From an uncultured virus (IMG/VR IMGVR_UViG_3300042470_001026) (taxonomy: Duplodnaviria; Heunggongvirae; Uroviricota; Caudoviricetes), in IMG/VR virus record IMGVR_UViG_3300042470_001026: 64,000 nt of DNA; one strand, given 5' to 3'. Below are positions 1 to 64,000 of the stretch, piece by piece. Numbering within the stretch: the stretch's first letter is position 1; the number at the start of each line of letters is the position of its first letter. Both the position numbers and the translations under genes were made by a program. The notes beneath the pieces were generated by a model that saw nothing but the letters and a program-made list of their open reading frames with translations, did not search any database and was not told where the DNA came from.

Positions 1-64
1 TGAGAAATTTATCCATTGTTAATAAATTTTAATTAATTTACACCCATAAACAAAAACCATCAAA

Positions 65-175
65 ATGAAAAACCAGTATCAAAAAGACAGTCTTTCTACC
101 ACAACAGCCACTGTTGGTCTTATTATCATTATCATTATTGGAATGCTTGCAGATTCCATAAGTAATTTATTTTAA
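65..175 (+). CDS. 36-aa single-pass membrane peptide
   Basis: Hand-translated MKNQYQKDSLSTTTATVGLIIIIIIGMLADSISNLF*; A-rich leader; below the ORF-track size cutoff. Confidence 0.55.
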   Translation: MKNQYQKDSLSTTTATVGLIIIIIIGMLADSISNLF

Positions 176-204
176 TTATTTCAAAACCATAAAAACTAAT
201 TCAA

Positions 205-1200
205 ATGGCACATCAAATCAATTTTGACAAACGCACTGGAAAATGGTCTTTTGCCTCTCATTCAGAAAAAGCATGGCACGGTCTGGGACAAATTGTAGAC
301 AAGGCTATGACTGCCGAAGAAGCTATTAAGTATGCTAACCTAGATTACGAAGTAGCTAAAACCGATATATTCTTTTCTGGCAGCGATAACTCTATGAATC
401 CAATTGAGGGAATCTTCGCTACCTACAGAATGGATTCAAACGACTATTTAGGTTTAGTTCGTAGCCGTTATGAGATTGTACAGAACAAGGATGCCTTTGG
501 TTTTTTTGATACTATAATTCATGAGGGTGAAGCAATTTTTGAAACTGCTGGGGTTTTGGGTAAGGGGGAAAGAATCTTCTTGACCGCTAAACTGCCTGAT
601 GACTTTGAAATCGGGGGTGAGAAAATTGAGAAGTATATTCTTCTGACCAATAGCCATGACGGTACTAGCTCTGTAGTAGCGGGTTTGACCAATGTTCGTG
701 TAGTGTGTAATAATACCCTTCAGGCTGCTTTGGGTGGTCTGGATAATAAAGTGTCAATTAAACACACAAATGGTGTTCAGGATAGGCTAAAAGAAGCCCA
801 TCGGGTTATGGGTATAGCCTCAAAGTATAATAAGCAAGTGGAAGACATTTTTAATAAAATGGTGGATGTAAAGATGTCTGAAGGCGATTATCGGGACTAT
901 TTTACTAAAGTATTAGCTCCAGAGTATAAAGTCAAATCACCCGAAGAGCAAGCAGAAATGAGCACAAGGTTAAAAAATATGGTTGAGGCTACTACCCAGT
1001 TTGCATTTACCCACCCCACCCAGACCACAAATGCTGCCACTGGCAATCTTTGGGGGGCTTACAATGCTATTTCAGGGTATTACAACTATATCAAGCCTTA
1101 CGATAATCAGGAGAAGAAGTTTACGAGTCAGTTTTTTGGGGCTGCCAATACCAAGATGCTCAAATCATTCAATGAAGCCGTGTCCATATTAAACAATTAG
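205..1200 (+). CDS. DUF932 family phage/plasmid protein
   Basis: AWHGLG, YEIVQNKDAF, ETAGVL..G, LLTNSHDG, VRVVCNNTL and GNLWGAYNA motifs typical of DUF932. Confidence 0.9.
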   Translation: MAHQINFDKRTGKWSFASHSEKAWHGLGQIVDKAMTAEEAIKYANLDYEVAKTDIFFSGSDNSMNPIEGIFATYRMDSNDYLGLVRSRYEIVQNKDAFGFFDTIIHEGEAIFETAGVLGKGERIFLTAKLPDDFEIGGEKIEKYILLTNSHDGTSSVVAGLTNVRVVCNNTLQAALGGLDNKVSIKHTNGVQDRLKEAHRVMGIASKYNKQVEDIFNKMVDVKMSEGDYRDYFTKVLAPEYKVKSPEEQAEMSTRLKNMVEATTQFAFTHPTQTTNAATGNLWGAYNAISGYYNYIKPYDNQEKKFTSQFFGAANTKMLKSFNEAVSILNN

Positions 1201-1204
1201 GGCT

Positions 1205-1222
1205 GGGGGTAATTCTACCCCC
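1205..1222 (+). terminator. GC-rich hairpin after DUF932 (possible terminator or processing site)
   Basis: GGGGGTA-attc-TACCCCC perfect 7-bp stem; U-tract weak. Confidence 0.4.
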
Positions 1223-1241
1223 TTAATTAAAATAAATTAAT

Positions 1242-1880
1242 ATGCTATTAAACGAATCAAACGTTTTAAATGCTAACATACATAACCTTAAATTAAAGGT
1301 TAGGAGAAGTTGGCTTACAAAAAAAGAAAGTGACATCAATATATATGAGAATTGTTATGCTTTTGGTATTCAAAGTGTTGCGGGTAAAATATTGACATTT
1401 CACATAATGACAGACTATGGCATGCTAAGAAGCAGAGTACCTCTATCAGAACTTTTTTTTAATGAGCCTGATAATGATATACCAAGTGACTTTAAGCAAC
1501 TATGGGACTGTTTTTCTGAAAATGTAAGCGTAATTGAATATTCTTATTTAGCAGAAAAAAGGTGCAAAGTAATGCTAAAAAATAAATCTTTAATTTGGGC
1601 TACATATATATTTACCGTTGACTGGTTTAGCAATCCTTATTCTGATGAGCCTTCAGATTACAAATGTGGTCACATTCTTATAGCAGATGATGGTTATTTA
1701 CTCTGTCAGCCCAATAACAGAATATATTGGAAAGATTCAAATTGGGTGACTAAGGAATTTCCCATAGACCCTAAAGATTTTAAAGTAGACACAGAACTTG
1801 AATGTGTTGAATCAAAAAGTGATAAATGGGTTAGTCAAGATAGTAGCTCGTTTTATTATGAAATAAACGAAGTAAAATAA
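1242..1880 (+). CDS. hypothetical phage protein
   Basis: 212-aa ORF in operon; QLWDCFS, FTVDW, HKC-like and QPNNRI motifs recalled from uncultured phage proteins. Confidence 0.75.
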   Translation: MLLNESNVLNANIHNLKLKVRRSWLTKKESDINIYENCYAFGIQSVAGKILTFHIMTDYGMLRSRVPLSELFFNEPDNDIPSDFKQLWDCFSENVSVIEYSYLAEKRCKVMLKNKSLIWATYIFTVDWFSNPYSDEPSDYKCGHILIADDGYLLCQPNNRIYWKDSNWVTKEFPIDPKDFKVDTELECVESKSDKWVSQDSSSFYYEINEVK

Positions 1881-1886
1881 ATTACT

Positions 1887-2207
1887 ATGGAAGTAAATGA
1901 AGCTATACAATCTATGAAAGAGCTTATTGAAAGGGTAAAACAAAAAGACGTAAATCAAAAGACCCGTGATACAAATAACTCATATCTTATTGGTCTTGAG
2001 GTGGGGCTTACTTATTTAGAAATGGTAAAAAAGGATGAATTAACGCCTAGCCAAATACAAGAGTTACAGAGGTCTTTTAAAGACCAGTATGTTGAAAAGA
2101 AGGTTGCCCAAGAAATTTTAAATAGGGCTGTTTTCGATGCTACTAAAAAGAGTAACGAAATATTCCATATGGCTTTTTCTCAATTAAATAAAAACAAAAA
2201 ATCATGA
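1887..2207 (+). CDS. hypothetical protein
   Basis: 106-aa ORF, ATGA-coupled to the next gene. Confidence 0.7.
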   Translation: MEVNEAIQSMKELIERVKQKDVNQKTRDTNNSYLIGLEVGLTYLEMVKKDELTPSQIQELQRSFKDQYVEKKVAQEILNRAVFDATKKSNEIFHMAFSQLNKNKKS

Positions 2208-2764
2208 AAAATTTATTTATTGCTTTAGCAATTTTAACCAGCACAGCCAGTTTTGGGCAGACATTTGACGGGGTTTCCATATCAGGAGACCTACCAACAG
2301 CAGTTTCTAGATTCAAAGCTAAAGGCTATGTATTATCTAACACTTTTGAGCAAGGTGTCAAACTTAAAGGAAGAGTAGCTGGTCGTAATATTGAGCTTTT
2401 TATATTTGTGACCCCAAAGAGCAAAAAGGTATTCAAAATGATAGCCTACTTGCCTGAACAAACTAGTTGGAGTGCACTAAGAGATACATATATCGAAATT
2501 CTGACAACCTTGCAAAACAAATATGGTGAGCCAGACGAAACTGAAGCCAAGTTTATTACCCCCTACTATTTAGGAGACGGGTATGAGCTTAATGCCGTAA
2601 GACTAGAAAAGATTGATTATCATGCCTATTGGTTTCGCAGAGATAATCTAACCGTTGGTGTTGAAATTTCTAAATTCTCTCAAGTGAAGCTCATTTATGA
2701 GAATAACATAATGATGGACTTAAAAGACAAAGAGCAAGGTGAAATTGAAAGAAACTCATTCTGA
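2204..2764 (+). CDS. exported protein with signal peptide
   Basis: N-terminus MKNLFIALAILTSTASFG-Q is a Bacteroidota-style Sec signal with Gln at +1. Confidence 0.75.
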   Translation: MKNLFIALAILTSTASFGQTFDGVSISGDLPTAVSRFKAKGYVLSNTFEQGVKLKGRVAGRNIELFIFVTPKSKKVFKMIAYLPEQTSWSALRDTYIEILTTLQNKYGEPDETEAKFITPYYLGDGYELNAVRLEKIDYHAYWFRRDNLTVGVEISKFSQVKLIYENNIMMDLKDKEQGEIERNSF

Positions 2765-2770
2765 CAACTT

Positions 2771-2947
2771 ATGACCAAATCCGAGTTCAATAGCTTCTCT
2801 ATGTTAGAGATTGAAAACGAGCTATTAAGAAAGAAAATAGCCGACGCTAACAAGCGTATCGAAAGCATGCAAAAGACCATAGATTCATTAACTGATTTAA
2901 TTTCAAAAAAAGATGAAAACAAAAGAGAAAACGTACAATCGGAGTAA
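2771..2947 (+). CDS. 58-aa coiled-coil protein
   Basis: Hand-translated MTKSEFNSFSMLEIENELLRKKIADANKRIESMQKTIDSL...; fills the intergenic gap. Confidence 0.6.
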   Translation: MTKSEFNSFSMLEIENELLRKKIADANKRIESMQKTIDSLTDLISKKDENKRENVQSE

Positions 2948-3140
2948 ACTTGGGCAATTACTGGACGAAAGAGACCTAACACTTAAGGAGTTTGCAAGTT
3001 TGGTTTTTGAAAAAACTGGGTATTTTATACATGTGACCAATTTATCAAACTATTGCACTGGTTTTAGAGCAATTAGAAGAATTGATACCGCTAAATATTT
3101 TGCAGAGACACTTGATGTTCCCGTCACTGATATTATATGA
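2913..3140 (+). CDS. XRE-like helix-turn-helix protein
   Basis: LGQLLDERDLTLKEFA...LSNYCTG...AETLDVPVTDI pattern. Confidence 0.75.
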   Translation: MKTKEKTYNRSKLGQLLDERDLTLKEFASLVFEKTGYFIHVTNLSNYCTGFRAIRRIDTAKYFAETLDVPVTDII

Positions 3141-3469
3141 AAGATACCGTTTATAAAACCATAGAATATCTAAATTTTGTCACTGGTAGTGACTATTCTG
3201 ATAACTTCCCAGCAACTATGAATGCCTTGAACCAGCTAATAGCTATGGGCTACGGACTAGCTGATTTTAAGAAAGTTATAGATAAAAAATGGCAGCATTG
3301 GAAGGGAACCAAATATCAGAATTATGTTAGACCGTCCACCCTTTTTGGTAAAAATTTTGAAAACTATTTAAATGAAGAACGAACTTCAAAAAACTCCTTC
3401 GAACAGCTCAAGAGCAGTGTCAGTAAAGCAAAACAAGCTAATTGGAGACTGGATTCAAAACGAAGTTGA
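3137..3469 (+). CDS. conserved phage C-terminal domain (Phg_2220_C-like) replication protein
   Basis: IEYLN...DFKKVIDKK..W.GT...YVRPSTLFGKNFENYLN. Confidence 0.85.
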   Translation: MKDTVYKTIEYLNFVTGSDYSDNFPATMNALNQLIAMGYGLADFKKVIDKKWQHWKGTKYQNYVRPSTLFGKNFENYLNEERTSKNSFEQLKSSVSKAKQANWRLDSKRS

Positions 3470-4217
3470 ATATGAGGTAGCCAAGACCTTTGATGGTAAA
3501 AGGATTGGTGATTACACCAAAGAAGACATGACTAAGCTAGTTGAGCTGATGGCTCACTGGAGAGTCCTCTTAGGGGTTACTAGTGATTCTACTGAAATTG
3601 AACTAGTTGTAATATGCCAGTTCGTTTATGATAATTTTAAAAAGTATTCTTTAGCTGATATTAGGCTTGCCATGAATTGGGCTATATCTGGTAGGATTGA
3701 TGTTGGCTTCGTAAGTCAAAAAAGCCTTTCCAGTTTCTACGTCAGCAAGGTGCTTAATGCCTATGACGATAGGAAAAGAGACATCTATAACGGTTTTATG
3801 GAAAGACGGGACAGACACCTTCAAAGGCTGGAAATAGATAAAAAATCAGAGCCTACGGTGGAAGAAAAGGCCAAGCTTTTTAAAGAAATGTTAATGGGGC
3901 TTTACACATCACACCAAAATAATCAGCCGTTTTATGACTTTAATGATTTCGTTTACAATTGGTTAAAGAGCACGGGGCAGATTCAAGCCACTCAAGAAGA
4001 AATAAACGCAGCCGTGTTTTATGGTCAGGAAAAGTATCGGGATGAACGTAGACAGCAAAACGCTGCTAACATACTTCGTCAAATCTCAAATATGGACGTA
4101 GGGGATAATAAAGAGGAAAAGCAAAAAAAATATGCCAGAGAGTACATAATCAAAAAATACTTTGATAAGTACACGATTGGGGAAATTATATCCAAGATTA
4201 AACCAAGCCAGTTTTAG
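3372..4217 (+). CDS. hypothetical protein, possibly replication/helicase-loader associated
   Basis: 281-aa helical ORF overlapping the Phg_2220_C gene; function inferred from position. Confidence 0.6.
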   Translation: MKNELQKTPSNSSRAVSVKQNKLIGDWIQNEVEYEVAKTFDGKRIGDYTKEDMTKLVELMAHWRVLLGVTSDSTEIELVVICQFVYDNFKKYSLADIRLAMNWAISGRIDVGFVSQKSLSSFYVSKVLNAYDDRKRDIYNGFMERRDRHLQRLEIDKKSEPTVEEKAKLFKEMLMGLYTSHQNNQPFYDFNDFVYNWLKSTGQIQATQEEINAAVFYGQEKYRDERRQQNAANILRQISNMDVGDNKEEKQKKYAREYIIKKYFDKYTIGEIISKIKPSQF

Positions 4218-4253
4218 TAAAAATTACAAAATTAAAACAGAAATTCAAGTATT

Positions 4254-4475
4254 ATGATAGTTCAAACCATCCACGAAATCCTAAACCCTTTTGACGTAGA
4301 AACCCCTCTAGGTTATGGAGTAGCCCTTTTTATGATATCAGGGTCTATTCACTCAAACCCTCAATTTATTGTCCGTATATATAACTCTGGTATTATAAGG
4401 ACTGTAGACCAAAACGATATAAAGATTTACGGTAACCCGACAACGGGAGAAAAGCTAACACCAGAAAGTAATTAA
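4254..4475 (+). CDS. hypothetical phage protein
   Basis: 73 aa; VETPLGYGVALF...YGNP. Confidence 0.7.
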   Translation: MIVQTIHEILNPFDVETPLGYGVALFMISGSIHSNPQFIVRIYNSGIIRTVDQNDIKIYGNPTTGEKLTPESN

Positions 4476-4487
4476 AATAAATTAATT

Positions 4488-4979
4488 ATGCAATCTAAAC
4501 AAGAGCTTGAGGACTGGTATTCTGAAAAAGATAGGTGGGGGTATTTCCATAATGAATTTGATAGGATTCGCCTAAATCAAATACTTAAACTACTAAACTG
4601 GGGTAAAAAGAGATACAGCAGAGCCATAGATATTGGATGTGGAGAAGGGTTTATCACCCAGCACTTACCCGCTGATGAAATACACGGAATAGACCTTTCG
4701 GACAATGCCTTAAAACGGTTGCCGTCCTCCGTTACCGCTGTTAATGCCCCAATAGGCCAATATGACCTAGTAATAAGTACTGGAACGCTTTATAAGCAGT
4801 ACGACCATGAGGCTATTTACAAATTAATAATTGGGTGTGCTTCTGAATATATCCTTGTAGGGGGTATTGAGGACTGGTTAATAGACTATAATTTCAAGAC
4901 TAAAGTTCAAATGACAACTTTCCCATATCGTGAATATACTCAAAAATTAACCCTATACCATGTGGAGACTAGCTCATAA
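4488..4979 (+). CDS. class I SAM-dependent methyltransferase (NodS-like)
   Basis: AIDIGCGEG motif I, GIDLS, YDLVIS; N-terminal DRWGY. Confidence 0.85.
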   Translation: MQSKQELEDWYSEKDRWGYFHNEFDRIRLNQILKLLNWGKKRYSRAIDIGCGEGFITQHLPADEIHGIDLSDNALKRLPSSVTAVNAPIGQYDLVISTGTLYKQYDHEAIYKLIIGCASEYILVGGIEDWLIDYNFKTKVQMTTFPYREYTQKLTLYHVETSS

Positions 4980-5481
4980 CATTGGAACCGAAAAGCACTC
5001 AAACTACAATACTATAGAGCAAATAAAGGCTTGTAATGAACCTATTGGGTTTGACGGTATTTACAGAAACGTATATGAAAATAGACAAATCTTAAAGGAC
5101 AAATCGGGTATATTCTTCGTTATGGGAAACTATATGGGTAAGGATAACACCTTTGACCTAGCCCATGTCCCAAAGCTGGAAAAGTATTGCAATTGGGAAG
5201 AGATGTATGAAATGCTGGAATTTCTTCCAACTTTTAAATTAGGCTGGCATACATGGTCTCACCCAGACCTAACTACTTTATCTAAAGAGCAGATTATCAG
5301 AGAAATAACCCCTCCCTACCCTATGGAGTTTTTTGCCTACCCATACGGAAGATATAATGAATTAGTTGTTAGTTGCGTAATTGAAGCTGGGTTTAAAAGT
5401 GCTTTTAGTGTAACTCAAGGCAGTACAAATATCAACGACCAGAATTACCAGTACAAAATTTATAGAGACTATATTAATTAA
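4960..5481 (+). CDS. polysaccharide deacetylase (NodB/CE4)
   Basis: GFDG, GWHTWSHPDLT, FAYPYGRYN motifs. Confidence 0.85.
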   Translation: MWRLAHNIGTEKHSNYNTIEQIKACNEPIGFDGIYRNVYENRQILKDKSGIFFVMGNYMGKDNTFDLAHVPKLEKYCNWEEMYEMLEFLPTFKLGWHTWSHPDLTTLSKEQIIREITPPYPMEFFAYPYGRYNELVVSCVIEAGFKSAFSVTQGSTNINDQNYQYKIYRDYIN

Positions 5482-5492
5482 AAATAATTAAC

Positions 5493-6215
5493 ATGAATTA
5501 TTTAGAGCAGTATAAAGAAAAGGGAGTGGTTGTTATTCCTAATGTATTTACTCCCGAGGAATGTGCAGAAATAAAAAGACAAGCTTACTTAGTTCAAGAT
5601 TCTGATATTAAGAATGCTGGTTATCCCCATCAACCGTCTGAAATAGCCTACAACAAGAAAAGCCTAATATTTTTCCCCGCCATTTGTAACCCTTATTTAA
5701 ATAAAATCAGGACAGATGAAAGGCTTGCTACGCTGGTGCGAGAGTTTATAGGCGAAGACGTGAGGCAAATTAATAACCAAGTATATTTTAGAGAAGCTGG
5801 GGATAGAGACCAATTTGCTTGGCATCAAGATATTATGTTCAGAGAGTCTTCTATATTTAATGAAGACGTAGAAGATGATTATTTTCAAACAATTATAGCA
5901 GTAGATGACATAACTGAAACGAATGGGGCAGTAGAATTTATTGAAGGGTCTCATCGTGCTCCTATCATGAGTCCGCCATCAAATTTGAGGGTTTTTGAAA
6001 GATGTGGGCTCCACGGTAAAAAATATACCGCCACTAGAGGCAGTATTTTAATATGGTCAGTATTAACAATTCATGGTAGTGAAGAAAATCTTTCTAACAA
6101 AGATAGAATGACATATATGAATGGGTTTTGCCGTGCAAAGGCTGCAAACAAATATCCGTTTTACATGATGAACGGGCATACAATTAATTTTATTGACACA
6201 ACACAGATACCATGA
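5493..6215 (+). CDS. PhyH-family 2OG-Fe(II) dioxygenase
   Basis: WHQD, IAVDD..ETNGA..FIEGSH, distal H (TIHGS), N.S..DR. Confidence 0.9.
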   Translation: MNYLEQYKEKGVVVIPNVFTPEECAEIKRQAYLVQDSDIKNAGYPHQPSEIAYNKKSLIFFPAICNPYLNKIRTDERLATLVREFIGEDVRQINNQVYFREAGDRDQFAWHQDIMFRESSIFNEDVEDDYFQTIIAVDDITETNGAVEFIEGSHRAPIMSPPSNLRVFERCGLHGKKYTATRGSILIWSVLTIHGSEENLSNKDRMTYMNGFCRAKAANKYPFYMMNGHTINFIDTTQIP

Positions 6216-6889
6216 CATACGGAATAGTAATATCAAGTTATAAGTATGGTCATTTGGCCTCCCATGCCGTAGAAAGCGTTTTAGCTCAAACTACCCCTTT
6301 TGATAAGATTTGGTTCGTAGACGATGCCGTTGGAGATTGCCAGCATATTGAGAAGATTTATGGGGATAGGCTGCAATTCATAAAAAATGAAAGCAATCTT
6401 GGTATTGTAGACAATTTCAATAAGATGCTATATCAGGTAGATACCGACTACATTATGTTTCTAGGTGCAGACAATTGGCTTCGTCCAGATACACTTTATT
6501 ACCTAAAATCTGTATTTGAAAAGAATTCGTTTGTTCTTTCGGACGGGGTTTCTTTTAAAAGAGACATATCTGATGTTCACATAGTTACATACGACATAAT
6601 GGTAACTGGGGAGCTCCGTCAGGAGTTATATAGGTTTTATAGCCACTCCATGACCGAAAAAGAGGGAGACTTATACTGGGACAGAAATGGGGGGCATCAC
6701 GGCTCCATGATGTATGAGGTAGAGCTAGCCAAATCCGTTGGGGGCTATGCACACAATAAAACAAGCAATAGAACGGACGAAGATATGAACCTCTGGAATA
6801 AGATGCTAACCGCTGGAGCTAAAGTAAAGCATGTAAACCAATCTTTATTATATTATAGAAGACACAAAGAAAACTTTAATAAGTACTAA
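6212..6889 (+). CDS. glycosyltransferase family 2
   Basis: AVESVLAQT, VDDA, FLGADN, EDMNLW, YYRRH. Confidence 0.85.
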   Translation: MTYGIVISSYKYGHLASHAVESVLAQTTPFDKIWFVDDAVGDCQHIEKIYGDRLQFIKNESNLGIVDNFNKMLYQVDTDYIMFLGADNWLRPDTLYYLKSVFEKNSFVLSDGVSFKRDISDVHIVTYDIMVTGELRQELYRFYSHSMTEKEGDLYWDRNGGHHGSMMYEVELAKSVGGYAHNKTSNRTDEDMNLWNKMLTAGAKVKHVNQSLLYYRRHKENFNKY

Positions 6890-6890
6890 C

Positions 6891-7322
6891 ATGAAAAGCC
6901 CTTTTAAGAATATCTCTTTACGCTTGCAAATACTTAAAGTCAATATAAAGATTCACTTTATAAGATTTAAGACTTTCCTAAACATTTTGAAAATGCTTTC
7001 CATAAGTCTTAAAATGAAATGGAATATTGTAAAGATGAAAATGAAGAAGGTGTATGTAAATGCCTATTTTACTATCGTACCACCACTTAAGTTTATTTTT
7101 ATCTTTCCAGCCATAGTACTTTCAGGTATAGTGGTTTTGCCCATAATTATATCAAACTTAGTAGGATATGGGGACTTCTTTCAAAGAATGGTTTCTCCAG
7201 AAACTCCAAAAGAGGAAAAACTAGCTTTCTGGGAACTGACCTACAGCTTCTTAATACACCTTTCCTTTACAATCTACATTATTATAGCAGCCTATTACGT
7301 ATATCAAATTAACTATAGATGA
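6891..7322 (+). CDS. membrane protein (2 TM); true start may be downstream
   Basis: Two hydrophobic segments in the C-terminal half. Confidence 0.6.
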   Translation: MKSPFKNISLRLQILKVNIKIHFIRFKTFLNILKMLSISLKMKWNIVKMKMKKVYVNAYFTIVPPLKFIFIFPAIVLSGIVVLPIIISNLVGYGDFFQRMVSPETPKEEKLAFWELTYSFLIHLSFTIYIIIAAYYVYQINYR

Positions 7323-7948
7323 CATTTTGCATCCTAATTCCTACGATAAATAGAAAAGACCTTCTCATTGAAGCCCTAGATTTCTATACAACCCACATGC
7401 CAAATACCCAAATTCTTATCTGGGATAATGGCAAACAAGCCATACCGACTTACCCAAATACAGAGATTTTTGAAGCTGAATATAACTACGGGGTCGCAGC
7501 CTCATGGAATGCCTTAATTGACAAAGCTTGGGAAAGGGGAATAGAAAACTACCTGATATTAAATGACGATGTAATACTAAGATGCGGGGAAGGTATTATA
7601 AACCAGATGCTGGTTAAGTGTGCTGAAACTAAAGCGTTTCACAGATGTAGGCCATTTTATAACTGGTCAGCCTTTATTTTAAGGAAATCCACTTACGACT
7701 TGGTAGGCCGATTTGACGAAAACTTTAAGCGGTGCTATTTTGAAGACAATGACTATCAATACAGAATGAGGCTTGCGGGCATACCCATAATGTATGAAGA
7801 CCAGCTAAACCCTGAAATTTACCGAAACTCTCAGTCAATACTAAAAGACCCCCTATTAAGCAACTATATAGACAATCGGGATTATTTTGTAAAGAAATGG
7901 GGAGGTATGCCAGATAGCGAAACTCATAAAACCCCGTTCAACGAATGA
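7319..7948 (+). CDS. glycosyltransferase family 2
   Basis: ILIPT..R, WDNG, N.GVAASWN, LNDD, GRFDENF...YFEDND. Confidence 0.9.
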   Translation: MTFCILIPTINRKDLLIEALDFYTTHMPNTQILIWDNGKQAIPTYPNTEIFEAEYNYGVAASWNALIDKAWERGIENYLILNDDVILRCGEGIINQMLVKCAETKAFHRCRPFYNWSAFILRKSTYDLVGRFDENFKRCYFEDNDYQYRMRLAGIPIMYEDQLNPEIYRNSQSILKDPLLSNYIDNRDYFVKKWGGMPDSETHKTPFNE

Positions 7949-8145
7949 TAAAAGCCTTTTTGTGGTTTGTATTCCTAGCCCACACCCTAGCCATTAGTGC
8001 ATACATAGCAATGTCCCTTATGGGGTATATCAAATCTGAACGCTTGATTTTGATTTTATTATCAATTAGTAGTATCTTGACAACGCTAACTTTTTCTGAA
8101 TACGTCCTAAGAGACGATTTTAAACATCGTAGCCCAAAAAGATAA
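7945..8145 (+). CDS. small 2-TM membrane protein
   Basis: 66 aa, two hydrophobic helices, ATGA overlap. Confidence 0.6.
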   Translation: MIKAFLWFVFLAHTLAISAYIAMSLMGYIKSERLILILLSISSILTTLTFSEYVLRDDFKHRSPKR

Positions 8146-8149
8146 TAAA

Positions 8150-8512
8150 ATGAATATTAAAAAACATATTGGAACTATTACGGTAGCTTTTTTAGCCGTA
8201 GTTTTTTCTCTTTTTATCGTAGGTAAAAACACAAAGCTCCATTCCAAGATATCCGTTCTGGAAGGAGAGAAGAAGCAAATGGAGCAAAGGATTAAAGAAC
8301 TGGCAGAGGAAAGGCTCGAAGTACTGGACAGCATATCAAGTTTACAAATTCAAGTTGAAAAGCTAATTGCAGAAGATGTGAGCCTGAAGCAGAAAAATGA
8401 AAAGCTGGAATCTAAAATGAAAACCCTTAAATCAAAATATGAAAAAGCTAATAATCACAGTATTAACTACAATACTGATAGCATCAGAAGGTATTTCACA
8501 GACTTCAACTGA
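8150..8512 (+). CDS. i-spanin-like protein (N-terminal TM plus coiled coil)
   Basis: TM at about aa 8-25, long heptad coiled coil, overlaps the next gene. Confidence 0.55.
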   Translation: MNIKKHIGTITVAFLAVVFSLFIVGKNTKLHSKISVLEGEKKQMEQRIKELAEERLEVLDSISSLQIQVEKLIAEDVSLKQKNEKLESKMKTLKSKYEKANNHSINYNTDSIRRYFTDFN

Positions 8513-8852
8513 TACCACTTGCATCCCAAACACCCAGCTTAAAAAGGTAATAAACCGAATTGAAGCTTGTAAGGTACTTGAGGAGGAGCTTGCCCTATCT
8601 AAAGAGCAATTAAACCTAGCTAAAGACAGAATTAATTTAAAAGATACTACAATCTTAAAACTCCAGCTTCAGGGGTCTAACTACGAAAGGCTAATTGAAA
8701 ACTATAAAAATACTGAAACAACTTTCAGGTCTATAGTAGATAATCAAGAAAAACAAATAGTTTTACAGAAGAAATTAATCCGAAGAAAAGGCTTTAGTAA
8801 ATGGATAGTAGGAGCTCTTGGAATCGGTATTGGTTATTTCATAGCAAAATAA
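8439..8852 (+). CDS. spanin-partner-like exported coiled-coil protein with C-terminal TM
   Basis: Signal peptide, TTCIP, coiled coil, C-terminal WIVGALGIGIGYFIAK. Confidence 0.5.
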   Translation: MKKLIITVLTTILIASEGISQTSTDTTCIPNTQLKKVINRIEACKVLEEELALSKEQLNLAKDRINLKDTTILKLQLQGSNYERLIENYKNTETTFRSIVDNQEKQIVLQKKLIRRKGFSKWIVGALGIGIGYFIAK

Positions 8853-8853
8853 A

Positions 8854-9063
8854 ATGGAAAAAGAAACTATCTCAAAAAACGACAGCCCTATGGGTTTTGA
8901 CGTACAAACAGTACGTTTACTAGACGTTTTTTTTATTGCCCCTTTTTTAATTTATGTTGGAAGCAATAAATCATTATCAACCCCAGTAAGGGCAACACTT
9001 TGGGGAATCGGCCTTGCAACACTTTTCTATAATGGGCATCACTATTTAAAAAATAAAAAATGA
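8854..9063 (+). CDS. small 2-TM membrane protein
   Basis: QTVRLLDVFFIAPFLIYVG...LWGIGLATLFYNG. Confidence 0.7.
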   Translation: MEKETISKNDSPMGFDVQTVRLLDVFFIAPFLIYVGSNKSLSTPVRATLWGIGLATLFYNGHHYLKNKK

Positions 9064-9329
9064 CAAAGTACACTTTAAATAAAGGTCAGCAAGGAGAGAA
9101 AGTTTTAATGATTAATGGAATACAAAGTTTCTGCCCATTCGTAGACCCTATACCCATGCAAGGAAACATGGGGCAAATCCAACTGATGAGACTTCCTTGT
9201 ACTTCTGCTTGCCCTCACGCTGTGGTAAATGAAGAAGAATATTGTATTACTTGCAGTGGTAAGCTTACAATCTTTGAATTAGAAGAAGAGGAATCTCCAA
9301 AGTCAGATGTATTAACCATAGTTGAATGA
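9060..9329 (+). CDS. small Cys-containing hypothetical protein
   Basis: CPF, CTSACPH, CITC; possible metal binding. Confidence 0.65.
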   Translation: MTKYTLNKGQQGEKVLMINGIQSFCPFVDPIPMQGNMGQIQLMRLPCTSACPHAVVNEEEYCITCSGKLTIFELEEEESPKSDVLTIVE

Positions 9330-9541
9330 AAATTGAAATAACGTTAAATAGTAATAAATACGTTATTGAGAGGGAATCATTTGATGTAGAAACAGCATTT
9401 GATGACTTTTTAAATCTGCTATTTATTGCTGGTGTAGATATACAAGAACTAGAAAAAATAATAGCAATAACTCCATACAAAGCAAAAAAAAACCATAAAA
9501 AATATGAGTCAAAAAAATTACCGAATACTTGCAACCTTTGA
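9326..9541 (+). CDS. hypothetical protein
   Basis: 71 aa, coupled overlaps on both sides. Confidence 0.55.
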   Translation: MKIEITLNSNKYVIERESFDVETAFDDFLNLLFIAGVDIQELEKIIAITPYKAKKNHKKYESKKLPNTCNL

Positions 9542-10742
9542 TTACAACGCCCCCACTGGGTTTGCAACTGTTTCAAAAAACCTAGTAAAAAATTGGAAAA
9601 AAATATTTGGGGACTCCTTAAAAATGGATATTGTTGCCGTTAATTACTTTGGTGACGATTACACGGAAGGAGAAAATATTCGGGTTATTTCAGCCAAGAA
9701 AAAGGACGTAGCAAAAGACGATTGGGGTCGCTATGTTTTTATGCGTAGCCTAAAAGATATTGATTATGACCTTATATTCTGTTTGGCTGACTTGGGAACA
9801 ATAGTTCCTATGATTCCATATTTAAAAGAAATTAAGGATGAAAAAAAGGCTGCCAACCGTAAGCAGTTCAAAAGCATATTGTACTTCCCCGTAGACTTTG
9901 CCCTAACCCCTAATCTGGGGGCTGGCCTAGAATTTTTTGATTCTCTAGCCACTTATACAGAATATGGTAGGTTTCATGCCTTGAGAATAAACCCAGCCAT
10001 TAAAGGTAAGATTAAGGTTGTGCCACACGGAAATAACATGGAAAACTTCTACCCCCTACCAGCGGAAGAAGCACAATCCTTTAGAAAAGAATACTTTGGT
10101 GAGAATGCTGACAAGTTTATAATTGGGTCTGTAAACAGAAATCAGTCCAGAAAAGACATTCCCACGACAATTTTTGGCTTTTTAGAATATTGGGAAAACC
10201 ACAACAGCAACAGCTTTCTATACCTCCACATGAACCCTAAAGACCCGATGGGCTGGCATTTAAGGACTATACTTGCCCAAACCCCTCTTCGGGAAGGAAA
10301 AGACTTTATGTTCCCGCCACAAGACGATTACAACAAAGGAGCTGACCTTTTTAAACTCAATAAAATATATAACTCATTTGACTGCTTTTTAAGTACTGCT
10401 ACGGGTGGGGGTTGGGAGCTTACCGTTACAGAAGCTATGAGTGCCCGTAAACCCGTTATTATACCAAAGCATACTTCCCTTGAGCATTTGGGAGGGGCAA
10501 ATGGAGAAAGGGCCTATTTCCTAGAAACGTTATATCCCATAGTGGCTATGGTTGATAATATAATTCGTTTCCAATGTGACCTTTATGAGATTTCTGATAC
10601 CCTTGACCAAGTTTATAAAGACAAGAAAAGCCATGCACTTGACCAGACCTTGAAAATAGATAAAGCATATAAATTTGTGGAGTCCTTGAACTGGAATGAC
10701 ATATCCAAGTCTTTTGCTGAAGATATTAAAAAGTTAGGATAA
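9504..10742 (+). CDS. glycosyltransferase family 4 (GT-B)
   Basis: PTGFATV, VPHG, VNRNQSRKD, GGWELTVTEAM. Confidence 0.9.
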   Translation: MSQKNYRILATFDYNAPTGFATVSKNLVKNWKKIFGDSLKMDIVAVNYFGDDYTEGENIRVISAKKKDVAKDDWGRYVFMRSLKDIDYDLIFCLADLGTIVPMIPYLKEIKDEKKAANRKQFKSILYFPVDFALTPNLGAGLEFFDSLATYTEYGRFHALRINPAIKGKIKVVPHGNNMENFYPLPAEEAQSFRKEYFGENADKFIIGSVNRNQSRKDIPTTIFGFLEYWENHNSNSFLYLHMNPKDPMGWHLRTILAQTPLREGKDFMFPPQDDYNKGADLFKLNKIYNSFDCFLSTATGGGWELTVTEAMSARKPVIIPKHTSLEHLGGANGERAYFLETLYPIVAMVDNIIRFQCDLYEISDTLDQVYKDKKSHALDQTLKIDKAYKFVESLNWNDISKSFAEDIKKLG

Positions 10743-10744
10743 AT

Positions 10745-10780
10745 AAAAAACCTATCAATCTCCCGAAAGATAGGTTCTTT
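10745..10780. terminator. bidirectional intrinsic terminator
   Basis: AACCTATC...GATAGGTT stem with an A-run on the left and CTTT on the right, between convergent genes. Confidence 0.6.
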
Positions 10781-10813
10781 AGGTAAAAATAACCCTCCTC
10801 CACAGAGAGGACA

Positions 10814-10927
10814 TTACTTTACATACGCTTTGTACACTAGGTAATAAATACCGATTAGAGCAAGTGTATTGTGTACATTTACTCCACCCAGCCACTTATC
10901 ACTCTTAATGTTGAAAAAATCTCCCAT
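10814..10927 (-). CDS. 37-aa membrane peptide in its own minus-strand unit
   Basis: Hand-translated MGDFFNIKSDKWLGGVNVHNTLALIGIYYLVYKAYVK*; AAA-ATG start, upstream promoter box, downstream terminator. Confidence 0.7.
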   Translation of the reverse strand: MGDFFNIKSDKWLGGVNVHNTLALIGIYYLVYKAYVK

Positions 10928-10968
10928 TTTGAGTAGATTGAGTTGTTAAGAAATATTGTTGACGATTT

Positions 10969-10976
10969 CAAAGATA
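10969..10976 (-). promoter_or_regulatory. Bacteroidota -7 promoter element (TAnnTTTG)
   Basis: Minus strand reads TATCTTTG about 42 nt upstream of the 10927 ATG. Confidence 0.55.
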
Positions 10977-11007
10977 ATGTATATTTTTATTCCAAATTTT
11001 TTTTACT

Positions 11008-13050
11008 TTGAAAAGAAGGGGTAGAAAATCTGCTGCTCAAACTCCAGCACCAGCAAAAGAAAGGGTTTATGGGTCTAAAAAGAACCCATCAGGAAGTGCT
11101 GCAAGCAAATCTTCAGCTTCTAAAATACAGCTTTCAGATTCAATAGTTGAAACTTTAAAAAATAAAGCAAAAAAGTATAACGAAAGCCATAAAAAAGATG
11201 TTTCTACTTCCACTTTAAAAGCAGTTATGCGAAGAGGGATGGGAGCCTATTCAAAATCACATAGACCAACAATAACGGGGGGAGCACCTAATTCAAGACA
11301 AGCATGGGGTTTTGCTAGAGTAAACAAATTTCTTAAAAAGAAATCTGGAGAGCCAGTGAAAAAAGCATACATACAAGACGATGACCTTTTAGAAAATGGG
11401 GGAGAATTGCCAGTAGGAAAATTAGCAAAAGGGATGTCATTATCTGAAGTGGCAGCCAAGCACGGTCTATCGGCTGATGCCTTGAAATCGGAATTGATGC
11501 TCGGAATTGAGACAGAAAAAGAGCACACCGACAATCCAGAGATTGCCAGAGCTATTGCCCTTGACCATCTTTTTGAAGACCCCAAATATTATACTAAGCT
11601 GAAGCAAATGGAAGGGATGGATTTACACCTTTCTGAAATATCTGCTAAATACGCTAACGGAGGGTCAATAACTCCTATTTTTCAATTTAATACCCCGACT
11701 GGGGAAAAGTCTAGCCTAACCTACCTTCAGCAAGTATTGGTCAGGACAAAGGCTTTTAAAACTTTTTTTGGGGACTGGGAAGCAGCTGCAAAAAGATTTT
11801 TAGCTGATAATAGGCAAAACTTCGCCAAGCATTTTGCTGGTGTTTCTCTGGTTTTAGATTATACCACATTTGAGCCTAAAGCGGTTTATCATGGGACAAG
11901 AAGTGAAAGTGAGTTTTTCCGTTTTGATGTAAACAAGGATAAGGGTATGGGTAGACCTTACGGCTATTTCGCCCATAATAAACAATATTCTCAAAACTTT
12001 ACTACAAGCTCACAACGTTCTGCAAGAAGCTCAAAACCATATTTGTATGAAGTGTTTTTGGACGTAAGGAAGCCTTTTTATGCAAATACTGACAGCTTCG
12101 TTCTGAAAAATAAGGATGCAAACAGCTGGAGAGCCACAATAGCTTCTGCTATAGCCATCCAGAAATATGCCCCCAACAAGCCTACTTCAGATGAAACTAT
12201 GGAGATTGATTTAGCCGTAGAAAGCCAAATTGGTAAATATATTGAAAGTGTATACAGAAACGGGAATGCTCCTTTTTGGAAGCTTATGGCTGCCGATGTG
12301 GACAAGGACTTCAAATACTTTTTAATGTCCTACGGGTTTGACGGTATCTTTTATTCTGAGGAGTTTCAATCTTCATTTGACCCAGATGACCCAGCACAAT
12401 TTACCCGTGCAGTAACAATATTTGACTCCAAGCAAGTTAAACTAGCGGATGGACGAAACCTGAATTTTGATGCTTTAATTGACGATATCCGTTATGATGA
12501 GGGTGGAGATATTGAAGCAGAGCCAGTAGAAGAAAAATCACTACACATGAATAAGAAAATGAAACTGGGTGCCCTTCTGTTCGGAGATACCTATGCTGAA
12601 GGCGGTGAAGTTATTGATGCAGACGGTAACAAAACTAATGACGGGAAAAAGGGTGGGTATTTTAAGGGTCGTAGTCATTCTGAGGGTGGTATTAAAGCCG
12701 TTAACGTGGACACTGGTCAGCTTATTGAAGTAGAGGGCAACGAAGTTATTATTACTAAAGGGGCAGTTGCTGATGACACCCTCCGTGAATTTGAAGGGGA
12801 AATGCTTACTAACAAACAAATTTTGTCTAAAATCAATCAATCTGGTGGTGGCGTATCTTTTGAAGAAGGTGGGGAATTGAAGGAGGGCGGTCACACTTGC
12901 GGATGCAGTGGCAAAAAATATAATTACGGTGGTCAGCTTATGGAAGACTATAATATTTTAAGGTCTTTGAATGACCCTTATGATGCTAGTAAAGTGGCTG
13001 TAAACAAAGCAAGAAGTTTAGTTGACGACCTAATATCAAAAATGAAATAA
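11008..13050 (+). CDS. mosaic polyvalent protein: DUF5824-like, DUF5661-like, ART-PolyVal-like ADP-ribosyltransferase and GRSHSEGG modules
   Basis: LKAVMRRGMGAY..SHRP..AWGFARVNKF; GIETEKEHT..ARAIALDHL.EDPKYYTKL; VRTKAFKTFFGDWE..VYHGT..F..F..G.YF..VFLDVRKP..GFDG; TTG start uncertain. Confidence 0.7.
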   Translation: MKRRGRKSAAQTPAPAKERVYGSKKNPSGSAASKSSASKIQLSDSIVETLKNKAKKYNESHKKDVSTSTLKAVMRRGMGAYSKSHRPTITGGAPNSRQAWGFARVNKFLKKKSGEPVKKAYIQDDDLLENGGELPVGKLAKGMSLSEVAAKHGLSADALKSELMLGIETEKEHTDNPEIARAIALDHLFEDPKYYTKLKQMEGMDLHLSEISAKYANGGSITPIFQFNTPTGEKSSLTYLQQVLVRTKAFKTFFGDWEAAAKRFLADNRQNFAKHFAGVSLVLDYTTFEPKAVYHGTRSESEFFRFDVNKDKGMGRPYGYFAHNKQYSQNFTTSSQRSARSSKPYLYEVFLDVRKPFYANTDSFVLKNKDANSWRATIASAIAIQKYAPNKPTSDETMEIDLAVESQIGKYIESVYRNGNAPFWKLMAADVDKDFKYFLMSYGFDGIFYSEEFQSSFDPDDPAQFTRAVTIFDSKQVKLADGRNLNFDALIDDIRYDEGGDIEAEPVEEKSLHMNKKMKLGALLFGDTYAEGGEVIDADGNKTNDGKKGGYFKGRSHSEGGIKAVNVDTGQLIEVEGNEVIITKGAVADDTLREFEGEMLTNKQILSKINQSGGGVSFEEGGELKEGGHTCGCSGKKYNYGGQLMEDYNILRSLNDPYDASKVAVNKARSLVDDLISKMK

Positions 13051-13051
13051 A

Positions 13052-14185
13052 ATGGCAGAAGGTAAAGTATCTTTTAAAATAAACGGCTTTCAATATACCG
13101 ATATAAAAGGTGGTGGTAAAAACGATAATATTTATATCAGTGTAGCTGGGACAGCACAAATGATACGCCAATGGATGAAAGCAAAATATCCAGAAATTCC
13201 TACAAGTTACTATTGGGTTAAGTCTAAATCTTTCGCAAACGGTGATTCTATTGATGTTTACCTAAATGAAGCACCAATAGATTTGAAAAAGAAAATAGAG
13301 CAAGAATTAGATGCTCATTTTGAATATGGTAGTCAGCACACTAGCACGCAATATTCTGGGAAAGAATTAAAAAGGACAACTGACGATGGAAAAAACATTC
13401 AATACGGGACTAAATATTTATTCGTCAACAATGAGCCTCCATATGATGCTGAAAAAAAAGAAGTGAATTGGAATTTGTCAAAAAAAGAAGAAAAGACTTC
13501 TATTCCAAGAACAAAGTCAGGTGCTGAAAAAAAATCATACCCTATGGGCGAGATGCTCAATGATTGCTCTGGCTGGTCAATTTTCAAAAAAACCTTACCA
13601 GACGGGCGTATTGTTTATAATGCCAAGATAAAGGCTGAAACTCCTAAAAATAGAGGCGATTGGGCTACTATCAAGGGAGAGATTTATACTGATACTACTT
13701 TCAAGTGGGGCAGATTTGGGGCTTTTGAAAGGTGGGGTAATATTCCAAATGAATCAGAGACGATTGAAAAACTATGCCAGATTTTAGGCAAATATTATGA
13801 AAGCGGTGAGCAGCCAGCTCCAAGCGAAGAGCCGAAAGTAGACCCTTCTTTACCAGAAGTAGGCGATAGGTTTTTTGTAAAAACTGAAGGGGGTCAAACG
13901 ATTTATGAGATTATGAAAATGGAAATGGGCACAGTGTTTGTCCAGCCTGATGGCTCGGAATGGGATGTGCCTTATTCTTTTGCTGACGCAAAAAATAATT
14001 TTGCAGAAGGTAGATGGGTTAAAATTCAAGATGAAGAAGCCGAAGAAACTCCAGCTCCTGAAGCTCCCAAAAAATCAAAAGAGGACATTGAGAAAGCAAT
14101 AAAGGGCTTACAATTCTTGGCTGATAAAGGAAACGAGAAAGCTAAAAAAGCAATTATTGGATTGAAAATATTATTAAATAAATAA
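13052..14185 (+). CDS. LPD29-like polyvalent-protein domain protein
   Basis: TAQMIRQWMKAKYP...WVKSKSFANGDSIDVY resembles LPD29; SH3-like module and helical C-terminal tail. Confidence 0.6.
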   Translation: MAEGKVSFKINGFQYTDIKGGGKNDNIYISVAGTAQMIRQWMKAKYPEIPTSYYWVKSKSFANGDSIDVYLNEAPIDLKKKIEQELDAHFEYGSQHTSTQYSGKELKRTTDDGKNIQYGTKYLFVNNEPPYDAEKKEVNWNLSKKEEKTSIPRTKSGAEKKSYPMGEMLNDCSGWSIFKKTLPDGRIVYNAKIKAETPKNRGDWATIKGEIYTDTTFKWGRFGAFERWGNIPNESETIEKLCQILGKYYESGEQPAPSEEPKVDPSLPEVGDRFFVKTEGGQTIYEIMKMEMGTVFVQPDGSEWDVPYSFADAKNNFAEGRWVKIQDEEAEETPAPEAPKKSKEDIEKAIKGLQFLADKGNEKAKKAIIGLKILLNK

Positions 14186-14187
14186 AA

Positions 14188-15648
14188 ATGGCTACAAAAC
14201 AACAACTTGAAAAAAAGTTAGCTGACCTGAAAGAATCTTTGGACGCTGTCCCAGATGAGTTTAAGGCGGATATTCAAAAAGAAATTGAAGATACCGAGAA
14301 GGAGCTGGCTACGGCCTCAGACGAAGCTCCAAAGCCTTCCAGAAAGAAAGCATCGGAAAAAGCAGCCCCAGAAAGTGGTGATGACTTTTTAAAGGCTATG
14401 CTCTCCACTATTGCAGCTCAAATGGCTTCTGGCGAAGGGACGGGTGTGGATAGCCCTACGGTGAGAGCAATTATCAAAGAATATCTTGACACAGATAAAG
14501 TGAAGCTAAACGAGCTTGACAAGTCTGTTTTAGAAGAGATTAAGAAAAATCAGACTTTAATTCTGTCTATACCAGCATTTGGTAAAAAGATTGAGATTTC
14601 AAGTAGTGTAGCCCGTATTCCAAACTTTTTTGACATTATTGACGATGTGTTGGCGGGAAACAACGTATACCTAATCGGAGAGGCGGGAGGGGGTAAGACC
14701 TATACTGCCGAGCAAGTGGCTATGGCTCTCCAAAGGGAATATGTAACCCTTAACTGCTCTCAATATACTTCTCCCCTAGAGATTTTAGGAGGTCAGTCAG
14801 TAGAGGGTTTCAAAGAGGGTAAATTGATTGATTGCTGGCAAAATGGTAAAATCTTGATTTTGGACGAGATGCCAAAACTTGATGCCAATACAGCGGGTCT
14901 ATTTAACGATGCCCTTGCAAAAAGTAGCAAAACAAGACCTAGCGATAAATCAAAAATTAACTCTGCAAATCCAGAGCAGCCACCGATTCCAAGAAGTGAC
15001 AACTTCGCAGTAATCGCAACGGGTAATATTTATCCTAACGAGCCACCAGCACCTCAATATCGTGGTAATAATCAGCAAGACTTGTCTTTACTAGACCGTT
15101 TCTCTGGAAGCGTTTATTACACTGAATTTGACAATAATACCGACCAAGATACCACACGATTCAAGTTTTTGTATGACTTTCTCGTTGGAAACTATTACGA
15201 GTATATTGACGCTAAAAAGAAAAACCAAGCTCTCCCAGCTCCTAGAGGATTGAGGACAGTTATTGAGTCATTAAACCTTAAAAACCTAGCCCTCGTTTCT
15301 TATCGTACAAATATCGCTTTCCGAGTAGGATTTGAGTTTGAGCTTGTAAGGGCGATTGCCAAAATGGATGGTCAAGAGGTTGAGGAGCGAGGTAAAACCC
15401 TCTTAAAAACCTTCAAAAGCTATATGGTAGCATTTAAAGAAGGCTCTGATGCTTACAATAACATTATCCGAACTACAAAATATACCGAAGACTACATTCG
15501 TAATATGGCAAATACTGCTATCAGGGAAATAACAAAAGACAAAGACGGCTTTTTAAACTCCTTGAATCCGTTAGTAAAATCAAGTGCAAGTGATGTGTTT
15601 AAGAGGTATCAAGATTTTTATGTTGCTAACCCAGTAATTACACAGTAA
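14188..15648 (+). CDS. MoxR/CbbQ/CobS-type AAA+ ATPase
   Basis: Walker A GEAGGGKT, Walker B LILDEM, VIATGN, DLSLLDRF. Confidence 0.9.
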   Translation: MATKQQLEKKLADLKESLDAVPDEFKADIQKEIEDTEKELATASDEAPKPSRKKASEKAAPESGDDFLKAMLSTIAAQMASGEGTGVDSPTVRAIIKEYLDTDKVKLNELDKSVLEEIKKNQTLILSIPAFGKKIEISSSVARIPNFFDIIDDVLAGNNVYLIGEAGGGKTYTAEQVAMALQREYVTLNCSQYTSPLEILGGQSVEGFKEGKLIDCWQNGKILILDEMPKLDANTAGLFNDALAKSSKTRPSDKSKINSANPEQPPIPRSDNFAVIATGNIYPNEPPAPQYRGNNQQDLSLLDRFSGSVYYTEFDNNTDQDTTRFKFLYDFLVGNYYEYIDAKKKNQALPAPRGLRTVIESLNLKNLALVSYRTNIAFRVGFEFELVRAIAKMDGQEVEERGKTLLKTFKSYMVAFKEGSDAYNNIIRTTKYTEDYIRNMANTAIREITKDKDGFLNSLNPLVKSSASDVFKRYQDFYVANPVITQ

Positions 15649-15650
15649 GA

Positions 15651-16946
15651 TTGAATCCGAATCCCACATATTATCGTAGAGAGAAATTAGCGGGCGAGCA
15701 AACAGCCTTCTTATTTGACGGTCTTGACCTATATAATCGTTTTATTGACGAAGTAGACCAAGCTGCACAAGGGAATGCCAGAAGGGGTTTTGACCGAATC
15801 AATTCCCCTAACTATGTTAATAGTAAGGCAAGTCAGAGGTGGTATGGCACAAATGACACAAGCTGGCAAAGTCAGCCTATCTCTACTTTCCTCTTCAATA
15901 ATGAGCTTGATTCGTTTTTACAATCATTTAGGAATAGCACGGTCAATGTAGATATAAGTGATATTGACCAGCAAAAAAGTATAAAATTTACGGAGAAAGA
16001 GATTGGCGTTTTTTCGTTTGACCTTGCGAGCTTGGGGCTAATTAAAGTATACGAATACTATAGCCCCCTATTGAAAAGAATAGTAAAGCCAGAGTTTGTA
16101 AAAAGCTTTAAAAACGATAGAGGCGAATTGATTTTTTATCATATTTATACCCCAGCCGTTCCTAAACACATTTGTAAATATAATATCAGCACAAGTGGAT
16201 ATTATAGCAATATTTTAAAAAGGAATGTCAATAAATCGGACTTGGTGGAGGAGATTACAGATAATGAGATTTATTTTGTTTTTCCAGAAAGGGCAGAAAT
16301 ACCAAGACACGATGTAGAAAGAAAGCAAAAAATTGGAGAAAATGGAAAGCCAAAATTTGCTACCACATTTAAAAAATGCTTCATAGAAATTCCAAAAATT
16401 GAGAAGCCTCTTCCAAGAATAGATATTATTGTGCCAGCCACTTATTCAAAGGAGGTAAACGCCCAAAATCAAATGCTGTATGGCTCAATGGCAGCAATTA
16501 CACTAGCGGAGAAGCTATCAAAATCTGGCGTTAATTATCGTATTATAGCTTGCTACGGTGTGCAGACCACTGGGTCGGGACGTAGTAAAGAAGTTTATCC
16601 TTTCGTGACCCTTAAAAAAGAAGGTGAGCCACTAGATAAAAACAAGATTGCGGTTTTACTGAGTGACGGAAGGCAATTTAGATACCGTCAGTTTAAGGGC
16701 TTTTTTGCCGTCCAATTTGATGCTGGCTATGATTCAAATATCAGTGTTCCAAGCATTGGGAGACCAATAACGGGCACTCAAGAAATTAAGCGAGCCTATT
16801 TAGATTTACTCTCTAAATCGCCAAATCCAGAAGATAGAGCAGCAGCAGAGAGACCTAACAGCAAAATTGTATTGCCTTTAGCTTTATCAGAGAGAGACGC
16901 TCAGAATGCCTACAACAGTATAATCAATCAAATCGTCAACTTATGA
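15651..16946 (+). CDS. degenerate VWA-like partner of the AAA+ ATPase
   Basis: Directly downstream of the AAA+ gene; IDIIVPATYS...AAITLAEKLSKSGVNYRII VWA-like topology; canonical MIDAS not evident. Confidence 0.5.
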   Translation: MNPNPTYYRREKLAGEQTAFLFDGLDLYNRFIDEVDQAAQGNARRGFDRINSPNYVNSKASQRWYGTNDTSWQSQPISTFLFNNELDSFLQSFRNSTVNVDISDIDQQKSIKFTEKEIGVFSFDLASLGLIKVYEYYSPLLKRIVKPEFVKSFKNDRGELIFYHIYTPAVPKHICKYNISTSGYYSNILKRNVNKSDLVEEITDNEIYFVFPERAEIPRHDVERKQKIGENGKPKFATTFKKCFIEIPKIEKPLPRIDIIVPATYSKEVNAQNQMLYGSMAAITLAEKLSKSGVNYRIIACYGVQTTGSGRSKEVYPFVTLKKEGEPLDKNKIAVLLSDGRQFRYRQFKGFFAVQFDAGYDSNISVPSIGRPITGTQEIKRAYLDLLSKSPNPEDRAAAERPNSKIVLPLALSERDAQNAYNSIINQIVNL

Positions 16947-17251
16947 CAAACGACCAAAAAAAGACCATAGAAGAGTTAAGAAGCCAATTTAACAATAATT
17001 GTAAATTATATGTTGAATACGGTAGTAATCGTATATGCAATTTTCAGATTTTCTTTAATGAGGAAAATCCAGAGGACAAAAATATTACAGTAGTCGTAAC
17101 GGCTATAGACGGAGTTAGTGACAATTTTCAGCCTTACATAAAAACATCTAATATTATGGTAGAGCCTGATGGCATAACTTTTAATATGAGTGATGTTTTT
17201 CCAGAAAGTAAAGTCGTTGAATATGTTCAAAAATTGAAAAAAATATCTTGA
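16943..17251 (+). CDS. hypothetical protein
   Basis: 102 aa, coupled overlaps. Confidence 0.7.
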   Translation: MTNDQKKTIEELRSQFNNNCKLYVEYGSNRICNFQIFFNEENPEDKNITVVVTAIDGVSDNFQPYIKTSNIMVEPDGITFNMSDVFPESKVVEYVQKLKKIS

Positions 17252-17835
17252 TGGGAAAACTACTTACGATATTAGGAGCAGACGATAAAATACAAGAGAA
17301 GCTACCAGCCGATTTATTTCAGGCTGAAAAAGTAATTATTGGACTTCAAGAAATATATTCCAAAGCTCCAGAAAGCCCTAAAAAGAATCAACTTGCAATA
17401 GCAATATCTGAAGCAGTCAGAGTTATGATGGCAAGGCTAAACCCATATTTAGTTAAAGATGAAGTAGAAGAAAAGACCGAAGAGGAGGAGAAAAAGCTAC
17501 CTGACGAAAAAGAAGCTCCTAAAGTTAGAAAAGAGCAACCAAAGCCTCCTATGCCTCCAGAAATTCCAGAAACACCAGAAAATAAGCCTAAAGACCAGCC
17601 GAAGCCAGAGGATGAAGAGCCAAAAGCTCCGAAGAAGGGAAAACCCGAGAAACCTCAAGCTCCAGAATCTCCAACGCCTAGTTCTCATAAGAGGGTTGAA
17701 GAGGAGCCAATGACTTGTGAAGAGATTAAAGACGCAATTAAGGGTTTAACCTTACTTGTTAAAATGGGAGATTTTGAAGCAAAAGAAATTGTAAAAGTTT
17801 TAAAAAATAAATACAAAACTCAAAATTGTAAATAA
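17251..17835 (+). CDS. Pro/Glu/Lys-rich linker protein with helical C-terminal motif
   Basis: ATG at 17251 (TGATG overlap); C-terminus resembles that of 13052..14185. Confidence 0.7.
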   Translation: MGKLLTILGADDKIQEKLPADLFQAEKVIIGLQEIYSKAPESPKKNQLAIAISEAVRVMMARLNPYLVKDEVEEKTEEEEKKLPDEKEAPKVRKEQPKPPMPPEIPETPENKPKDQPKPEDEEPKAPKKGKPEKPQAPESPTPSSHKRVEEEPMTCEEIKDAIKGLTLLVKMGDFEAKEIVKVLKNKYKTQNCK

Positions 17836-17836
17836 A

Positions 17837-19954
17837 ATGGCAACTGCACTTAAATTAAAAAACGATATTAATAAGCTCAAGGCTGCCCTACGAAGCAAGG
17901 CTACACCCAAGAGCTTTATACCTAAACTGAAATCCCAGCTTGAGAAGGCTGAAGCAGATTATGAAAGTGTAAAGGCTGGTAAAAAGTCAGCTCCGAAGGC
18001 TAGCAAGCAAGTAAAGTCCACTATGGACAAGCTAAAAGCCATTATTAAGAAAAAGAAATACGGAGCTTACCGTGCTCAAGGTGTAGACCTTAAAAAAGAT
18101 GCTGATAGACCAGCATTACCAACTGGCAAGCGAATTTCTAAAAATGGCAATACATACTACGAGTATCGTGCTAATCGTATTGATGTGAAGCAGCCTCCGA
18201 AGCGTTACCCGAAGTTGGAAGATGGCGGCATGATGGCAAAAGGTGGTGATGTAGATTATTTTGAGCAGTTGAAAGTATATGTACAAGGTGTTGGTGAAAT
18301 TTATAGCGGTCATAGTATGAAAAAAGCTACTGAAAAAGCAGAATCATACCTTGCTAAAAACCCTAAAGCTGAAGTAGCTATAGTTGATGAAAAATATGGT
18401 GATGAGTATGACCTTGAAGGAAATATTAAAGAGTATAAAAAAGGCGGCATGATGGCTAAAGGTGGGAAAACACGCCAATCTTTTATGATGGGTGATGAAG
18501 AAGTTTATATTGTAGACTCTTCAATAGGTCTCAAAGATGAAGTTTGTTTATTTTATAAGAAAGACGATTCAATCTTAAAATGTATTTCACAAAACCAATT
18601 AAAATCTTTTATTGAACAAGGTAAGCTGAAACCTAAAATGGCTTCAGGTGGAATGATGGCTGATGGTGGAATGATGGCGAAGGGTGGTGAGTTAAAAGAA
18701 GATGATTTTGTATGGAATGAATTTGGTAAGAAATTAGTGGTTGATAAGGTTACTGATACAGAGTATTTTCTAAAAGGATTTATGCAGACATCCACTTCCC
18801 CATTTTCTAAAAATAAAGTTGATACATACATTAAATTAGGTAAATGGAGTTTGAAACCCAAAATGGCTGATGGTGGGGTAATTTATCTGGAAAGCGTTGG
18901 GACATATTTCAGACCGTCTGATTTAGCGACTTCGTCTGAAGAGTCATTCTCTAACGAAGGCGAAATTGTGGATTTAGCAGATATTGACAATGAAGAGTGG
19001 TTTAATGCACTATCAGAAAAAGACAGAGCCACAATAGAAAAATATAAAGCTAAAGGTGGAATGATGGCTAAAGGCGGTGATTTAAGCTCAATCAAAAAGA
19101 AATACGAAGAGAACGAAGACGAAAATGCACACAGCGAGAATGTAGTCTTACTTGCAAAGCATTTTGGTACAAAAGAAGATTTAGCTAAGGCAAAAGAAAT
19201 ATTGGCCTTACACGAAAAAGAAGGTAGCTTATCAAGTGAAAATGGTAAAAAAAGACAAGAGTTACACTTAAAGCTAATTGGTAAGGCAAGAGCCGAAATG
19301 GGTAAGCAAGGTATAGAATTTGAGAAAGGTGGCTATATGGCGAAGGGTGGGGATATTGGAATTGAACTGATGGGGGGTCAATCAAATTCTGAACTAAAAC
19401 CGAGTGGGTATAAATTGATTTCAAAAAAAGGTAATGAGATAATCGTGTCTGACGATGGCGGTCAAACAAAAGAAAGATATGTAAAGAATAAATACGGAGT
19501 TAGTGGGTATCGTTTAGTTTACAACGGAAATGATTATGAATTTACTGATAGTTTTAAGGAAGGTGGCTATATGGCTGATGGTGGTATGACTCCTCTTGAT
19601 GTAAGTAATCAAATTTATGACATAACAGTTAGAATTGCAGAGCTCGGTAACATAAACACTGAAGCAGCTTACGAAGAGACAAAAAATCTGATGAAAATGA
19701 GGGCAGCTTTACAAGCTAGGGCACTTCATCTTCAAGATATGGAAATGGCTAAAGGTGGCGAGTTACACCGCTCTCAAGAAAAATATGCTTATGGTCGGTA
19801 CATGGCTATGGGTGGTGCTATAGAACATGGTCTTAAAAAAGGAGACCATATTATGGTAGTTAGAGGTAATATGTTGGGTATTAAAAATGAAATTACTGGA
19901 GAGATTGTTACCTTAAACATTGAAACTGGAGAAAGAAAAGAATCTAAAGAATAA
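17837..19954 (+). CDS. modular protein with about 16 [MYFL]xxGG repeats (putative virion cargo polyprotein)
   Basis: Repeated MMAKGG/MADGG/FEKGG separating short unrelated modules; basic N-terminus with KRISKNGNTYYEYRANR. Confidence 0.75.
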   Translation: MATALKLKNDINKLKAALRSKATPKSFIPKLKSQLEKAEADYESVKAGKKSAPKASKQVKSTMDKLKAIIKKKKYGAYRAQGVDLKKDADRPALPTGKRISKNGNTYYEYRANRIDVKQPPKRYPKLEDGGMMAKGGDVDYFEQLKVYVQGVGEIYSGHSMKKATEKAESYLAKNPKAEVAIVDEKYGDEYDLEGNIKEYKKGGMMAKGGKTRQSFMMGDEEVYIVDSSIGLKDEVCLFYKKDDSILKCISQNQLKSFIEQGKLKPKMASGGMMADGGMMAKGGELKEDDFVWNEFGKKLVVDKVTDTEYFLKGFMQTSTSPFSKNKVDTYIKLGKWSLKPKMADGGVIYLESVGTYFRPSDLATSSEESFSNEGEIVDLADIDNEEWFNALSEKDRATIEKYKAKGGMMAKGGDLSSIKKKYEENEDENAHSENVVLLAKHFGTKEDLAKAKEILALHEKEGSLSSENGKKRQELHLKLIGKARAEMGKQGIEFEKGGYMAKGGDIGIELMGGQSNSELKPSGYKLISKKGNEIIVSDDGGQTKERYVKNKYGVSGYRLVYNGNDYEFTDSFKEGGYMADGGMTPLDVSNQIYDITVRIAELGNINTEAAYEETKNLMKMRAALQARALHLQDMEMAKGGELHRSQEKYAYGRYMAMGGAIEHGLKKGDHIMVVRGNMLGIKNEITGEIVTLNIETGERKESKE

Positions 19955-19960
19955 TAAGTT

Positions 19961-21163
19961 ATGAAATTATTTACAAAAGACATAGATAAAAAGCTGTTTG
20001 CTCAATTTGATTTAGGGGGAGACCTAAAAAATCAAAAAGTAATAGCTAAAATATTTAACCCTTACGGTCGTGGAACTTGGTATATTATCAATTCAGACCC
20101 CTCTGACCCAGACTACTTATGGGCTATTGTTGACCTATTTGAAGTAGAAACTGGAAGCGTTAGCCGTAGTGAGCTAGAAACCATCAAAGTTCCTCCTTTT
20201 GGGCTACACCTTGAAAGAGACTCTGGCTTTACTCCAATTAATGCAGCTGAATTGTATAAAGGACTTGTAGCTGGAAAACGCTATAATGAAGGTGGTACTA
20301 CGGAGCAGAGCGAAAATAAAGAGATGATTCTAAATCAGGCTGAAGAGCTTGAGCATCACGTTGAAGAATTGGAAGAAGCTGCAAAAAAATCAGACCATGT
20401 GCCAGCTTGGATAGTTGCTAAAGTTGAAAGGGCTTCTACCGATTTAAGTGATGCTAGCCACTACCTAGATGCTGAAAATGAGCAGAAAAGAGAGGAAATG
20501 GAGGGAGAAGAAGAATATGCTCATGGAGGTGAGTTGAAATGGCAAGATGCTCAACTTGGGGATAGTGCCTTAGTCATATCAGAAAATAAAATGGGCGTTA
20601 TTATAAAGCCCTATGGTCGTAAGTTTCACCTGAAATTCATGGATGGTACTGAAAAGACGTATGATGCTTCAGACTTAAAGTTTTTTGGCGATATAGACGA
20701 TTTTGATAGGGGTGGTATGATGGCTGAAGGTGGTAAAACTGGAAGTGATTTAGAAGCTATTAAAAAGGATGCAAAAAAACTTTCACGCAGTTATGGGAAA
20801 ATTTATTTGTTACAGAGACAATCAGGAGGTAAGAAAGGTGAGTATGTATTAACTACAGAAGAGGATTTAATGGATGAAATGAATAGTGTTTACAAATCTT
20901 CATTTGTTAAATTATTCGGGAATGGTAAAGAGTATGAAAAAGGTGGAAAAATGGCTGAAGGTGGCAAGGTTAAATTCAAGGATAAGGTTGCATCTATTAA
21001 AGCCAGCCTCCTAAAACGCAAGAAAGTGCCTAAAGTAGTCCAAAAAGATTACGGTAAGACCTTTACCCCAGCTGAAGCAGAAGACTCCGCAAAACGTATC
21101 GTAGGGGCTCAAACAGCACGGGAAAGGCTTATGATGCGTATTAAATCCAAAAAGAAAAAATAA
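19961..21163 (+). CDS. DUF2958-like domain protein with xxGG repeats
   Basis: AKIFNPYGRGTWYI...LFEVETGSVSRSELE....GLHLERD; six xxGG motifs; basic C-terminus. Confidence 0.75.
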   Translation: MKLFTKDIDKKLFAQFDLGGDLKNQKVIAKIFNPYGRGTWYIINSDPSDPDYLWAIVDLFEVETGSVSRSELETIKVPPFGLHLERDSGFTPINAAELYKGLVAGKRYNEGGTTEQSENKEMILNQAEELEHHVEELEEAAKKSDHVPAWIVAKVERASTDLSDASHYLDAENEQKREEMEGEEEYAHGGELKWQDAQLGDSALVISENKMGVIIKPYGRKFHLKFMDGTEKTYDASDLKFFGDIDDFDRGGMMAEGGKTGSDLEAIKKDAKKLSRSYGKIYLLQRQSGGKKGEYVLTTEEDLMDEMNSVYKSSFVKLFGNGKEYEKGGKMAEGGKVKFKDKVASIKASLLKRKKVPKVVQKDYGKTFTPAEAEDSAKRIVGAQTARERLMMRIKSKKKK

Positions 21164-21711
21164 TGGCAAAAAGTAACGACCAAATTATATACGACGTTGC
21201 GATTTCAGAGGGCTTTAATCCTACGGCTGCTAAACTTATAGTAGCTCAAGCCCGTTTTGAAAGTGCTGACTATTCCTCAAACGTATTCAAGAAAAATTTG
21301 AATACAAGTGGTATGAAATTTATCGGTCAGCCACTTGCAACAAGAGGAACCCCAGCCCCAGCCAACGAACAGAGGTGCGGAGGTGGGTGTGATAGCGATT
21401 ATTATGCCAAGTTTAGGTCAGTAGAAGATAGTGCAAAAGACAAAATATCTAGGCTATATAATATCACAATGAGAGGGGTAACTCCACAGCAACTTAAAAA
21501 TGTAAAGAATGCTGATGAGTTTGCCAGTCTACTAAAAAAACGTGGATATTATGGTGCTCCTGAAAATCAATATGCAGCTGGCTTAAAAGCAAAGATACTT
21601 CGCATTCAGGTTGTTGAATTCGTAACCAAAAACAAGAATATGCTTTTAATTGGTTTAGGATTACTAGCCCTTGCTGGAGCTTATTACTTATATACAAAAA
21701 GTAAAAAATAA
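21163..21711 (+). CDS. glucosaminidase-like (GH73/FlgJ) hydrolase with C-terminal membrane anchor
   Basis: VAQARFES, N..GMK, YAKFRSVEDS, LKKRGYYG...Y; C-terminal TM followed by KSKK. Confidence 0.7.
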   Translation: MAKSNDQIIYDVAISEGFNPTAAKLIVAQARFESADYSSNVFKKNLNTSGMKFIGQPLATRGTPAPANEQRCGGGCDSDYYAKFRSVEDSAKDKISRLYNITMRGVTPQQLKNVKNADEFASLLKKRGYYGAPENQYAAGLKAKILRIQVVEFVTKNKNMLLIGLGLLALAGAYYLYTKSKK

Positions 21712-21715
21712 ATAA

Positions 21716-22213
21716 ATGTATAGTCTGGCAGTAAAAAATAGAGCTACTCAATTCATCAAAGACTACGGAAAAGGAATTGCACAAGCTATTCGTGGTACGG
21801 GCTTATTTTTCCCCGCAATTGTTGCACAAAAAGCCCTTGAAAGTGGGTGGGGTACAAGCGGTTTAACAAAAGAAGCCAATAATTTTGGTGGAATTAAATA
21901 CAATCCTAATTTACAAGGAGTTACGGGTTTTGTGATAAAAGATACAACCGAGTATGTTCGTGGAAAAAAAGTTATTGTAAAAGAGAAATTCAGCAAATTC
22001 AAGGACGTGGAATCAGGTATCAGAGCTACAATTCAAGTTTTAATGGGTGACCGATATAAAAATGCAAGACTAAAAGCAAAAACACCTGAAGAGCAGATAT
22101 TAATGATTGCAAGAGCGGGTTATACAACTACCCCTCCTCAGAAATATCTTAATTCTTTAGTAGGAATTATTGAAGCCACTCAGGACTTAACTCAGCTTGG
22201 AAGAATTTATTAA
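21716..22213 (+). CDS. glucosaminidase (GH73)
   Basis: AQKALESGWG, ANNFGGIK, TTEY, AGYTT..Y. Confidence 0.9.
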   Translation: MYSLAVKNRATQFIKDYGKGIAQAIRGTGLFFPAIVAQKALESGWGTSGLTKEANNFGGIKYNPNLQGVTGFVIKDTTEYVRGKKVIVKEKFSKFKDVESGIRATIQVLMGDRYKNARLKAKTPEEQILMIARAGYTTTPPQKYLNSLVGIIEATQDLTQLGRIY

Positions 22214-22221
22214 ATTACAAA

Positions 22222-22374
22222 ATGAAAAAGAATACATTAATTACAATCGGAATTTTAGTCGCAGCTTATACGGGTATTTATTTTTATCAACGATATAAGA
22301 GAAAGCAAGCTAATGAGCGGAAAGCATCTTACGATGAAGCACTTGCTGCAATAAATCAGTTATCTACGGAGTAA
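22222..22374 (+). CDS. 50-aa N-anchored membrane protein
   Basis: Hand-translated MKKNTLITIGILVAAYTGIYFYQRYKRK...STE*. Confidence 0.7.
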   Translation: MKKNTLITIGILVAAYTGIYFYQRYKRKQANERKASYDEALAAINQLSTE

Positions 22375-22403
22375 TTATTTTCAACATAAAAAAACCAAAA
22401 AAA

Positions 22404-22985
22404 ATGTACAAGTACGAAGAAAAAATCAACGAACTAGGGGGTACTGAAAACCTCTCTAAAGGCATCAAATCCTTAATCAGAGATTTCAAAAAAGCAGAAA
22501 AGTTTCTTCAGCAAGAAAAGCAAAAGCTAAAAGAAGCAACAGATGAGGAAGAAATAGCAGAAATTCAAAAAGAAATTGAAGAAACAATCGCTGCTTTAGA
22601 AGAGGGAGACGATGAAATCGTTAAAAAGGTAGAGAGTTACATGCGAAACAAAGAGGGCTACGAAGAAAGAATGAAAGTTATGCGTGCTAAACGTGATGCA
22701 GCTCTAGCTGAAAAAGGTCTACCCCCAGTAAATTATAAAGATAAAACAGTTAATACCCCAGCTCCACAATCAGCACCCGTTGCCCCAGTTACAGTTGCAG
22801 ATGCTCCAGCTCCAGTAATGGAAACAGTTATCACTAAATCTGGTGGCGGAGAAACGCAAGTATTAACAGAAAACCCAATCGTGGAAGAGAAAAAGGCTAG
22901 CGGTATGGGTAATATGATTTTATGGGGAGCTCTTGGATTTGCTGGAATATTAATAGGTGTAAATCTTTTTAAAAATAGGAATTAA
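22404..22985 (+). CDS. coiled-coil protein with C-terminal membrane anchor
   Basis: Charged helical N-terminus, Pro/Ala linker, C-terminal TM. Confidence 0.75.
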   Translation: MYKYEEKINELGGTENLSKGIKSLIRDFKKAEKFLQQEKQKLKEATDEEEIAEIQKEIEETIAALEEGDDEIVKKVESYMRNKEGYEERMKVMRAKRDAALAEKGLPPVNYKDKTVNTPAPQSAPVAPVTVADAPAPVMETVITKSGGGETQVLTENPIVEEKKASGMGNMILWGALGFAGILIGVNLFKNRN

Positions 22986-23266
22986 TGGCATACCGTATTA
23001 AGCCATATACTTACAGTCAAGCAAAGAAGCACGGGGTAGTTGTTAAACCCAGTAAAACAGAAGGCAAGAAAATTGATGTCTTCAACTCTAAAGGAGAGAA
23101 ACTTGCCTCAATTGGGGCTATTGGGTATGGTGACTACCCTACTTTTATGACTCAAAAGGGTAAGGAATTCGCTGATGAAAAGCGAAGACTTTACAAGATG
23201 AGACACGCTAAAGATAGGATTGTAAGAGGAACGGCTGGTTGGTATGCTGATAAATTACTTTGGTAA
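22985..23266 (+). CDS. DUF5754-like small basic protein
   Basis: KPS...KKIDV.....IGAIGY.DYPT.......RR.Y..RH.......AGWYA..LLW, recalled as the DUF5754 pattern. Confidence 0.7.
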   Translation: MAYRIKPYTYSQAKKHGVVVKPSKTEGKKIDVFNSKGEKLASIGAIGYGDYPTFMTQKGKEFADEKRRLYKMRHAKDRIVRGTAGWYADKLLW

Positions 23267-23336
23267 AAAAAATAAAATTTCATTGGAAACCGCTATAATT
23301 GAAAACCAACGACTCACAGAGCTAGTATAAGACGAA

Positions 23337-24458
23337 ATGAAAAACTTATCCAAAGAGGAACTTTTAAGCAGACTTGAAGCGATAAATAGAAGTAATGCTA
23401 TCATCTATTTTGACCTAAAAGGTAATATTTTGGGGGTAAATGATATTTTCCTAAAAGCGATGGGGTATAGAGAGGAAGAACATCAAGAGGTTATTGGTAA
23501 GCATCATAGTATGTTTGTTTGTGAGGACTATGCAAAATCAAGTGAATACGAAAAGTTTTGGGATATATTAAGAAGCGGTAAATACTATCAAGGCGAATTT
23601 GAGAGAAGAAAAAGAGATGGCAGTCTAATTAATCTTCAAGCGACCTACAACCCTATTTTTGACGAGGGTGGTACGATTACTAAAATAATGAAAATCGCTA
23701 CGGACATCACACCTATTGTAAAGTCTAAACAACAAATAGAGGCAATTAATAGAAGCACCGCCTCAATCGTTTTTAACACAGATGGCTTTGTTTTAGATGC
23801 GAATACTTTATTTTTATCTACTATGGGTTATGGCTCAAGTGAAAAGGATAAAGTGATAGGTAAACACCATAGTGTTTTTGTAAGTTATGAGCATTCAAAA
23901 AGTGATGAGTATAAAAAATTTTGGGAACAATTAAGAAGTGGTAAATCATTTGAGGGAACATTTGAAAGGAGAAAGGTAAACAACGATATAGTATATCTAA
24001 AGGCAACCTACAATCCCGTTTTTGATAGTAAAGGCAACGTGATTGAAGTAATTAAATTTGCAAGTGATGTTACGGAATCGGTAAATGATAAAAATCAAAT
24101 TGAGGCACTTTCCGAAAAACTAAAAGATGAACTTGACAAGTCTGAGCAACTAAAAAACTCAATTGAGATTGAAAAGAATGCTGCTTTGAATGACTTAGAT
24201 ACAATGATAAAAAAGAGCCAAAGTGAATTGATTAAAGTAATTGTTAAATGTGCGTTGGCGGTAATTATAGGAGTAGGTGTTGTTACAACTTGTTTATATT
24301 GGTTAGCGATGTTTACTGGCAAGGACACGCAAATAATTGGCTCTACATGGAGCAATATGTTTAGTGTGCTTCTTACAAACGCCTTTTCAATAGTTGGTAC
24401 AATAATGGGTATTAAGTACGCTACACAAGAAAATGGTAAAGAAAAAAAATTAACATAA
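23337..24458 (+). CDS. tandem PAS-PAS protein with coiled coil and two C-terminal TMs (no MCP or kinase output)
   Basis: Two copies of AINRS.A.I.F..G..L.AN..FL..MGY...IGKHHS.FV...Y..FW..L..G....G.FER......L.ATYNP.FD..G....K.A.D.T. Confidence 0.9.
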   Translation: MKNLSKEELLSRLEAINRSNAIIYFDLKGNILGVNDIFLKAMGYREEEHQEVIGKHHSMFVCEDYAKSSEYEKFWDILRSGKYYQGEFERRKRDGSLINLQATYNPIFDEGGTITKIMKIATDITPIVKSKQQIEAINRSTASIVFNTDGFVLDANTLFLSTMGYGSSEKDKVIGKHHSVFVSYEHSKSDEYKKFWEQLRSGKSFEGTFERRKVNNDIVYLKATYNPVFDSKGNVIEVIKFASDVTESVNDKNQIEALSEKLKDELDKSEQLKNSIEIEKNAALNDLDTMIKKSQSELIKVIVKCALAVIIGVGVVTTCLYWLAMFTGKDTQIIGSTWSNMFSVLLTNAFSIVGTIMGIKYATQENGKEKKLT

Positions 24459-24473
24459 CATAAAACAAACAAA

Positions 24474-24719
24474 ATGAAAAAGATAACAAAATGGATTAGC
24501 GGTTTTTTAAGCGAGAATGGGCAAGCATCAAGTAAAAGACTAGTAGGGGTCATGTGTGCTTGTTTCCTTTGCTATACCCTTTATGCAAATCACACTGTAG
24601 AGAACGAACCAAGCGAAGCATTGGTTTACACTGTTGGCTCACTTGCATTTGCTGCTTTAGGTCTTACAAGTGCTGAAAAAATATTTAAAAAAGATAAAAA
24701 TGAAACTCCAATCTCTTAA
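24474..24719 (+). CDS. holin-like 2-TM protein
   Basis: SSKR motif plus two TMs; overlaps the endolysin start. Confidence 0.6.
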   Translation: MKKITKWISGFLSENGQASSKRLVGVMCACFLCYTLYANHTVENEPSEALVYTVGSLAFAALGLTSAEKIFKKDKNETPIS

Positions 24720-25299
24720 TTCAATAATACCCGTACAAGTTCTTGCGGAAATAAATATTCTAGTAGAGAAATTTAGCCTTAATAGCGGGTTACGACTTTC
24801 TCACTTTCTAGCTCAATGTGCTCACGAAAGCGGGAATTTTAAAGTCCTAAATGAAAATCTTAATTATTCGGCTGACGGACTTTTAAAAATATTTCCTAAA
24901 TACTTTAAGGATAAGGCAACTGCTGACCTTTATGCCCGTAAACCAGAAAAAATTGCAAATCGTGTATATGCCAGCCGTATGGGTAATGGCGATGAAGCAT
25001 CAGGGGATGGGTATAAATTTCGTGGTCGTGGATATATTCAATTAACTGGCAAAGACAACTACAAAGCATTTTCAACCTTTATAGGGGAAGATTGTGTTGC
25101 TAGCCCTGACCTAGTTTCTACAAAATATCCACTTACTTCAGCTGCGTTTTTCTTTGAAAAAAACAAACTTTGGGACATTTGTGATAAGGGCAATACCAAC
25201 GATGTAGTTACAGCCGTGACCAAAAGAGTCAATGGAGGAACACACGGACTTGAGGATAGATTAAGCAAATTCAATACCTTTAACTCAATTCTAACTTAA
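24700..25299 (+). CDS. GH19 chitinase-like endolysin
   Basis: HFLAQCAHES, ENLNYS, GDGYKFRGRGYIQLTGKDNY, VTKRVNGG; ATG at 24700. Confidence 0.92.
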   Translation: MKLQSLNSIIPVQVLAEINILVEKFSLNSGLRLSHFLAQCAHESGNFKVLNENLNYSADGLLKIFPKYFKDKATADLYARKPEKIANRVYASRMGNGDEASGDGYKFRGRGYIQLTGKDNYKAFSTFIGEDCVASPDLVSTKYPLTSAAFFFEKNKLWDICDKGNTNDVVTAVTKRVNGGTHGLEDRLSKFNTFNSILT

Positions 25300-25309
25300 A
25301 ATAATTGAA

Positions 25310-25828
25310 ATGGCATACAAATTCAATATCTCACAAGGGGAAGAAATTCTCTTAAAAGCAGCTAGTATAGGAGCTGCAATTTTAGGTGTGGTAGCTGTTT
25401 ATAGTTTTTACAAAAACAACATATGGCAACCTAAAGTAGAGATTATAGATGTGGATTATGAAAAAGGGATAGCGAATTTACTTGTAAACGGAAAGCCATT
25501 TACGCTACGTGGCGATTCTTCATATCTTATAGGTTTTGACTGGGGCATCAAATTTGGTTATACGCCCAAAGGAACTGCTAGAAAAGCTGACCGAATCGAA
25601 ATTCTTAAGCGTGGAATGGTGCACAAAATACTAAGAAAAGCTGACGAAAAGCACGAAGCTGGGTTTACTGGATTTGACGAAAGGACGTTTTGGAACGATG
25701 CCTTTGAAGGCGGTAAAGGAAGCCTTACTGCAGTAGCAAGAAGCTTTACGGGAGATGAAAACGCTATTGTAAATGACGTATGGGGAGTAAAATCAGGCGA
25801 TGGGTTTTCAATTTTCAATGACAAATAA
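25310..25828 (+). CDS. N-anchored membrane protein with FTG motifs
   Basis: TM at about aa 15-33; C-terminal GFTGFDE and SFTGDE. Confidence 0.7.
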   Translation: MAYKFNISQGEEILLKAASIGAAILGVVAVYSFYKNNIWQPKVEIIDVDYEKGIANLLVNGKPFTLRGDSSYLIGFDWGIKFGYTPKGTARKADRIEILKRGMVHKILRKADEKHEAGFTGFDERTFWNDAFEGGKGSLTAVARSFTGDENAIVNDVWGVKSGDGFSIFNDK

Positions 25829-25931
25829 TTTGATATTGTAATCTTTATCAAAAAGTAAAATAAGATTTTGAATTTAGAAACGAATTAGTAATTTTATACA
25901 CGAAATCAACTTTAACTTAAAAATAAAAAAA

Positions 25932-26030
25932 ATGGACGGCAAAAAACTTCTTGGATGGGCTGTAGGACTTGCAGCTCTTGGTGTTACTGTTTATGTTATC
26001 AGTAAGACTTGGAAAGCGGGACAAAAATAA
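25932..26030 (+). CDS. 32-aa membrane peptide, copy 1
   Basis: MDGKKLLGWAVGLAALGVTVYVISKTWKAGQK*. Confidence 0.8.
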   Translation: MDGKKLLGWAVGLAALGVTVYVISKTWKAGQK

Positions 26031-26056
26031 TTTACTAACTTTTAAATTTTAAAAAA

Positions 26057-26155
26057 ATGAACGGCAACAAATTATTAGGCTATGTTGTAGGACTTGCAGC
26101 ACTTGGAGTAACTGTTTATGTTATTTCTATAGGTTGGAAGACTGGTCAAAAGTAA
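26057..26155 (+). CDS. 32-aa membrane peptide, copy 2
   Basis: MNGNKLLGYVVGLAALGVTVYVISIGWKTGQK*; 25/32 identical to copy 1. Confidence 0.8.
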   Translation: MNGNKLLGYVVGLAALGVTVYVISIGWKTGQK

Positions 26156-26165
26156 AATAAAACTT

Positions 26166-26285
26166 ATGGCGAAAAGTACAAAGAAGATAAGCGTTTCTGA
26201 TATTGCAAAACTTGCAAAGAAAATAAGAAAGCCCAATGAAAAATGGACAGATGCTATTAAGAGAGCAGCTGCCCAATTAAAATAA
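26166..26285 (+). CDS. 39-aa basic peptide (possible DNA-binding)
   Basis: MAKSTKKISVSDIAKLAKKIRKPNEKWTDAIKRAAAQLK*. Confidence 0.7.
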   Translation: MAKSTKKISVSDIAKLAKKIRKPNEKWTDAIKRAAAQLK

Positions 26286-26289
26286 TATT

Positions 26290-27009
26290 ATGGCTAAAGA
26301 AAGTGTAATCGTCTTTGCGGGCGAAGATAAATTTATTGCCAAAAAAGATAGAGACTTCAATAAGCAAACTGGTTTTTCAAACTTGGTTGGTGCTAATGGA
26401 GAGAATGTTGTTCCGCAAGATATTACACCTAATCCACTCACACCTCCTGATAAAGTAGCTCTACCGATTCCCTCTGAAGCAGATTTTTGCAGTAAAGCAC
26501 AGCAATTCATCAGCACAAATGGAAACGGTACTGCAACTCCAGATGAGGTTATGAGGGTCTATGCTGATTTCCAAGCAAATTGTCAAAGACCTCAATCTGA
26601 TGTGGAGCCTTCTTTGCTTACTATTGATTGGGCTACTATTGCTTCTTGTGACGAACTAGCTTCAAAGATTAAAGAATTAGAAGACTTACTTGCTACTTCA
26701 AGAATGCCTCAAGACCAAAGAATTAGGTATGAAGCAGCGTTAGAGAGAGGTCGTATGGCTCAAACGGAAAAATGTGGAGTAACACCTCCCGTTTTGCCTG
26801 AGTTACCCCCACCTCCAACCCCACGTCCCACTCCCACCACTGGGACTGGAGTCGTTCTGAGTGGTTTGGGAACCCCTCCCGTTAGAGGCGGTGGTGCACC
26901 AGCAAGTGGTGGTGGCGAAAAGAAAATAGAAAAAAAGAGTAATTTGTGGATTTGGCTCATTGTAGCAGCGGGAGCTTACTTACTCTTATCAAGCGATAAA
27001 AAGAACTAA
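26290..27009 (+). CDS. Pro-rich protein with Cys-paired helices and C-terminal membrane anchor
   Basis: Four Cys, Pro/Gly linker, LWIWLIVAAGAYLLL tail. Confidence 0.75.
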   Translation: MAKESVIVFAGEDKFIAKKDRDFNKQTGFSNLVGANGENVVPQDITPNPLTPPDKVALPIPSEADFCSKAQQFISTNGNGTATPDEVMRVYADFQANCQRPQSDVEPSLLTIDWATIASCDELASKIKELEDLLATSRMPQDQRIRYEAALERGRMAQTEKCGVTPPVLPELPPPPTPRPTPTTGTGVVLSGLGTPPVRGGGAPASGGGEKKIEKKSNLWIWLIVAAGAYLLLSSDKKN

Positions 27010-27447
27010 ATGAAAGCACCAGCAACAACAGCGGTACCAGAAGTAGCAGCAGCGGGAGCACCAGTGGCTCCGCCAGCACCAGCTGTCCCTCCAGCACCGC
27101 CAGCTATAAGCCCTCAATATACCCCACCACCCTCCAACATGCCTAGTATGGCTGAAGGTGGAGACGTGGGTGGAGCACCAGCAAGGAAGAACCCGTTCAA
27201 AGACTTCTTTTCTGACATTAATGTTGTTGATGTAGCTATTTCAGCATTCATTGTGGGTGCTGTTATTTATTCCATACAATATCATAAGTTTATGATAATG
27301 ATGGAAAAAACTGGTTATGCCGACCTTTCTACCCGTATTAATAGGTTAGAAAACGACATATCAACAGCGAAGAGGAAAGCAGCAACTGAAGCAAACGCAT
27401 CTGGAAGCATGGGAATGCGGAAAAAGCGTGCTTTAGTTACTTTATAA
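27010..27447 (+). CDS. Pro/Ala-rich membrane protein
   Basis: N-terminal Pro/Ala tract ending in MAEGG, central TM, coiled coil. Confidence 0.7.
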   Translation: MKAPATTAVPEVAAAGAPVAPPAPAVPPAPPAISPQYTPPPSNMPSMAEGGDVGGAPARKNPFKDFFSDINVVDVAISAFIVGAVIYSIQYHKFMIMMEKTGYADLSTRINRLENDISTAKRKAATEANASGSMGMRKKRALVTL

Positions 27448-27462
27448 AAAAAACCATAAAAT

Positions 27463-28107
27463 ATGTTAGACTCAATTACTTGGGGTAATCCATCCCAAAA
27501 GCATTTGCCGTACCTAGAGCCAGACAAATCACCTCTGGAAAAACTCATCCCTCAATTAATTAAGTTCACTTTCCCCAAAAACTCTTCAAAAGCGTGCAGA
27601 GAGGAGTTAAACGAGCTAGTTGATTGTGTTGATGCACTCAAAAAAGATGAGCAAGCTCTGAAGCGTTATATGGCTTACGATAAGAGTCTAACACAAGTTA
27701 TGGCTCAAGTAATCATTGAGCAGAATTTGGGTGAAAAAGGGGCTGAAATCATTGATAAGATAATTGACGAGACCCTTCCTCTAATTATGAAGCTCAAATT
27801 TTACTTCCAAAGACCAAGACCCTATCAAATGGCAGAGTATTATAAGCTAAAACTCTTCCCTTTTTATTCTAGGTCAGCAGCTTCTCCTTCCTATCCCTCT
27901 GGACATGCCCTTCAAGCAAGGGTAATTTGCCATGTTTTAGGAAACCACTTCCCTGATAAGTTTGAATATTTTGAAAGTTTAGCCACCGACGTACAGCACA
28001 GCCGAATATATTTAGGTGTTCATTATCCTTCGGATATTGACTACTCTCTGTTTGTAGCTGATACAATCATTCGGGATAAAGAATTTAAGGCTAAATATTC
28101 TCTTTAA
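27463..28107 (+). CDS. PAP2/haloperoxidase-superfamily acid phosphatase
   Basis: KFYFQRPRP, PSYPSGH, SRIYLGVHYPSD. Confidence 0.9.
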   Translation: MLDSITWGNPSQKHLPYLEPDKSPLEKLIPQLIKFTFPKNSSKACREELNELVDCVDALKKDEQALKRYMAYDKSLTQVMAQVIIEQNLGEKGAEIIDKIIDETLPLIMKLKFYFQRPRPYQMAEYYKLKLFPFYSRSAASPSYPSGHALQARVICHVLGNHFPDKFEYFESLATDVQHSRIYLGVHYPSDIDYSLFVADTIIRDKEFKAKYSL

Positions 28108-28508
28108 TGCAGATTCACCTAAAAAATGGAAAAGCCACTTGGAAACAAGACTGGGCTGAAATAGGTGGTAAACGTAATTTTTACCGTAGTCGCTGGGAAT
28201 ATCGCTTTGCCCTATATCTTGAGTTCATGAAAAAGCATGAACATATTCAAGATTGGGAGCATGAGCCTGAAACATTTTGGTTTGAAGGTATAAAGAGAGG
28301 AACAAACAATTATAAACCCGATTTTAAAGTAACATTTCCCTCTAATGCCGTACAGTTCTTTGAAGTAAAAGGGTACATGGATGCCAAAAGCAAAACAAAA
28401 ATAAAGCGGATGGCAAAATATCACCCGAACATAGTATTAAGAATAATTGACAAAACTTGGTTTAAAGACAACGCTGCAACACTTAAAAAAATACTACCAA
28501 ACTGGTAA
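28107..28508 (+). CDS. PD-(D/E)XK endonuclease (DUF1064-like)
   Basis: RSRWE, WEHEP, YKPDF, FEVKG. Confidence 0.8.
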   Translation: MQIHLKNGKATWKQDWAEIGGKRNFYRSRWEYRFALYLEFMKKHEHIQDWEHEPETFWFEGIKRGTNNYKPDFKVTFPSNAVQFFEVKGYMDAKSKTKIKRMAKYHPNIVLRIIDKTWFKDNAATLKKILPNW

Positions 28509-28525
28509 ATTTCAACAGATTTCAA

Positions 28526-28533
28526 TATATTTG
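28526..28533 (+). promoter_or_regulatory. TAnnTTTG promoter element
   Basis: TATATTTG 18 nt upstream of ATG 28552. Confidence 0.4.
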
Positions 28534-28551
28534 GTATGTAAAACATTAGTA

Positions 28552-29001
28552 ATGCAGAACGAATCGTCCGCAATTATTCAAATACTAGAAGAATTAAATA
28601 AGAGCATAGAGGTCAGAGGTTTAAAAGCAACTTCTATGCTTTTAAGACTATATGACCCAAAAGATTTGGGAGACAATTTGAAGGACTATGAAAAATTTAT
28701 ATTAACTGAAGTAGCAAAAGCTTTCAATATTGAGTTTGAAGATTTATTTTTTGGCAGATACAAAAGAGCAAATTATAAATATGCACTTGGACTTTGTGTT
28801 TATTACCTATACAACGTTACAACGCTTGGAGATATTCAAAAGCATATTTTTAAGTATAAGAACAAATCCTTATTAAGTAAATACCGAAGAGAAATAGAAA
28901 ATTTTAAACCAATAGACGAAGAGGATAAAAAATTTATAAAGATTAAAAAAGAACTAGATAAAAAGATTAAAAATTATAACATAGAAGCTAACCATGAGTA
29001 A
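28552..29001 (+). CDS. helical protein, possibly DnaA-C-like DNA binding
   Basis: ATG at 28552 preferred; ILTEVAKAFNIEFEDLF...CVYYL pattern. Confidence 0.55.
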   Translation: MQNESSAIIQILEELNKSIEVRGLKATSMLLRLYDPKDLGDNLKDYEKFILTEVAKAFNIEFEDLFFGRYKRANYKYALGLCVYYLYNVTTLGDIQKHIFKYKNKSLLSKYRREIENFKPIDEEDKKFIKIKKELDKKIKNYNIEANHE

Positions 29002-30127
29002 CACAGAAAATAATCAACAAGAGCAACCGCAACCTCAAGTGGTTCAGGTAAAAAGCTACAATCCCTTTATAGATGTAGTAAATGAAAAGCCGTATACAAC
29101 TATGTCTGTTTCGGCTAATGCCTCCCAAGTAACTAGTCCTATTCCAGAGCCTTCCTATCAGCCAAATGCTGTTAGAGCAAATGAAAACCCTTATAGTATG
29201 CTCAATGAGGGAATGGGTGGCGGAATGGGTGGTAATTCTAGTGCCCCTCCCCCAATCAATCCAGCCCTAAATAATGTTCCAGATTCAGAATTAAAAATGG
29301 GAGCTGAAAACGTGGCTAAATTGATGGTTGATGGCTACGAACAGCTTCATGTTTTTGGAAATAAATGGCTTCAAATTTCTCAAAAAAAATTGAGAAAAAT
29401 GGTGGCCGAAGGCGATATAGACCTATCCGTAGAAATTCCATACGAATATGGTAAAACAATTACTGCTGGTGAGTTTATTCAAGAGTTTAATGAGCAGAAT
29501 AAGGACACCCTGACCGTTTCTAAAGAATTTAAAAAAGAGGTTACACCAGTTCTTACTAGGGTATTACAGAAGAGAGGTGCTGCTATGACCGATGAGCAGT
29601 ATTTAGGATTTTTAATTTTAAAAGATGTAGGTCTAAAAGCAATTATTGTAACACAAGTAAAGTCCTCCATGAACGAAATGCTGAATGTAATTAAAGACTA
29701 CACTCAAGCAATTAGAGAAAGTGGAAACTCTACCCCACCTCCACCGACACAGCCTAGTAGTCCAAAACCAAGCAGACCAACCCCAAGCTCAGAGCCTAAA
29801 TTTGAAGAGCCTGACCATGCTTCTGAAAGGTTCAATTTTGAGGATAATGAAACAGTTATGGCTGCAACTGTTCAAGCTCATAAGGTGCCTGATTCTGGAC
29901 GTGCAAAAGCAATAGCAGCTAGAAAAAAGGATGAGCAAATGAAGGCTGCTTTTGATAAGACACAAGGAGGTAATTCATACGAACAAGCTATGAAGACCAA
30001 AAAGACTGGCAAACGTGGAAGAAAGCCAAAAGATTATCTACAAATGGATGAAGAGCAAATTGCAGAGGCTATTGTTTTAAGAGAAACAAAGGAGGTAGAT
30101 AAGGATAAAATTCAAGGGTTAGATTAA
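28994..30127 (+). CDS. hypothetical protein upstream of the packaging ATPase
   Basis: 377 aa; low-complexity ends, helical core with a weakly hydrophobic segment. Confidence 0.75.
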   Translation: MSNTENNQQEQPQPQVVQVKSYNPFIDVVNEKPYTTMSVSANASQVTSPIPEPSYQPNAVRANENPYSMLNEGMGGGMGGNSSAPPPINPALNNVPDSELKMGAENVAKLMVDGYEQLHVFGNKWLQISQKKLRKMVAEGDIDLSVEIPYEYGKTITAGEFIQEFNEQNKDTLTVSKEFKKEVTPVLTRVLQKRGAAMTDEQYLGFLILKDVGLKAIIVTQVKSSMNEMLNVIKDYTQAIRESGNSTPPPPTQPSSPKPSRPTPSSEPKFEEPDHASERFNFEDNETVMAATVQAHKVPDSGRAKAIAARKKDEQMKAAFDKTQGGNSYEQAMKTKKTGKRGRKPKDYLQMDEEQIAEAIVLRETKEVDKDKIQGLD

Positions 30128-30137
30128 ATAGAATTTT

Positions 30138-30548
30138 ATGATAAAAGAATTAGAAGAGGTATATGAATTTCTAAAAGTTAATTACCGATACGGTAATGAA
30201 ATGTGTGAAATTTCAGAGCCTAATCAATGGGAAGATAAGCCCTACGTTGCGTGTGATGAAAAAATAATTAATTACGAAGACGGATATTATCACATATCTG
30301 ACTTATACAATATCCATCAAACGCTACGGTTTAAAACTAAAACGGAGGTATTAGAATTTTTTAATGGGCACAGTGAGGGGTATCAGTTTTATTTTAAAAA
30401 CCCAGACGATATTGCTTTTTCTATTGGTAAATTAACAACTATTATTAATTTAATGGGTAATAAAGAAACGCAAGAAGCTTTTAAAAATGCGATTTCTCCG
30501 CTACAAAAAAATTACAATTTAGAAAATGCCGATGCGGATAAAGAGTAA
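30138..30548 (+). CDS. hypothetical protein
   Basis: 136-aa ORF in operon. Confidence 0.65.
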   Translation: MIKELEEVYEFLKVNYRYGNEMCEISEPNQWEDKPYVACDEKIINYEDGYYHISDLYNIHQTLRFKTKTEVLEFFNGHSEGYQFYFKNPDDIAFSIGKLTTIINLMGNKETQEAFKNAISPLQKNYNLENADADKE

Positions 30549-30858
30549 AGAATGGCTTGCCTTCAAAGAGCAATTTTTAAGCATGCTTTCTGTTCTGGGA
30601 GATGAGACAGAGAATTTTGATTTTCCAGAAGACCCAGAAAACTTTGAAATATTTGTTCGTGATTGTGAGGTGCATCCCACATTTATGAAAAAACAAGATA
30701 CTTTTAAGGTGGATTATGATTTTACATTATGTGAAACAAAAATCAGAACTTTATCTTTTTCAATATTCCGTGATTCGGCAAGAATTGAAATGACTCTAAA
30801 GTCTGGAGAATTAAAAATTGACGAAGAAAAAGTAACATGGCAAGAGAACCCTTATTGA
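30526..30858 (+). CDS. hypothetical protein
   Basis: 110-aa ORF in operon. Confidence 0.65.
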   Translation: MPMRIKSKEWLAFKEQFLSMLSVLGDETENFDFPEDPENFEIFVRDCEVHPTFMKKQDTFKVDYDFTLCETKIRTLSFSIFRDSARIEMTLKSGELKIDEEKVTWQENPY

Positions 30859-31655
30859 TGGCAGCTTGCGGTAAGAAAGGAGTAGGTAAGAGCTATCAAC
30901 ACATGATTTTAATGAATGGATATGTGATGGGAGACCCGTATAAGGGTGTGCGTGGTAGAAAATCGTTAATTATGGACGTTAACGATGAATATGGGGTTTA
31001 TGGAGTGCCAGCCTTATCTCTCAATGACGTTCCTCTTTATACGGTGCATCCTCAAGTAGAAATTCGTAGAATTAGACCCTTTCATCCAGACGGACGTAGA
31101 ATGACACTAGATGAATGGGCAAATGCTCTTTTTTACGTTTTAAATAGGTTCCAGAACGGTCTTTTATTAATTGAGGACATTAACAAGTTTATTGGAGACC
31201 ATCTTCCGCATGATTTGGTAGGAGCAATTGCAACAAACCGTCACGCGGGATTAGACATTATTCTTTCGTATCAATCACTTGGTCGTATTAATACCAAAAT
31301 TTGGGGTAATATGAACTTGATGAGATTTCATAAAAACGTAGAGAGCGTAGAGAGACACAAGAATAAATTTCCCGATAAATACGAAATGATGCGTATTGCA
31401 GAGATTATCGTTAACAACGAATATCATAAGGGGAATAATCGTTTCTTCTTATATGTGGACATGGATGAAGAAAAAATAAGAGGAGAATTGATTCAAGACC
31501 AAATACTTTCGGGAATTGAGCAATATGTTAACGAAAAGCATAATGACCTTTTAAAATCTTATTTAGTTCAAAGAGAAAACGGCAAGAAGAAACATAATGC
31601 AGAAACAGCTAAAGCAGAGGTTATGAGCCGTTTACAAGCACAATATTTTCAATAG
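30837..31655 (+). CDS. FtsK-HerA superfamily genome-packaging ATPase (A32/P9/B204-like)
   Basis: N-terminal Walker A GKKGVGKS, LIMDVNDEY, Walker B LLLIED, arginine finger NRH followed by hydrophobic strand and Gln (IILSYQ); 272 aa with no nuclease domain. Confidence 0.8.
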   Translation: MAREPLLMAACGKKGVGKSYQHMILMNGYVMGDPYKGVRGRKSLIMDVNDEYGVYGVPALSLNDVPLYTVHPQVEIRRIRPFHPDGRRMTLDEWANALFYVLNRFQNGLLLIEDINKFIGDHLPHDLVGAIATNRHAGLDIILSYQSLGRINTKIWGNMNLMRFHKNVESVERHKNKFPDKYEMMRIAEIIVNNEYHKGNNRFFLYVDMDEEKIRGELIQDQILSGIEQYVNEKHNDLLKSYLVQRENGKKKHNAETAKAEVMSRLQAQYFQ

Positions 31656-31680
31656 ATTTTCCTGACCTACCCTCAAAACC

Positions 31681-31710
31681 GCCCCCTTCTCTCTAGTTGG
31701 GGGCTTTTTT
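31681..31710 (+). terminator. intrinsic terminator
   Basis: GCCCCC...GGGGGC followed by TTTTTT. Confidence 0.75.
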
Positions 31711-31871
31711 ATTGTATTTTATACACAAATTCAACATATACAAAGGTGTAAAAGAAAGTCAAAAAAAAATACTTGAAAAAGTATGCACTGTATTGAAAAC
31801 GAATACTAAATTTACAACGCCTTGATTCTGTAATCGGGCAAAACAAAATTTTTAACCCAAATTCGTTCAAA

Positions 31872-31979
31872 ATGAACTTTAAGAAAATTGTTGGAGACGT
31901 TTTAGTAGTTACCGCTGGTGTAGCTCTTTACATGCTGGCTGTGAAGCCAATGCTTGATAAAGCTAAAATCGGTAGCTAA
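31872..31979 (+). CDS. 35-aa membrane peptide preceding the capsid candidate
   Basis: MNFKKIVGDVLVVTAGVALYMLAVKPMLDKAKIGS*. Confidence 0.75.
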   Translation: MNFKKIVGDVLVVTAGVALYMLAVKPMLDKAKIGS

Positions 31980-32038
31980 TTAGAAGACATTGAATTGGTT
32001 TTGTAATCAAATTCATCTAAAATTTAAAATTCAGTAAA

Positions 32039-32743
32039 ATGAGTTCAATCCAACGCTATCTTCAAATGGCGAATCGTTCTGTGAACGAACAGTTTGTCGG
32101 TGTAGACGGCTTTATTGATGATGATATGTATTTTGCTGGTGACATGAATACATTTTTTGGTGCTGATGGAGAAGCTAATGCTGCTCCCGTTGCTGCACCA
32201 TCTGTTATGCGTTCCCAGCCTTACATTATCACCGTTTCTAATGCTTCTAACGCTGCCGTTACAATTGATATTTTCGGTGCATACATTTATTTAAACAACG
32301 CTGGCTTTAATGCTGGTACTTTAACTGTAAGCAACGTAACTATCACTTCTAACCTTTCTAACGTTACCTACTTCAACCTCTTGAACCAGTCTAGCATCAG
32401 CCCTTTCACAATCGGAAGCACGCTGATTAGCTCTGTAAATGGTACTACAAGCCAAGTGCTTCAGCCAATTACATTGACTACTCAAGATGCAAACGGTAAC
32501 CAAGCGGTGAAAATCTTAACACCAGTAGTTGACCCTTATCAGAATCAGTCTGGTATCGTTGACCTGAAGCAACCATTTAGAGTTGACGGCTTCACAAGGC
32601 TGACATTCCAAATCTTCGCTTCTTCCAGCGTTCAGTTCCAGTTCTATCCTTCTGATACAATCAACGTTGCACGTGGATTGGGTGGTAACCCAGTTAGCAA
32701 GCAATTTGGTAGTCCAAGGATTATCAGACCAGCTGCACGCTAA
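32039..32743 (+). CDS. candidate major capsid protein (putative single jelly-roll with N-terminal leader)
   Basis: Beta-strand-rich core of about 175 aa, acidic leader, C-ending codons (TTC/AAC/ATC) suggestive of high expression, own terminator-bounded unit just after the packaging ATPase. Confidence 0.6.
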   Translation: MSSIQRYLQMANRSVNEQFVGVDGFIDDDMYFAGDMNTFFGADGEANAAPVAAPSVMRSQPYIITVSNASNAAVTIDIFGAYIYLNNAGFNAGTLTVSNVTITSNLSNVTYFNLLNQSSISPFTIGSTLISSVNGTTSQVLQPITLTTQDANGNQAVKILTPVVDPYQNQSGIVDLKQPFRVDGFTRLTFQIFASSSVQFQFYPSDTINVARGLGGNPVSKQFGSPRIIRPAAR

Positions 32744-32760
32744 TTTTAGCGGAAAATAAA

Positions 32761-32802
32761 AAAGGGGCTGAAGCGGGAATTTCTCTTGCTTCGCCCTTTT
32801 TT
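32761..32802 (+). terminator. intrinsic terminator after the capsid candidate
   Basis: AAAGGGGC-T-GAAGC...GCTTC-GCCC followed by TTTTTT. Confidence 0.75.
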
Positions 32803-32815
32803 ACATTTAAATAGT

Positions 32816-32823
32816 TAAATTTG
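32816..32823 (+). promoter_or_regulatory. TAnnTTTG element (possibly a leaderless transcript)
   Basis: TAAATTTG 4 nt before ATG 32828. Confidence 0.35.
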
Positions 32824-32827
32824 TTGT

Positions 32828-33235
32828 ATGTCAAATTCAAGAGTAAACTTATATAGCTATACTGCTGCTTCAAATCCTTACTTTGTTAAATCACTTGCCC
32901 ATAAATATGGGTATGAGTTTGATAAGGAACAAGGGTTAGCATCTGTATTACAACAACTTGTAAGCTATGAAGGTGAGCCAGTTTTGATGGAGATTATTGA
33001 AAATAATCCCGATAAAGACCTCTTTATGGAATACTACGAAAAGAAGTTTTCCAAAAAAGAAGAGGAAAAGAAATTAGCACAGCCAACTGAACTTGCTTCT
33101 TATATGAACTTTACTGGTCAGCTTGCTGCTGTGCAACAACTTCAGGAAAATAAAAAAATTACTACAGAGACTAGCTTGATGGTTCTTGCTGGTGCTGTTT
33201 TGATTGCGTTTGCAATCGTAACTACAAAAAAATAA
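32828..33235 (+). CDS. C-anchored membrane protein (putative virion)
   Basis: C-terminal TM followed by KK; YMNFTG motif. Confidence 0.75.
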   Translation: MSNSRVNLYSYTAASNPYFVKSLAHKYGYEFDKEQGLASVLQQLVSYEGEPVLMEIIENNPDKDLFMEYYEKKFSKKEEEKKLAQPTELASYMNFTGQLAAVQQLQENKKITTETSLMVLAGAVLIAFAIVTTKK

Positions 33236-33238
33236 ACT

Positions 33239-33973
33239 ATGGCTTTAGATGCTTTAGAGATAACAAGAAGCTTATTAGCGTATCAAGTTGTAAATGATAA
33301 GGGTTCTTTAGTTCGTCTTTTAAAAAGAAATGGAGTAGACGTGCCCGAAAACGCTAGTGATACAGAATTAACTTCTGCTGCATTATTTGCTTCAGGGAAA
33401 AGTGCAAATTTCAAAAAAGAATTAGCTGCACTTTTATCAGGGAATGCAAAAACTGCTGGAGATAATTTCTCTTCTTTTGTTGGTCAAGAAATGGGATTTA
33501 CTGGGCTTGACGATTTTTCCTTCACTGGCATGGAAGGGTTTGAAAATCAAACTGGAAATCTTCCAAGAACAACATCAGGGGTAAGAACTTCTGCTATTCC
33601 AGCTATAAAGCCAGTTGCAGTACCCACCGCAGCCCTAACTCCCAAGACGGGAGCTGCTGCACCAAAAGGTAAAACTGGTGCTGGTAAAGTTCTTTCTTCA
33701 ATTAGAAAATTTTTAAAAGAAAATGTACTTACAAAAGAAAACGTTGATAGTGCCGTTCAAATAGGACTTACAAAAATTAATACTCAAACCCAGAACAAGG
33801 CTAATAGAATAGCTCAAGAGGGTATTGTTATCCAGCAATATCAAGATGACATCAGAAATCAGCAAGGTTCAAAAGGGAAAGCTGGTTTAAGTACTGGTGC
33901 TTGGATTGGTATAGGATTGGGTGTAGCTGCGATTGTAGGTATCGCAATTTATTTTTCAACTAGAAAAAAATAA
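33239..33973 (+). CDS. C-anchored membrane protein with FxG repeats (putative virion)
   Basis: SSFVG..GFTG..SFTG; C-terminal TM followed by RKK. Confidence 0.75.
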   Translation: MALDALEITRSLLAYQVVNDKGSLVRLLKRNGVDVPENASDTELTSAALFASGKSANFKKELAALLSGNAKTAGDNFSSFVGQEMGFTGLDDFSFTGMEGFENQTGNLPRTTSGVRTSAIPAIKPVAVPTAALTPKTGAAAPKGKTGAGKVLSSIRKFLKENVLTKENVDSAVQIGLTKINTQTQNKANRIAQEGIVIQQYQDDIRNQQGSKGKAGLSTGAWIGIGLGVAAIVGIAIYFSTRKK

Positions 33974-33976
33974 AAA

Positions 33977-34435
33977 ATGAAATCAAGAGATATTTTACTC
34001 ATTGCAGCGATAGGTCTAGCAGCTTATTATTTACTTATGGGTAAGAAAAAGCCCTTAAAGAAAGAAGACATGCCAGCTGGTAAAGGTGGCTCTGCTGCTC
34101 CCGTATTTAAAGGGGGTTTTGTTCCTTCATACCAACCCAGACCATTTACTCCAGTTACAGTTGACGATTTAAGCAAGAAAGTAAAGCCAGCTTTTGTAAA
34201 GACTGATTATGTAATGCCTGACATTGTGAGGCCCGCTTATAAAGAGCCTATTCAAATGCCAGCTCTTAATCTTGTTCCAGATATTTATGATAGAGGTGTG
34301 AATCAGCCTCTACCAAACAAAGATGCATATTACGCAAGTTTTGCTGGTCAATGTAGCGAGGACATGCAGACTGCTTGTGCATGTGCTTCTGCAAGAAAAG
34401 AAAAATTTAGTATAGACATTCCAAAACTACCATAA
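33977..34435 (+). CDS. N-anchored membrane protein
   Basis: N-terminal TM followed by KKK; YYASFAG then a Cys cluster. Confidence 0.7.
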   Translation: MKSRDILLIAAIGLAAYYLLMGKKKPLKKEDMPAGKGGSAAPVFKGGFVPSYQPRPFTPVTVDDLSKKVKPAFVKTDYVMPDIVRPAYKEPIQMPALNLVPDIYDRGVNQPLPNKDAYYASFAGQCSEDMQTACACASARKEKFSIDIPKLP

Positions 34436-34662
34436 TGTCAGAGGCAAAAGAAATACTAGACAAATTAAAAAGTTTAAAGTCAACCTCTACTTCTATGGAA
34501 ATGAAAAGAAGAAAAGGTTTGATTAACGGAGGTTTGATTGGACTTGCTGGTGGAGTACTTATTGGACTTACCAGAAACTACAATCTTGTTTCTTCAGCTG
34601 TAGTAGGTGCACTTATTGGAGGTTTAGTTACCTCTGTAATCCTTCCAAAATCCGATGACTAA
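34435..34662 (+). CDS. glycine-zipper 2-TM membrane protein
   Basis: GGLIGLAGGVLIG and AVVGALIGGLV. Confidence 0.75.
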   Translation: MSEAKEILDKLKSLKSTSTSMEMKRRKGLINGGLIGLAGGVLIGLTRNYNLVSSAVVGALIGGLVTSVILPKSDD

Positions 34663-35108
34663 TGGCAAAGAATACCACAAAAATAATTGCTGGAGCACTT
34701 GCAGTCGTAGGTGCTTATTTTGTTTTTAAATATTTTCAAAAACCAAAAACAAAGACAGCCGAACCTCAAAAGGGCAAGACTGACGTAACTACCACGCCTA
34801 CCCCCACACCCAAACCAAGTGCTGGATATCCTCTTAAAAATGGTAGCTCTGGTAGACTAGTTTCTTCTGTACAACAGTGGATTTTAAAAATTGACCCAAC
34901 TCTTCTTCCAAAATTTGGAGCAGATGGTAAGTTTGGACGTGAAACTGAAGATGCTTTACAAAAACTAATTGGTAAAAAAACAATTGATTCTAATTCAGAT
35001 ATTGATAAACTTATTCTGAAATATAATCAGAAAAGATTCCCCATGGTGGCAGCCCCAAGTGGTGATGTAACGACTCCACCAGTATTTAAACCTTTCGGAA
35101 CATTTTAA
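34662..35108 (+). CDS. N-anchored peptidoglycan-binding (PG_binding_1-like) protein
   Basis: TM, Pro/Thr linker, PLKNGSSG..V..VQ.....ADGKFGRETEDAL. Confidence 0.8.
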   Translation: MAKNTTKIIAGALAVVGAYFVFKYFQKPKTKTAEPQKGKTDVTTTPTPTPKPSAGYPLKNGSSGRLVSSVQQWILKIDPTLLPKFGADGKFGRETEDALQKLIGKKTIDSNSDIDKLILKYNQKRFPMVAAPSGDVTTPPVFKPFGTF

Positions 35109-35126
35109 ACAAAAAACAACCATAAA

Positions 35127-35417
35127 ATGCAAAATTCGGTTAAAGAAAAAGATTTAACTGCAAACCAATTGTATAAAGAGTATAAAGATGAAGGAGGAAC
35201 TTTAAAATTTTCAGACTGGCTGACACGGGAAAAAACTAAAGGAATTTTTCCGTTGAACAGCAACTTGAATGAAGAAGTTCAAAAAACTCTTAAAACAGTA
35301 AAAGAAGAAGAAATGAAAAAAACTTATTTAGGATTCCCAGTATCTACTTTGCTTATTGCGGGTGGAGTAATTATATTGGCTGTAGTTGCAGCAAAAATGT
35401 TTAATAAGAAAAAGTAA
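35127..35417 (+). CDS. C-anchored membrane protein
   Basis: C-terminal TM followed by KKK. Confidence 0.75.
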   Translation: MQNSVKEKDLTANQLYKEYKDEGGTLKFSDWLTREKTKGIFPLNSNLNEEVQKTLKTVKEEEMKKTYLGFPVSTLLIAGGVIILAVVAAKMFNKKK

Positions 35418-35422
35418 TTATC

Positions 35423-35707
35423 ATGAAGTATGGTCAATTCTTTGTTGGTCTTTTAGTAGGTGCCGTAGCTATGCACGTTTTACACAAAATGGGCTATATG
35501 TCAAATAAGCCTAAAAACACTCAAGACGTAGTTGGCGAAGTAAAAGATGAGGAAGAAAAAAACTATTCCAACCCGATTAGAAAAAAATATGATATCGTAT
35601 TGAAGCCGAATAAATACACTAAAGAGGTTGTACAAAAGGCAAAAACCCTTACCAAAGGACGTTATGAGGTTGATTTAAATAAAATAAAAGACCCCGTATT
35701 AATTTAA
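35423..35707 (+). CDS. N-anchored membrane protein
   Basis: N-terminal TM, charged tail. Confidence 0.7.
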   Translation: MKYGQFFVGLLVGAVAMHVLHKMGYMSNKPKNTQDVVGEVKDEEEKNYSNPIRKKYDIVLKPNKYTKEVVQKAKTLTKGRYEVDLNKIKDPVLI

Positions 35708-35708
35708 T

Positions 35709-36512
35709 ATGATTTTCAGCCTTTGGACAAGATATGAGCCTATTATGATTAAGGTGGTGGTGCAGACAACATCCCCACAAGAAATTGTATTGAAGGTATA
35801 TGACCCAAGTCAGGCAAATACTTATTTTACAGATAGGCAAAAAACTGTAAACGGAGTTGAAGAGCTATTTATCAGGATGCCACTCTCCCCTAACGTTGTA
35901 AAATTAGAGGTGTACAATAAAAAAAGTGGGAACCTACCTAAAGGCCAAGACCCTACTTTCACTGTTTTGAACATAAAAAAAGAGGATTTAGATATCACGC
36001 TTCCCAAAACTAAAATGGACACATTCGCTGTCCGTAATTTTGTGGCTTTTGCTCAAAAGTTTGCTTATAATGCTGGTTGGCTTTCAGCACCTAAAGACTA
36101 TTTAAGCTCTGTAGGAGCATTTAAAATTGAATATCTCCCTCAAATTATCAATTTCAAGGGTGAGAAAATGTCTACCCCAGCACGAATCAGCACAAAAAAT
36201 GGTCGTATTCAGGTTTCGCAACAAGCTTTTCGTGAGTATACTATTCCAATGCGTATGGCAATCTTATTACATGAGTTTAGCCATTTCTACCTGAATTCAG
36301 ATATTTCTGATGAAACGGAAGCAGATTTAAATGGACTTACTATTTATTTAGGTTTAGGGTATCCTATTCGTGAGGCTTATCAAGCTTTTACTAGCACTTT
36401 CGTTGGCCATCCAACTGACCAGAATAAGCAACGGTATGATATTATTGATAAATTTATAAGAGATTATATTAAAGAGTATAAACTAAAAGATGTTTACTCA
36501 AATGAAAAATAA
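35709..36512 (+). CDS. zincin-type metallopeptidase
   Basis: AILLHEFSH (HExxH) plus downstream ETEAD third-ligand motif; beta-rich N-terminal domain. Confidence 0.75.
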   Translation: MIFSLWTRYEPIMIKVVVQTTSPQEIVLKVYDPSQANTYFTDRQKTVNGVEELFIRMPLSPNVVKLEVYNKKSGNLPKGQDPTFTVLNIKKEDLDITLPKTKMDTFAVRNFVAFAQKFAYNAGWLSAPKDYLSSVGAFKIEYLPQIINFKGEKMSTPARISTKNGRIQVSQQAFREYTIPMRMAILLHEFSHFYLNSDISDETEADLNGLTIYLGLGYPIREAYQAFTSTFVGHPTDQNKQRYDIIDKFIRDYIKEYKLKDVYSNEK

Positions 36513-36514
36513 CT

Positions 36515-36781
36515 ATGAATAGCACATTAAAAGGAGTATTTACCATTTTAGTAGTTGGAGGTGTTGTATATGCTTCCTATCGCCTTCTTTTTAAGGATAA
36601 GAAAAAGATATATGCTGACCTAATTATAAAAAATGGTAAGTATACATCAAGTATTGATAACCTTTTGAGCTTTGATGAAGACTATCTGAAAGAGTGGTAT
36701 TTGTCAGCAAAAAAAGGAGAAGAAACATTTACATTAAAAGGAGTAACATATCTTACACAAGGTGGTAAATTAAAAAAATAA
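36515..36781 (+). CDS. N-anchored membrane protein
   Basis: N-terminal TM followed by a basic patch. Confidence 0.7.
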   Translation: MNSTLKGVFTILVVGGVVYASYRLLFKDKKKIYADLIIKNGKYTSSIDNLLSFDEDYLKEWYLSAKKGEETFTLKGVTYLTQGGKLKK

Positions 36782-36784
36782 AAA

Positions 36785-37333
36785 ATGGAAAACGCAGTTT
36801 ACCAATATTACAAAGAGCTTCCACCTTGGGCAAAAGGTGCAATCGTTGTTGGCGGTGCAGCAGTAATTTATTTAACTGCAACGAGAATCTTTAGAAATAT
36901 CAAGAATGCTAAAAACCAAAAGGATGCTAAAAAAACACAATCTGAAGTAAAATCAGAGCTTACCCAACTTATAAACCAAGGTGTGAAAAAATCATATCCT
37001 GATAGTCAATATAATGCTTGGGCTGACAGAATTCAAAAACAATTTGATGGAATTGATTGGAAGCAAAATTGGTTTGATAAAGATGTGCCTATCATCGGTC
37101 AATGGAGTGGAAGTGGAAAATCGGTAGCTGAAATATTTAAGCAATTAAAAAATAATGCTGACTTTTTAGCTCTTGTTAGTGCCTATGGAATTCGTACCTA
37201 CGACCAAGCGGGTATATTTACGGGAGATTTTACTGGTAATTTGTATCAAGCAATTCAAGATGAGCTTGACAAAGGAGAAGTAGATGCCTTAAATGCAGTT
37301 TTGAACAAAAAAGGAATAACCTATAAAATATAA
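36785..37333 (+). CDS. N-anchored helical membrane protein
   Basis: LPPWAKGAIVVGGAAVIYL TM; helical C-terminal domain. Confidence 0.75.
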   Translation: MENAVYQYYKELPPWAKGAIVVGGAAVIYLTATRIFRNIKNAKNQKDAKKTQSEVKSELTQLINQGVKKSYPDSQYNAWADRIQKQFDGIDWKQNWFDKDVPIIGQWSGSGKSVAEIFKQLKNNADFLALVSAYGIRTYDQAGIFTGDFTGNLYQAIQDELDKGEVDALNAVLNKKGITYKI

Positions 37334-37336
37334 ATT

Positions 37337-37873
37337 ATGCCAGCACCAGTAGCAGTATTTTTAGCACCAACAATTGGAGGAGCAGCTTTATTAAGCAAAA
37401 AAAAGCAAGCCAGAAGGGCTCAAGCAGCTTCTAATAAGTGGTCTACACAATTTCCTCTAGTAGACGATTATGCTTCTCAGCAAGCTATGATTAGCCAAGC
37501 TCAACTTCAGCTTAAAACTCTTCAAGCACAAGGAAGCAAATCAAAGCAAGTAAGAGCTGAAATTGCTCAACTTTCCAAGTGGATTGGTGTGATGAAAGCA
37601 CAATTAAAAGATTTAAAAACGGGTCTTGACATGGCTAGCACTAATATGCAAAAAGCCCCTACTCCAACTGTAATTGCTTCAGCCCCACTTCCAGTTGCCC
37701 AAATGGCTCCCGCTACACAAAATGCTCCTACTGGAGTTACATCTGGCGATGTAGCGGAAAACGTCGCTAACGGAGATAATTTAGCTTCTGCAACCAAAAA
37801 ACCTACAAACTGGTTATTAATTGGTGGTTTGGTTGTTGGAGCTGTAGTTTTATATAGAATACTTAAAAAGTAA
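37337..37873 (+). CDS. C-anchored membrane protein
   Basis: Helical hairpin, Ala/Pro/Thr linker, NWLLIGGLVVGAVVLYRILKK. Confidence 0.75.
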   Translation: MPAPVAVFLAPTIGGAALLSKKKQARRAQAASNKWSTQFPLVDDYASQQAMISQAQLQLKTLQAQGSKSKQVRAEIAQLSKWIGVMKAQLKDLKTGLDMASTNMQKAPTPTVIASAPLPVAQMAPATQNAPTGVTSGDVAENVANGDNLASATKKPTNWLLIGGLVVGAVVLYRILKK

Positions 37874-37876
37874 GTT

Positions 37877-38461
37877 ATGGCAATAGACATGATTGAAAAT
37901 AATGATTTAGGTGCTCTTGCTCCAAGTAGATTGGGGTTAAGAGAATTTGCTGATGACAATTGGGCGTATAAAAATTATGCTGGTGGAGAAGATTTTTTCA
38001 ATCTTTTCGGTAGCCGTAAAGAAAAAAAAGATAAATATACCAGCTGGGCAAGGGCAAAATTTGAAAATCTTTCAACTGATTGTGAAAATATTCAAAAAAG
38101 TATTGATATAATTAATAATGAGCTTCAACTTCTTTTAAAGAAGAAGCAGACTTTGAATATTAAAACACAAATAAACGAGACAAATCAAATATTAGCCGAA
38201 TACAAAAGGTCGCAACTTGAACAAGATTGTGAGAAAAAACAAATTTTAGCTAAATCAGAAAAAGAAAGGGAGCAAACTTTAGCAACCTTAACTCAATTAA
38301 GTGACGTTTCAGTTGGAAAAGCACAACAAGAACTTGCTGGCCTTCAAGCGGGTCTTTCCCCTGAAGAGGCAGCCAGACAAGCAAAAATGAAAAATTATTT
38401 ATTGTACGGTGGTATTGGACTGGGTGCTATCCTATTAATTGCCCTAATTGCTAGAAGATGA
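37877..38461 (+). CDS. C-anchored coiled-coil membrane protein
   Basis: YKNYAGGEDFFNLFG leader, Cys-paired coil, C-terminal TM followed by RR. Confidence 0.75.
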   Translation: MAIDMIENNDLGALAPSRLGLREFADDNWAYKNYAGGEDFFNLFGSRKEKKDKYTSWARAKFENLSTDCENIQKSIDIINNELQLLLKKKQTLNIKTQINETNQILAEYKRSQLEQDCEKKQILAKSEKEREQTLATLTQLSDVSVGKAQQELAGLQAGLSPEEAARQAKMKNYLLYGGIGLGAILLIALIARR

Positions 38462-38946
38462 AAGCTCTAAAAACGATATCAGTACTGGCGGGTCTAGGTT
38501 TGATTGGCTATGCTTTATACAGATACTATTTAAAACAAGTAGATTTTATAAAGGATATAACCTATCAGGTTACTGGAGTTCGTATCAGGGAGTTTAAAAA
38601 AGATAAAGTATCGCTTGATATTTCTGCCTCAATTTTTAATGCTTCAAACGTAGAGGCTGTTGTTACCCAAATGTATTTAGATGTGTTTATTAATGACATC
38701 AAGGTTGGTAATGTAAACGAAATCAAGGATATAACCATATCTCCGAAAAAATCCACCAATATTCAATTCAACTTTTCTTTTGACCCTCAATTAATTGCCA
38801 AAAATATCGTAGATTTGGTGACGTTAAGTGTGGCTGCAAAAGATATCGTAATTGATATCAAGGGCTATATTCGGGTTAAGAGTGGCTTCTTGAGCACTCC
38901 TTTGCCATTTGAATATAGAAACAATTTGAAAAGCTACTTAAAATAA
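38458..38946 (+). CDS. LEA_2/WHy-like beta-sandwich protein with N-terminal TM
   Basis: TM, then SIFNASN...LDVFINDIKVG....ISPKKSTNIQF....IDIKGYIRV. Confidence 0.7.
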   Translation: MKALKTISVLAGLGLIGYALYRYYLKQVDFIKDITYQVTGVRIREFKKDKVSLDISASIFNASNVEAVVTQMYLDVFINDIKVGNVNEIKDITISPKKSTNIQFNFSFDPQLIAKNIVDLVTLSVAAKDIVIDIKGYIRVKSGFLSTPLPFEYRNNLKSYLK

Positions 38947-38952
38947 CCCAAA

Positions 38953-39225
38953 ATGGGAGCAACAAACGTACATACACAATCGCTATCCTCTGGTAGTATA
39001 ACTATATCCGCATCTAATAATGTTATTAGATTAAGTGTCATTTGTAAAAGCGGAACAATAACTGCTATTGGAAGTAGTACATTTCAAGATACAGCCTCTT
39101 CATCAGTTGAATTTACAACTGGAGAGGGTATTACGTTAACCGCACCAAGTATTAGTCAACCTATTGATGGGTTTACGATAGATGCTTCTTCTGGTGTTGC
39201 AGAGTTAGTAATTTCTTATCAATAA
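38953..39225 (+). CDS. small all-beta protein (possible penton or minor capsid)
   Basis: 90 aa of alternating beta strands, Ser/Thr/Gly-rich. Confidence 0.55.
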   Translation: MGATNVHTQSLSSGSITISASNNVIRLSVICKSGTITAIGSSTFQDTASSSVEFTTGEGITLTAPSISQPIDGFTIDASSGVAELVISYQ

Positions 39226-39236
39226 AAATAAAAACT

Positions 39237-39383
39237 ATGGCAAACTACATCTTATCAGAGCCTCAACGCAAAGAAGACGGAACGTTTTTGATTAGTTTAC
39301 TTTCTGAAGACGGAACTGTTCTTGCTGAAGGCGAAGGAGCTACCCAAGAGGAAGCCGAAGCCGATGCGAAATCCAAATTGTAA
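39237..39383 (+). CDS. 48-aa acidic protein
   Basis: Hand-translated MANYILSEPQRKEDGTFLISLLSEDGTVLAEGEGATQEEAEADAKSKL*. Confidence 0.65.
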   Translation: MANYILSEPQRKEDGTFLISLLSEDGTVLAEGEGATQEEAEADAKSKL

Positions 39384-39404
39384 TTAAAACAAAAAACCAT
39401 AAAA

Positions 39405-39842
39405 ATGCAAGATTTTATCACAAACGAAACCAACAAAATCTTCAGTAAAGCCATTAAGCGATTTGCAAAAAATGACAAAATTGAAGAAGAAAAAGTATCA
39501 CTCCTTTTACATCTTTTTGATGAAGGAGAGATAAATGAAAAGGGAGAACTTGAAAGAAAAGTAGGGTACAAAGTGTGTCAAAATTATGCACCCGTTAAGA
39601 GTGTAGGAATTTTAGAAATTTTGGGTGTGAAGATTGATTTGAAGATGTATTCTTATATAGTTCCTCCTCAAATAAAAAATATAATAGAAAATTTTGAGAC
39701 GGAAACGGGCTCAAAAGATATTGAAATTGGTGTTTATTTAGACAGAAATGATTCTGAAGAGGTAAACTACTTTTTATTTAATAATGGTCAATTAGTAAAA
39801 AAATTTGAATTAGAACAAGTCTTAAAATTAGAAGTAACATGA
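39405..39842 (+). CDS. hypothetical protein
   Basis: 145 aa with AAAAACCATAAAA leader. Confidence 0.7.
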   Translation: MQDFITNETNKIFSKAIKRFAKNDKIEEEKVSLLLHLFDEGEINEKGELERKVGYKVCQNYAPVKSVGILEILGVKIDLKMYSYIVPPQIKNIIENFETETGSKDIEIGVYLDRNDSEEVNYFLFNNGQLVKKFELEQVLKLEVT

Positions 39843-39934
39843 TGGGATGCTGTGCTTTTGGATTTTTTAGTTATTACGCCAAACAAATTACTCAAATTAA
39901 TATGTTTGGTTTTTCCGTTTTAAGACTATCATAA
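39842..39934 (+). CDS. 30-aa peptide
   Basis: MGCCAFGFFSYYAKQITQINMFGFSVLRLS*; TGATG coupling; fills the gap before the fibre gene. Confidence 0.45.
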   Translation: MGCCAFGFFSYYAKQITQINMFGFSVLRLS

Positions 39935-39946
39935 AAATAAAAATCC

Positions 39947-42900
39947 ATGAGTACAACATTTCTAGGAGGAGACGGATTCGGTTTTATAGGCGGTGGAGCT
40001 GGTGGTGGTGGCGGTACTGGTTCATCTGGAACCAGTGGTACAAGCTTTGGTAGCTCGGGAACTAGCGGTGGCTCGGGAACTAGCGGAAATAGTGGAAGCT
40101 CTGGAACAAGTGCTTTTTCAGGTACTTCTGGTACTTCAGGAACACATGGTTCTTCAGGTTCTTCTGGAACTTCAGGATTAACTGGTACATCTGGAACAAG
40201 CGGTGATTCAGGCTCTAGTGGAACTAGCGGTGAAGCTGGGAGTTCTGGAACATCTGGTCAATCAGGAACTTCTGGAGAAAGTGGTACTTCAGGCGATAAT
40301 GGTTCAAGCGGTACTTCAGGCGATAGTGGAACATCTGGAACTGACGGTTCTTCAGGCTCCAGTGGAACAACTGGAACCTCTGGCTCAAGCGGAGAAGATG
40401 GAACATCTGGGACATCAGGCTCTTCTGGTTTTGACGGAACAAGCGGTATAGACGGAACTTCTGGTGAATCAGGTACATCAGGTACCGATGGCTCTTCTGG
40501 AACTTCTGGAGTAAGCGGTAGTTCTGGCTCTAGCGGTACATCAGCTACAGACGGCTCTTCAGGAACAAGTGGATTTGAGGGAACCTCTGGTACAAGCGGT
40601 GAAAACGGAACTTCAGGCATTGACGGTACTTCTGGTCAAGACGGCTCTTCTGGAACAAGCGGAACAGCTGGTTCTAGCGGAGAATCTGGCACATCAGGTA
40701 CAGATGGTTCTTCTGGAACATCTGGTGAATCTGGTACTACTGGTACTAGCGGTGTTGACGGAACTAGTGGCGAAAGCGGAACATCAGGTGAAAGCGGAAC
40801 ATCAGGAACTAGTGGCGAATCTGGTACTTCTGGGACTGATGGCTCTTCTGGTACTTCTGGAGAATCTGGAACATCAGGAGAAAGCGGAACAAGTGGAACA
40901 AGTGCTGCGGATGGAACCGCTGGAACTAGTGGTGAAAGCGGAACAAGTGGAGAAAATGGCACCTCTGGTATAGACGGTACTTCTGGTATAGATGGTACAA
41001 GCGGAACGGCTGCATCTTCTGGTACATCAGGAACTTCTGGTACCTCTGGCGTAGATGGTACTTCAGGTACTGACGGTTCAAGCGGAACAAGTGCTGCCGA
41101 TGGAACTTCGGGAACCGATGGCTCTTCTGGAACATCTGGTACTGACGGCTCTTCAGGCACATCAGGAACATCTGGTTCAAGTGGTACAGACGGAAGCTCT
41201 GGAACAACTGGAACAAATGGTTCTTCTGGAACATCTGGCGAAAGTGGAACAAGCGGTACAAGTGCTGCGGATGGCACTTCAGGTACTGACGGAAGCTCTG
41301 GTACTTCAGGGGAAGCTGGAACAAGTGGGACTTCGGGCACCGATGGCTCATCTGGAACCGACGGCTCTTCAGGTACATCTGGCACTTCAGGTTCTTCAGG
41401 AACCGCTGGTACTGCTGGTCAAACGGGTACTTCAGGCACTGACGGTTCTTCGGGAACATCAGGGGAAAGCGGAACTTCTGGTACCGACGGTTCATCAGGA
41501 ACTAGCGGCGAAAGTGGTACTTCGGGCACCGATGGCTCTTCTGGTACTTCAGCCTCTTCGGGCAGCTCTGGCACATCGGGCACAGATGGTTCTTCGGGTA
41601 CTTCGGGAACCGATGGTTCTTCAGGTACGGATGGGTCTAGTGGTACATCAGGTACTGATGGTTCTTCAGGTACTTCAGGTACAGATGGCTCTTCAGGTAC
41701 TGATGGTTCGTCTGGTACATCTGGAGAGAATGGGTCTAGCGGAACCTCTGGAACCTCTGGTACAGCAGGAAGCTCTGGAACATCTGCAACCAATGGTTCT
41801 TCGGGCTCTTCTGGAACCTCTGGTGAAAATGGAACTTCTGGAACAGACGGCTCCAGTGGCACATCTGGCACCTCGGCAAGCTCTGGCTCTTCTGGTACTT
41901 CGGGTACCGATGGTTCTTCGGGTACAGACGGCTCAAATGGTACTTCTGGAACATCGGGTAGCTCAGGAACTGATGGTTCTTCTGGCACTTCTGGTACAGA
42001 TGGCTCAAGCGGCACAAGCGGCTCATCAGGGACATCTGCCACTTCTGGAACGGATGGTTCTTCAGGAACTTCAGGAACAAGTGGAGAAAATGGAACTTCT
42101 GGCACATCTGGCACCTCTGGTACTTCTGGTACTTCAGGAACTAGCGGAACAGACGGAACTACATGTGAAAGCTATACAATAATAGCTCCATCTGGCACGA
42201 CTACCACTACCACGACATCTACAACTACGACTACTCCGCCACCAGCTTGTCTGTGTTATTCTCTTACAAACGATGGTGACCCAACTAACACAAATACAAC
42301 AAATTATACTGATTGCGATGGTAATCCTCAGACGATAACAAATAAAATTTTTAACTCTGCTGCAACCTACTTTTGTGCTCAATCTGGTTCGGTTAGTGCA
42401 TCGTCTGGCTTAACAGTAACGGTCGTTACTGATTCGCCCAGCACTTGTAATGGATGTGGAGGTACGACAACTACTACTACTACTTCTACAACTACAGCTG
42501 CTTTATTGTCTGGCTCATATGCATATTCATATACAGATTGCTCTGGTAATGCTGTCTCAGGTAATTTAAGTGATGGTCAATCGCTTACTTTCTGCGCAGT
42601 TAGAGGCTCTGTAACTTGGGCTTATACTCTTGTTGATAATGGCGTATGCGCTGGTACTAGTGGAACAAGCGGTACTTCTGGTACTTCTGGAACGTCTGGC
42701 ACATCAGGTTCTTCTGGAACCAGCGGGTCTTCTGGTACATCAGGTACTTCTGGCTCTAGCGGTTCAAGTGGAACGTCAGCAGAAAGCGGTACTTCAGGAA
42801 CTAGTGCAACATCGGGCTCTTCTGGTACTTCAGCAACAGATGGAAGTTCTGGAACTAGTGGTACGGACGGCTCATCTGGAACAGATGGCTCTAGCGGTAC

Positions 42901-44761
42901 ATCTGGAACATCGGGCTCTAGTGGCTCTTCAGGTACTAGTGGCACACACGGTTATTCGGGAACTTCTGGTACGGACGGCTCATCTGGAACAAGCGGTGAT
43001 GCGGGTACTTCTGGTACTGATGGCTCAAGTGGAACTAGTGCTACTTCAGGAAGCTCTGGCTCCAGTGGCACATCTGGAACTTCAGGTTCTAGCGGTACTT
43101 CAGGAACGGACGGTTCTTCTGGTACAAGTGGAACGGATGGCTCTTCTGGAACTTCAGGAAGTAGCGGAACATCTGGCACATCAGGTTCTAGCGGTTCAAG
43201 TGGAACAGCGGGTACTTCTGGTTCAAGCGGTCAAAGTGGTGTTGCGGGTGGATTGGTATATTATCTAAATCAATCCGTAAATACAAATAGTGCCTTTGGT
43301 ACTCCAACATATAAACAATGGAGTCCGACTGCAACGGGCGGTGCTGAACAAACAGTAACTAAATCGGTATCGGGTAATACAAGAACTTTGTTGGCAACTT
43401 TTGCTACGGATTCGGGTGTTCCTAATATTACAAGTATTCCTTCGGGATTGTGGGCATGGGTTAATCACCTATCAATAAATAGTAATGGAACTTTAGCGGT
43501 TGATGTAGAGTTGTATAAATACACAACTGGTGGTGCTTCAACCTTACTTGGTACTACAAATTTAGATACCGAAACGCCAGGCAATGGTGTAATAAAAGAG
43601 TTTTTCACTACTTTATTCTTAGGACAAACCGCATTAGTTTCAACCGATAGGCTTTATTGCCAAATATATGTTGAGCATACTGGAGGTAGTAGTGCAGATG
43701 TTACTTTCTATACGGAAGGGACAAGCAATTATTCTTACGCTCAAACTACATTCAATCCTCCAAGTGGAACGAGTGGTACGAGCGGAGTAAATGGAACGAG
43801 CGGAACTAACGGTTCTTCTGGAACGGACGGCTCTAGCGGAACTTCTGGCACTTCAGGTTCTTCAGGTACTTCAGGCACATCTGGTTCAAGTGGAACTTCG
43901 GCAACTGATGGCTCCAGTGGAACGTCAGGTTTAGACGGTACTTCTGGAACAAGCGGTTCTAGTGGTACTTCTGGAACCTCTGGTTCTTCAGGAAGCTCTG
44001 GAACCTCTGGGACTAGCGGTTCTTCAGGAACAAGTGCTACCTCTGGTTCTTCAGGCACGGACGGCTCATCTGGTACTTCGGCTACATCTGGCTCTTCTGG
44101 TACGGATGGTTCCTCTGGTTCTTCTGGTACAGACGGTTCTTCAGGCACCTCTGGAACAAGCGGAACATCTGGCTCTAGCGGTACGTCGGGCACCGACGGT
44201 TCTTCGGGAACGTCAGCCAGTTCGGGTTCAAGTGGCACTAGCGGTACTTCTGGCTCTTCAGGTTCATCTGGAACGGCTGGTACAGATGGTTCAAGCGGAA
44301 CGGACGGCTCTTCAGGAACATCAGGTTCGAGCGGTAGTTCAGGAACTTCTGGAACAAATGGTTCAAGCGGAACCGACGGCTCAAGTGGCACGAGTGGAAC
44401 ATCAGGAAGCTCGGGAACGTCAGCTACTGCTGGCTCCTCTGGTTCATCTGGAACAGCTGCTACAGATGGTTCTTCTGGAACAAGTGGAGCTGCTGGCACA
44501 TCAGGTACATCTGGGTCATCAGGCACATCAGGAACATCTGGTTCAAGTGGTACTTCAGCCACATCAGGCTCAAGCGGTACGTCTGGTTCTTCGGGTACGT
44601 CAGCAAGCTCTGGCTCAAGCGGCACGGACGGGTCTTCTGGAACATCGGGAAGCTCTGGTTCTTCGGGAACAGCGGCTACGAGCGGAAGTGCTGGAACCTC
44701 TGGAAATACAGCGGAATTTTCTGGAACAAGCAGCAGTTCGATAACCCTACCATTAACTTAA
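39947..44761 (+). CDS. 1604-aa Gly-X-Y (Ser/Thr-rich) collagen-register fibre/stalk protein
   Basis: Three long (GTS/GSS/GTD)n tracts interrupted by a Cys/poly-Thr module and a beta-sandwich domain. Confidence 0.85.
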   Translation: MSTTFLGGDGFGFIGGGAGGGGGTGSSGTSGTSFGSSGTSGGSGTSGNSGSSGTSAFSGTSGTSGTHGSSGSSGTSGLTGTSGTSGDSGSSGTSGEAGSSGTSGQSGTSGESGTSGDNGSSGTSGDSGTSGTDGSSGSSGTTGTSGSSGEDGTSGTSGSSGFDGTSGIDGTSGESGTSGTDGSSGTSGVSGSSGSSGTSATDGSSGTSGFEGTSGTSGENGTSGIDGTSGQDGSSGTSGTAGSSGESGTSGTDGSSGTSGESGTTGTSGVDGTSGESGTSGESGTSGTSGESGTSGTDGSSGTSGESGTSGESGTSGTSAADGTAGTSGESGTSGENGTSGIDGTSGIDGTSGTAASSGTSGTSGTSGVDGTSGTDGSSGTSAADGTSGTDGSSGTSGTDGSSGTSGTSGSSGTDGSSGTTGTNGSSGTSGESGTSGTSAADGTSGTDGSSGTSGEAGTSGTSGTDGSSGTDGSSGTSGTSGSSGTAGTAGQTGTSGTDGSSGTSGESGTSGTDGSSGTSGESGTSGTDGSSGTSASSGSSGTSGTDGSSGTSGTDGSSGTDGSSGTSGTDGSSGTSGTDGSSGTDGSSGTSGENGSSGTSGTSGTAGSSGTSATNGSSGSSGTSGENGTSGTDGSSGTSGTSASSGSSGTSGTDGSSGTDGSNGTSGTSGSSGTDGSSGTSGTDGSSGTSGSSGTSATSGTDGSSGTSGTSGENGTSGTSGTSGTSGTSGTSGTDGTTCESYTIIAPSGTTTTTTTSTTTTTPPPACLCYSLTNDGDPTNTNTTNYTDCDGNPQTITNKIFNSAATYFCAQSGSVSASSGLTVTVVTDSPSTCNGCGGTTTTTTTSTTTAALLSGSYAYSYTDCSGNAVSGNLSDGQSLTFCAVRGSVTWAYTLVDNGVCAGTSGTSGTSGTSGTSGTSGSSGTSGSSGTSGTSGSSGSSGTSAESGTSGTSATSGSSGTSATDGSSGTSGTDGSSGTDGSSGTSGTSGSSGSSGTSGTHGYSGTSGTDGSSGTSGDAGTSGTDGSSGTSATSGSSGSSGTSGTSGSSGTSGTDGSSGTSGTDGSSGTSGSSGTSGTSGSSGSSGTAGTSGSSGQSGVAGGLVYYLNQSVNTNSAFGTPTYKQWSPTATGGAEQTVTKSVSGNTRTLLATFATDSGVPNITSIPSGLWAWVNHLSINSNGTLAVDVELYKYTTGGASTLLGTTNLDTETPGNGVIKEFFTTLFLGQTALVSTDRLYCQIYVEHTGGSSADVTFYTEGTSNYSYAQTTFNPPSGTSGTSGVNGTSGTNGSSGTDGSSGTSGTSGSSGTSGTSGSSGTSATDGSSGTSGLDGTSGTSGSSGTSGTSGSSGSSGTSGTSGSSGTSATSGSSGTDGSSGTSATSGSSGTDGSSGSSGTDGSSGTSGTSGTSGSSGTSGTDGSSGTSASSGSSGTSGTSGSSGSSGTAGTDGSSGTDGSSGTSGSSGSSGTSGTNGSSGTDGSSGTSGTSGSSGTSATAGSSGSSGTAATDGSSGTSGAAGTSGTSGSSGTSGTSGSSGTSATSGSSGTSGSSGTSASSGSSGTDGSSGTSGSSGSSGTAATSGSAGTSGNTAEFSGTSSSSITLPLT

Positions 44762-44788
44762 AGTGTGCTTTAATTTCAGAAAATATAA

Positions 44789-47521
44789 ATGCCTAGTTAC
44801 TCTAACATAACGATAACTACTAATACTGGACTAGCTTATAAAGCAAATGACTTTGTACAGTTAAGCAACAGCTCTACTGATTACATTATAGGAAGAGTAG
44901 TATCATATAATCCCGCTAACGGGCAGATGGTGGTGACACCCTATTTTTTTGAGGGGAGTGGAACGTTTACCAACTGGGAAGTAAACCTTACGGGTGCTTT
45001 TGGAACCTCTGGAACCGTAGGCACTAGCGGCACATCCGCTTCTTCAGGCTCATCGGGTATTTCCTCTAGTTCAGGTACAGAAGGCACTTCTGGCTCTTCA
45101 GGTACAAGGGGTTCTAGTGGAACGGCTGGGACTTCAGGTACAGCGGGTGCCAATGGTCAAAGCGCAAGCTCTGGGACAGATGGTTCAAGGGGCTCTTCAG
45201 GTACTAGCGGTACGAGCGGCTCTACGGGAACAAATGGTGAGTCAGGGACAACGGGAACATCTGGTACTGGGGGCGCAAGTGGGGGAACAAACGGACTTTC
45301 AGGCTCTTCTGGATTATCTGCAACTTCAGGTACTTCAGGAGCTAGTGGCTCTACGGGCACCTCTGGACTATCTGGTGGAACGTCAGGAACGAGCGGAAGC
45401 TCGGGAACCAGCGGCTCTTCAGGAGCAGATAGCTCTTCTGGTACCAGTGGTACTAGTAATGGTACTTCAGGTGTATCGGGAACCAGTGGCTCAAGTGGTA
45501 CAAGTGCAACTAACGGGTCAAGCGGCACATCGGGAACATCAGGTGTGAGCACCAATGCTACAAACGGAACGGCTGGAACATCTGGTGTGTCTGCAACCTC
45601 TGGCTCTAGTGGCACCTCTGCTACAGCTGGCTCATCGGGAACGTCGGGCTCTACGGGTGATGGCGGGGTTTCTGGAAATAGTGGTACATCTGGCTCTAGC
45701 GGTACGGGTGGTACTAACGGTGCTGCTCCTTCAGTCCCATCCAGCGGCTCTAGCGGGACAGCGGGCTCAAATGGCACTTCAGGCACAAGTGGTGGCACGC
45801 CAACTCAAGGCGTTAGCAGCACTAGTGGAAGCAACGGAACGGGCGGTATATCTGGCTCTAATGGGGTAGCACAGTCGCAAGGCTCTAATGGTACTAGCGG
45901 TAATTCTGGGTTATCGGGTACAGCTGGCTCAAGTGGATTGAGTCGCTCTTCAGGTAATTCTACTGAAAATCAAATAAGCGGGACAAGTGGTGCGAGTGCG
46001 ACAAGCGGCTCGGCTGGTGCTTCTGGATTAAGTGCTGGCTCTGGCACCTCTGGTGTTTCTGGTACGTCAGGCTCTAGCGGAGCAAGTCAGAGCAGCGGTA
46101 CTTCTGGCACTTCGGGAAGCAACGGAACAGCTGGTGCTTCAGGCTCTAGCGGTGAAAGCCGAACTAGTGGTACTTCAGGAGTATCGGGCGGTAGCGGCAG
46201 TAGCGGTCTTAGTGGTACAAACGGCTCTAATGGAGCTAACGGTAGTTCGGGTGCAAATGGAAGTAGTGGCGTTTCTGGTGGTAGCGGTACTAGCGGTTCT
46301 AGTGGTATTATTGCTACCAGCGGTGCTAACGGCTCTAGTGGTACAAATGGCTTTTCAGGTAGTAATGGCTCAACTCAATCCGCTGGTAAATCTGGTACAA
46401 GTGGTACTAGTGGTGCTAATGGTGTTGCGGGTACTAGTGGCTCAAACGGTACTGGTGGAAATGTTGCAAAATCGGGCACATCGGGTACGTCAGGTACAAA
46501 CGGCTCAAGTGGGGCGGGCACGACCTCTGGTATATCTAGCAGTAGTGGTACCTCTGGTAGTTCGGGTAGCACTGCTCCAGCGGGAGCTGGGGGCACCAGC
46601 GGTGTTAATGGAGCTACGGGCTCAAGTGGTTTAAGTGGTTCTAACGGGACTAACGGAAAACAAAACAACTCAATATTTTCAACTACTTGGGCAACCGATG
46701 GTGGTTTTTGTTGTGTTGTCATACCATGCGATTCAAATGGTGCAAATAGTGGATGTTTTAATATAACAAATCTTACCACTGTTAAATTAAGCACTGCTTC
46801 AGCATCATTTGGTGCTTCTGCATCACTTTGCTGTTCAAGATGCAGTATTGTAATGGGCGGAAGCAGTAATACAATTGGTTGTGCTACTGGTAATTGCCCA
46901 GTAGCATACTCAGGGATATTTGGTGGCGAAATAAATTCAATTAAGGATGATGCGGATACTGGTAATCCATGTTATAATGCGATTTTAGGAGGATACTACA
47001 ATTGTCTTAATGCATTAAATTGTTTTTCTCTTATTGCAGGAAGCTGTAACGTAAGATTAACTACAAATACATGTTTTTCTGTAGCTTTAGGTCTACAGAC
47101 TGTAACTAATGTGGCGAACTGCACCATATGCGTTGGTAATCTTGTAAAAGCCGCTGGTAAATTTTCAATCCCACATCCAAATCCAGCAAAAAAGTGTATC
47201 ATGCTAAATCATTCCTTTGTTGAAACGCCAACACAAGGAGATAATATATACAAATACAGAGTTCAGACAGCTAATTGCCAAGCATCGGTTATGCTACCAG
47301 ATTACTACAAATTTTTAAATTGTAATGACCAAGTGCACGTGAGCCCAGTAGATACCTTTGGAAATGCATATGGAGTAATAGATAGCTGTCAAACATCAAT
47401 ATCCATTTGTACTACAGAAGAAGGAAAATATGACGTAATTTTGATAGGAACAAGAAAAGATGAAGATGCAAAAAATACAAGAATAGCAAACTTAGGAGCA
47501 GAACAAATAATTTTTAAATAA
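44789..47521 (+). CDS. fibre paralog 1 (N-terminal beta domain, GTS tract, Cys-rich head, C-terminal chaperone-like domain)
   Basis: TGLAY..G.VVSYN..G..WEVNLTG N-domain; FSIPHP..LNHSFVETP..GDNIY..LPDYY..GTRKD C-domain. Confidence 0.85.
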   Translation: MPSYSNITITTNTGLAYKANDFVQLSNSSTDYIIGRVVSYNPANGQMVVTPYFFEGSGTFTNWEVNLTGAFGTSGTVGTSGTSASSGSSGISSSSGTEGTSGSSGTRGSSGTAGTSGTAGANGQSASSGTDGSRGSSGTSGTSGSTGTNGESGTTGTSGTGGASGGTNGLSGSSGLSATSGTSGASGSTGTSGLSGGTSGTSGSSGTSGSSGADSSSGTSGTSNGTSGVSGTSGSSGTSATNGSSGTSGTSGVSTNATNGTAGTSGVSATSGSSGTSATAGSSGTSGSTGDGGVSGNSGTSGSSGTGGTNGAAPSVPSSGSSGTAGSNGTSGTSGGTPTQGVSSTSGSNGTGGISGSNGVAQSQGSNGTSGNSGLSGTAGSSGLSRSSGNSTENQISGTSGASATSGSAGASGLSAGSGTSGVSGTSGSSGASQSSGTSGTSGSNGTAGASGSSGESRTSGTSGVSGGSGSSGLSGTNGSNGANGSSGANGSSGVSGGSGTSGSSGIIATSGANGSSGTNGFSGSNGSTQSAGKSGTSGTSGANGVAGTSGSNGTGGNVAKSGTSGTSGTNGSSGAGTTSGISSSSGTSGSSGSTAPAGAGGTSGVNGATGSSGLSGSNGTNGKQNNSIFSTTWATDGGFCCVVIPCDSNGANSGCFNITNLTTVKLSTASASFGASASLCCSRCSIVMGGSSNTIGCATGNCPVAYSGIFGGEINSIKDDADTGNPCYNAILGGYYNCLNALNCFSLIAGSCNVRLTTNTCFSVALGLQTVTNVANCTICVGNLVKAAGKFSIPHPNPAKKCIMLNHSFVETPTQGDNIYKYRVQTANCQASVMLPDYYKFLNCNDQVHVSPVDTFGNAYGVIDSCQTSISICTTEEGKYDVILIGTRKDEDAKNTRIANLGAEQIIFK

Positions 47522-47538
47522 TTATTAAACCAAATTAT

Positions 47539-47895
47539 ATGTTAGTAGCATCAATTAACCCACCAGCAAAAAAAGTTCTTCAAACAACACCTTTTACAAC
47601 GGAAGAAATTACAGCACCACAAATGATTACTAAGTGTTCAAGACTAGTAATCGGTAACTCATCTGAAACGATTGAGTTTGATATTCGTTTCGGAGAAGTA
47701 TACGACACCACTAATCCTGATGGGTCTATTCGCCCAATGTTTAAACTGATGGTTCATCACAACTTACGGTTTACTCACAGTGAATTAGCTGATTGGGGTA
47801 CTGATGATAGTTTTATATATTATAAAATAGCTGAAAGGCTTGGTTTTCAAATTACTTCACTAACCGAAGTTCCAGAATTAAATTTTGGCAACTAA
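47539..47895 (+). CDS. hypothetical protein between fibre genes (possible assembly factor)
   Basis: 118 aa; LADWGTDDS motif; function inferred from position. Confidence 0.65.
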   Translation: MLVASINPPAKKVLQTTPFTTEEITAPQMITKCSRLVIGNSSETIEFDIRFGEVYDTTNPDGSIRPMFKLMVHHNLRFTHSELADWGTDDSFIYYKIAERLGFQITSLTEVPELNFGN

Positions 47896-47898
47896 TAC

Positions 47899-50715
47899 AT
47901 GCCGCTATCTAACATAAATATTACTGTTAGCACGGGTTTATCATTTGTTGCTGGTGACTTCGTGCAAGTCAGTTATGATGCAAATAATTACATTATAGGG
48001 GAAGTCGTTTCCTATAATTCAAACACGGGTGCAATGGTTATTGCCCCAACTACGTTTGTAGGAAGTGGAACGTATTCTAGCTGGAACGTTAATCTTACGG
48101 GTTCGAACGGTACTGCGGGCACATCAGGTACAGCGGCTAGCAGTGGAAGTAGCGGTTTAAGTAGAACTAGCGGCTCGGCTGGCACCAGCGGTACGACGGG
48201 AACTAATGGAACCTCTGGAGATTCTGGCTCTAGTGCCACCTCTGGAACAAGTGGCACAAGTGGAACAACAGCAGCTTCATCAACAGCTGGCTCAAACGGC
48301 ACTTCAGCCTCTTCAGGTACAAGTGGAACTAGCTCTGTTTCTGGCACTTCTGGCTCAAACGGAACCTCCGCTTCTTCAGGCACTAGTGGACTGGTGAACG
48401 GAACATCTGGGACAGCTGGTACAAGTGGCTCTGCTGGACTAAGCGGCTCTACTGGTACGGCTGGCACATCTGGAACAAATGGTCAGCAAAATGGAACTTC
48501 TGGTGCTACGGGAACTTCAGGCTCCTCTGGTACTTCAGGCTCCAATGGAACCAGCGGAGGAAGCTTTAATAATAGTGGCTCAAATGGAACTAGTGGGGGT
48601 AGTGGCTCTTCAGGAACGGGTGGCTCTTCAGGAACATCAAATTTATCTGGAACAAACGGAGTAGAGGGGAGCTCTGGTCTATCAGCCTCCAACGGCTCTG
48701 CGGGAACAAGTGGTCTAAGCTCTACGGATGGCTCAAATGGCACCTCTGGCTCTTCAGGAACGGGAGGAACAGCTGGAACGGCTGGCTCTAACGGTGCCAG
48801 TGGTCTATCTGGTACTTCTGCTACCAGCGGCTCTACGGGTACAGCGGGTAACTCTGGAACATCAGGCACTAACGGAACGTCTGGTAGCTCCGCAACAACG
48901 GGTACTAACGGTACGAACGGTTCTGCGGGAACTAGCGGCGTGAGTGGTACTTCAGGCAGCTCGGGCACCTCTGGCTCTAGCGGAACGTCAGGAACATCTG
49001 CTTCTTCGGGCACAACTGGAGGTAACGGCTCTTCTGGCACCAGCGGTTCTGTAGGCTCTTCGGGGTCTATCCTTACTCCCGCAGCTAGCGGCACATCAGG
49101 CTCCTCTGGGACTAGCGGTACATCAGGTAGCTCGGGTAATGCTGGCTCAAACGGTATAAACGGAGCAAGTGGAACATCGGGTACATCTGGTAGCTCGGGT
49201 CTATCGGCATCCAGTGGCACCTCTGGTGTTAGTGGTACGTCGGGCAGCTCTGGCACCTCTGGCTCTTCGGGTGTATCAGGCTCTAATGGAACAAGTGGTG
49301 TAAGCGGTACATCAGGCAGTGGGGGTACATCGGGTACTAATGGCTCTTCAGGTTCATCTGGCACTAATGGTATTAGCGGTACATCAGGCAGTGGAGGCAC
49401 ATCGGGTACATCGGGTAGCTTCGGAAACTTTGGTGCTAACGGAAGCTCTGGCACATCAGGCTCCTCTGGAACGTCTGGAACAATTGGCTCAAACGGCACT
49501 TCTGGCTCAAACGGAACTAACGGTTCATCTGGCTCAAGTGGTACAAGCGGTACTTCGGGTACTACTGGAACCAATGGGGCGATGGGGAAATCGGGCTCTA
49601 ATGGCACTTCAGCAACATCGGGTAGCAGCGGAAAAAGCTACGGAGGAAACCCAGAGCCTAATAAATCTGGCACAAGTGGTACTTCAGGAACTACTGGAGG
49701 CAAGGGCGTAGATGGACAAAACGGAGCGACGGGAGCTAACGGAAGTTCTGGCTCAAGTGGTACGAGCGGAGAGCTTGGCGGCGGCGGTACTCCTTTTATT
49801 GATTATGCTAACCAAAATATGTATCCATGCGCTGGTTATGGGGCGAACACTGTTGACAAATCCGAAAACACCCTTTTATCTGGAGGAGCAAATTATATTT
49901 GTATGGCGGGTCTAAATGCCGATACTTTATATAATAATTTTATAGGGGGAGGGTATCTTAATGGTATCCTATTAGACCTGAGTTTATCGTCAGAGCCCTT
50001 AGTAGCAAATAATGCAATCGGCGGTGGAGAATCTAATTGCATATGGTATTGTGGTGCAAGTGGTCTTTTTCAATATAATAATGCTATTTTAGGTGGATTT
50101 CAAAATGAAATCGCTAACTGCCTTGCTGGTAAGTCATACGATTTAGGTGGAGGTTCTCATAATGCGATAGGGGGCGGGCGACTAAATAAAATCGAGACTG
50201 AGAGTTTTTGTAGTGTAATCTTGGGTGGTTGTGCAAGTTGTATGGTTAACTCAATAACAAATGTAATAGGAGGCTCTGCTGTAACTTTGAATTTACAATG
50301 CTGCGTTACACAATTCGATGCTATAGATAAAATATCTACTAATTTTGCTATTAAACATCCTGACCCACAGAAACATAATACTTGGCAACTTCGACATGCA
50401 CTTGTAGAATCACCAACAGCGGGTGATAATATTTATAGATACAAAGTTAAAACAACAAACTGTCAAGCTTTTGTAGAACTACCCTCTTATTATAAATTTT
50501 TAAATGAATTTGACCAAGTATGGGTAAGCCCTACCGACCATCTTGGTAAAGCATGGGGTTGTGTTAACAATGAACAAACACACGTCGAAGTAAATTCAAA
50601 CACTGATGGCGATTATTATGTTTTAATTGTTGGAACAAGAAAAGACGAATGTGCTAAAAAATTCTGGCAAGGAACTGAACATTATTCCGTACCAACTCAC
50701 ATAGTTGACTATTAA
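47899..50715 (+). CDS. fibre paralog 2
   Basis: Same architecture; GG..N.I repeats in the head; FAIKHPDP..LRHALVESP..GDNIY..GTRKD. Confidence 0.85.
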   Translation: MPLSNINITVSTGLSFVAGDFVQVSYDANNYIIGEVVSYNSNTGAMVIAPTTFVGSGTYSSWNVNLTGSNGTAGTSGTAASSGSSGLSRTSGSAGTSGTTGTNGTSGDSGSSATSGTSGTSGTTAASSTAGSNGTSASSGTSGTSSVSGTSGSNGTSASSGTSGLVNGTSGTAGTSGSAGLSGSTGTAGTSGTNGQQNGTSGATGTSGSSGTSGSNGTSGGSFNNSGSNGTSGGSGSSGTGGSSGTSNLSGTNGVEGSSGLSASNGSAGTSGLSSTDGSNGTSGSSGTGGTAGTAGSNGASGLSGTSATSGSTGTAGNSGTSGTNGTSGSSATTGTNGTNGSAGTSGVSGTSGSSGTSGSSGTSGTSASSGTTGGNGSSGTSGSVGSSGSILTPAASGTSGSSGTSGTSGSSGNAGSNGINGASGTSGTSGSSGLSASSGTSGVSGTSGSSGTSGSSGVSGSNGTSGVSGTSGSGGTSGTNGSSGSSGTNGISGTSGSGGTSGTSGSFGNFGANGSSGTSGSSGTSGTIGSNGTSGSNGTNGSSGSSGTSGTSGTTGTNGAMGKSGSNGTSATSGSSGKSYGGNPEPNKSGTSGTSGTTGGKGVDGQNGATGANGSSGSSGTSGELGGGGTPFIDYANQNMYPCAGYGANTVDKSENTLLSGGANYICMAGLNADTLYNNFIGGGYLNGILLDLSLSSEPLVANNAIGGGESNCIWYCGASGLFQYNNAILGGFQNEIANCLAGKSYDLGGGSHNAIGGGRLNKIETESFCSVILGGCASCMVNSITNVIGGSAVTLNLQCCVTQFDAIDKISTNFAIKHPDPQKHNTWQLRHALVESPTAGDNIYRYKVKTTNCQAFVELPSYYKFLNEFDQVWVSPTDHLGKAWGCVNNEQTHVEVNSNTDGDYYVLIVGTRKDECAKKFWQGTEHYSVPTHIVDY

Positions 50716-50717
50716 AA

Positions 50718-53396
50718 ATGCCCTTTAGTAATATAAATATAACGACAGACACGGGTCTAGATTACAAGATTAACGACTTTATTAATCTTCAGTATGATGC
50801 CTCAACCATAATATATGGACGTGTTGTTTCGTACAACTCCAATACGGGGGCTATGACCCTAACTCCTCTTTCTTTTTCAGGGGCTAACGGCTCATATAAC
50901 TCATGGGAAGTTCAGCTTAGTGGTCAGCACGGCTCTTCAGGCACTAGTGCCGCTTCAGGCTCTTCTGGAACCTCTGGCTCCGCTGCCAGCTCTGGCACAT
51001 CAGCGACCTCTGGTAGCTCTGCTCTAAGCGCAACATCGGGTGCTAGCGGCTCTTCAGGTAACAGTGCTTTAAGTGGTTCTACTGGCACAGCGGGAACAGC
51101 GGGTGCATCAGGAACATCTGGTGTTAGCGGCTCTTCGGCTTCTAACGGTACGGCTGGCTCATCAGGAACAAGTGCAGTTGGCGGGACATCTGCTTCCAGT
51201 GGTACCTCTGGCTCAAATGGAACATCGGCTTCATCAGGAACAAGCGGCACCTCTGGTTCTAACGGTACAAGTGCAGAATCAGCTAGCTCTGGAACGTCTG
51301 GAACGAGTGGCACTAACGGTTCATCAGCCACTTCTGGCTCTTCAACGGTGTCAGGTTCATCTGGAACATCTGGAACGTCTGCTACTTCGGGTAGTTCGGG
51401 CACATCGGGTTCTTCTGCAACGTCAGGAGATAATGGCTCTAGTGGAACAGCTGGCTCATCTGGCACTACTGGTACAAATGGGACTTCTGGCTCGGCTGGA
51501 ACGAGCGGGACATCGGGTTCTACTGGAACAGCGGGGGCTAACGGCTCAAGTGGTAATAGCGGTCAATCAGCAACGTCTGGTTCAAACGGCACAAACGGAA
51601 CTTCTGGCTCTACGGGCGCAAATGGTAGCTCTACAGCATCTTCAACATCGGGTTCTAATGGAACTTCTGGAACAAACGGCTCTAGTGCTGTCTCTGGTTC
51701 ATCAACAGCTAACGGAACTTCTGGCTCATCTGGAACGTCTGGTTCTAACGGTTCTAGTGGCACTTCTGGAACGTCTACAGCAAGTCAAGCCAGTGGAACT
51801 TCTGCTACGTCAGGCTCATCTGGGACGGCTGCATCTGTAGGTAGCTCTGGGACTAGCGGAACATCTGGTACAACTGGAGCGAGTGGAAGTGCGGGTACTA
51901 GTGGTACTTCAGGTTTATCTGCATCTAGCGGCACCTCCGCAAGCTCTGGAACTTCTGGTACCAGCGGCTCAAGCGGCGTATCTGGTGTTTCTACGGGGTC
52001 TGGAACGTCTGGCTCATCAGGCTTAAGCGGTTTAACGGGCGGCTCGGGAAGCTCGGGTCTATCTACGGGGTCTGGAACATCTGGCTCTTCTGGAATTAGT
52101 GGTACATCAGGCTCATCGGGAACAAGCGGATTGTCTGGTATCAGTGGTAATTCTGGTGGCTCTGGGGTGAGTGGAACCTCTGGTTCATCAGGTACTAGTG
52201 GCTTATCTGGTGCAAGTGGAAGCTCTGGAACTAGTGGAACGGCAGCTACTTCAGGTTCTTCAGGTACATCAGGCGTAAGCGGTCAGAGTTCAACATCAGG
52301 CTCATCAGGCGTAAGCGGTTTGAGCGGTAACTCTTGCAGTAGCGGTGTTTCAGGGGCAAGTAATGTTTCATCAATATCTGGAACTAGTGGAAGCAATGGA
52401 AATAACGGTTTTTCTGGTCTTTCTACCTCTTCTGGCACATCTGGAACGTTTGGCTCCAATGGAACAAACGGCTCATCAGGTTGTACGGGAGCATCTGGTT
52501 CTAACGGCACAAACGGAGCAGCTGGAGGAGCTGGGTCTAGCGGAACAAGTGGTTGCAGTGGTGAAACGGTTTGCTATGCAATTATTTATACAAATAGTTG
52601 TGCTTCCTTAGTTACCCCTTGTGTTGGGCATACTATGGTAAACACTGGGAGTTCCGCTTCATTAGCTGGTTGCGGAAATATTCAGTGCGACACAACTTAT
52701 ACATTAGCTCTTGCTGGTGCGAGAAATTGCTTTTGTGTAGCAGATACTTATGCAAGTGTTCAACTTGCTGGTAGTGATAATAATCACAATTGTGATTGTT
52801 CGCACAATGTAGGGGCTGTAGACTGCTGTTCACTTATGTCAGGTCGCTATAATGTAATCGTTGCTTCAGCTGCAAGCTGTACGGGAACTACAGCGAATAC
52901 ATTTCAATTTTCCTATATATATGCTAGTTGTCTTGCATGTTTAGCAAACTATTGTTTTTCTGGGATTATTGGAAGATGCAGCTTTGCAGCTACAGCAAAC
53001 AGTACAGCCTATTTATCGAATATTGATAAACAAAGTGGCGGATTTACAATACCTCACCCAGACCCACAAAAAACAAATACTCATAAATTAGTACACCACT
53101 TTGTTGAAACGCCATCAGAAGGGGATAATTTATATAGATTTAAGATTTTAGTAGAAAACGGATTCAAAAGATTTGAACTGCCTGACTACTATAAATATTT
53201 GAATAAAAACACCATTACAACTATTTCTCCAGTGGGACACTTTGGTAATGCATATGTAAAAGTATTTGAAAATGAAAATTACATGGAAATTACCGCAGAT
53301 ACCGATGGTGAATACAACGTGTTGTTGTTAGCAACTAGAAAAGACAAAGATATAAACGAGGTTTATAGAGGGATAGAAGTATTAGCTTGCCTTTAA
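50718..53396 (+). CDS. fibre paralog 3
   Basis: Same architecture; FTIPHPDP..LVHHFVETP..GDNLY..ATRKD. Confidence 0.85.
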   Translation: MPFSNINITTDTGLDYKINDFINLQYDASTIIYGRVVSYNSNTGAMTLTPLSFSGANGSYNSWEVQLSGQHGSSGTSAASGSSGTSGSAASSGTSATSGSSALSATSGASGSSGNSALSGSTGTAGTAGASGTSGVSGSSASNGTAGSSGTSAVGGTSASSGTSGSNGTSASSGTSGTSGSNGTSAESASSGTSGTSGTNGSSATSGSSTVSGSSGTSGTSATSGSSGTSGSSATSGDNGSSGTAGSSGTTGTNGTSGSAGTSGTSGSTGTAGANGSSGNSGQSATSGSNGTNGTSGSTGANGSSTASSTSGSNGTSGTNGSSAVSGSSTANGTSGSSGTSGSNGSSGTSGTSTASQASGTSATSGSSGTAASVGSSGTSGTSGTTGASGSAGTSGTSGLSASSGTSASSGTSGTSGSSGVSGVSTGSGTSGSSGLSGLTGGSGSSGLSTGSGTSGSSGISGTSGSSGTSGLSGISGNSGGSGVSGTSGSSGTSGLSGASGSSGTSGTAATSGSSGTSGVSGQSSTSGSSGVSGLSGNSCSSGVSGASNVSSISGTSGSNGNNGFSGLSTSSGTSGTFGSNGTNGSSGCTGASGSNGTNGAAGGAGSSGTSGCSGETVCYAIIYTNSCASLVTPCVGHTMVNTGSSASLAGCGNIQCDTTYTLALAGARNCFCVADTYASVQLAGSDNNHNCDCSHNVGAVDCCSLMSGRYNVIVASAASCTGTTANTFQFSYIYASCLACLANYCFSGIIGRCSFAATANSTAYLSNIDKQSGGFTIPHPDPQKTNTHKLVHHFVETPSEGDNLYRFKILVENGFKRFELPDYYKYLNKNTITTISPVGHFGNAYVKVFENENYMEITADTDGEYNVLLLATRKDKDINEVYRGIEVLACL

Positions 53397-54257
53397 GGAT
53401 TTTATCACATTGTCAATATTAAATATTTCTGTTTCATTGCGATAGGGGAATTCGTGTAAAGCTCCCACGATATTATATTTAGACAGAAATGCATTTCTCA
53501 AATCTGGTTTTGCTGTCTCTGGATTAGCTAAAATATTGTCATGTAATTCATATCCAAATAATTTTGGAGTGTTAGCAATCCATAATACAGTGGATTTTAT
53601 ACGAAGAGCAGCCGCTAAGTGCTGCGAAAAGCTATCTATTAGTAATCTTTTTTTACTAATTGCTAAAACAGTGGCTATTCCCTTATAAGAATCATGAATT
53701 GGGATAGTGTTTCTGTATGAAATCTGGTCTTCTCTTCGTATATGATAAATATTGTATATGTGACTGAATTCATCAATTATTGCTTCAACAACGCAAGAGG
53801 GCATATCTCTTGCCCATGAGTATTTTAAATCTTGTTGTGCACCCCCATTGGTTTGTAATGCTAATATTGGTTTTTCTGAAGCGTATTTATTTGAGTAAAA
53901 TCTAAACTCTCTCTCCGTTAAAAATATTTCGGGCAGCTCTCCATTATAAACGATATTATTCATTCTGCACCATGTAGCTATCGTGTGTTCCTTTTTTAAA
54001 ATATGCTCGGTATGTACGTACGGCTCATTGGCAAAAACTAGCACATCGTCTTTTCCCTCTACATACTTTTGAAAAAAATATGACTCTTGATGATGAGCGA
54101 AGGACATATCAACATAAGGGACATTTAAGAATACGTCAGGATGCCCCGTTACAACTATTAAAAAACTTTGTGGATATTGCTTTTTTATAGCTTTACAAAC
54201 AGCTGTAGCCATTATTGACTTGCCCATCCCACCGTTTATAGTAAATATTATATTCAT
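53382..54257 (-). CDS. GT9/heptosyltransferase-like glycosyltransferase
   Basis: GGMGKSIMATAV..IKKQYP; IDSFSQHLAAAL...STVLW. Confidence 0.75.
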   Translation of the reverse strand: MNIIFTINGGMGKSIMATAVCKAIKKQYPQSFLIVVTGHPDVFLNVPYVDMSFAHHQESYFFQKYVEGKDDVLVFANEPYVHTEHILKKEHTIATWCRMNNIVYNGELPEIFLTEREFRFYSNKYASEKPILALQTNGGAQQDLKYSWARDMPSCVVEAIIDEFSHIYNIYHIRREDQISYRNTIPIHDSYKGIATVLAISKKRLLIDSFSQHLAAALRIKSTVLWIANTPKLFGYELHDNILANPETAKPDLRNAFLSKYNIVGALHEFPYRNETEIFNIDNVIKSLKAS

Positions 54258-54258
54258 A

Positions 54259-55881
54259 TTATCTTGTATATATTCCGTAAGGAGAAACTAGTACGTCTAC
54301 GATTCCGTTTTGTAAATGATTAAATGCGTTTTCTGGAGTTTCAACTATGGGTTCGTTGTGAATATTGAACGATGTATTAACTAAAATACCTACGCCAAGT
54401 ACATTTTCTTTATAGTTTTTTAAAATTCTATAAAAAAGATTATTGCTTTTTTCGGTTACGATTTGAATTCTTGCCGTTTTATCTACTGGGTGGACAACAG
54501 TAGGTATTTTTTCTTTCCATTCGTCTTTAGTGTCAACTAGCATAGTCATGAACTCCGCTGTGTATTTTGACTTTTTTATATTAAATATGGTATCAACATC
54601 TTCATCTAAAACTGCTGGAGCAAAGGGCATATAATCATTTCGCTCTAACTTGCTATTTAAAATATCGTATGTCTCAGGATGGGTACAATCGCAAATTATA
54701 CTTCGGTTTCCAAGAGCTCTAGCCCCGTGCTCGCTTCTACCCTGATATAGTCCAATAATTTTCTTGTTTTTTAAAAGCTGTGAAACAACGTTTAAGTCTA
54801 AATCTTGCCTTATGAACTTCTGCGCAACAGTTTCAAATTCTTCTTTGGAGTATTCGTTACCCAAAAAGACGTTATTCAATCTAAATGGCATTAATTCTGG
54901 ATATACTTTTTTAAGGGTAGCTACGCAACATCCAAACGCAAGACCTTCGTCTCCCATAGGGGGTAGTACAAAAACTTCATCAAAATTAGGAATCTCGTTA
55001 ATCCTCTTGTTTAATTTAACGTTTGCAAAAATACCTCCGCTTAACGCTATTTTTTTTGTATGTGGGACACGCTTATGTAAGTTTTCAATAAGCTCTATTA
55101 TTTTGTCTTCAAACAAAATTTGTCCAGTGCATGCTATGTTTTCAATTACTGACTTCGTTTTCCAATATTTTGAGCCCACTAACTCATAGAATTTAGTAAA
55201 TAAATCTAAATATACTTGACCCGCCTCTATATGGTGATTATCATCGTCAGTTTGAGTCCCTTCTATTTTTATAACCTGATTCCAAGCATTATAAAGGTCA
55301 TTCCACTTGTTTCCATGTCCCGATAAACCGACTATCTTTCCCTCGTCTTTTAGCCTCTTGAAACCAAGAAATTCTGTTATTGCTGCATAAAAATGACCCA
55401 ACGATTTTTTCTTAGTGGTAATTCCGTCAATGTATTCCATCCTACCTCTTGTTCCTAAATAAGTCTTAGAGCTATATCCGTTTACTCCACCACTCGCATC
55501 AGCACAAAATATTAATGTATCTTCCTGAAAGTCAGATAAATAGTAAGAAAGGGCTGCATGAGCTTCATGGTGGTCTATATGAATATATTGTTTTTCAGGT
55601 ATTACATATCCAAACGCATTGCTGAATATATCTCTTGCAGTCTCATATGGAAAAAAAGAAGTTATAAAATCCATCTCTTCAAAAATTACACCGTATCTTT
55701 CTTTTAATGAATTAACGGATTGAGAAGGGTATCTCTCAAAATTCTTATCAAAGTCTATATAAGGCTTTACCCTTGTTAATCTTTCTTCTTCAATGACAGC
55801 AATAATTTCCCCGTTTTTTATATAACAAGCTCCGCAAGAATGTGCACCAGCAATAAATCCTAATATGTTACAATTTTTCAT
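54259..55881 (-). CDS. carbamoyltransferase (NodU/CmcH family)
   Basis: EEERLTRVK, HHEAHA, EGKIVGL, SGGIFANVKLN, GARALGNRS, PFAP, NTSFNIH.EP. Confidence 0.93.
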   Translation of the reverse strand: MKNCNILGFIAGAHSCGACYIKNGEIIAVIEEERLTRVKPYIDFDKNFERYPSQSVNSLKERYGVIFEEMDFITSFFPYETARDIFSNAFGYVIPEKQYIHIDHHEAHAALSYYLSDFQEDTLIFCADASGGVNGYSSKTYLGTRGRMEYIDGITTKKKSLGHFYAAITEFLGFKRLKDEGKIVGLSGHGNKWNDLYNAWNQVIKIEGTQTDDDNHHIEAGQVYLDLFTKFYELVGSKYWKTKSVIENIACTGQILFEDKIIELIENLHKRVPHTKKIALSGGIFANVKLNKRINEIPNFDEVFVLPPMGDEGLAFGCCVATLKKVYPELMPFRLNNVFLGNEYSKEEFETVAQKFIRQDLDLNVVSQLLKNKKIIGLYQGRSEHGARALGNRSIICDCTHPETYDILNSKLERNDYMPFAPAVLDEDVDTIFNIKKSKYTAEFMTMLVDTKDEWKEKIPTVVHPVDKTARIQIVTEKSNNLFYRILKNYKENVLGVGILVNTSFNIHNEPIVETPENAFNHLQNGIVDVLVSPYGIYTR

Positions 55882-56968
55882 TTTCTTGTATTTTATTGAT
55901 TACTTTTTCAGCAGTTATTAATTTGTGACATTCGAACTGTCTAGGCGTATCTTCATGACGTGGGCACCATGTCCAGCTTCCTTTATCAAATTTAAATTTT
56001 TCATCATGCCAGCAAGAATGACAAATAGTTTCGTCATTAATTCTTATTGTATTAATTGTAAACTCATGGTCTTTATCAGTGAAATTTGAAATCATATATA
56101 CTTTCTTTCTTAACGACCAAGCAAGCCAAGATAAACCACTAGAAAGCCCTATATAAAACTCGCTATGGTGTATATAATTCATAGTCGTTTCAAACGAGGT
56201 ATCCGTTATTCTTAGTAAGTTCGTAAAATTTGATGTTTTTTGACTTTTCATTTCTTCTTCTTTAGAAATTTCAATTACTTTATATCCGTTGTCATTCAAG
56301 AAATTAATTAAATCTTGCCAATAATACCAAAGCTTGCATTGAGAAGTTGAATACATGGAAATACATACATATTTTTCCTCAATTGGTCTTGTAGTGGGGG
56401 TAAAATCTATTTCTGGTAAAATTTCTTTAAATGGAAGTTTAAGGATGTTCGTAGCAGTCTTTTGGAGCGGAATCAATATGGGGTTTACTGGCTCTTTTTC
56501 CTTTTCCCAGAACCAGCCTATCTCAAACATGCCTATAATATTATTTACTACTTCACCCCTCTCTGAGAAATTAAGTTCTGGATATTTATTCCGAAAAAAG
56601 TGATTTTTAAATGTTGAAACTATTACTTTACACTCATAAAATTTTGAAAATTCCATACAATATGGAATCCATGCTAATGTATCACCTAAAGCTTTGCTTT
56701 CAAAAGATATAAAAACCCTCTTCCCCTTTATCTGTTCTAAGAAGTTTACTTGTGTAATTGTTCTACCTTCGAATCTTACAAAAACAGCAATATCTGATAA
56801 ATATTTTCTGCTAAGTTGAGCCCATCCGCCGACATTTAATTTAGTTTTATAAATTTCTTTGTTGTCAGAACGGTCTACAAAAGATACCTCGTATTCTCTG
56901 TTTTTACCTTCGTCTTCGGTAATCTGAAAATATAGACCCTTTACGTGATGAATATTATATTTAATCAT
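55868..56968 (-). CDS. TibC/Aah-like autotransporter (protein Ser) O-heptosyltransferase
   Basis: ALGDTLAW, STSQCKLW, FYIGLSSGLSWLAW, MISNFT..HEF, iron-finger CHSCW...WCPRH..T.RQFEC. Confidence 0.85.
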   Translation of the reverse strand: MIKYNIHHVKGLYFQITEDEGKNREYEVSFVDRSDNKEIYKTKLNVGGWAQLSRKYLSDIAVFVRFEGRTITQVNFLEQIKGKRVFISFESKALGDTLAWIPYCMEFSKFYECKVIVSTFKNHFFRNKYPELNFSERGEVVNNIIGMFEIGWFWEKEKEPVNPILIPLQKTATNILKLPFKEILPEIDFTPTTRPIEEKYVCISMYSTSQCKLWYYWQDLINFLNDNGYKVIEISKEEEMKSQKTSNFTNLLRITDTSFETTMNYIHHSEFYIGLSSGLSWLAWSLRKKVYMISNFTDKDHEFTINTIRINDETICHSCWHDEKFKFDKGSWTWCPRHEDTPRQFECHKLITAEKVINKIQENEKL

Positions 56969-56972
56969 TTAT

Positions 56973-58001
56973 CTATATGTTAGTGTACACGTCAATGTAT
57001 TTACGTTGAATTGTACTTGAATCTAAATGATGAAACTGTTTAACTGCCATATATATATTTTCTAATGTTTTGCAAGTTTTAATCCAGTCATAATTAGTTC
57101 TTTCTCCTTTCATTGAATTAATCAAATCTGGATAGTTTTCAATAATCTTATTAATCTTTTCAATTATTTCGCTGGTGCTGATATTATCAAGCCTGAATAG
57201 ACCTTTTATATCATTTGAACCCTTATAGGTGGCTACGGTAGGTAAACAACAAGAGGCGGCTTCCAATAGGGTTAAATTGGGGTGTCCAGCCTCTAGCATA
57301 GATGGATGTAAAAAAATGGTGTGGCTTTGATAGATGCTTAAAAGTTCATTTTCTGTAGGATTACTTGCTACTAGATTCAGTTTATCATATGATAATAAAT
57401 CTCTATGTATGTCAAAAAACCGCTGATTTGATTCAGTTCCGACTATTGTTATTGGTAAGTCTAACGCTTTTGCAGCTTCAATGCCATATCTGAAACCTTT
57501 TCTGTCAAATCCATAATCTCCCGCTAGACCGTTATTAGCGACCATCAATAATTTATGACCAGAAAGATGTTGTTGGCTAGGGTTAAAGAATGATGTATTA
57601 ACCGCATGGGTCAAGTAAAACAATTTATCGGTGTTATCGAAGTATTCAATTAGATATTCTGCGTGTGTAATTGAAAATGTAGACTTTTTCATTGCCTCTA
57701 AGTTATGTTTGAAGCAATAGCTATCCTTACCATAATGCTCGGTATGGTGGTCATGTAACGAAAAAACATATGGTATTGAGTATTTATCCAGCTCAAGGGC
57801 AAGATTTCCCATGTGGCAGTGGATAAAATCATATTCTTTCCAAGAATCAAGAACTTCATTCAAATGCTTGATGTGAACTTCGTGTCCCAACTTTTCAAGA
57901 GCAATTTTATACTCTCTTACAATTTTTTCAACTGCTCCCCATCCCATTTCGCCAACTGGTCTTATGGGTATCATTCCAGTGGTAATTTGACAGATTTTCA
58001 T
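56973..58001 (-). CDS. glycosyltransferase family 4
   Basis: GWGAVEK, DRKG, HPSMLEAGHPNLTLLEAAS. Confidence 0.85.
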   Translation of the reverse strand: MKICQITTGMIPIRPVGEMGWGAVEKIVREYKIALEKLGHEVHIKHLNEVLDSWKEYDFIHCHMGNLALELDKYSIPYVFSLHDHHTEHYGKDSYCFKHNLEAMKKSTFSITHAEYLIEYFDNTDKLFYLTHAVNTSFFNPSQQHLSGHKLLMVANNGLAGDYGFDRKGFRYGIEAAKALDLPITIVGTESNQRFFDIHRDLLSYDKLNLVASNPTENELLSIYQSHTIFLHPSMLEAGHPNLTLLEAASCCLPTVATYKGSNDIKGLFRLDNISTSEIIEKINKIIENYPDLINSMKGERTNYDWIKTCKTLENIYMAVKQFHHLDSSTIQRKYIDVYTNI

Positions 58002-58004
58002 ATT

Positions 58005-58373
58005 TTATAATTTAGTCCAACCATTTCTCCAATATCCTTCACCATAACTTATGCATATTTCTTCATCTTTTTTTATTTCTCTTAATGTAACTATACCTAT
58101 CCCAACATCACATGTAAACCACTTAGCATTATTGTTGTCATCATGATTATATACAGAAATATATCCGAGTGCAATTACATAATTGTCACTATTTTGAGGG
58201 TATGAAAATGCTAGTTTTTTTATTTGATAAGGTGTGTTTGCCCAATTTGTATGGTAGCAGCTACTTATGGGGGATAGCTCAAGCATAACATTTGACGGAA
58301 TATCATTTTTAGCATAAACCCCAAGACCTTTTGCTCCGTGAGCCAAATACATTTCTGGGCTAATAAAAAACAT
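58005..58373 (-). CDS. SET-domain lysine methyltransferase
   Basis: GLGVYA..DI, YNHDDNNNA, REIKKDEEICISYG. Confidence 0.85.
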   Translation of the reverse strand: MFFISPEMYLAHGAKGLGVYAKNDIPSNVMLELSPISSCYHTNWANTPYQIKKLAFSYPQNSDNYVIALGYISVYNHDDNNNAKWFTCDVGIGIVTLREIKKDEEICISYGEGYWRNGWTKL

Positions 58374-61075
58374 TAATGAAACAATTTATTCTGTTTGTCA
58401 ATTAGTGAAAACCCATCAAACTGACTAGTAATTCTATTATTCAAAATGCCCATCTTATATGGCGAGTTCTTGAAAATATAGTTGAAAAACATATCACTAG
58501 CATCCCATTTTTCAGTTCTTAATTTTTCTTTTAACCACTTTTTTGTAAATTTTGGGAACATAATGCACTGAAGACCAATTATATGATTAGTTATAAATAG
58601 CAAGCTCTGATTCTCTATGTTTTGTATTTTGGGAGACTGAAGCCATCCATGTTCCAAAGTTTTAGTATCTCCAAAACTGAAATATCCTATGTTGTTTTCA
58701 TCACAAATCTTTGCTGATTCAAAAACTTTAGCACAAAACTCTTCAATAGGAACTTCAATTTTGCAATCCCCTTCACACACAATTATGAAGTCGCAGTCAT
58801 CAAATTCGCTCAAAATTGCATTCTTAAAAGCCTCAAAACAGCCATAGTGAGCTGGCGTTAGTGCTGTAGTTAAACGCTGTACTTCTTCTTCAGTAAAGAG
58901 CCTATCTGAAACAGCTTGTGGTCTTTGGCAGTTATGTTTAGGGGGTAAGTCTTTGTAAGGCTCGTTTACATGTAATACATACTCTATCCCAAAATTTGAA
59001 ACTTGTTTCAGCTGATTTCTACTTTGCTCTTCTCTCTCATCATTATAAGTAGTTTGTATGTGAACAAGTTTAATTTTAGGCTTTTTATTAAGCCATTTAA
59101 AAAATCCAGTATTATTGAACTTCTCTAAATTATTTGAATTTATTTCGTATACTTCTTCCTTATACTTCACATCTCCATCAAAAAACTGAATTGTAACGAC
59201 TATTGGCTTGTTATTGTATACAAATTCTTTTTTAAATTCTCTGTTTTTGCTGATTTGAAAGCTTCCGTTGAAGAATTCTGAATTATCTTCTGTCATTAAA
59301 ATTCTTACTATTCTATCATCTATGTTATAAGTAAAGAAATAAAACATGAATTGGTTTTCTTCCTTAGAGATAGGTAAAATAGAATAGTATTCAGAGTTTG
59401 AAGCAACACCAAGACCGCTATTTGTTAATATAGTTTCTTGCTCGTTATGTGCAAGATGGATGTTTTCTTTCCCTTGAATTTTTTTAACTAAATAATCTTC
59501 CAAGAAATTATGCGCTCCAGCTTTTTGACACGCTGCATTATACTCGTTAGCGGTTTTTACATCGTCGAAAGTCTCTAGGAAAAACTGAACATCCATCGTC
59601 ATACCGTTAGTCTGAATACCTTTTCCGAATGGCGTATTGTTTGTCCCTAAGTATGCAGTATTTAATTTTGAAACGTATTCAAATGACTCGTCTACTACGG
59701 GTATATCTTTAGGGTTAAGTAAAACATCATATGTGGTATAAAAAAACCTTTTGAAGCCTAAATCTTTAGCAAATTTAGCGGCGGTAAATAAGTTTACTAA
59801 AACAGTTAGGGATTGATTGCTATGTTTCAATCCGTTTATATTCATATCTACGTTAAAATCATTTGTATATCTGTAAAACTTAGTATAATATGAGTGATGG
59901 CAAAGCGGATTATATGCATCAAAAATGTAATAGTCAACCATCCTTTGTATTTCTGTATCTACTGGGTAATGAGATATTAAAATAATCTTACGTCCAAGAG
60001 GTTTAAGGGTGGCAATTGTATCTTTAGTTAACTGAACTCTACTTTTTAAATTAGGATATGTTCCCAATACGATAACTTCTTCCGCAATAAGCTCTTTCTT
60101 GGGATTGGTAATCTCGACTATTTTTTGTGCATCTTTATCTAAGTCTCCCGTCAAATAATTCATATTTGGCTCATTATTATAGCGATTTAAGTATACATCT
60201 AAGTTGTACATTAACTTAGGGAGTTCCTCGTATTCTAAGGATTCTTTGATTACGATTGGGTTTAATTCTTTGTTGCCCCTATCACCTCTTGATGGAAACA
60301 AAAAAAGGTCAGCCGCTTTCATAAAATCATCAATATCTGACCTCTCGCCCCATATTACTACGTTATTTAGATTTTCATTTTCTTGTTTCCATTCCATGAG
60401 TGGCTTCCAATAATTTTGGAAATTTTCAGCCTGATTGCCTATAAAATGAAATTTAAGTTTATATTGGAAAAGCTTATCACAAAGCTCGAATGCATATTTT
60501 TGGTTTTTTCTAGGAGTAAATAACCCGACGATTATAATGTGCTTATATCCTTCCTGAAGACCTAACTTTCTCCTAATTTCTTCTTTGGTTTGAGTTTTTT
60601 TATCTACTGGATATTCAATTATTTCATACGGAGTAGGGAGGTGTGTATACTTTAAAGAGTTATAAGGACTTACAAAAACAAATTTATCAGGGTGATAGAG
60701 TTTATTTTTTGGATTAAAACTACTGTCGTGAGTTGTTTCAACTATTTTATATTTTCTTTCATCTCTATAGAGCCAATCTGACATTTCTTTATCCATAAAC
60801 ATTTCTGGGAATTCTTCCATAGAAATGACATCAGGACTAAATGCTTCAACTATATTCTTGAGCTCTTTAAATTTTTCTTCTCCAAGAGATTTAAACTTAT
60901 CTTGCCCGAGCATTTCTATGATTCTATTTCTTTGTACAACAAACTTCCAAGCAACAAGTGCATGCTCCACTAATAGTATGTCAAAGTGATTTAGTAAAAG
61001 TTTTACCTTATTGGCGGTAACTTGTGGGGCACCACCAGTGCTCAAATGAGGGGTAATAATTAGTAATTTTCTCAT
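58373..61075 (-). CDS. multidomain glycosyltransferase (GT4 N-terminus, central domain, GT25-like C-terminus)
   Basis: PHLSTGGAPQ, RKNQ, ADLFLFPS..ELNPIVIKE; C-terminal HYGCF...VCEGDC. Confidence 0.8.
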   Translation of the reverse strand: MRKLLIITPHLSTGGAPQVTANKVKLLLNHFDILLVEHALVAWKFVVQRNRIIEMLGQDKFKSLGEEKFKELKNIVEAFSPDVISMEEFPEMFMDKEMSDWLYRDERKYKIVETTHDSSFNPKNKLYHPDKFVFVSPYNSLKYTHLPTPYEIIEYPVDKKTQTKEEIRRKLGLQEGYKHIIIVGLFTPRKNQKYAFELCDKLFQYKLKFHFIGNQAENFQNYWKPLMEWKQENENLNNVVIWGERSDIDDFMKAADLFLFPSRGDRGNKELNPIVIKESLEYEELPKLMYNLDVYLNRYNNEPNMNYLTGDLDKDAQKIVEITNPKKELIAEEVIVLGTYPNLKSRVQLTKDTIATLKPLGRKIILISHYPVDTEIQRMVDYYIFDAYNPLCHHSYYTKFYRYTNDFNVDMNINGLKHSNQSLTVLVNLFTAAKFAKDLGFKRFFYTTYDVLLNPKDIPVVDESFEYVSKLNTAYLGTNNTPFGKGIQTNGMTMDVQFFLETFDDVKTANEYNAACQKAGAHNFLEDYLVKKIQGKENIHLAHNEQETILTNSGLGVASNSEYYSILPISKEENQFMFYFFTYNIDDRIVRILMTEDNSEFFNGSFQISKNREFKKEFVYNNKPIVVTIQFFDGDVKYKEEVYEINSNNLEKFNNTGFFKWLNKKPKIKLVHIQTTYNDEREEQSRNQLKQVSNFGIEYVLHVNEPYKDLPPKHNCQRPQAVSDRLFTEEEVQRLTTALTPAHYGCFEAFKNAILSEFDDCDFIIVCEGDCKIEVPIEEFCAKVFESAKICDENNIGYFSFGDTKTLEHGWLQSPKIQNIENQSLLFITNHIIGLQCIMFPKFTKKWLKEKLRTEKWDASDMFFNYIFKNSPYKMGILNNRITSQFDGFSLIDKQNKLFH

Positions 61076-62010
61076 ATTAATGATTTAATACTCTCAAAAA
61101 CTTGTTGAACGGAAGGGTGGCATTCGTATGTGGGCTTTTTTTCTAAACACTTAATTAGTGGTGCTATGCCTTGAATGTTACCCCATTCCTTTATACCATA
61201 TTTGGCATTCGATGCACACTCCAATCCGCACCCTCCCCTTACATATTTATATTTGTAGTCTTGCCTTCCTTTTCTGTATGGCATTCTGAATTCTGGTTTT
61301 ATAGATGAGCCTAAGTGAACTATTGGGGTATCTGTAGTTCCCGCTAAATGAAGCAGTCCGCTATCCATAGTTATAAAACATCTAGCTCTGCTAATTATAT
61401 TCCAGCAATCGCTAACATTTGTTTTATTCATAAGATTTATCCCTCTCTCAATTTCAAAGTTGAATACGGGCTTTTGAACGTTAAAAAAACCAGTTTCACT
61501 AGAATCTTTACCTATAGATACAACACTTAACCCTATTTCGTTAAGCATCTTTGTTAGATTCATCCAGTTAACTGAATCCCAAGTTCTTACAGCCCAAGTG
61601 GTAACTGGGTGTATGCAAATGTATTCTTTAGGTAGTTCGATTTCAAAAGGATGAGACGGCTGATAAAAGCATTCCATTTCATCTTTAGCCAGCATGAAAC
61701 CAAGATGTATTGCATGAAATTGTCTTATATCTATCATGTTATGCTTGTACTCAATACCATATTGATTTTTTTTACCAACATTGTAGAAAGAATTATGCAT
61801 GATATAATTATCATTGAAGTAATCCATATCTACAGATGTAATCTTGAATGACTCTTCAACGTGAGGGTTTTTTTTAAAAACATCTGGCATCCTAGAAAGT
61901 ATTGTCACACGTCTTTCATAGTAATCGTTCAGTTTTTTTATAGTTGGAGTAGCGCACAATAAATCTCCAAGACCATTACAGTCGCCAAGATTCAAGCAAA
62001 TAGGTTTCAT
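61072..62010 (-). CDS. GT9/heptosyltransferase-like glycosyltransferase with C-terminal Cys cluster
   Basis: GLGDLLCATP, IHP...RTW, MDSGLLHLAGTT; CGLEC...KC...ECHP. Confidence 0.85.
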   Translation of the reverse strand: MKPICLNLGDCNGLGDLLCATPTIKKLNDYYERRVTILSRMPDVFKKNPHVEESFKITSVDMDYFNDNYIMHNSFYNVGKKNQYGIEYKHNMIDIRQFHAIHLGFMLAKDEMECFYQPSHPFEIELPKEYICIHPVTTWAVRTWDSVNWMNLTKMLNEIGLSVVSIGKDSSETGFFNVQKPVFNFEIERGINLMNKTNVSDCWNIISRARCFITMDSGLLHLAGTTDTPIVHLGSSIKPEFRMPYRKGRQDYKYKYVRGGCGLECASNAKYGIKEWGNIQGIAPLIKCLEKKPTYECHPSVQQVFESIKSLI

Positions 62011-62828
62011 TTGTTGTAGCCAAATGTTTTAAAGTACCAATTATATCTATCATAAATCCAATCACATACTCTTTCTCCAAGTATAAATTTTGCATCAGAT
62101 TGTTTCATCTCTAATCTGGGTCTTATAGTATGGTCTCCAAAAACTCCGTGTAAGTTATCATCCTCTTTTGTGATTTGCAATATGTTGTCAAAATTATGAT
62201 TGTAATGAGGTATCTCTAAATAATTGTAAATCTTTTTTATCTCTAATTCAGGTCGAAGGCAAAAATCTTCATATTTAATGAACAGAAACTTTTCAAATGA
62301 GTGATTTTCAAAAATGACTTGAAATCTTTCTAAAGCAAGACCTAAAGGTGGAGTAGAAGAAAAATAATCTACTCTTTTTGCTACAGTTGTATTTGCCCCA
62401 GTAGCCCAGTTTACGAGCGGTTCTTTATTTATATCTCTACGAAACAGCTTTTCCATGCTGCAAAAAATATCTCTTAAATCACGAACCATACAAATCATTT
62501 TTGGCTCATATGGCAAAAACGACTTTACCCAATTGTAATAAATACCCCATCCCCTTCCTTTGTCTAAAAAATACTTTTTATCAGTTATGCTATTTGCAAA
62601 TGCATGAATACCAGCGTTGCAATAAGCAGAAAAAGCTTTACTCATGACTTCGGGCTCAAGATTGGCATTAAATTCTACAGAGTCAGTAAAAGCTTTTTTT
62701 GAAGCATAGATTAGTTCTATTAATCCGCTAGTTGGAGTTACATAAAAATCTGGGTTTTGCCCCATTAGGTTTTGCAAGACTGTAGACCCACTTCTAGGCA
62801 TACTAGTGTGGAAAAAAAGTTTAGCCAT
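62007..62828 (-). CDS. PAPS-dependent sulfotransferase
   Basis: MPRSGSTVL PSB loop, VRDLRDIFCS, IKYEDF. Confidence 0.9.
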   Translation of the reverse strand: MAKLFFHTSMPRSGSTVLQNLMGQNPDFYVTPTSGLIELIYASKKAFTDSVEFNANLEPEVMSKAFSAYCNAGIHAFANSITDKKYFLDKGRGWGIYYNWVKSFLPYEPKMICMVRDLRDIFCSMEKLFRRDINKEPLVNWATGANTTVAKRVDYFSSTPPLGLALERFQVIFENHSFEKFLFIKYEDFCLRPELEIKKIYNYLEIPHYNHNFDNILQITKEDDNLHGVFGDHTIRPRLEMKQSDAKFILGERVCDWIYDRYNWYFKTFGYNK

Positions 62829-62885
62829 GAGTTAAAATTAGTGTATTTTCAATATACTTTGTATATTTACAATAAAGAATTTTAC

Positions 62886-63290
62886 ATGGAAAACATACAA
62901 ATTCCAATAAGTATGGGAGAGGCCATAGACCGACTAACAATTCTGAAGATTAAGTTAATGTATATCAAAAATGATGAAAAGCTAAATAACATAAGCAAAG
63001 ACCACGATTTGCTTGAGAAAGCCATATACAAATACTATCCTGAAGCTCCCATTTTCCCCCTAAAAGTGGATTCTCACATTTTTGGTGAACTGTTCAAGGT
63101 TAACAAAGAGCTTTGGGACGTTGAGGATAAATTGAGAGTTTTAGAGAGGGGTAAAAATTTTGGTTCGGAGTTTATTGAACTGGCTCGTAGCGTTTACTAT
63201 TTAAACGATAATAGAGCTAATGTAAAAAAAAGAATTAATATTGAATACAAGTCAGAGCTGATTGAGGAAAAGTCCTACGAGGCTTATTGA
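62886..63290 (+). CDS. DUF6165-like protein
   Basis: IPISMGEAIDRLTILKIK...LWDVED..R...FIELARSVY..ND.RA..K..IN...EEKSY; ATG at 62886. Confidence 0.8.
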   Translation: MENIQIPISMGEAIDRLTILKIKLMYIKNDEKLNNISKDHDLLEKAIYKYYPEAPIFPLKVDSHIFGELFKVNKELWDVEDKLRVLERGKNFGSEFIELARSVYYLNDNRANVKKRINIEYKSELIEEKSYEAY

Positions 63291-63306
63291 TTAAGATTAC
63301 TAAATC

Positions 63307-63783
63307 ATGATTATAGTATTATTTGGTCAGCCAGCTTCTGGGAAAACTACTCTTGCTGAAAAAGTTCAACGAGAGCTTTTCATTAAGGAAAATGCTTCTT
63401 ATCCAATAATTGACGGAGATGAATTAAGAGAAATTTTTAAAAATAAGGACTACAGCAGAGAAGGGCGGATAAAAAATCTGAATAGAATATCTGATATAGC
63501 AACCTTTCTTGCTCATAAGTACAAAGTCGTAATAGTTAGTGCAGTTTATCCATACAACGAAGCAAGAATGTATCTTGAAAGTGTTTACGAAAATGTTGCT
63601 TGGGTGTTTTTAAACTATTATGGAGAAAGAGGAAGGGAAGACTTCCATGTAAAAGATTTTGAACTTCCACTGCCAAAAAATAATTTATTACCAATAAACA
63701 CAAGTAAAGATGACATTGAATTCGCAACCCAGAAAATATGCTCTTTTTATTGGAAGATATCAGACCTTACACGAAGGTCATAA
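63307..63783 (+). CDS. cysC: adenylyl-sulfate (APS) kinase
   Basis: GQPASGKTT, IDGDELR, DYSREGR..N, SAVYPY..AR. Confidence 0.85.
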   Translation: MIIVLFGQPASGKTTLAEKVQRELFIKENASYPIIDGDELREIFKNKDYSREGRIKNLNRISDIATFLAHKYKVVIVSAVYPYNEARMYLESVYENVAWVFLNYYGERGREDFHVKDFELPLPKNNLLPINTSKDDIEFATQKICSFYWKISDLTRRS

Positions 63784-64000
63784 GTATCTATTCAGAAAAA
63801 AAATTGAGGAGGGAATTCCAGTTTTAGTTGCAATCAGGGAAATGCCGATTGACGATAAAAACCCATTTACTCCTACTGAAGTGATGGACTTATTTATAGC
63901 TGACGATGAGTGCCAAAAATGGTTTTCAGAAGCTATGATGGCTATGATGGTTATACCAAACATTGAGGGAGTTTACTATGGTCGTGACGTGGGATATAAT
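63710..64000 (+). CDS. HxGH nucleotidyltransferase (partial; runs off the window)
   Basis: Hand-translated MTLNSQPRKYALFIGRYQTLHEGHKYLF...VAIRE...KNPF...IPNIEGVYYGRDVGY. Confidence 0.8.
   Translation, partial: MTLNSQPRKYALFIGRYQTLHEGHKYLFRKKIEEGIPVLVAIREMPIDDKNPFTPTEVMDLFIADDECQKWFSEAMMAMMVIPNIEGVYYGRDVGYN

What the first reader, a model, noticed from the sequence alone, without database searches (positions are those of the whole stretch)
44700..45000. Fibre domain apparently split between genes: the stalk's last strand may complete the N-domain of each paralog
The 1604-aa protein ends just after its repeats with GNTAEFSGTSSSSITLPLT*. The three following fibres each start MP(S)xSNIxIT.xTGLxY/F. 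From recall, related phage fibre domains read continuously as ...Y.TTS.TS.TI..G..T.TV.TGLAY..., so the first strand seems to sit on the stalk gene and the rest on three separate genes. Inference: donor-strand complementation joins a stalk trimer to three tip chains, giving a very long two-stage fibre.
Basis: inference. Interest (0 to 1): 0.72.

Follow-up and report, generated by a model that had tools for sequence, protein, structure and literature searches.

The report
Barrel domain split between fibre genes
In this uncultured phage, a long collagen-like fibre protein ends with what looks like the first strand of a small barrel domain. Each of the next three fibre genes starts with the rest of that domain, so the proteins probably plug together end to end, though binding has not been shown.

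Summary
The 1604-aa collagen-like protein (39947-44761) ends ...EFSGTSSSSITLPLT*. Three paralogous collagen-like fibres (44789, 47899, 50718) start MP(S)xSNIxIT..TGL.

In 150 representative homologs the ~68-aa domain occurs 279 times internally, typically preceded by YATTSTTSLTI-GTGS-KTFTV.TGLAY. The three window fibres begin just after that hairpin turn.

The stalk tail scores 21.7 bits on a strand-A matrix; true strands have a median of 22.3. It is the best of 33,707 window positions. In unsplit homologs P0013 and P0022 it aligns directly before the segment that the tip N-domains match.

The same tail motif is followed 4-53 nt after the stop by an MPxSNI-type gene at 13 distinct junctions. 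Twelve small proteins carry the truncated domain plus this tail. AlphaFold2 models one as a barrel with the tail as a confident strand.

In 8 of 13 junctions a poly-Thr or other domain follows the motif, so it may be just a collagen-exit cap.

Verdict: the split at sequence level is about 0.9 likely, and the trans strand-complementation joint about 0.55. This is a new variant of a known principle (pili; Tuc2009 BppU-BppA).

The parts
39947..44761 (+). Stalk: a 1604-aa collagen-like fibre protein (P0001). It has an N-terminal MSTTFLGGDGFGFIGGG motif and three long Gly-X-Y stretches. It contains no complete copy of the barrel domain.
   Evidence: Pfam Collagen E 5.7e-148, 15 stretches. The N-terminal motif is shared with the stalks of L047, L051 and G001. 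No domain hit outside the three tips.
42164..42652 (+). Insert in the stalk (residues 740-902): two Cys-rich modules flanked by poly-Thr linkers.
   Evidence: Non-collagen segments listed. Similar poly-Thr plus Cys-rich modules end the stalks of L051, L002-L006 and G002.
43247..43765 (+). Beta-rich insert in the stalk (residues 1101-1273). No Pfam family.
   Evidence: In L011-L036 it matches at 45-83% identity (mostly 66-83%), in other fibre architectures.
44717..44758 (+). Stalk tail FSGTSSSSITLPLT (residues 1591-1604): an orphan 'strand A' of the barrel domain, the proposed donor strand.
   Evidence: 21.7 bits on the strand-A matrix, top of 33,707 positions. Shuffles: 17 of 2000 anywhere, 0 of 2000 in the last 20 positions. 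Aligns to P0013 71-87 and P0022 230-245, with shuffled tails reaching the score in 1 of 1000 and 0 of 1000. Homologous motif in 6 other stalks.
44759..44788 (+). Stop codon plus a 27-nt spacer with two further in-frame TAA codons. The stalk and tip 1 are separate genes.
   Evidence: TAA is the common stop (13 of 16 genes).
44789..44995 (+). Tip 1 N-terminal truncated barrel (strands B-F), residues 1-69 of P0002. Proposed acceptor.
   Evidence: Matches positions 31-99 of the 102-position unsplit profile, E 1.1e-23. The frame opens at the ATG.
44789..47521 (+). Tip fibre 1 (P0002, 910 aa): truncated barrel, collagen-like span 69-625, and a C-terminal ~270-aa domain of no known family.
47539..47895 (+). 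118-aa ORF between tips 1 and 2. No family found and role unknown.
47899..50715 (+). Tip fibre 2 (P0003, 938 aa): truncated barrel 1-68 (47899-48102), collagen-like span 68-632, C-terminal domain.
   Evidence: (E 2.9e-26, profile 32-99).
50718..53396 (+). Tip fibre 3 (P0004, 892 aa): truncated barrel 1-69 (50718-50924), collagen-like span 69-617, C-terminal domain.
   Evidence: (E 8.7e-21, profile 32-99).

Best explanation
Between their collagen-like stretches, these virion fibres carry a small six-stranded beta-barrel 'knob' domain. In this phage one such domain is divided at its first hairpin turn. The stalk protein ends with strand A (FSGTSSSSITL-PLT). Each of the three downstream fibres begins, at its Met, with strands B-F.

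Most likely the stalk's C-terminal strand pairs antiparallel with strand B of a tip N-domain. This would supply the conserved aromatic and two aliphatic core residues (F1591, I1599, L1601) and complete the barrel. The result is a non-covalent plug-and-socket joint linking a ~1600-aa stalk trimer to ~900-aa tip fibre(s).

Shown here: the homology of both pieces to one unsplit domain, the position of the cut, the recurrence of the junction, and a predicted cis-completed barrel in small proteins that carry both pieces.

Inferred: docking in trans, the stoichiometry, and where the assembly sits on the virion.
For: 1. Domain distribution. The profile search gave 2464 hits at E<=1e-3. In the best 150 proteins (plus the window's four) there are 330 domain copies, 279 internal and 51 at a protein N-terminus (three of them the window's own tips). 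Internal copies are preceded by Y-A-T-T-S-T-T-S-L-T-I-G-T-G-S (consensus of 221 copies).

2. Position of the cut. The window tips align to positions 31/32-99 of the 102-position unsplit profile, which is just after the hairpin turn.

3. Tail score. The tail scores 21.7 bits against a median of 22.3 for 206 true strands. It is the top of 33,707 window positions. Shuffles reach it 17 of 2000 times anywhere and 0 of 2000 times in the last 20 positions.

4. Contiguous alignment to unsplit homologs. In P0013 the tail aligns to 71-87 and the tips to 86/91-157. In P0022 the tail aligns to 230-245 and the tips to 249-317. Shuffled tails reach the score in 1 of 1000 and 0 of 1000 trials.

5. Synteny. 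In the 51 loci then held, 13 of 13 ORFs with the motif (8 distinct) have an N-truncated fibre gene starting 30-56 nt after their stop. With G001-G003 and the window there are 13 distinct tail/N-terminus junctions, with gaps of 4-53 nt. G002 has two successive junctions. The second fibre there ends ...YNGTSGTTQTLPLT*, stopping one residue after LPL as in the window.

6. Covariation. Tails with [EQ]TLPL always precede N-termini with ..TF[QN].. (4 junctions). Tails with I[TS][LIF]P precede ..T[I]T.. (9 junctions).

7. Small proteins with both pieces. Twelve proteins of 89-110 aa consist of the truncated domain, a short linker and ...SI[ST]LPLS*. One is on a 21-kb contig and one on 13 contigs.

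8. Structure models. The AF2 model of P0156 has pLDDT 82.9, and tail residues 75-86 form a strand with pLDDT about 82. Structural alignments to six-stranded barrels span model residues 2-82 up to 1-89. The unsplit model has strand A at 13-20 with pLDDT 79-91. On shared PDB targets the unsplit model covers one extra N-terminal strand that the small-protein model lacks. Examples are 4d2i_B (1..107 against 11..106) and 3vr2_A (1..69 against 10..69). This is what a circular permutation would give.

9. Hairpin pairing. Mutual information in unsplit copies puts strand A against strand B; the L9-K16 pair ranks second.
Against: 2. In 8 of 13 junctions the motif lies 95-268 aa from the C-terminus, followed by poly-Thr and a Cys-rich or other domain. 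In 3 it is followed by 12-15 residues. Only 2 (the window and L063) end right after it. The motif could therefore be a collagen-exit cap of the stalk itself.

3. N-truncated genes outnumber tail-bearing genes. The window has three tips for one stalk, and window tips 2 and 3 have no tail-bearing gene directly upstream.

4. A five-stranded SH3-like barrel can be stable alone. The Pfam hits to SH3/Tudor/LSM are weak and below cutoff.

5. The tail/N-terminus covariation may reflect co-inheritance of about 100 adjacent bases. It traces to perhaps two independent lineages.

6. All PDB fold matches have Z<8 or Foldseek E>0.01.

7. The tail is Ser/Thr/Gly-rich like the rest of the protein, which inflates matrix scores. 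The next best hits are poly-Thr runs at 16.3 bits.
Confidence: 0.55

Rival explanations
1. The gene fission is real in evolutionary terms but there is no joint. The tail motif is a collagen-exit cap or linker of the stalk, and in relatives it leads into poly-Thr plus a Cys-rich domain. The truncated N-domain is a self-sufficient five-stranded anchor that binds something else, such as the baseplate or another part of the stalk. Adjacency reflects only fibre-gene synteny or cassette exchange at a conserved boundary.
For: In 8 of 13 junctions a further 95-268 aa follow the motif. L051, a close relative of L047, keeps three N-truncated tips while its stalk continues into a Cys-rich domain. There are more N-truncated genes than tails. 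Conserved N-terminal anchor domains shared by paralogous receptor-binding proteins are common in phages (established knowledge). The small proteins may simply be circular permutants closed in cis.
Against: The tail keeps the aromatic and two aliphatic positions of strand A and scores like a true strand. The protein stops one residue after LPL independently in the window, in L063 and in 12 small proteins. The motif was followed by an N-truncated gene at 13 of 13 ORFs. An internal position does not prevent strand donation, because the extra domain could hang off as a side branch.
Confidence: 0.33
2. The stalk and tip 1 are made as one polypeptide by stop-codon readthrough or recoding, so the domain is not split in the protein.
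For: The stalk and tip 1 are in the same reading frame, 27 nt apart.
Against: Three in-frame TAA codons lie between them. TAA ends 13 of 16 sampled genes. Spacers differ in length and frame at other junctions, from 4 to 53 nt. The spacer peptide would not match the GTGS turn.
Confidence: 0.02
3. The tail resembles strand A by chance, owing to its Ser/Thr-rich composition.
For: The stalk is Gly/Ser/Thr-rich. Poly-Thr runs reach 16.3 bits on the same matrix. 17 of 2000 shuffles reach the score somewhere in the protein.
Against: 0 of 2000 shuffles reach it in the last 20 positions. The motif is conserved in 6 other stalks and 12 small proteins. Alignment to P0013/P0022 is contiguous with the tip alignment.
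Confidence: 0.03

Closest known systems
Unsplit knob domains between collagen-like stretches of uncultured-phage fibres (no Pfam family; UniProt names 'Collagen triple helix repeat' or 'Tail fiber protein')
   Same: Same domain by sequence. The tips match the profile at E 1e-40. There are 2464 database hits. 25 BFVD models match the unsplit model at E<=1e-3.
   Different: In those proteins strand A and strands B-F are in one chain. Here strand A is on the preceding gene.
Lactococcus phage Tuc2009 baseplate tripod, BppU-BppA joint (PMC4742702; abstract and matched passages read)
   Same: A C-terminal extension of one phage adhesion-device protein 'completes one of the beta-sheets' of a domain of another protein. 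The composite resembles a whole (titin-like) domain.
   Different: In Tuc2009 a 25-residue beta-hairpin is added to a beta-sandwich. Here a single strand would add to a six-stranded barrel, next to collagen-like helices. No sequence relation was tested. The Tuc2009 joint is solved, whereas this one is predicted.
Donor-strand complementation/exchange in chaperone-usher pili and strand exchange in Bacteroidia type V pili (established knowledge; papers seen only as search listings)
   Same: The principle is the same: an incomplete beta-domain is completed by a strand from the neighbouring subunit, giving a stable non-covalent polymer.
   Different: Pilins are Ig-like, lack the last strand, use an N-terminal (or for type V a C-terminal) donor, and need a chaperone/usher or protease. 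Here the first strand of a barrel is missing, the donor is a C-terminal tail after a collagen helix, and no such machinery was seen.
Anchor-branch receptor-binding-protein systems of phages, where paralogous fibres share a conserved N-terminal anchor domain (established knowledge, recalled)
   Same: Several paralogous fibres share one conserved N-terminal module, presumably for attachment to a common partner.
   Different: Those anchors are complete domains. Here the shared module is a truncated copy of a domain whose missing strand sits on the neighbouring protein.

Membership tests
Collagen triple-helix repeat (PF01391) | Gly-X-Y repeats scoring above the Pfam gathering score | tested here: met
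   All four proteins pass. E 5.7e-148, 1.6e-41, 2.3e-49 and 3.3e-46 against a cutoff of 27.2 bits.
Knob barrel domain of collagen-like phage fibres (unnamed) | Profile match to strands B-F | tested here: met
   The three tips match at E about 1e-40, and these are the only copies in the window. They cover positions 31/32-99 of the unsplit profile.
Knob barrel domain of collagen-like phage fibres (unnamed) | Strand A (Y.TTS.TSLTI) in the same chain, directly before strand B | tested here: not met
   The tip frames open 0-3 codons before the ATG. The strand is absent from the tips.
Knob barrel domain of collagen-like phage fibres (unnamed) | Strand A present somewhere in the fibre set (here on the stalk tail) | tested here: met
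   21.7 bits against a median of 22.3 for true strands. Aligns to P0013 71-87 and P0022 230-245.
Trans strand-complemented joint (as in Tuc2009 BppU-BppA) | Physical completion of one protein's beta-sheet by a C-terminal segment of another | not testable with these tools
Only a cis proxy exists: the small-protein model has the tail as a strand.
Trans strand-complemented joint (as in Tuc2009 BppU-BppA) | Sequence relationship to BppU/BppA | not tested
   No comparison was run.
Chaperone-usher donor-strand complementation | Ig-like pilin fold lacking its last strand | tested here: not met
   The models are closed barrels whose best matches are barrel domains, and it is the first strand that is missing.
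Chaperone-usher donor-strand complementation | Dedicated chaperone and usher genes | tested here: inconclusive
   None appeared among the PHROG hits of 54 ORFs or the Pfam hits of 22 ORFs. Not every ORF was scanned.
Endosialidase-type C-terminal chaperone (Peptidase_S74) on the tips | Pfam PF13884 match at the C-terminus | tested here: not met
   No Pfam hit at E<=1 for the last 265-273 aa of the three tips. Relatives such as P0013 have it.

The most novel reading that the evidence does not exclude
The three paralogous tips are chains of one heterotrimeric collagen-like fibre, built like C1q from three tandem genes. Each chain's truncated barrel would be completed by one of the three identical tails of a stalk homotrimer. 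The split barrel would then be both the joint and the device that sets a 3:1:1:1 stoichiometry and chain register.

Pointing this way: the collagen-like spans of the three paralogs are nearly equal within a phage and differ threefold between phages. They are 557/565/549 aa in the window and 186/188 aa for the first two tips of L047 and L051. The third tip of L051 reads 250 aa because of a likely spurious last run. Three N-truncated fibres also follow the stalk in the window, L047 and L051.
Probability: 0.15. Interest if true: 0.8.

Novelty: new variant of a known kind. Interest (0 to 1): 0.62.

Why it matters
If the joint is real, long phage fibres can be built from separately encoded segments that snap together through a domain cut at a fixed hairpin. 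That would explain how tips, side domains and extensions are swapped between phages at a conserved gene boundary. It would also give a rule for predicting which fibre proteins assemble with which, and offer a small natural plug-and-socket pair for engineering host range or protein assemblies.

The domain is abundant, with 2464 database hits, yet has no Pfam family or solved structure. My three literature searches found no description of such a joint in phage fibres. In one search, none of the 15 listed papers held 'donor strand'. One search returned 0 papers. In one search, none of the 12 listed titles concerned phage fibres.

Tried and rejected
- Readthrough or fusion of stalk and tip 1. Rejected: three in-frame TAA codons lie between them, and TAA is the usual stop.
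- Chance resemblance. Rejected by the shuffles and by conservation.
- First look at genes directly upstream of N-truncated fibres in L001-L009. Their last 45 residues do not resemble strand A. In L002-L006 the motif later turned up 95-161 aa before the C-terminus. For L001, L007 and L008 a tail-bearing stalk lies several kb upstream.
- A composition-matched background for the matrix was uninformative, because it rewards every non-Ser/Thr residue.
- The stalk N-terminal motif search gave only one new locus.
- Context searches for small protein P0100 found nothing in viral or metagenome contigs.
- PDB searches. By sequence there was nothing below E 0.14. Foldseek gave nothing at E<=0.001. VIA-align gave only Z<8 matches, which indicate a common barrel arrangement.
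- The mutual-information analysis fits an A-B hairpin but is too noisy to fix the register or to test the split pairs.
- blastn of 36000-40000 against cultured phages found no match. tblastn of the N-domain found only 3 records.
- No whole genome is held for this window.
Full report
**What is there.**
The window is a 64-kb piece of a virus record; no host genome is held. Background GC is 0.32-0.39, rising to 0.47-0.49 over the fibre genes. PHROG and Pfam scans show phage-type content. This includes endolysins, polyvalent-protein domains, glycosyltransferases and many ORFs with no family. Part of the window (36000-40000) has no nucleotide match among 50,697 cultured-phage records.

Four large plus-strand genes lie in a row. 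They are a 1604-aa protein (39947-44761) and three paralogs of 910, 938 and 892 aa (44789-47521, 47899-50715, 50718-53396). A 118-aa ORF sits between the first two paralogs. All four large proteins are dominated by Gly-X-Y collagen-like repeats (Pfam Collagen, E 5.7e-148 to 1.6e-41). That is also why they hit PHROG 'tail fiber' families.

**The observation.**
The long protein ends ...GNTAEFSGTSSSSITLPLT*. The paralogs begin MPSYSNITITTNTGLAY, MPLSNINITVSTGLSF and MPFSNINITTDTGLDY. Their first ~70 residues are 57% and 53% identical to the first.

The tips cannot start further upstream. Their stop-to-stop frames open 0, 1 and 3 codons before the ATG. The stalk and tip 1 share a frame, but three TAA codons separate them. 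TAA terminates 13 of 16 sampled genes, so I reject readthrough.

**The domain and its unsplit form.**
The ~68-aa N-domain has no Pfam family. Only sub-threshold SH3/LSM-type hits appear. PHROG hits are weak.

A profile of the three copies found 2464 proteins at E<=1e-3 among 1.84 billion representatives. The best 150 proteins, together with the window's four, hold 330 copies. Of these, 51 start at residue 1-3 of their protein (three are the window's own tips) and 279 are internal, with up to 18 per protein.

The internal copies are preceded by a conserved segment. The consensus of 221 near-full-length internal copies reads ...GD.YATTSTTSLTI-GTGS-KTFTVQTGLAY....

Against the 102-position profile of these unsplit copies, the window tips match positions 31/32-99 (E 1e-23, 3e-26, 9e-21). 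They therefore start right after the hairpin turn that follows the first strand, which I call strand A.

**Is the stalk tail strand A?**
I built an 11-column weight matrix of strand A. It gives FSGTSSSSITL (stalk residues 1591-1601) 21.7 bits. The median of 206 true strands is 22.3, though these are the sequences the matrix was trained on.

This is the best of 33,707 positions in all window ORFs of 60 aa or more. The runners-up, at 16.3 bits, are poly-Thr runs. Of 2000 shuffles of the stalk, 17 reach 21.7 bits anywhere and none in the last 20 positions.

Two unsplit homologs give contiguous alignments. In P0013 the tail aligns to 71-87 (GAATIYNGTSADSITIP) and the tip N-domains to 86/91-157. 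In P0022 the tail aligns to 230-245 (GPSPAFSGTSTTSLTI) and the tips to 249-317. Shuffled tails reach the score in 1 of 1000 and 0 of 1000 trials.

The window has no complete copy of the domain anywhere.

**Recurrence elsewhere.**
Viral contigs found through the stalk's beta-domain, its N-terminal motif and the N-domain include relatives with the same gene order.

- L047 (identical across the stalk-tail/tip-1 junction in L045, L048 and L050). Its stalk starts MSSTFLGGDTFSF... and carries three complete internal domains. It ends ...VYSGTSGSSETLPLAEATTTSTTTTTTTAA*. Three N-truncated fibres follow.
- L051. This stalk has the same motif, followed by poly-Thr and a Cys-rich domain, again with three N-truncated fibres after it.
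- L002-L006, L020/21 and L036. The upstream collagen-like fibre contains ...LFYGESLNCITLPL......CGTSGNTITIPS... or ...LYGTSSNTI[ST][FL]P... before a C-terminal domain.
- Records G001-G003. A stalk with ...MAGTSGSTITIPPA... is followed by an N-truncated fibre. In G002 that fibre itself ends ...YNGTSGTTQTLPLT*. Four nucleotides later comes a 131-aa gene with only the first hairpin of the domain (MPYADLTFQVQPGLRFVANDFV), then poly-Thr and a Cys-rich domain.

In the 51 loci held at that point, 13 of 13 motif-bearing ORFs (8 distinct) had an N-truncated gene starting 30-56 nt after their stop. The final table has 13 distinct junctions, with gaps of 4-53 nt. One further row was cut off by a locus end.

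There is a selection caveat. L001-L010 were chosen for having the N-domain, although not for having the tail. The other loci were chosen for neither feature.

**Both pieces in one small protein.**
Among homologs I found 12 proteins of 89-110 aa made of the truncated domain, a short linker and ...S[LF][FL].G.S..SI[ST]LPLS*. Two more carry variant endings. One cluster member lies on a 21-kb contig and another was seen on 13 contigs.

The AF2 model of P0156, built from a 36-row alignment, has mean pLDDT 82.9. It shows five strands plus the tail (residues 75-86) as a sixth. The last block has pLDDT about 82, and only the linker (69-72) is low.

The AF2 model of an unsplit copy (L047 stalk, 56-row alignment) has mean pLDDT 79.1, with the core near 90. 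Strand A lies at 13-15 and 19-20, ahead of five further strands.

Both models resemble generic six-stranded barrels, such as the F1/V1-ATPase and HerA N-terminal barrels, translation-factor domains and a JBD30 baseplate protein. All matches have Z<8 or Foldseek E>0.01, so they show fold class only.

On shared targets the unsplit model covers one more N-terminal strand than the small-protein model:

| Target | Unsplit model maps to | Small-protein model maps to |
|---|---|---|
| 4d2i_B | 1..107 | 11..106 |
| 3vr2_A | 1..69 | 10..69 |
| 2gjk_A | 324..415 | 338..419 |

Other targets align the small-protein model through residues 82-89. This is what a circular permutation would give, with the tail replacing strand A. 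I had no coordinates, so the pairing partner of the tail was not seen.

**Further hints.**
In unsplit copies, mutual information links strand A to strand B (T3-Q21, L9-K16), as expected for a hairpin.

Across the 13 junctions, tails with [EQ]TLPL always precede N-termini reading ..TF[QN].. (4 junctions). Tails with I[TS][LIF]P precede ..TIT.. (9 junctions). Both types occur at successive junctions of G002. Because the two pieces are only about 100 bases apart, co-inheritance can explain this as well as co-adaptation.

**What speaks against a joint.**
In 8 of 13 junctions the motif is followed by 95-268 further residues, and in 3 by 12-15. Only the window and L063 stop right after it. The motif may therefore be a collagen-exit cap that happens to descend from strand A.

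N-truncated genes outnumber tail-bearing genes, and window tips 2 and 3 have no tail-bearing gene directly upstream. A five-stranded barrel may also be stable on its own.

**Known parallels.**
In the solved Tuc2009 tripod, a 25-residue C-terminal hairpin of BppU 'completes one of the beta-sheets' of BppA domain 2 (PMC4742702, passages read). Donor-strand complementation in pili is the general precedent (established knowledge).

Three literature searches found nothing on such joints in phage collagen-like fibres. They cover only the held library.

Earlier AI notes of this scan describe the same kind of split in other genomes. They are leads, not evidence.

**Verdict.**
The sequence-level split is well supported, at about 0.9. 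I consider the plug-and-socket joint the most likely mechanism, at about 0.55. The main rival, at about 0.33, is a vestigial or cap motif paired with an independent anchor domain.

Noticed in passing
window 44993-46663, 48100-49794, 50922-52568; L047, L051: The collagen-like spans of the three paralogous tips are nearly equal within a phage (557/565/549 aa here). They are about threefold shorter in relatives: 186/188 aa for the first two tips of L047 and L051. This suggests the paralogs co-assemble or must match in length.
   Followed up: partly
L063:2512-2904 (record G002); L062 minus strand: A 131-aa gene starts with only the first hairpin of the barrel (MPYADLTFQVQPGLRFVANDFV), then poly-Thr and a Cys-rich domain. 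It lies 4 nt after a fibre that ends ...TQTLPLT*. It may be a lectin-like add-on that plugs in by the same junction.
   Followed up: partly
window 39405-39842: The 145-aa ORF upstream of the stalk (MQDFITNETNKIFSKAIKRFAK...) resembles the ORF upstream of the G001 stalk (MEEFILSETRTIFNKAIKRFAK...). Synteny therefore extends beyond the fibres. It has no family.
   Followed up: no
window 53382-62828, minus strand: Directly after the fibre genes lies a minus-strand block with a carbamoyltransferase (Nol-like, E 3.5e-91) and several glycosyltransferases (GT1, GT9). They could modify the Ser/Thr-rich fibres or poly-Thr linkers, which is speculation.
   Followed up: no
window 43247-43765: The stalk's beta-rich insert matches at 45-83% identity (mostly 66-83%) in L011-L036. 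The fibres there have different ends, many with coiled-coil/S74-like C-termini. This indicates module shuffling among collagen-like fibres.
   Followed up: partly
window 40001-52000: GC is 0.47-0.49 over the four fibre genes against 0.32-0.39 elsewhere. This is probably explained by Gly/Ser/Thr codon content rather than by foreign origin.
   Followed up: no
window 11008-13050 and 23337-24458: A 680-aa protein carries DUF5661 and ART-PolyVal (ADP-ribosyltransferase of polyvalent proteins). A 373-aa protein is made of tandem PAS domains.
   Followed up: no
window 46700-47518, 49900-50712, 52599-53393: The C-terminal ~270 aa of the three tips share a motif (..IPHP[ND]P.K.. / ..VETP..GDN[IL]Y[KR][YF][KR]..) but have no Pfam hit at E<=1. 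This is presumably the receptor-binding end.
   Followed up: no
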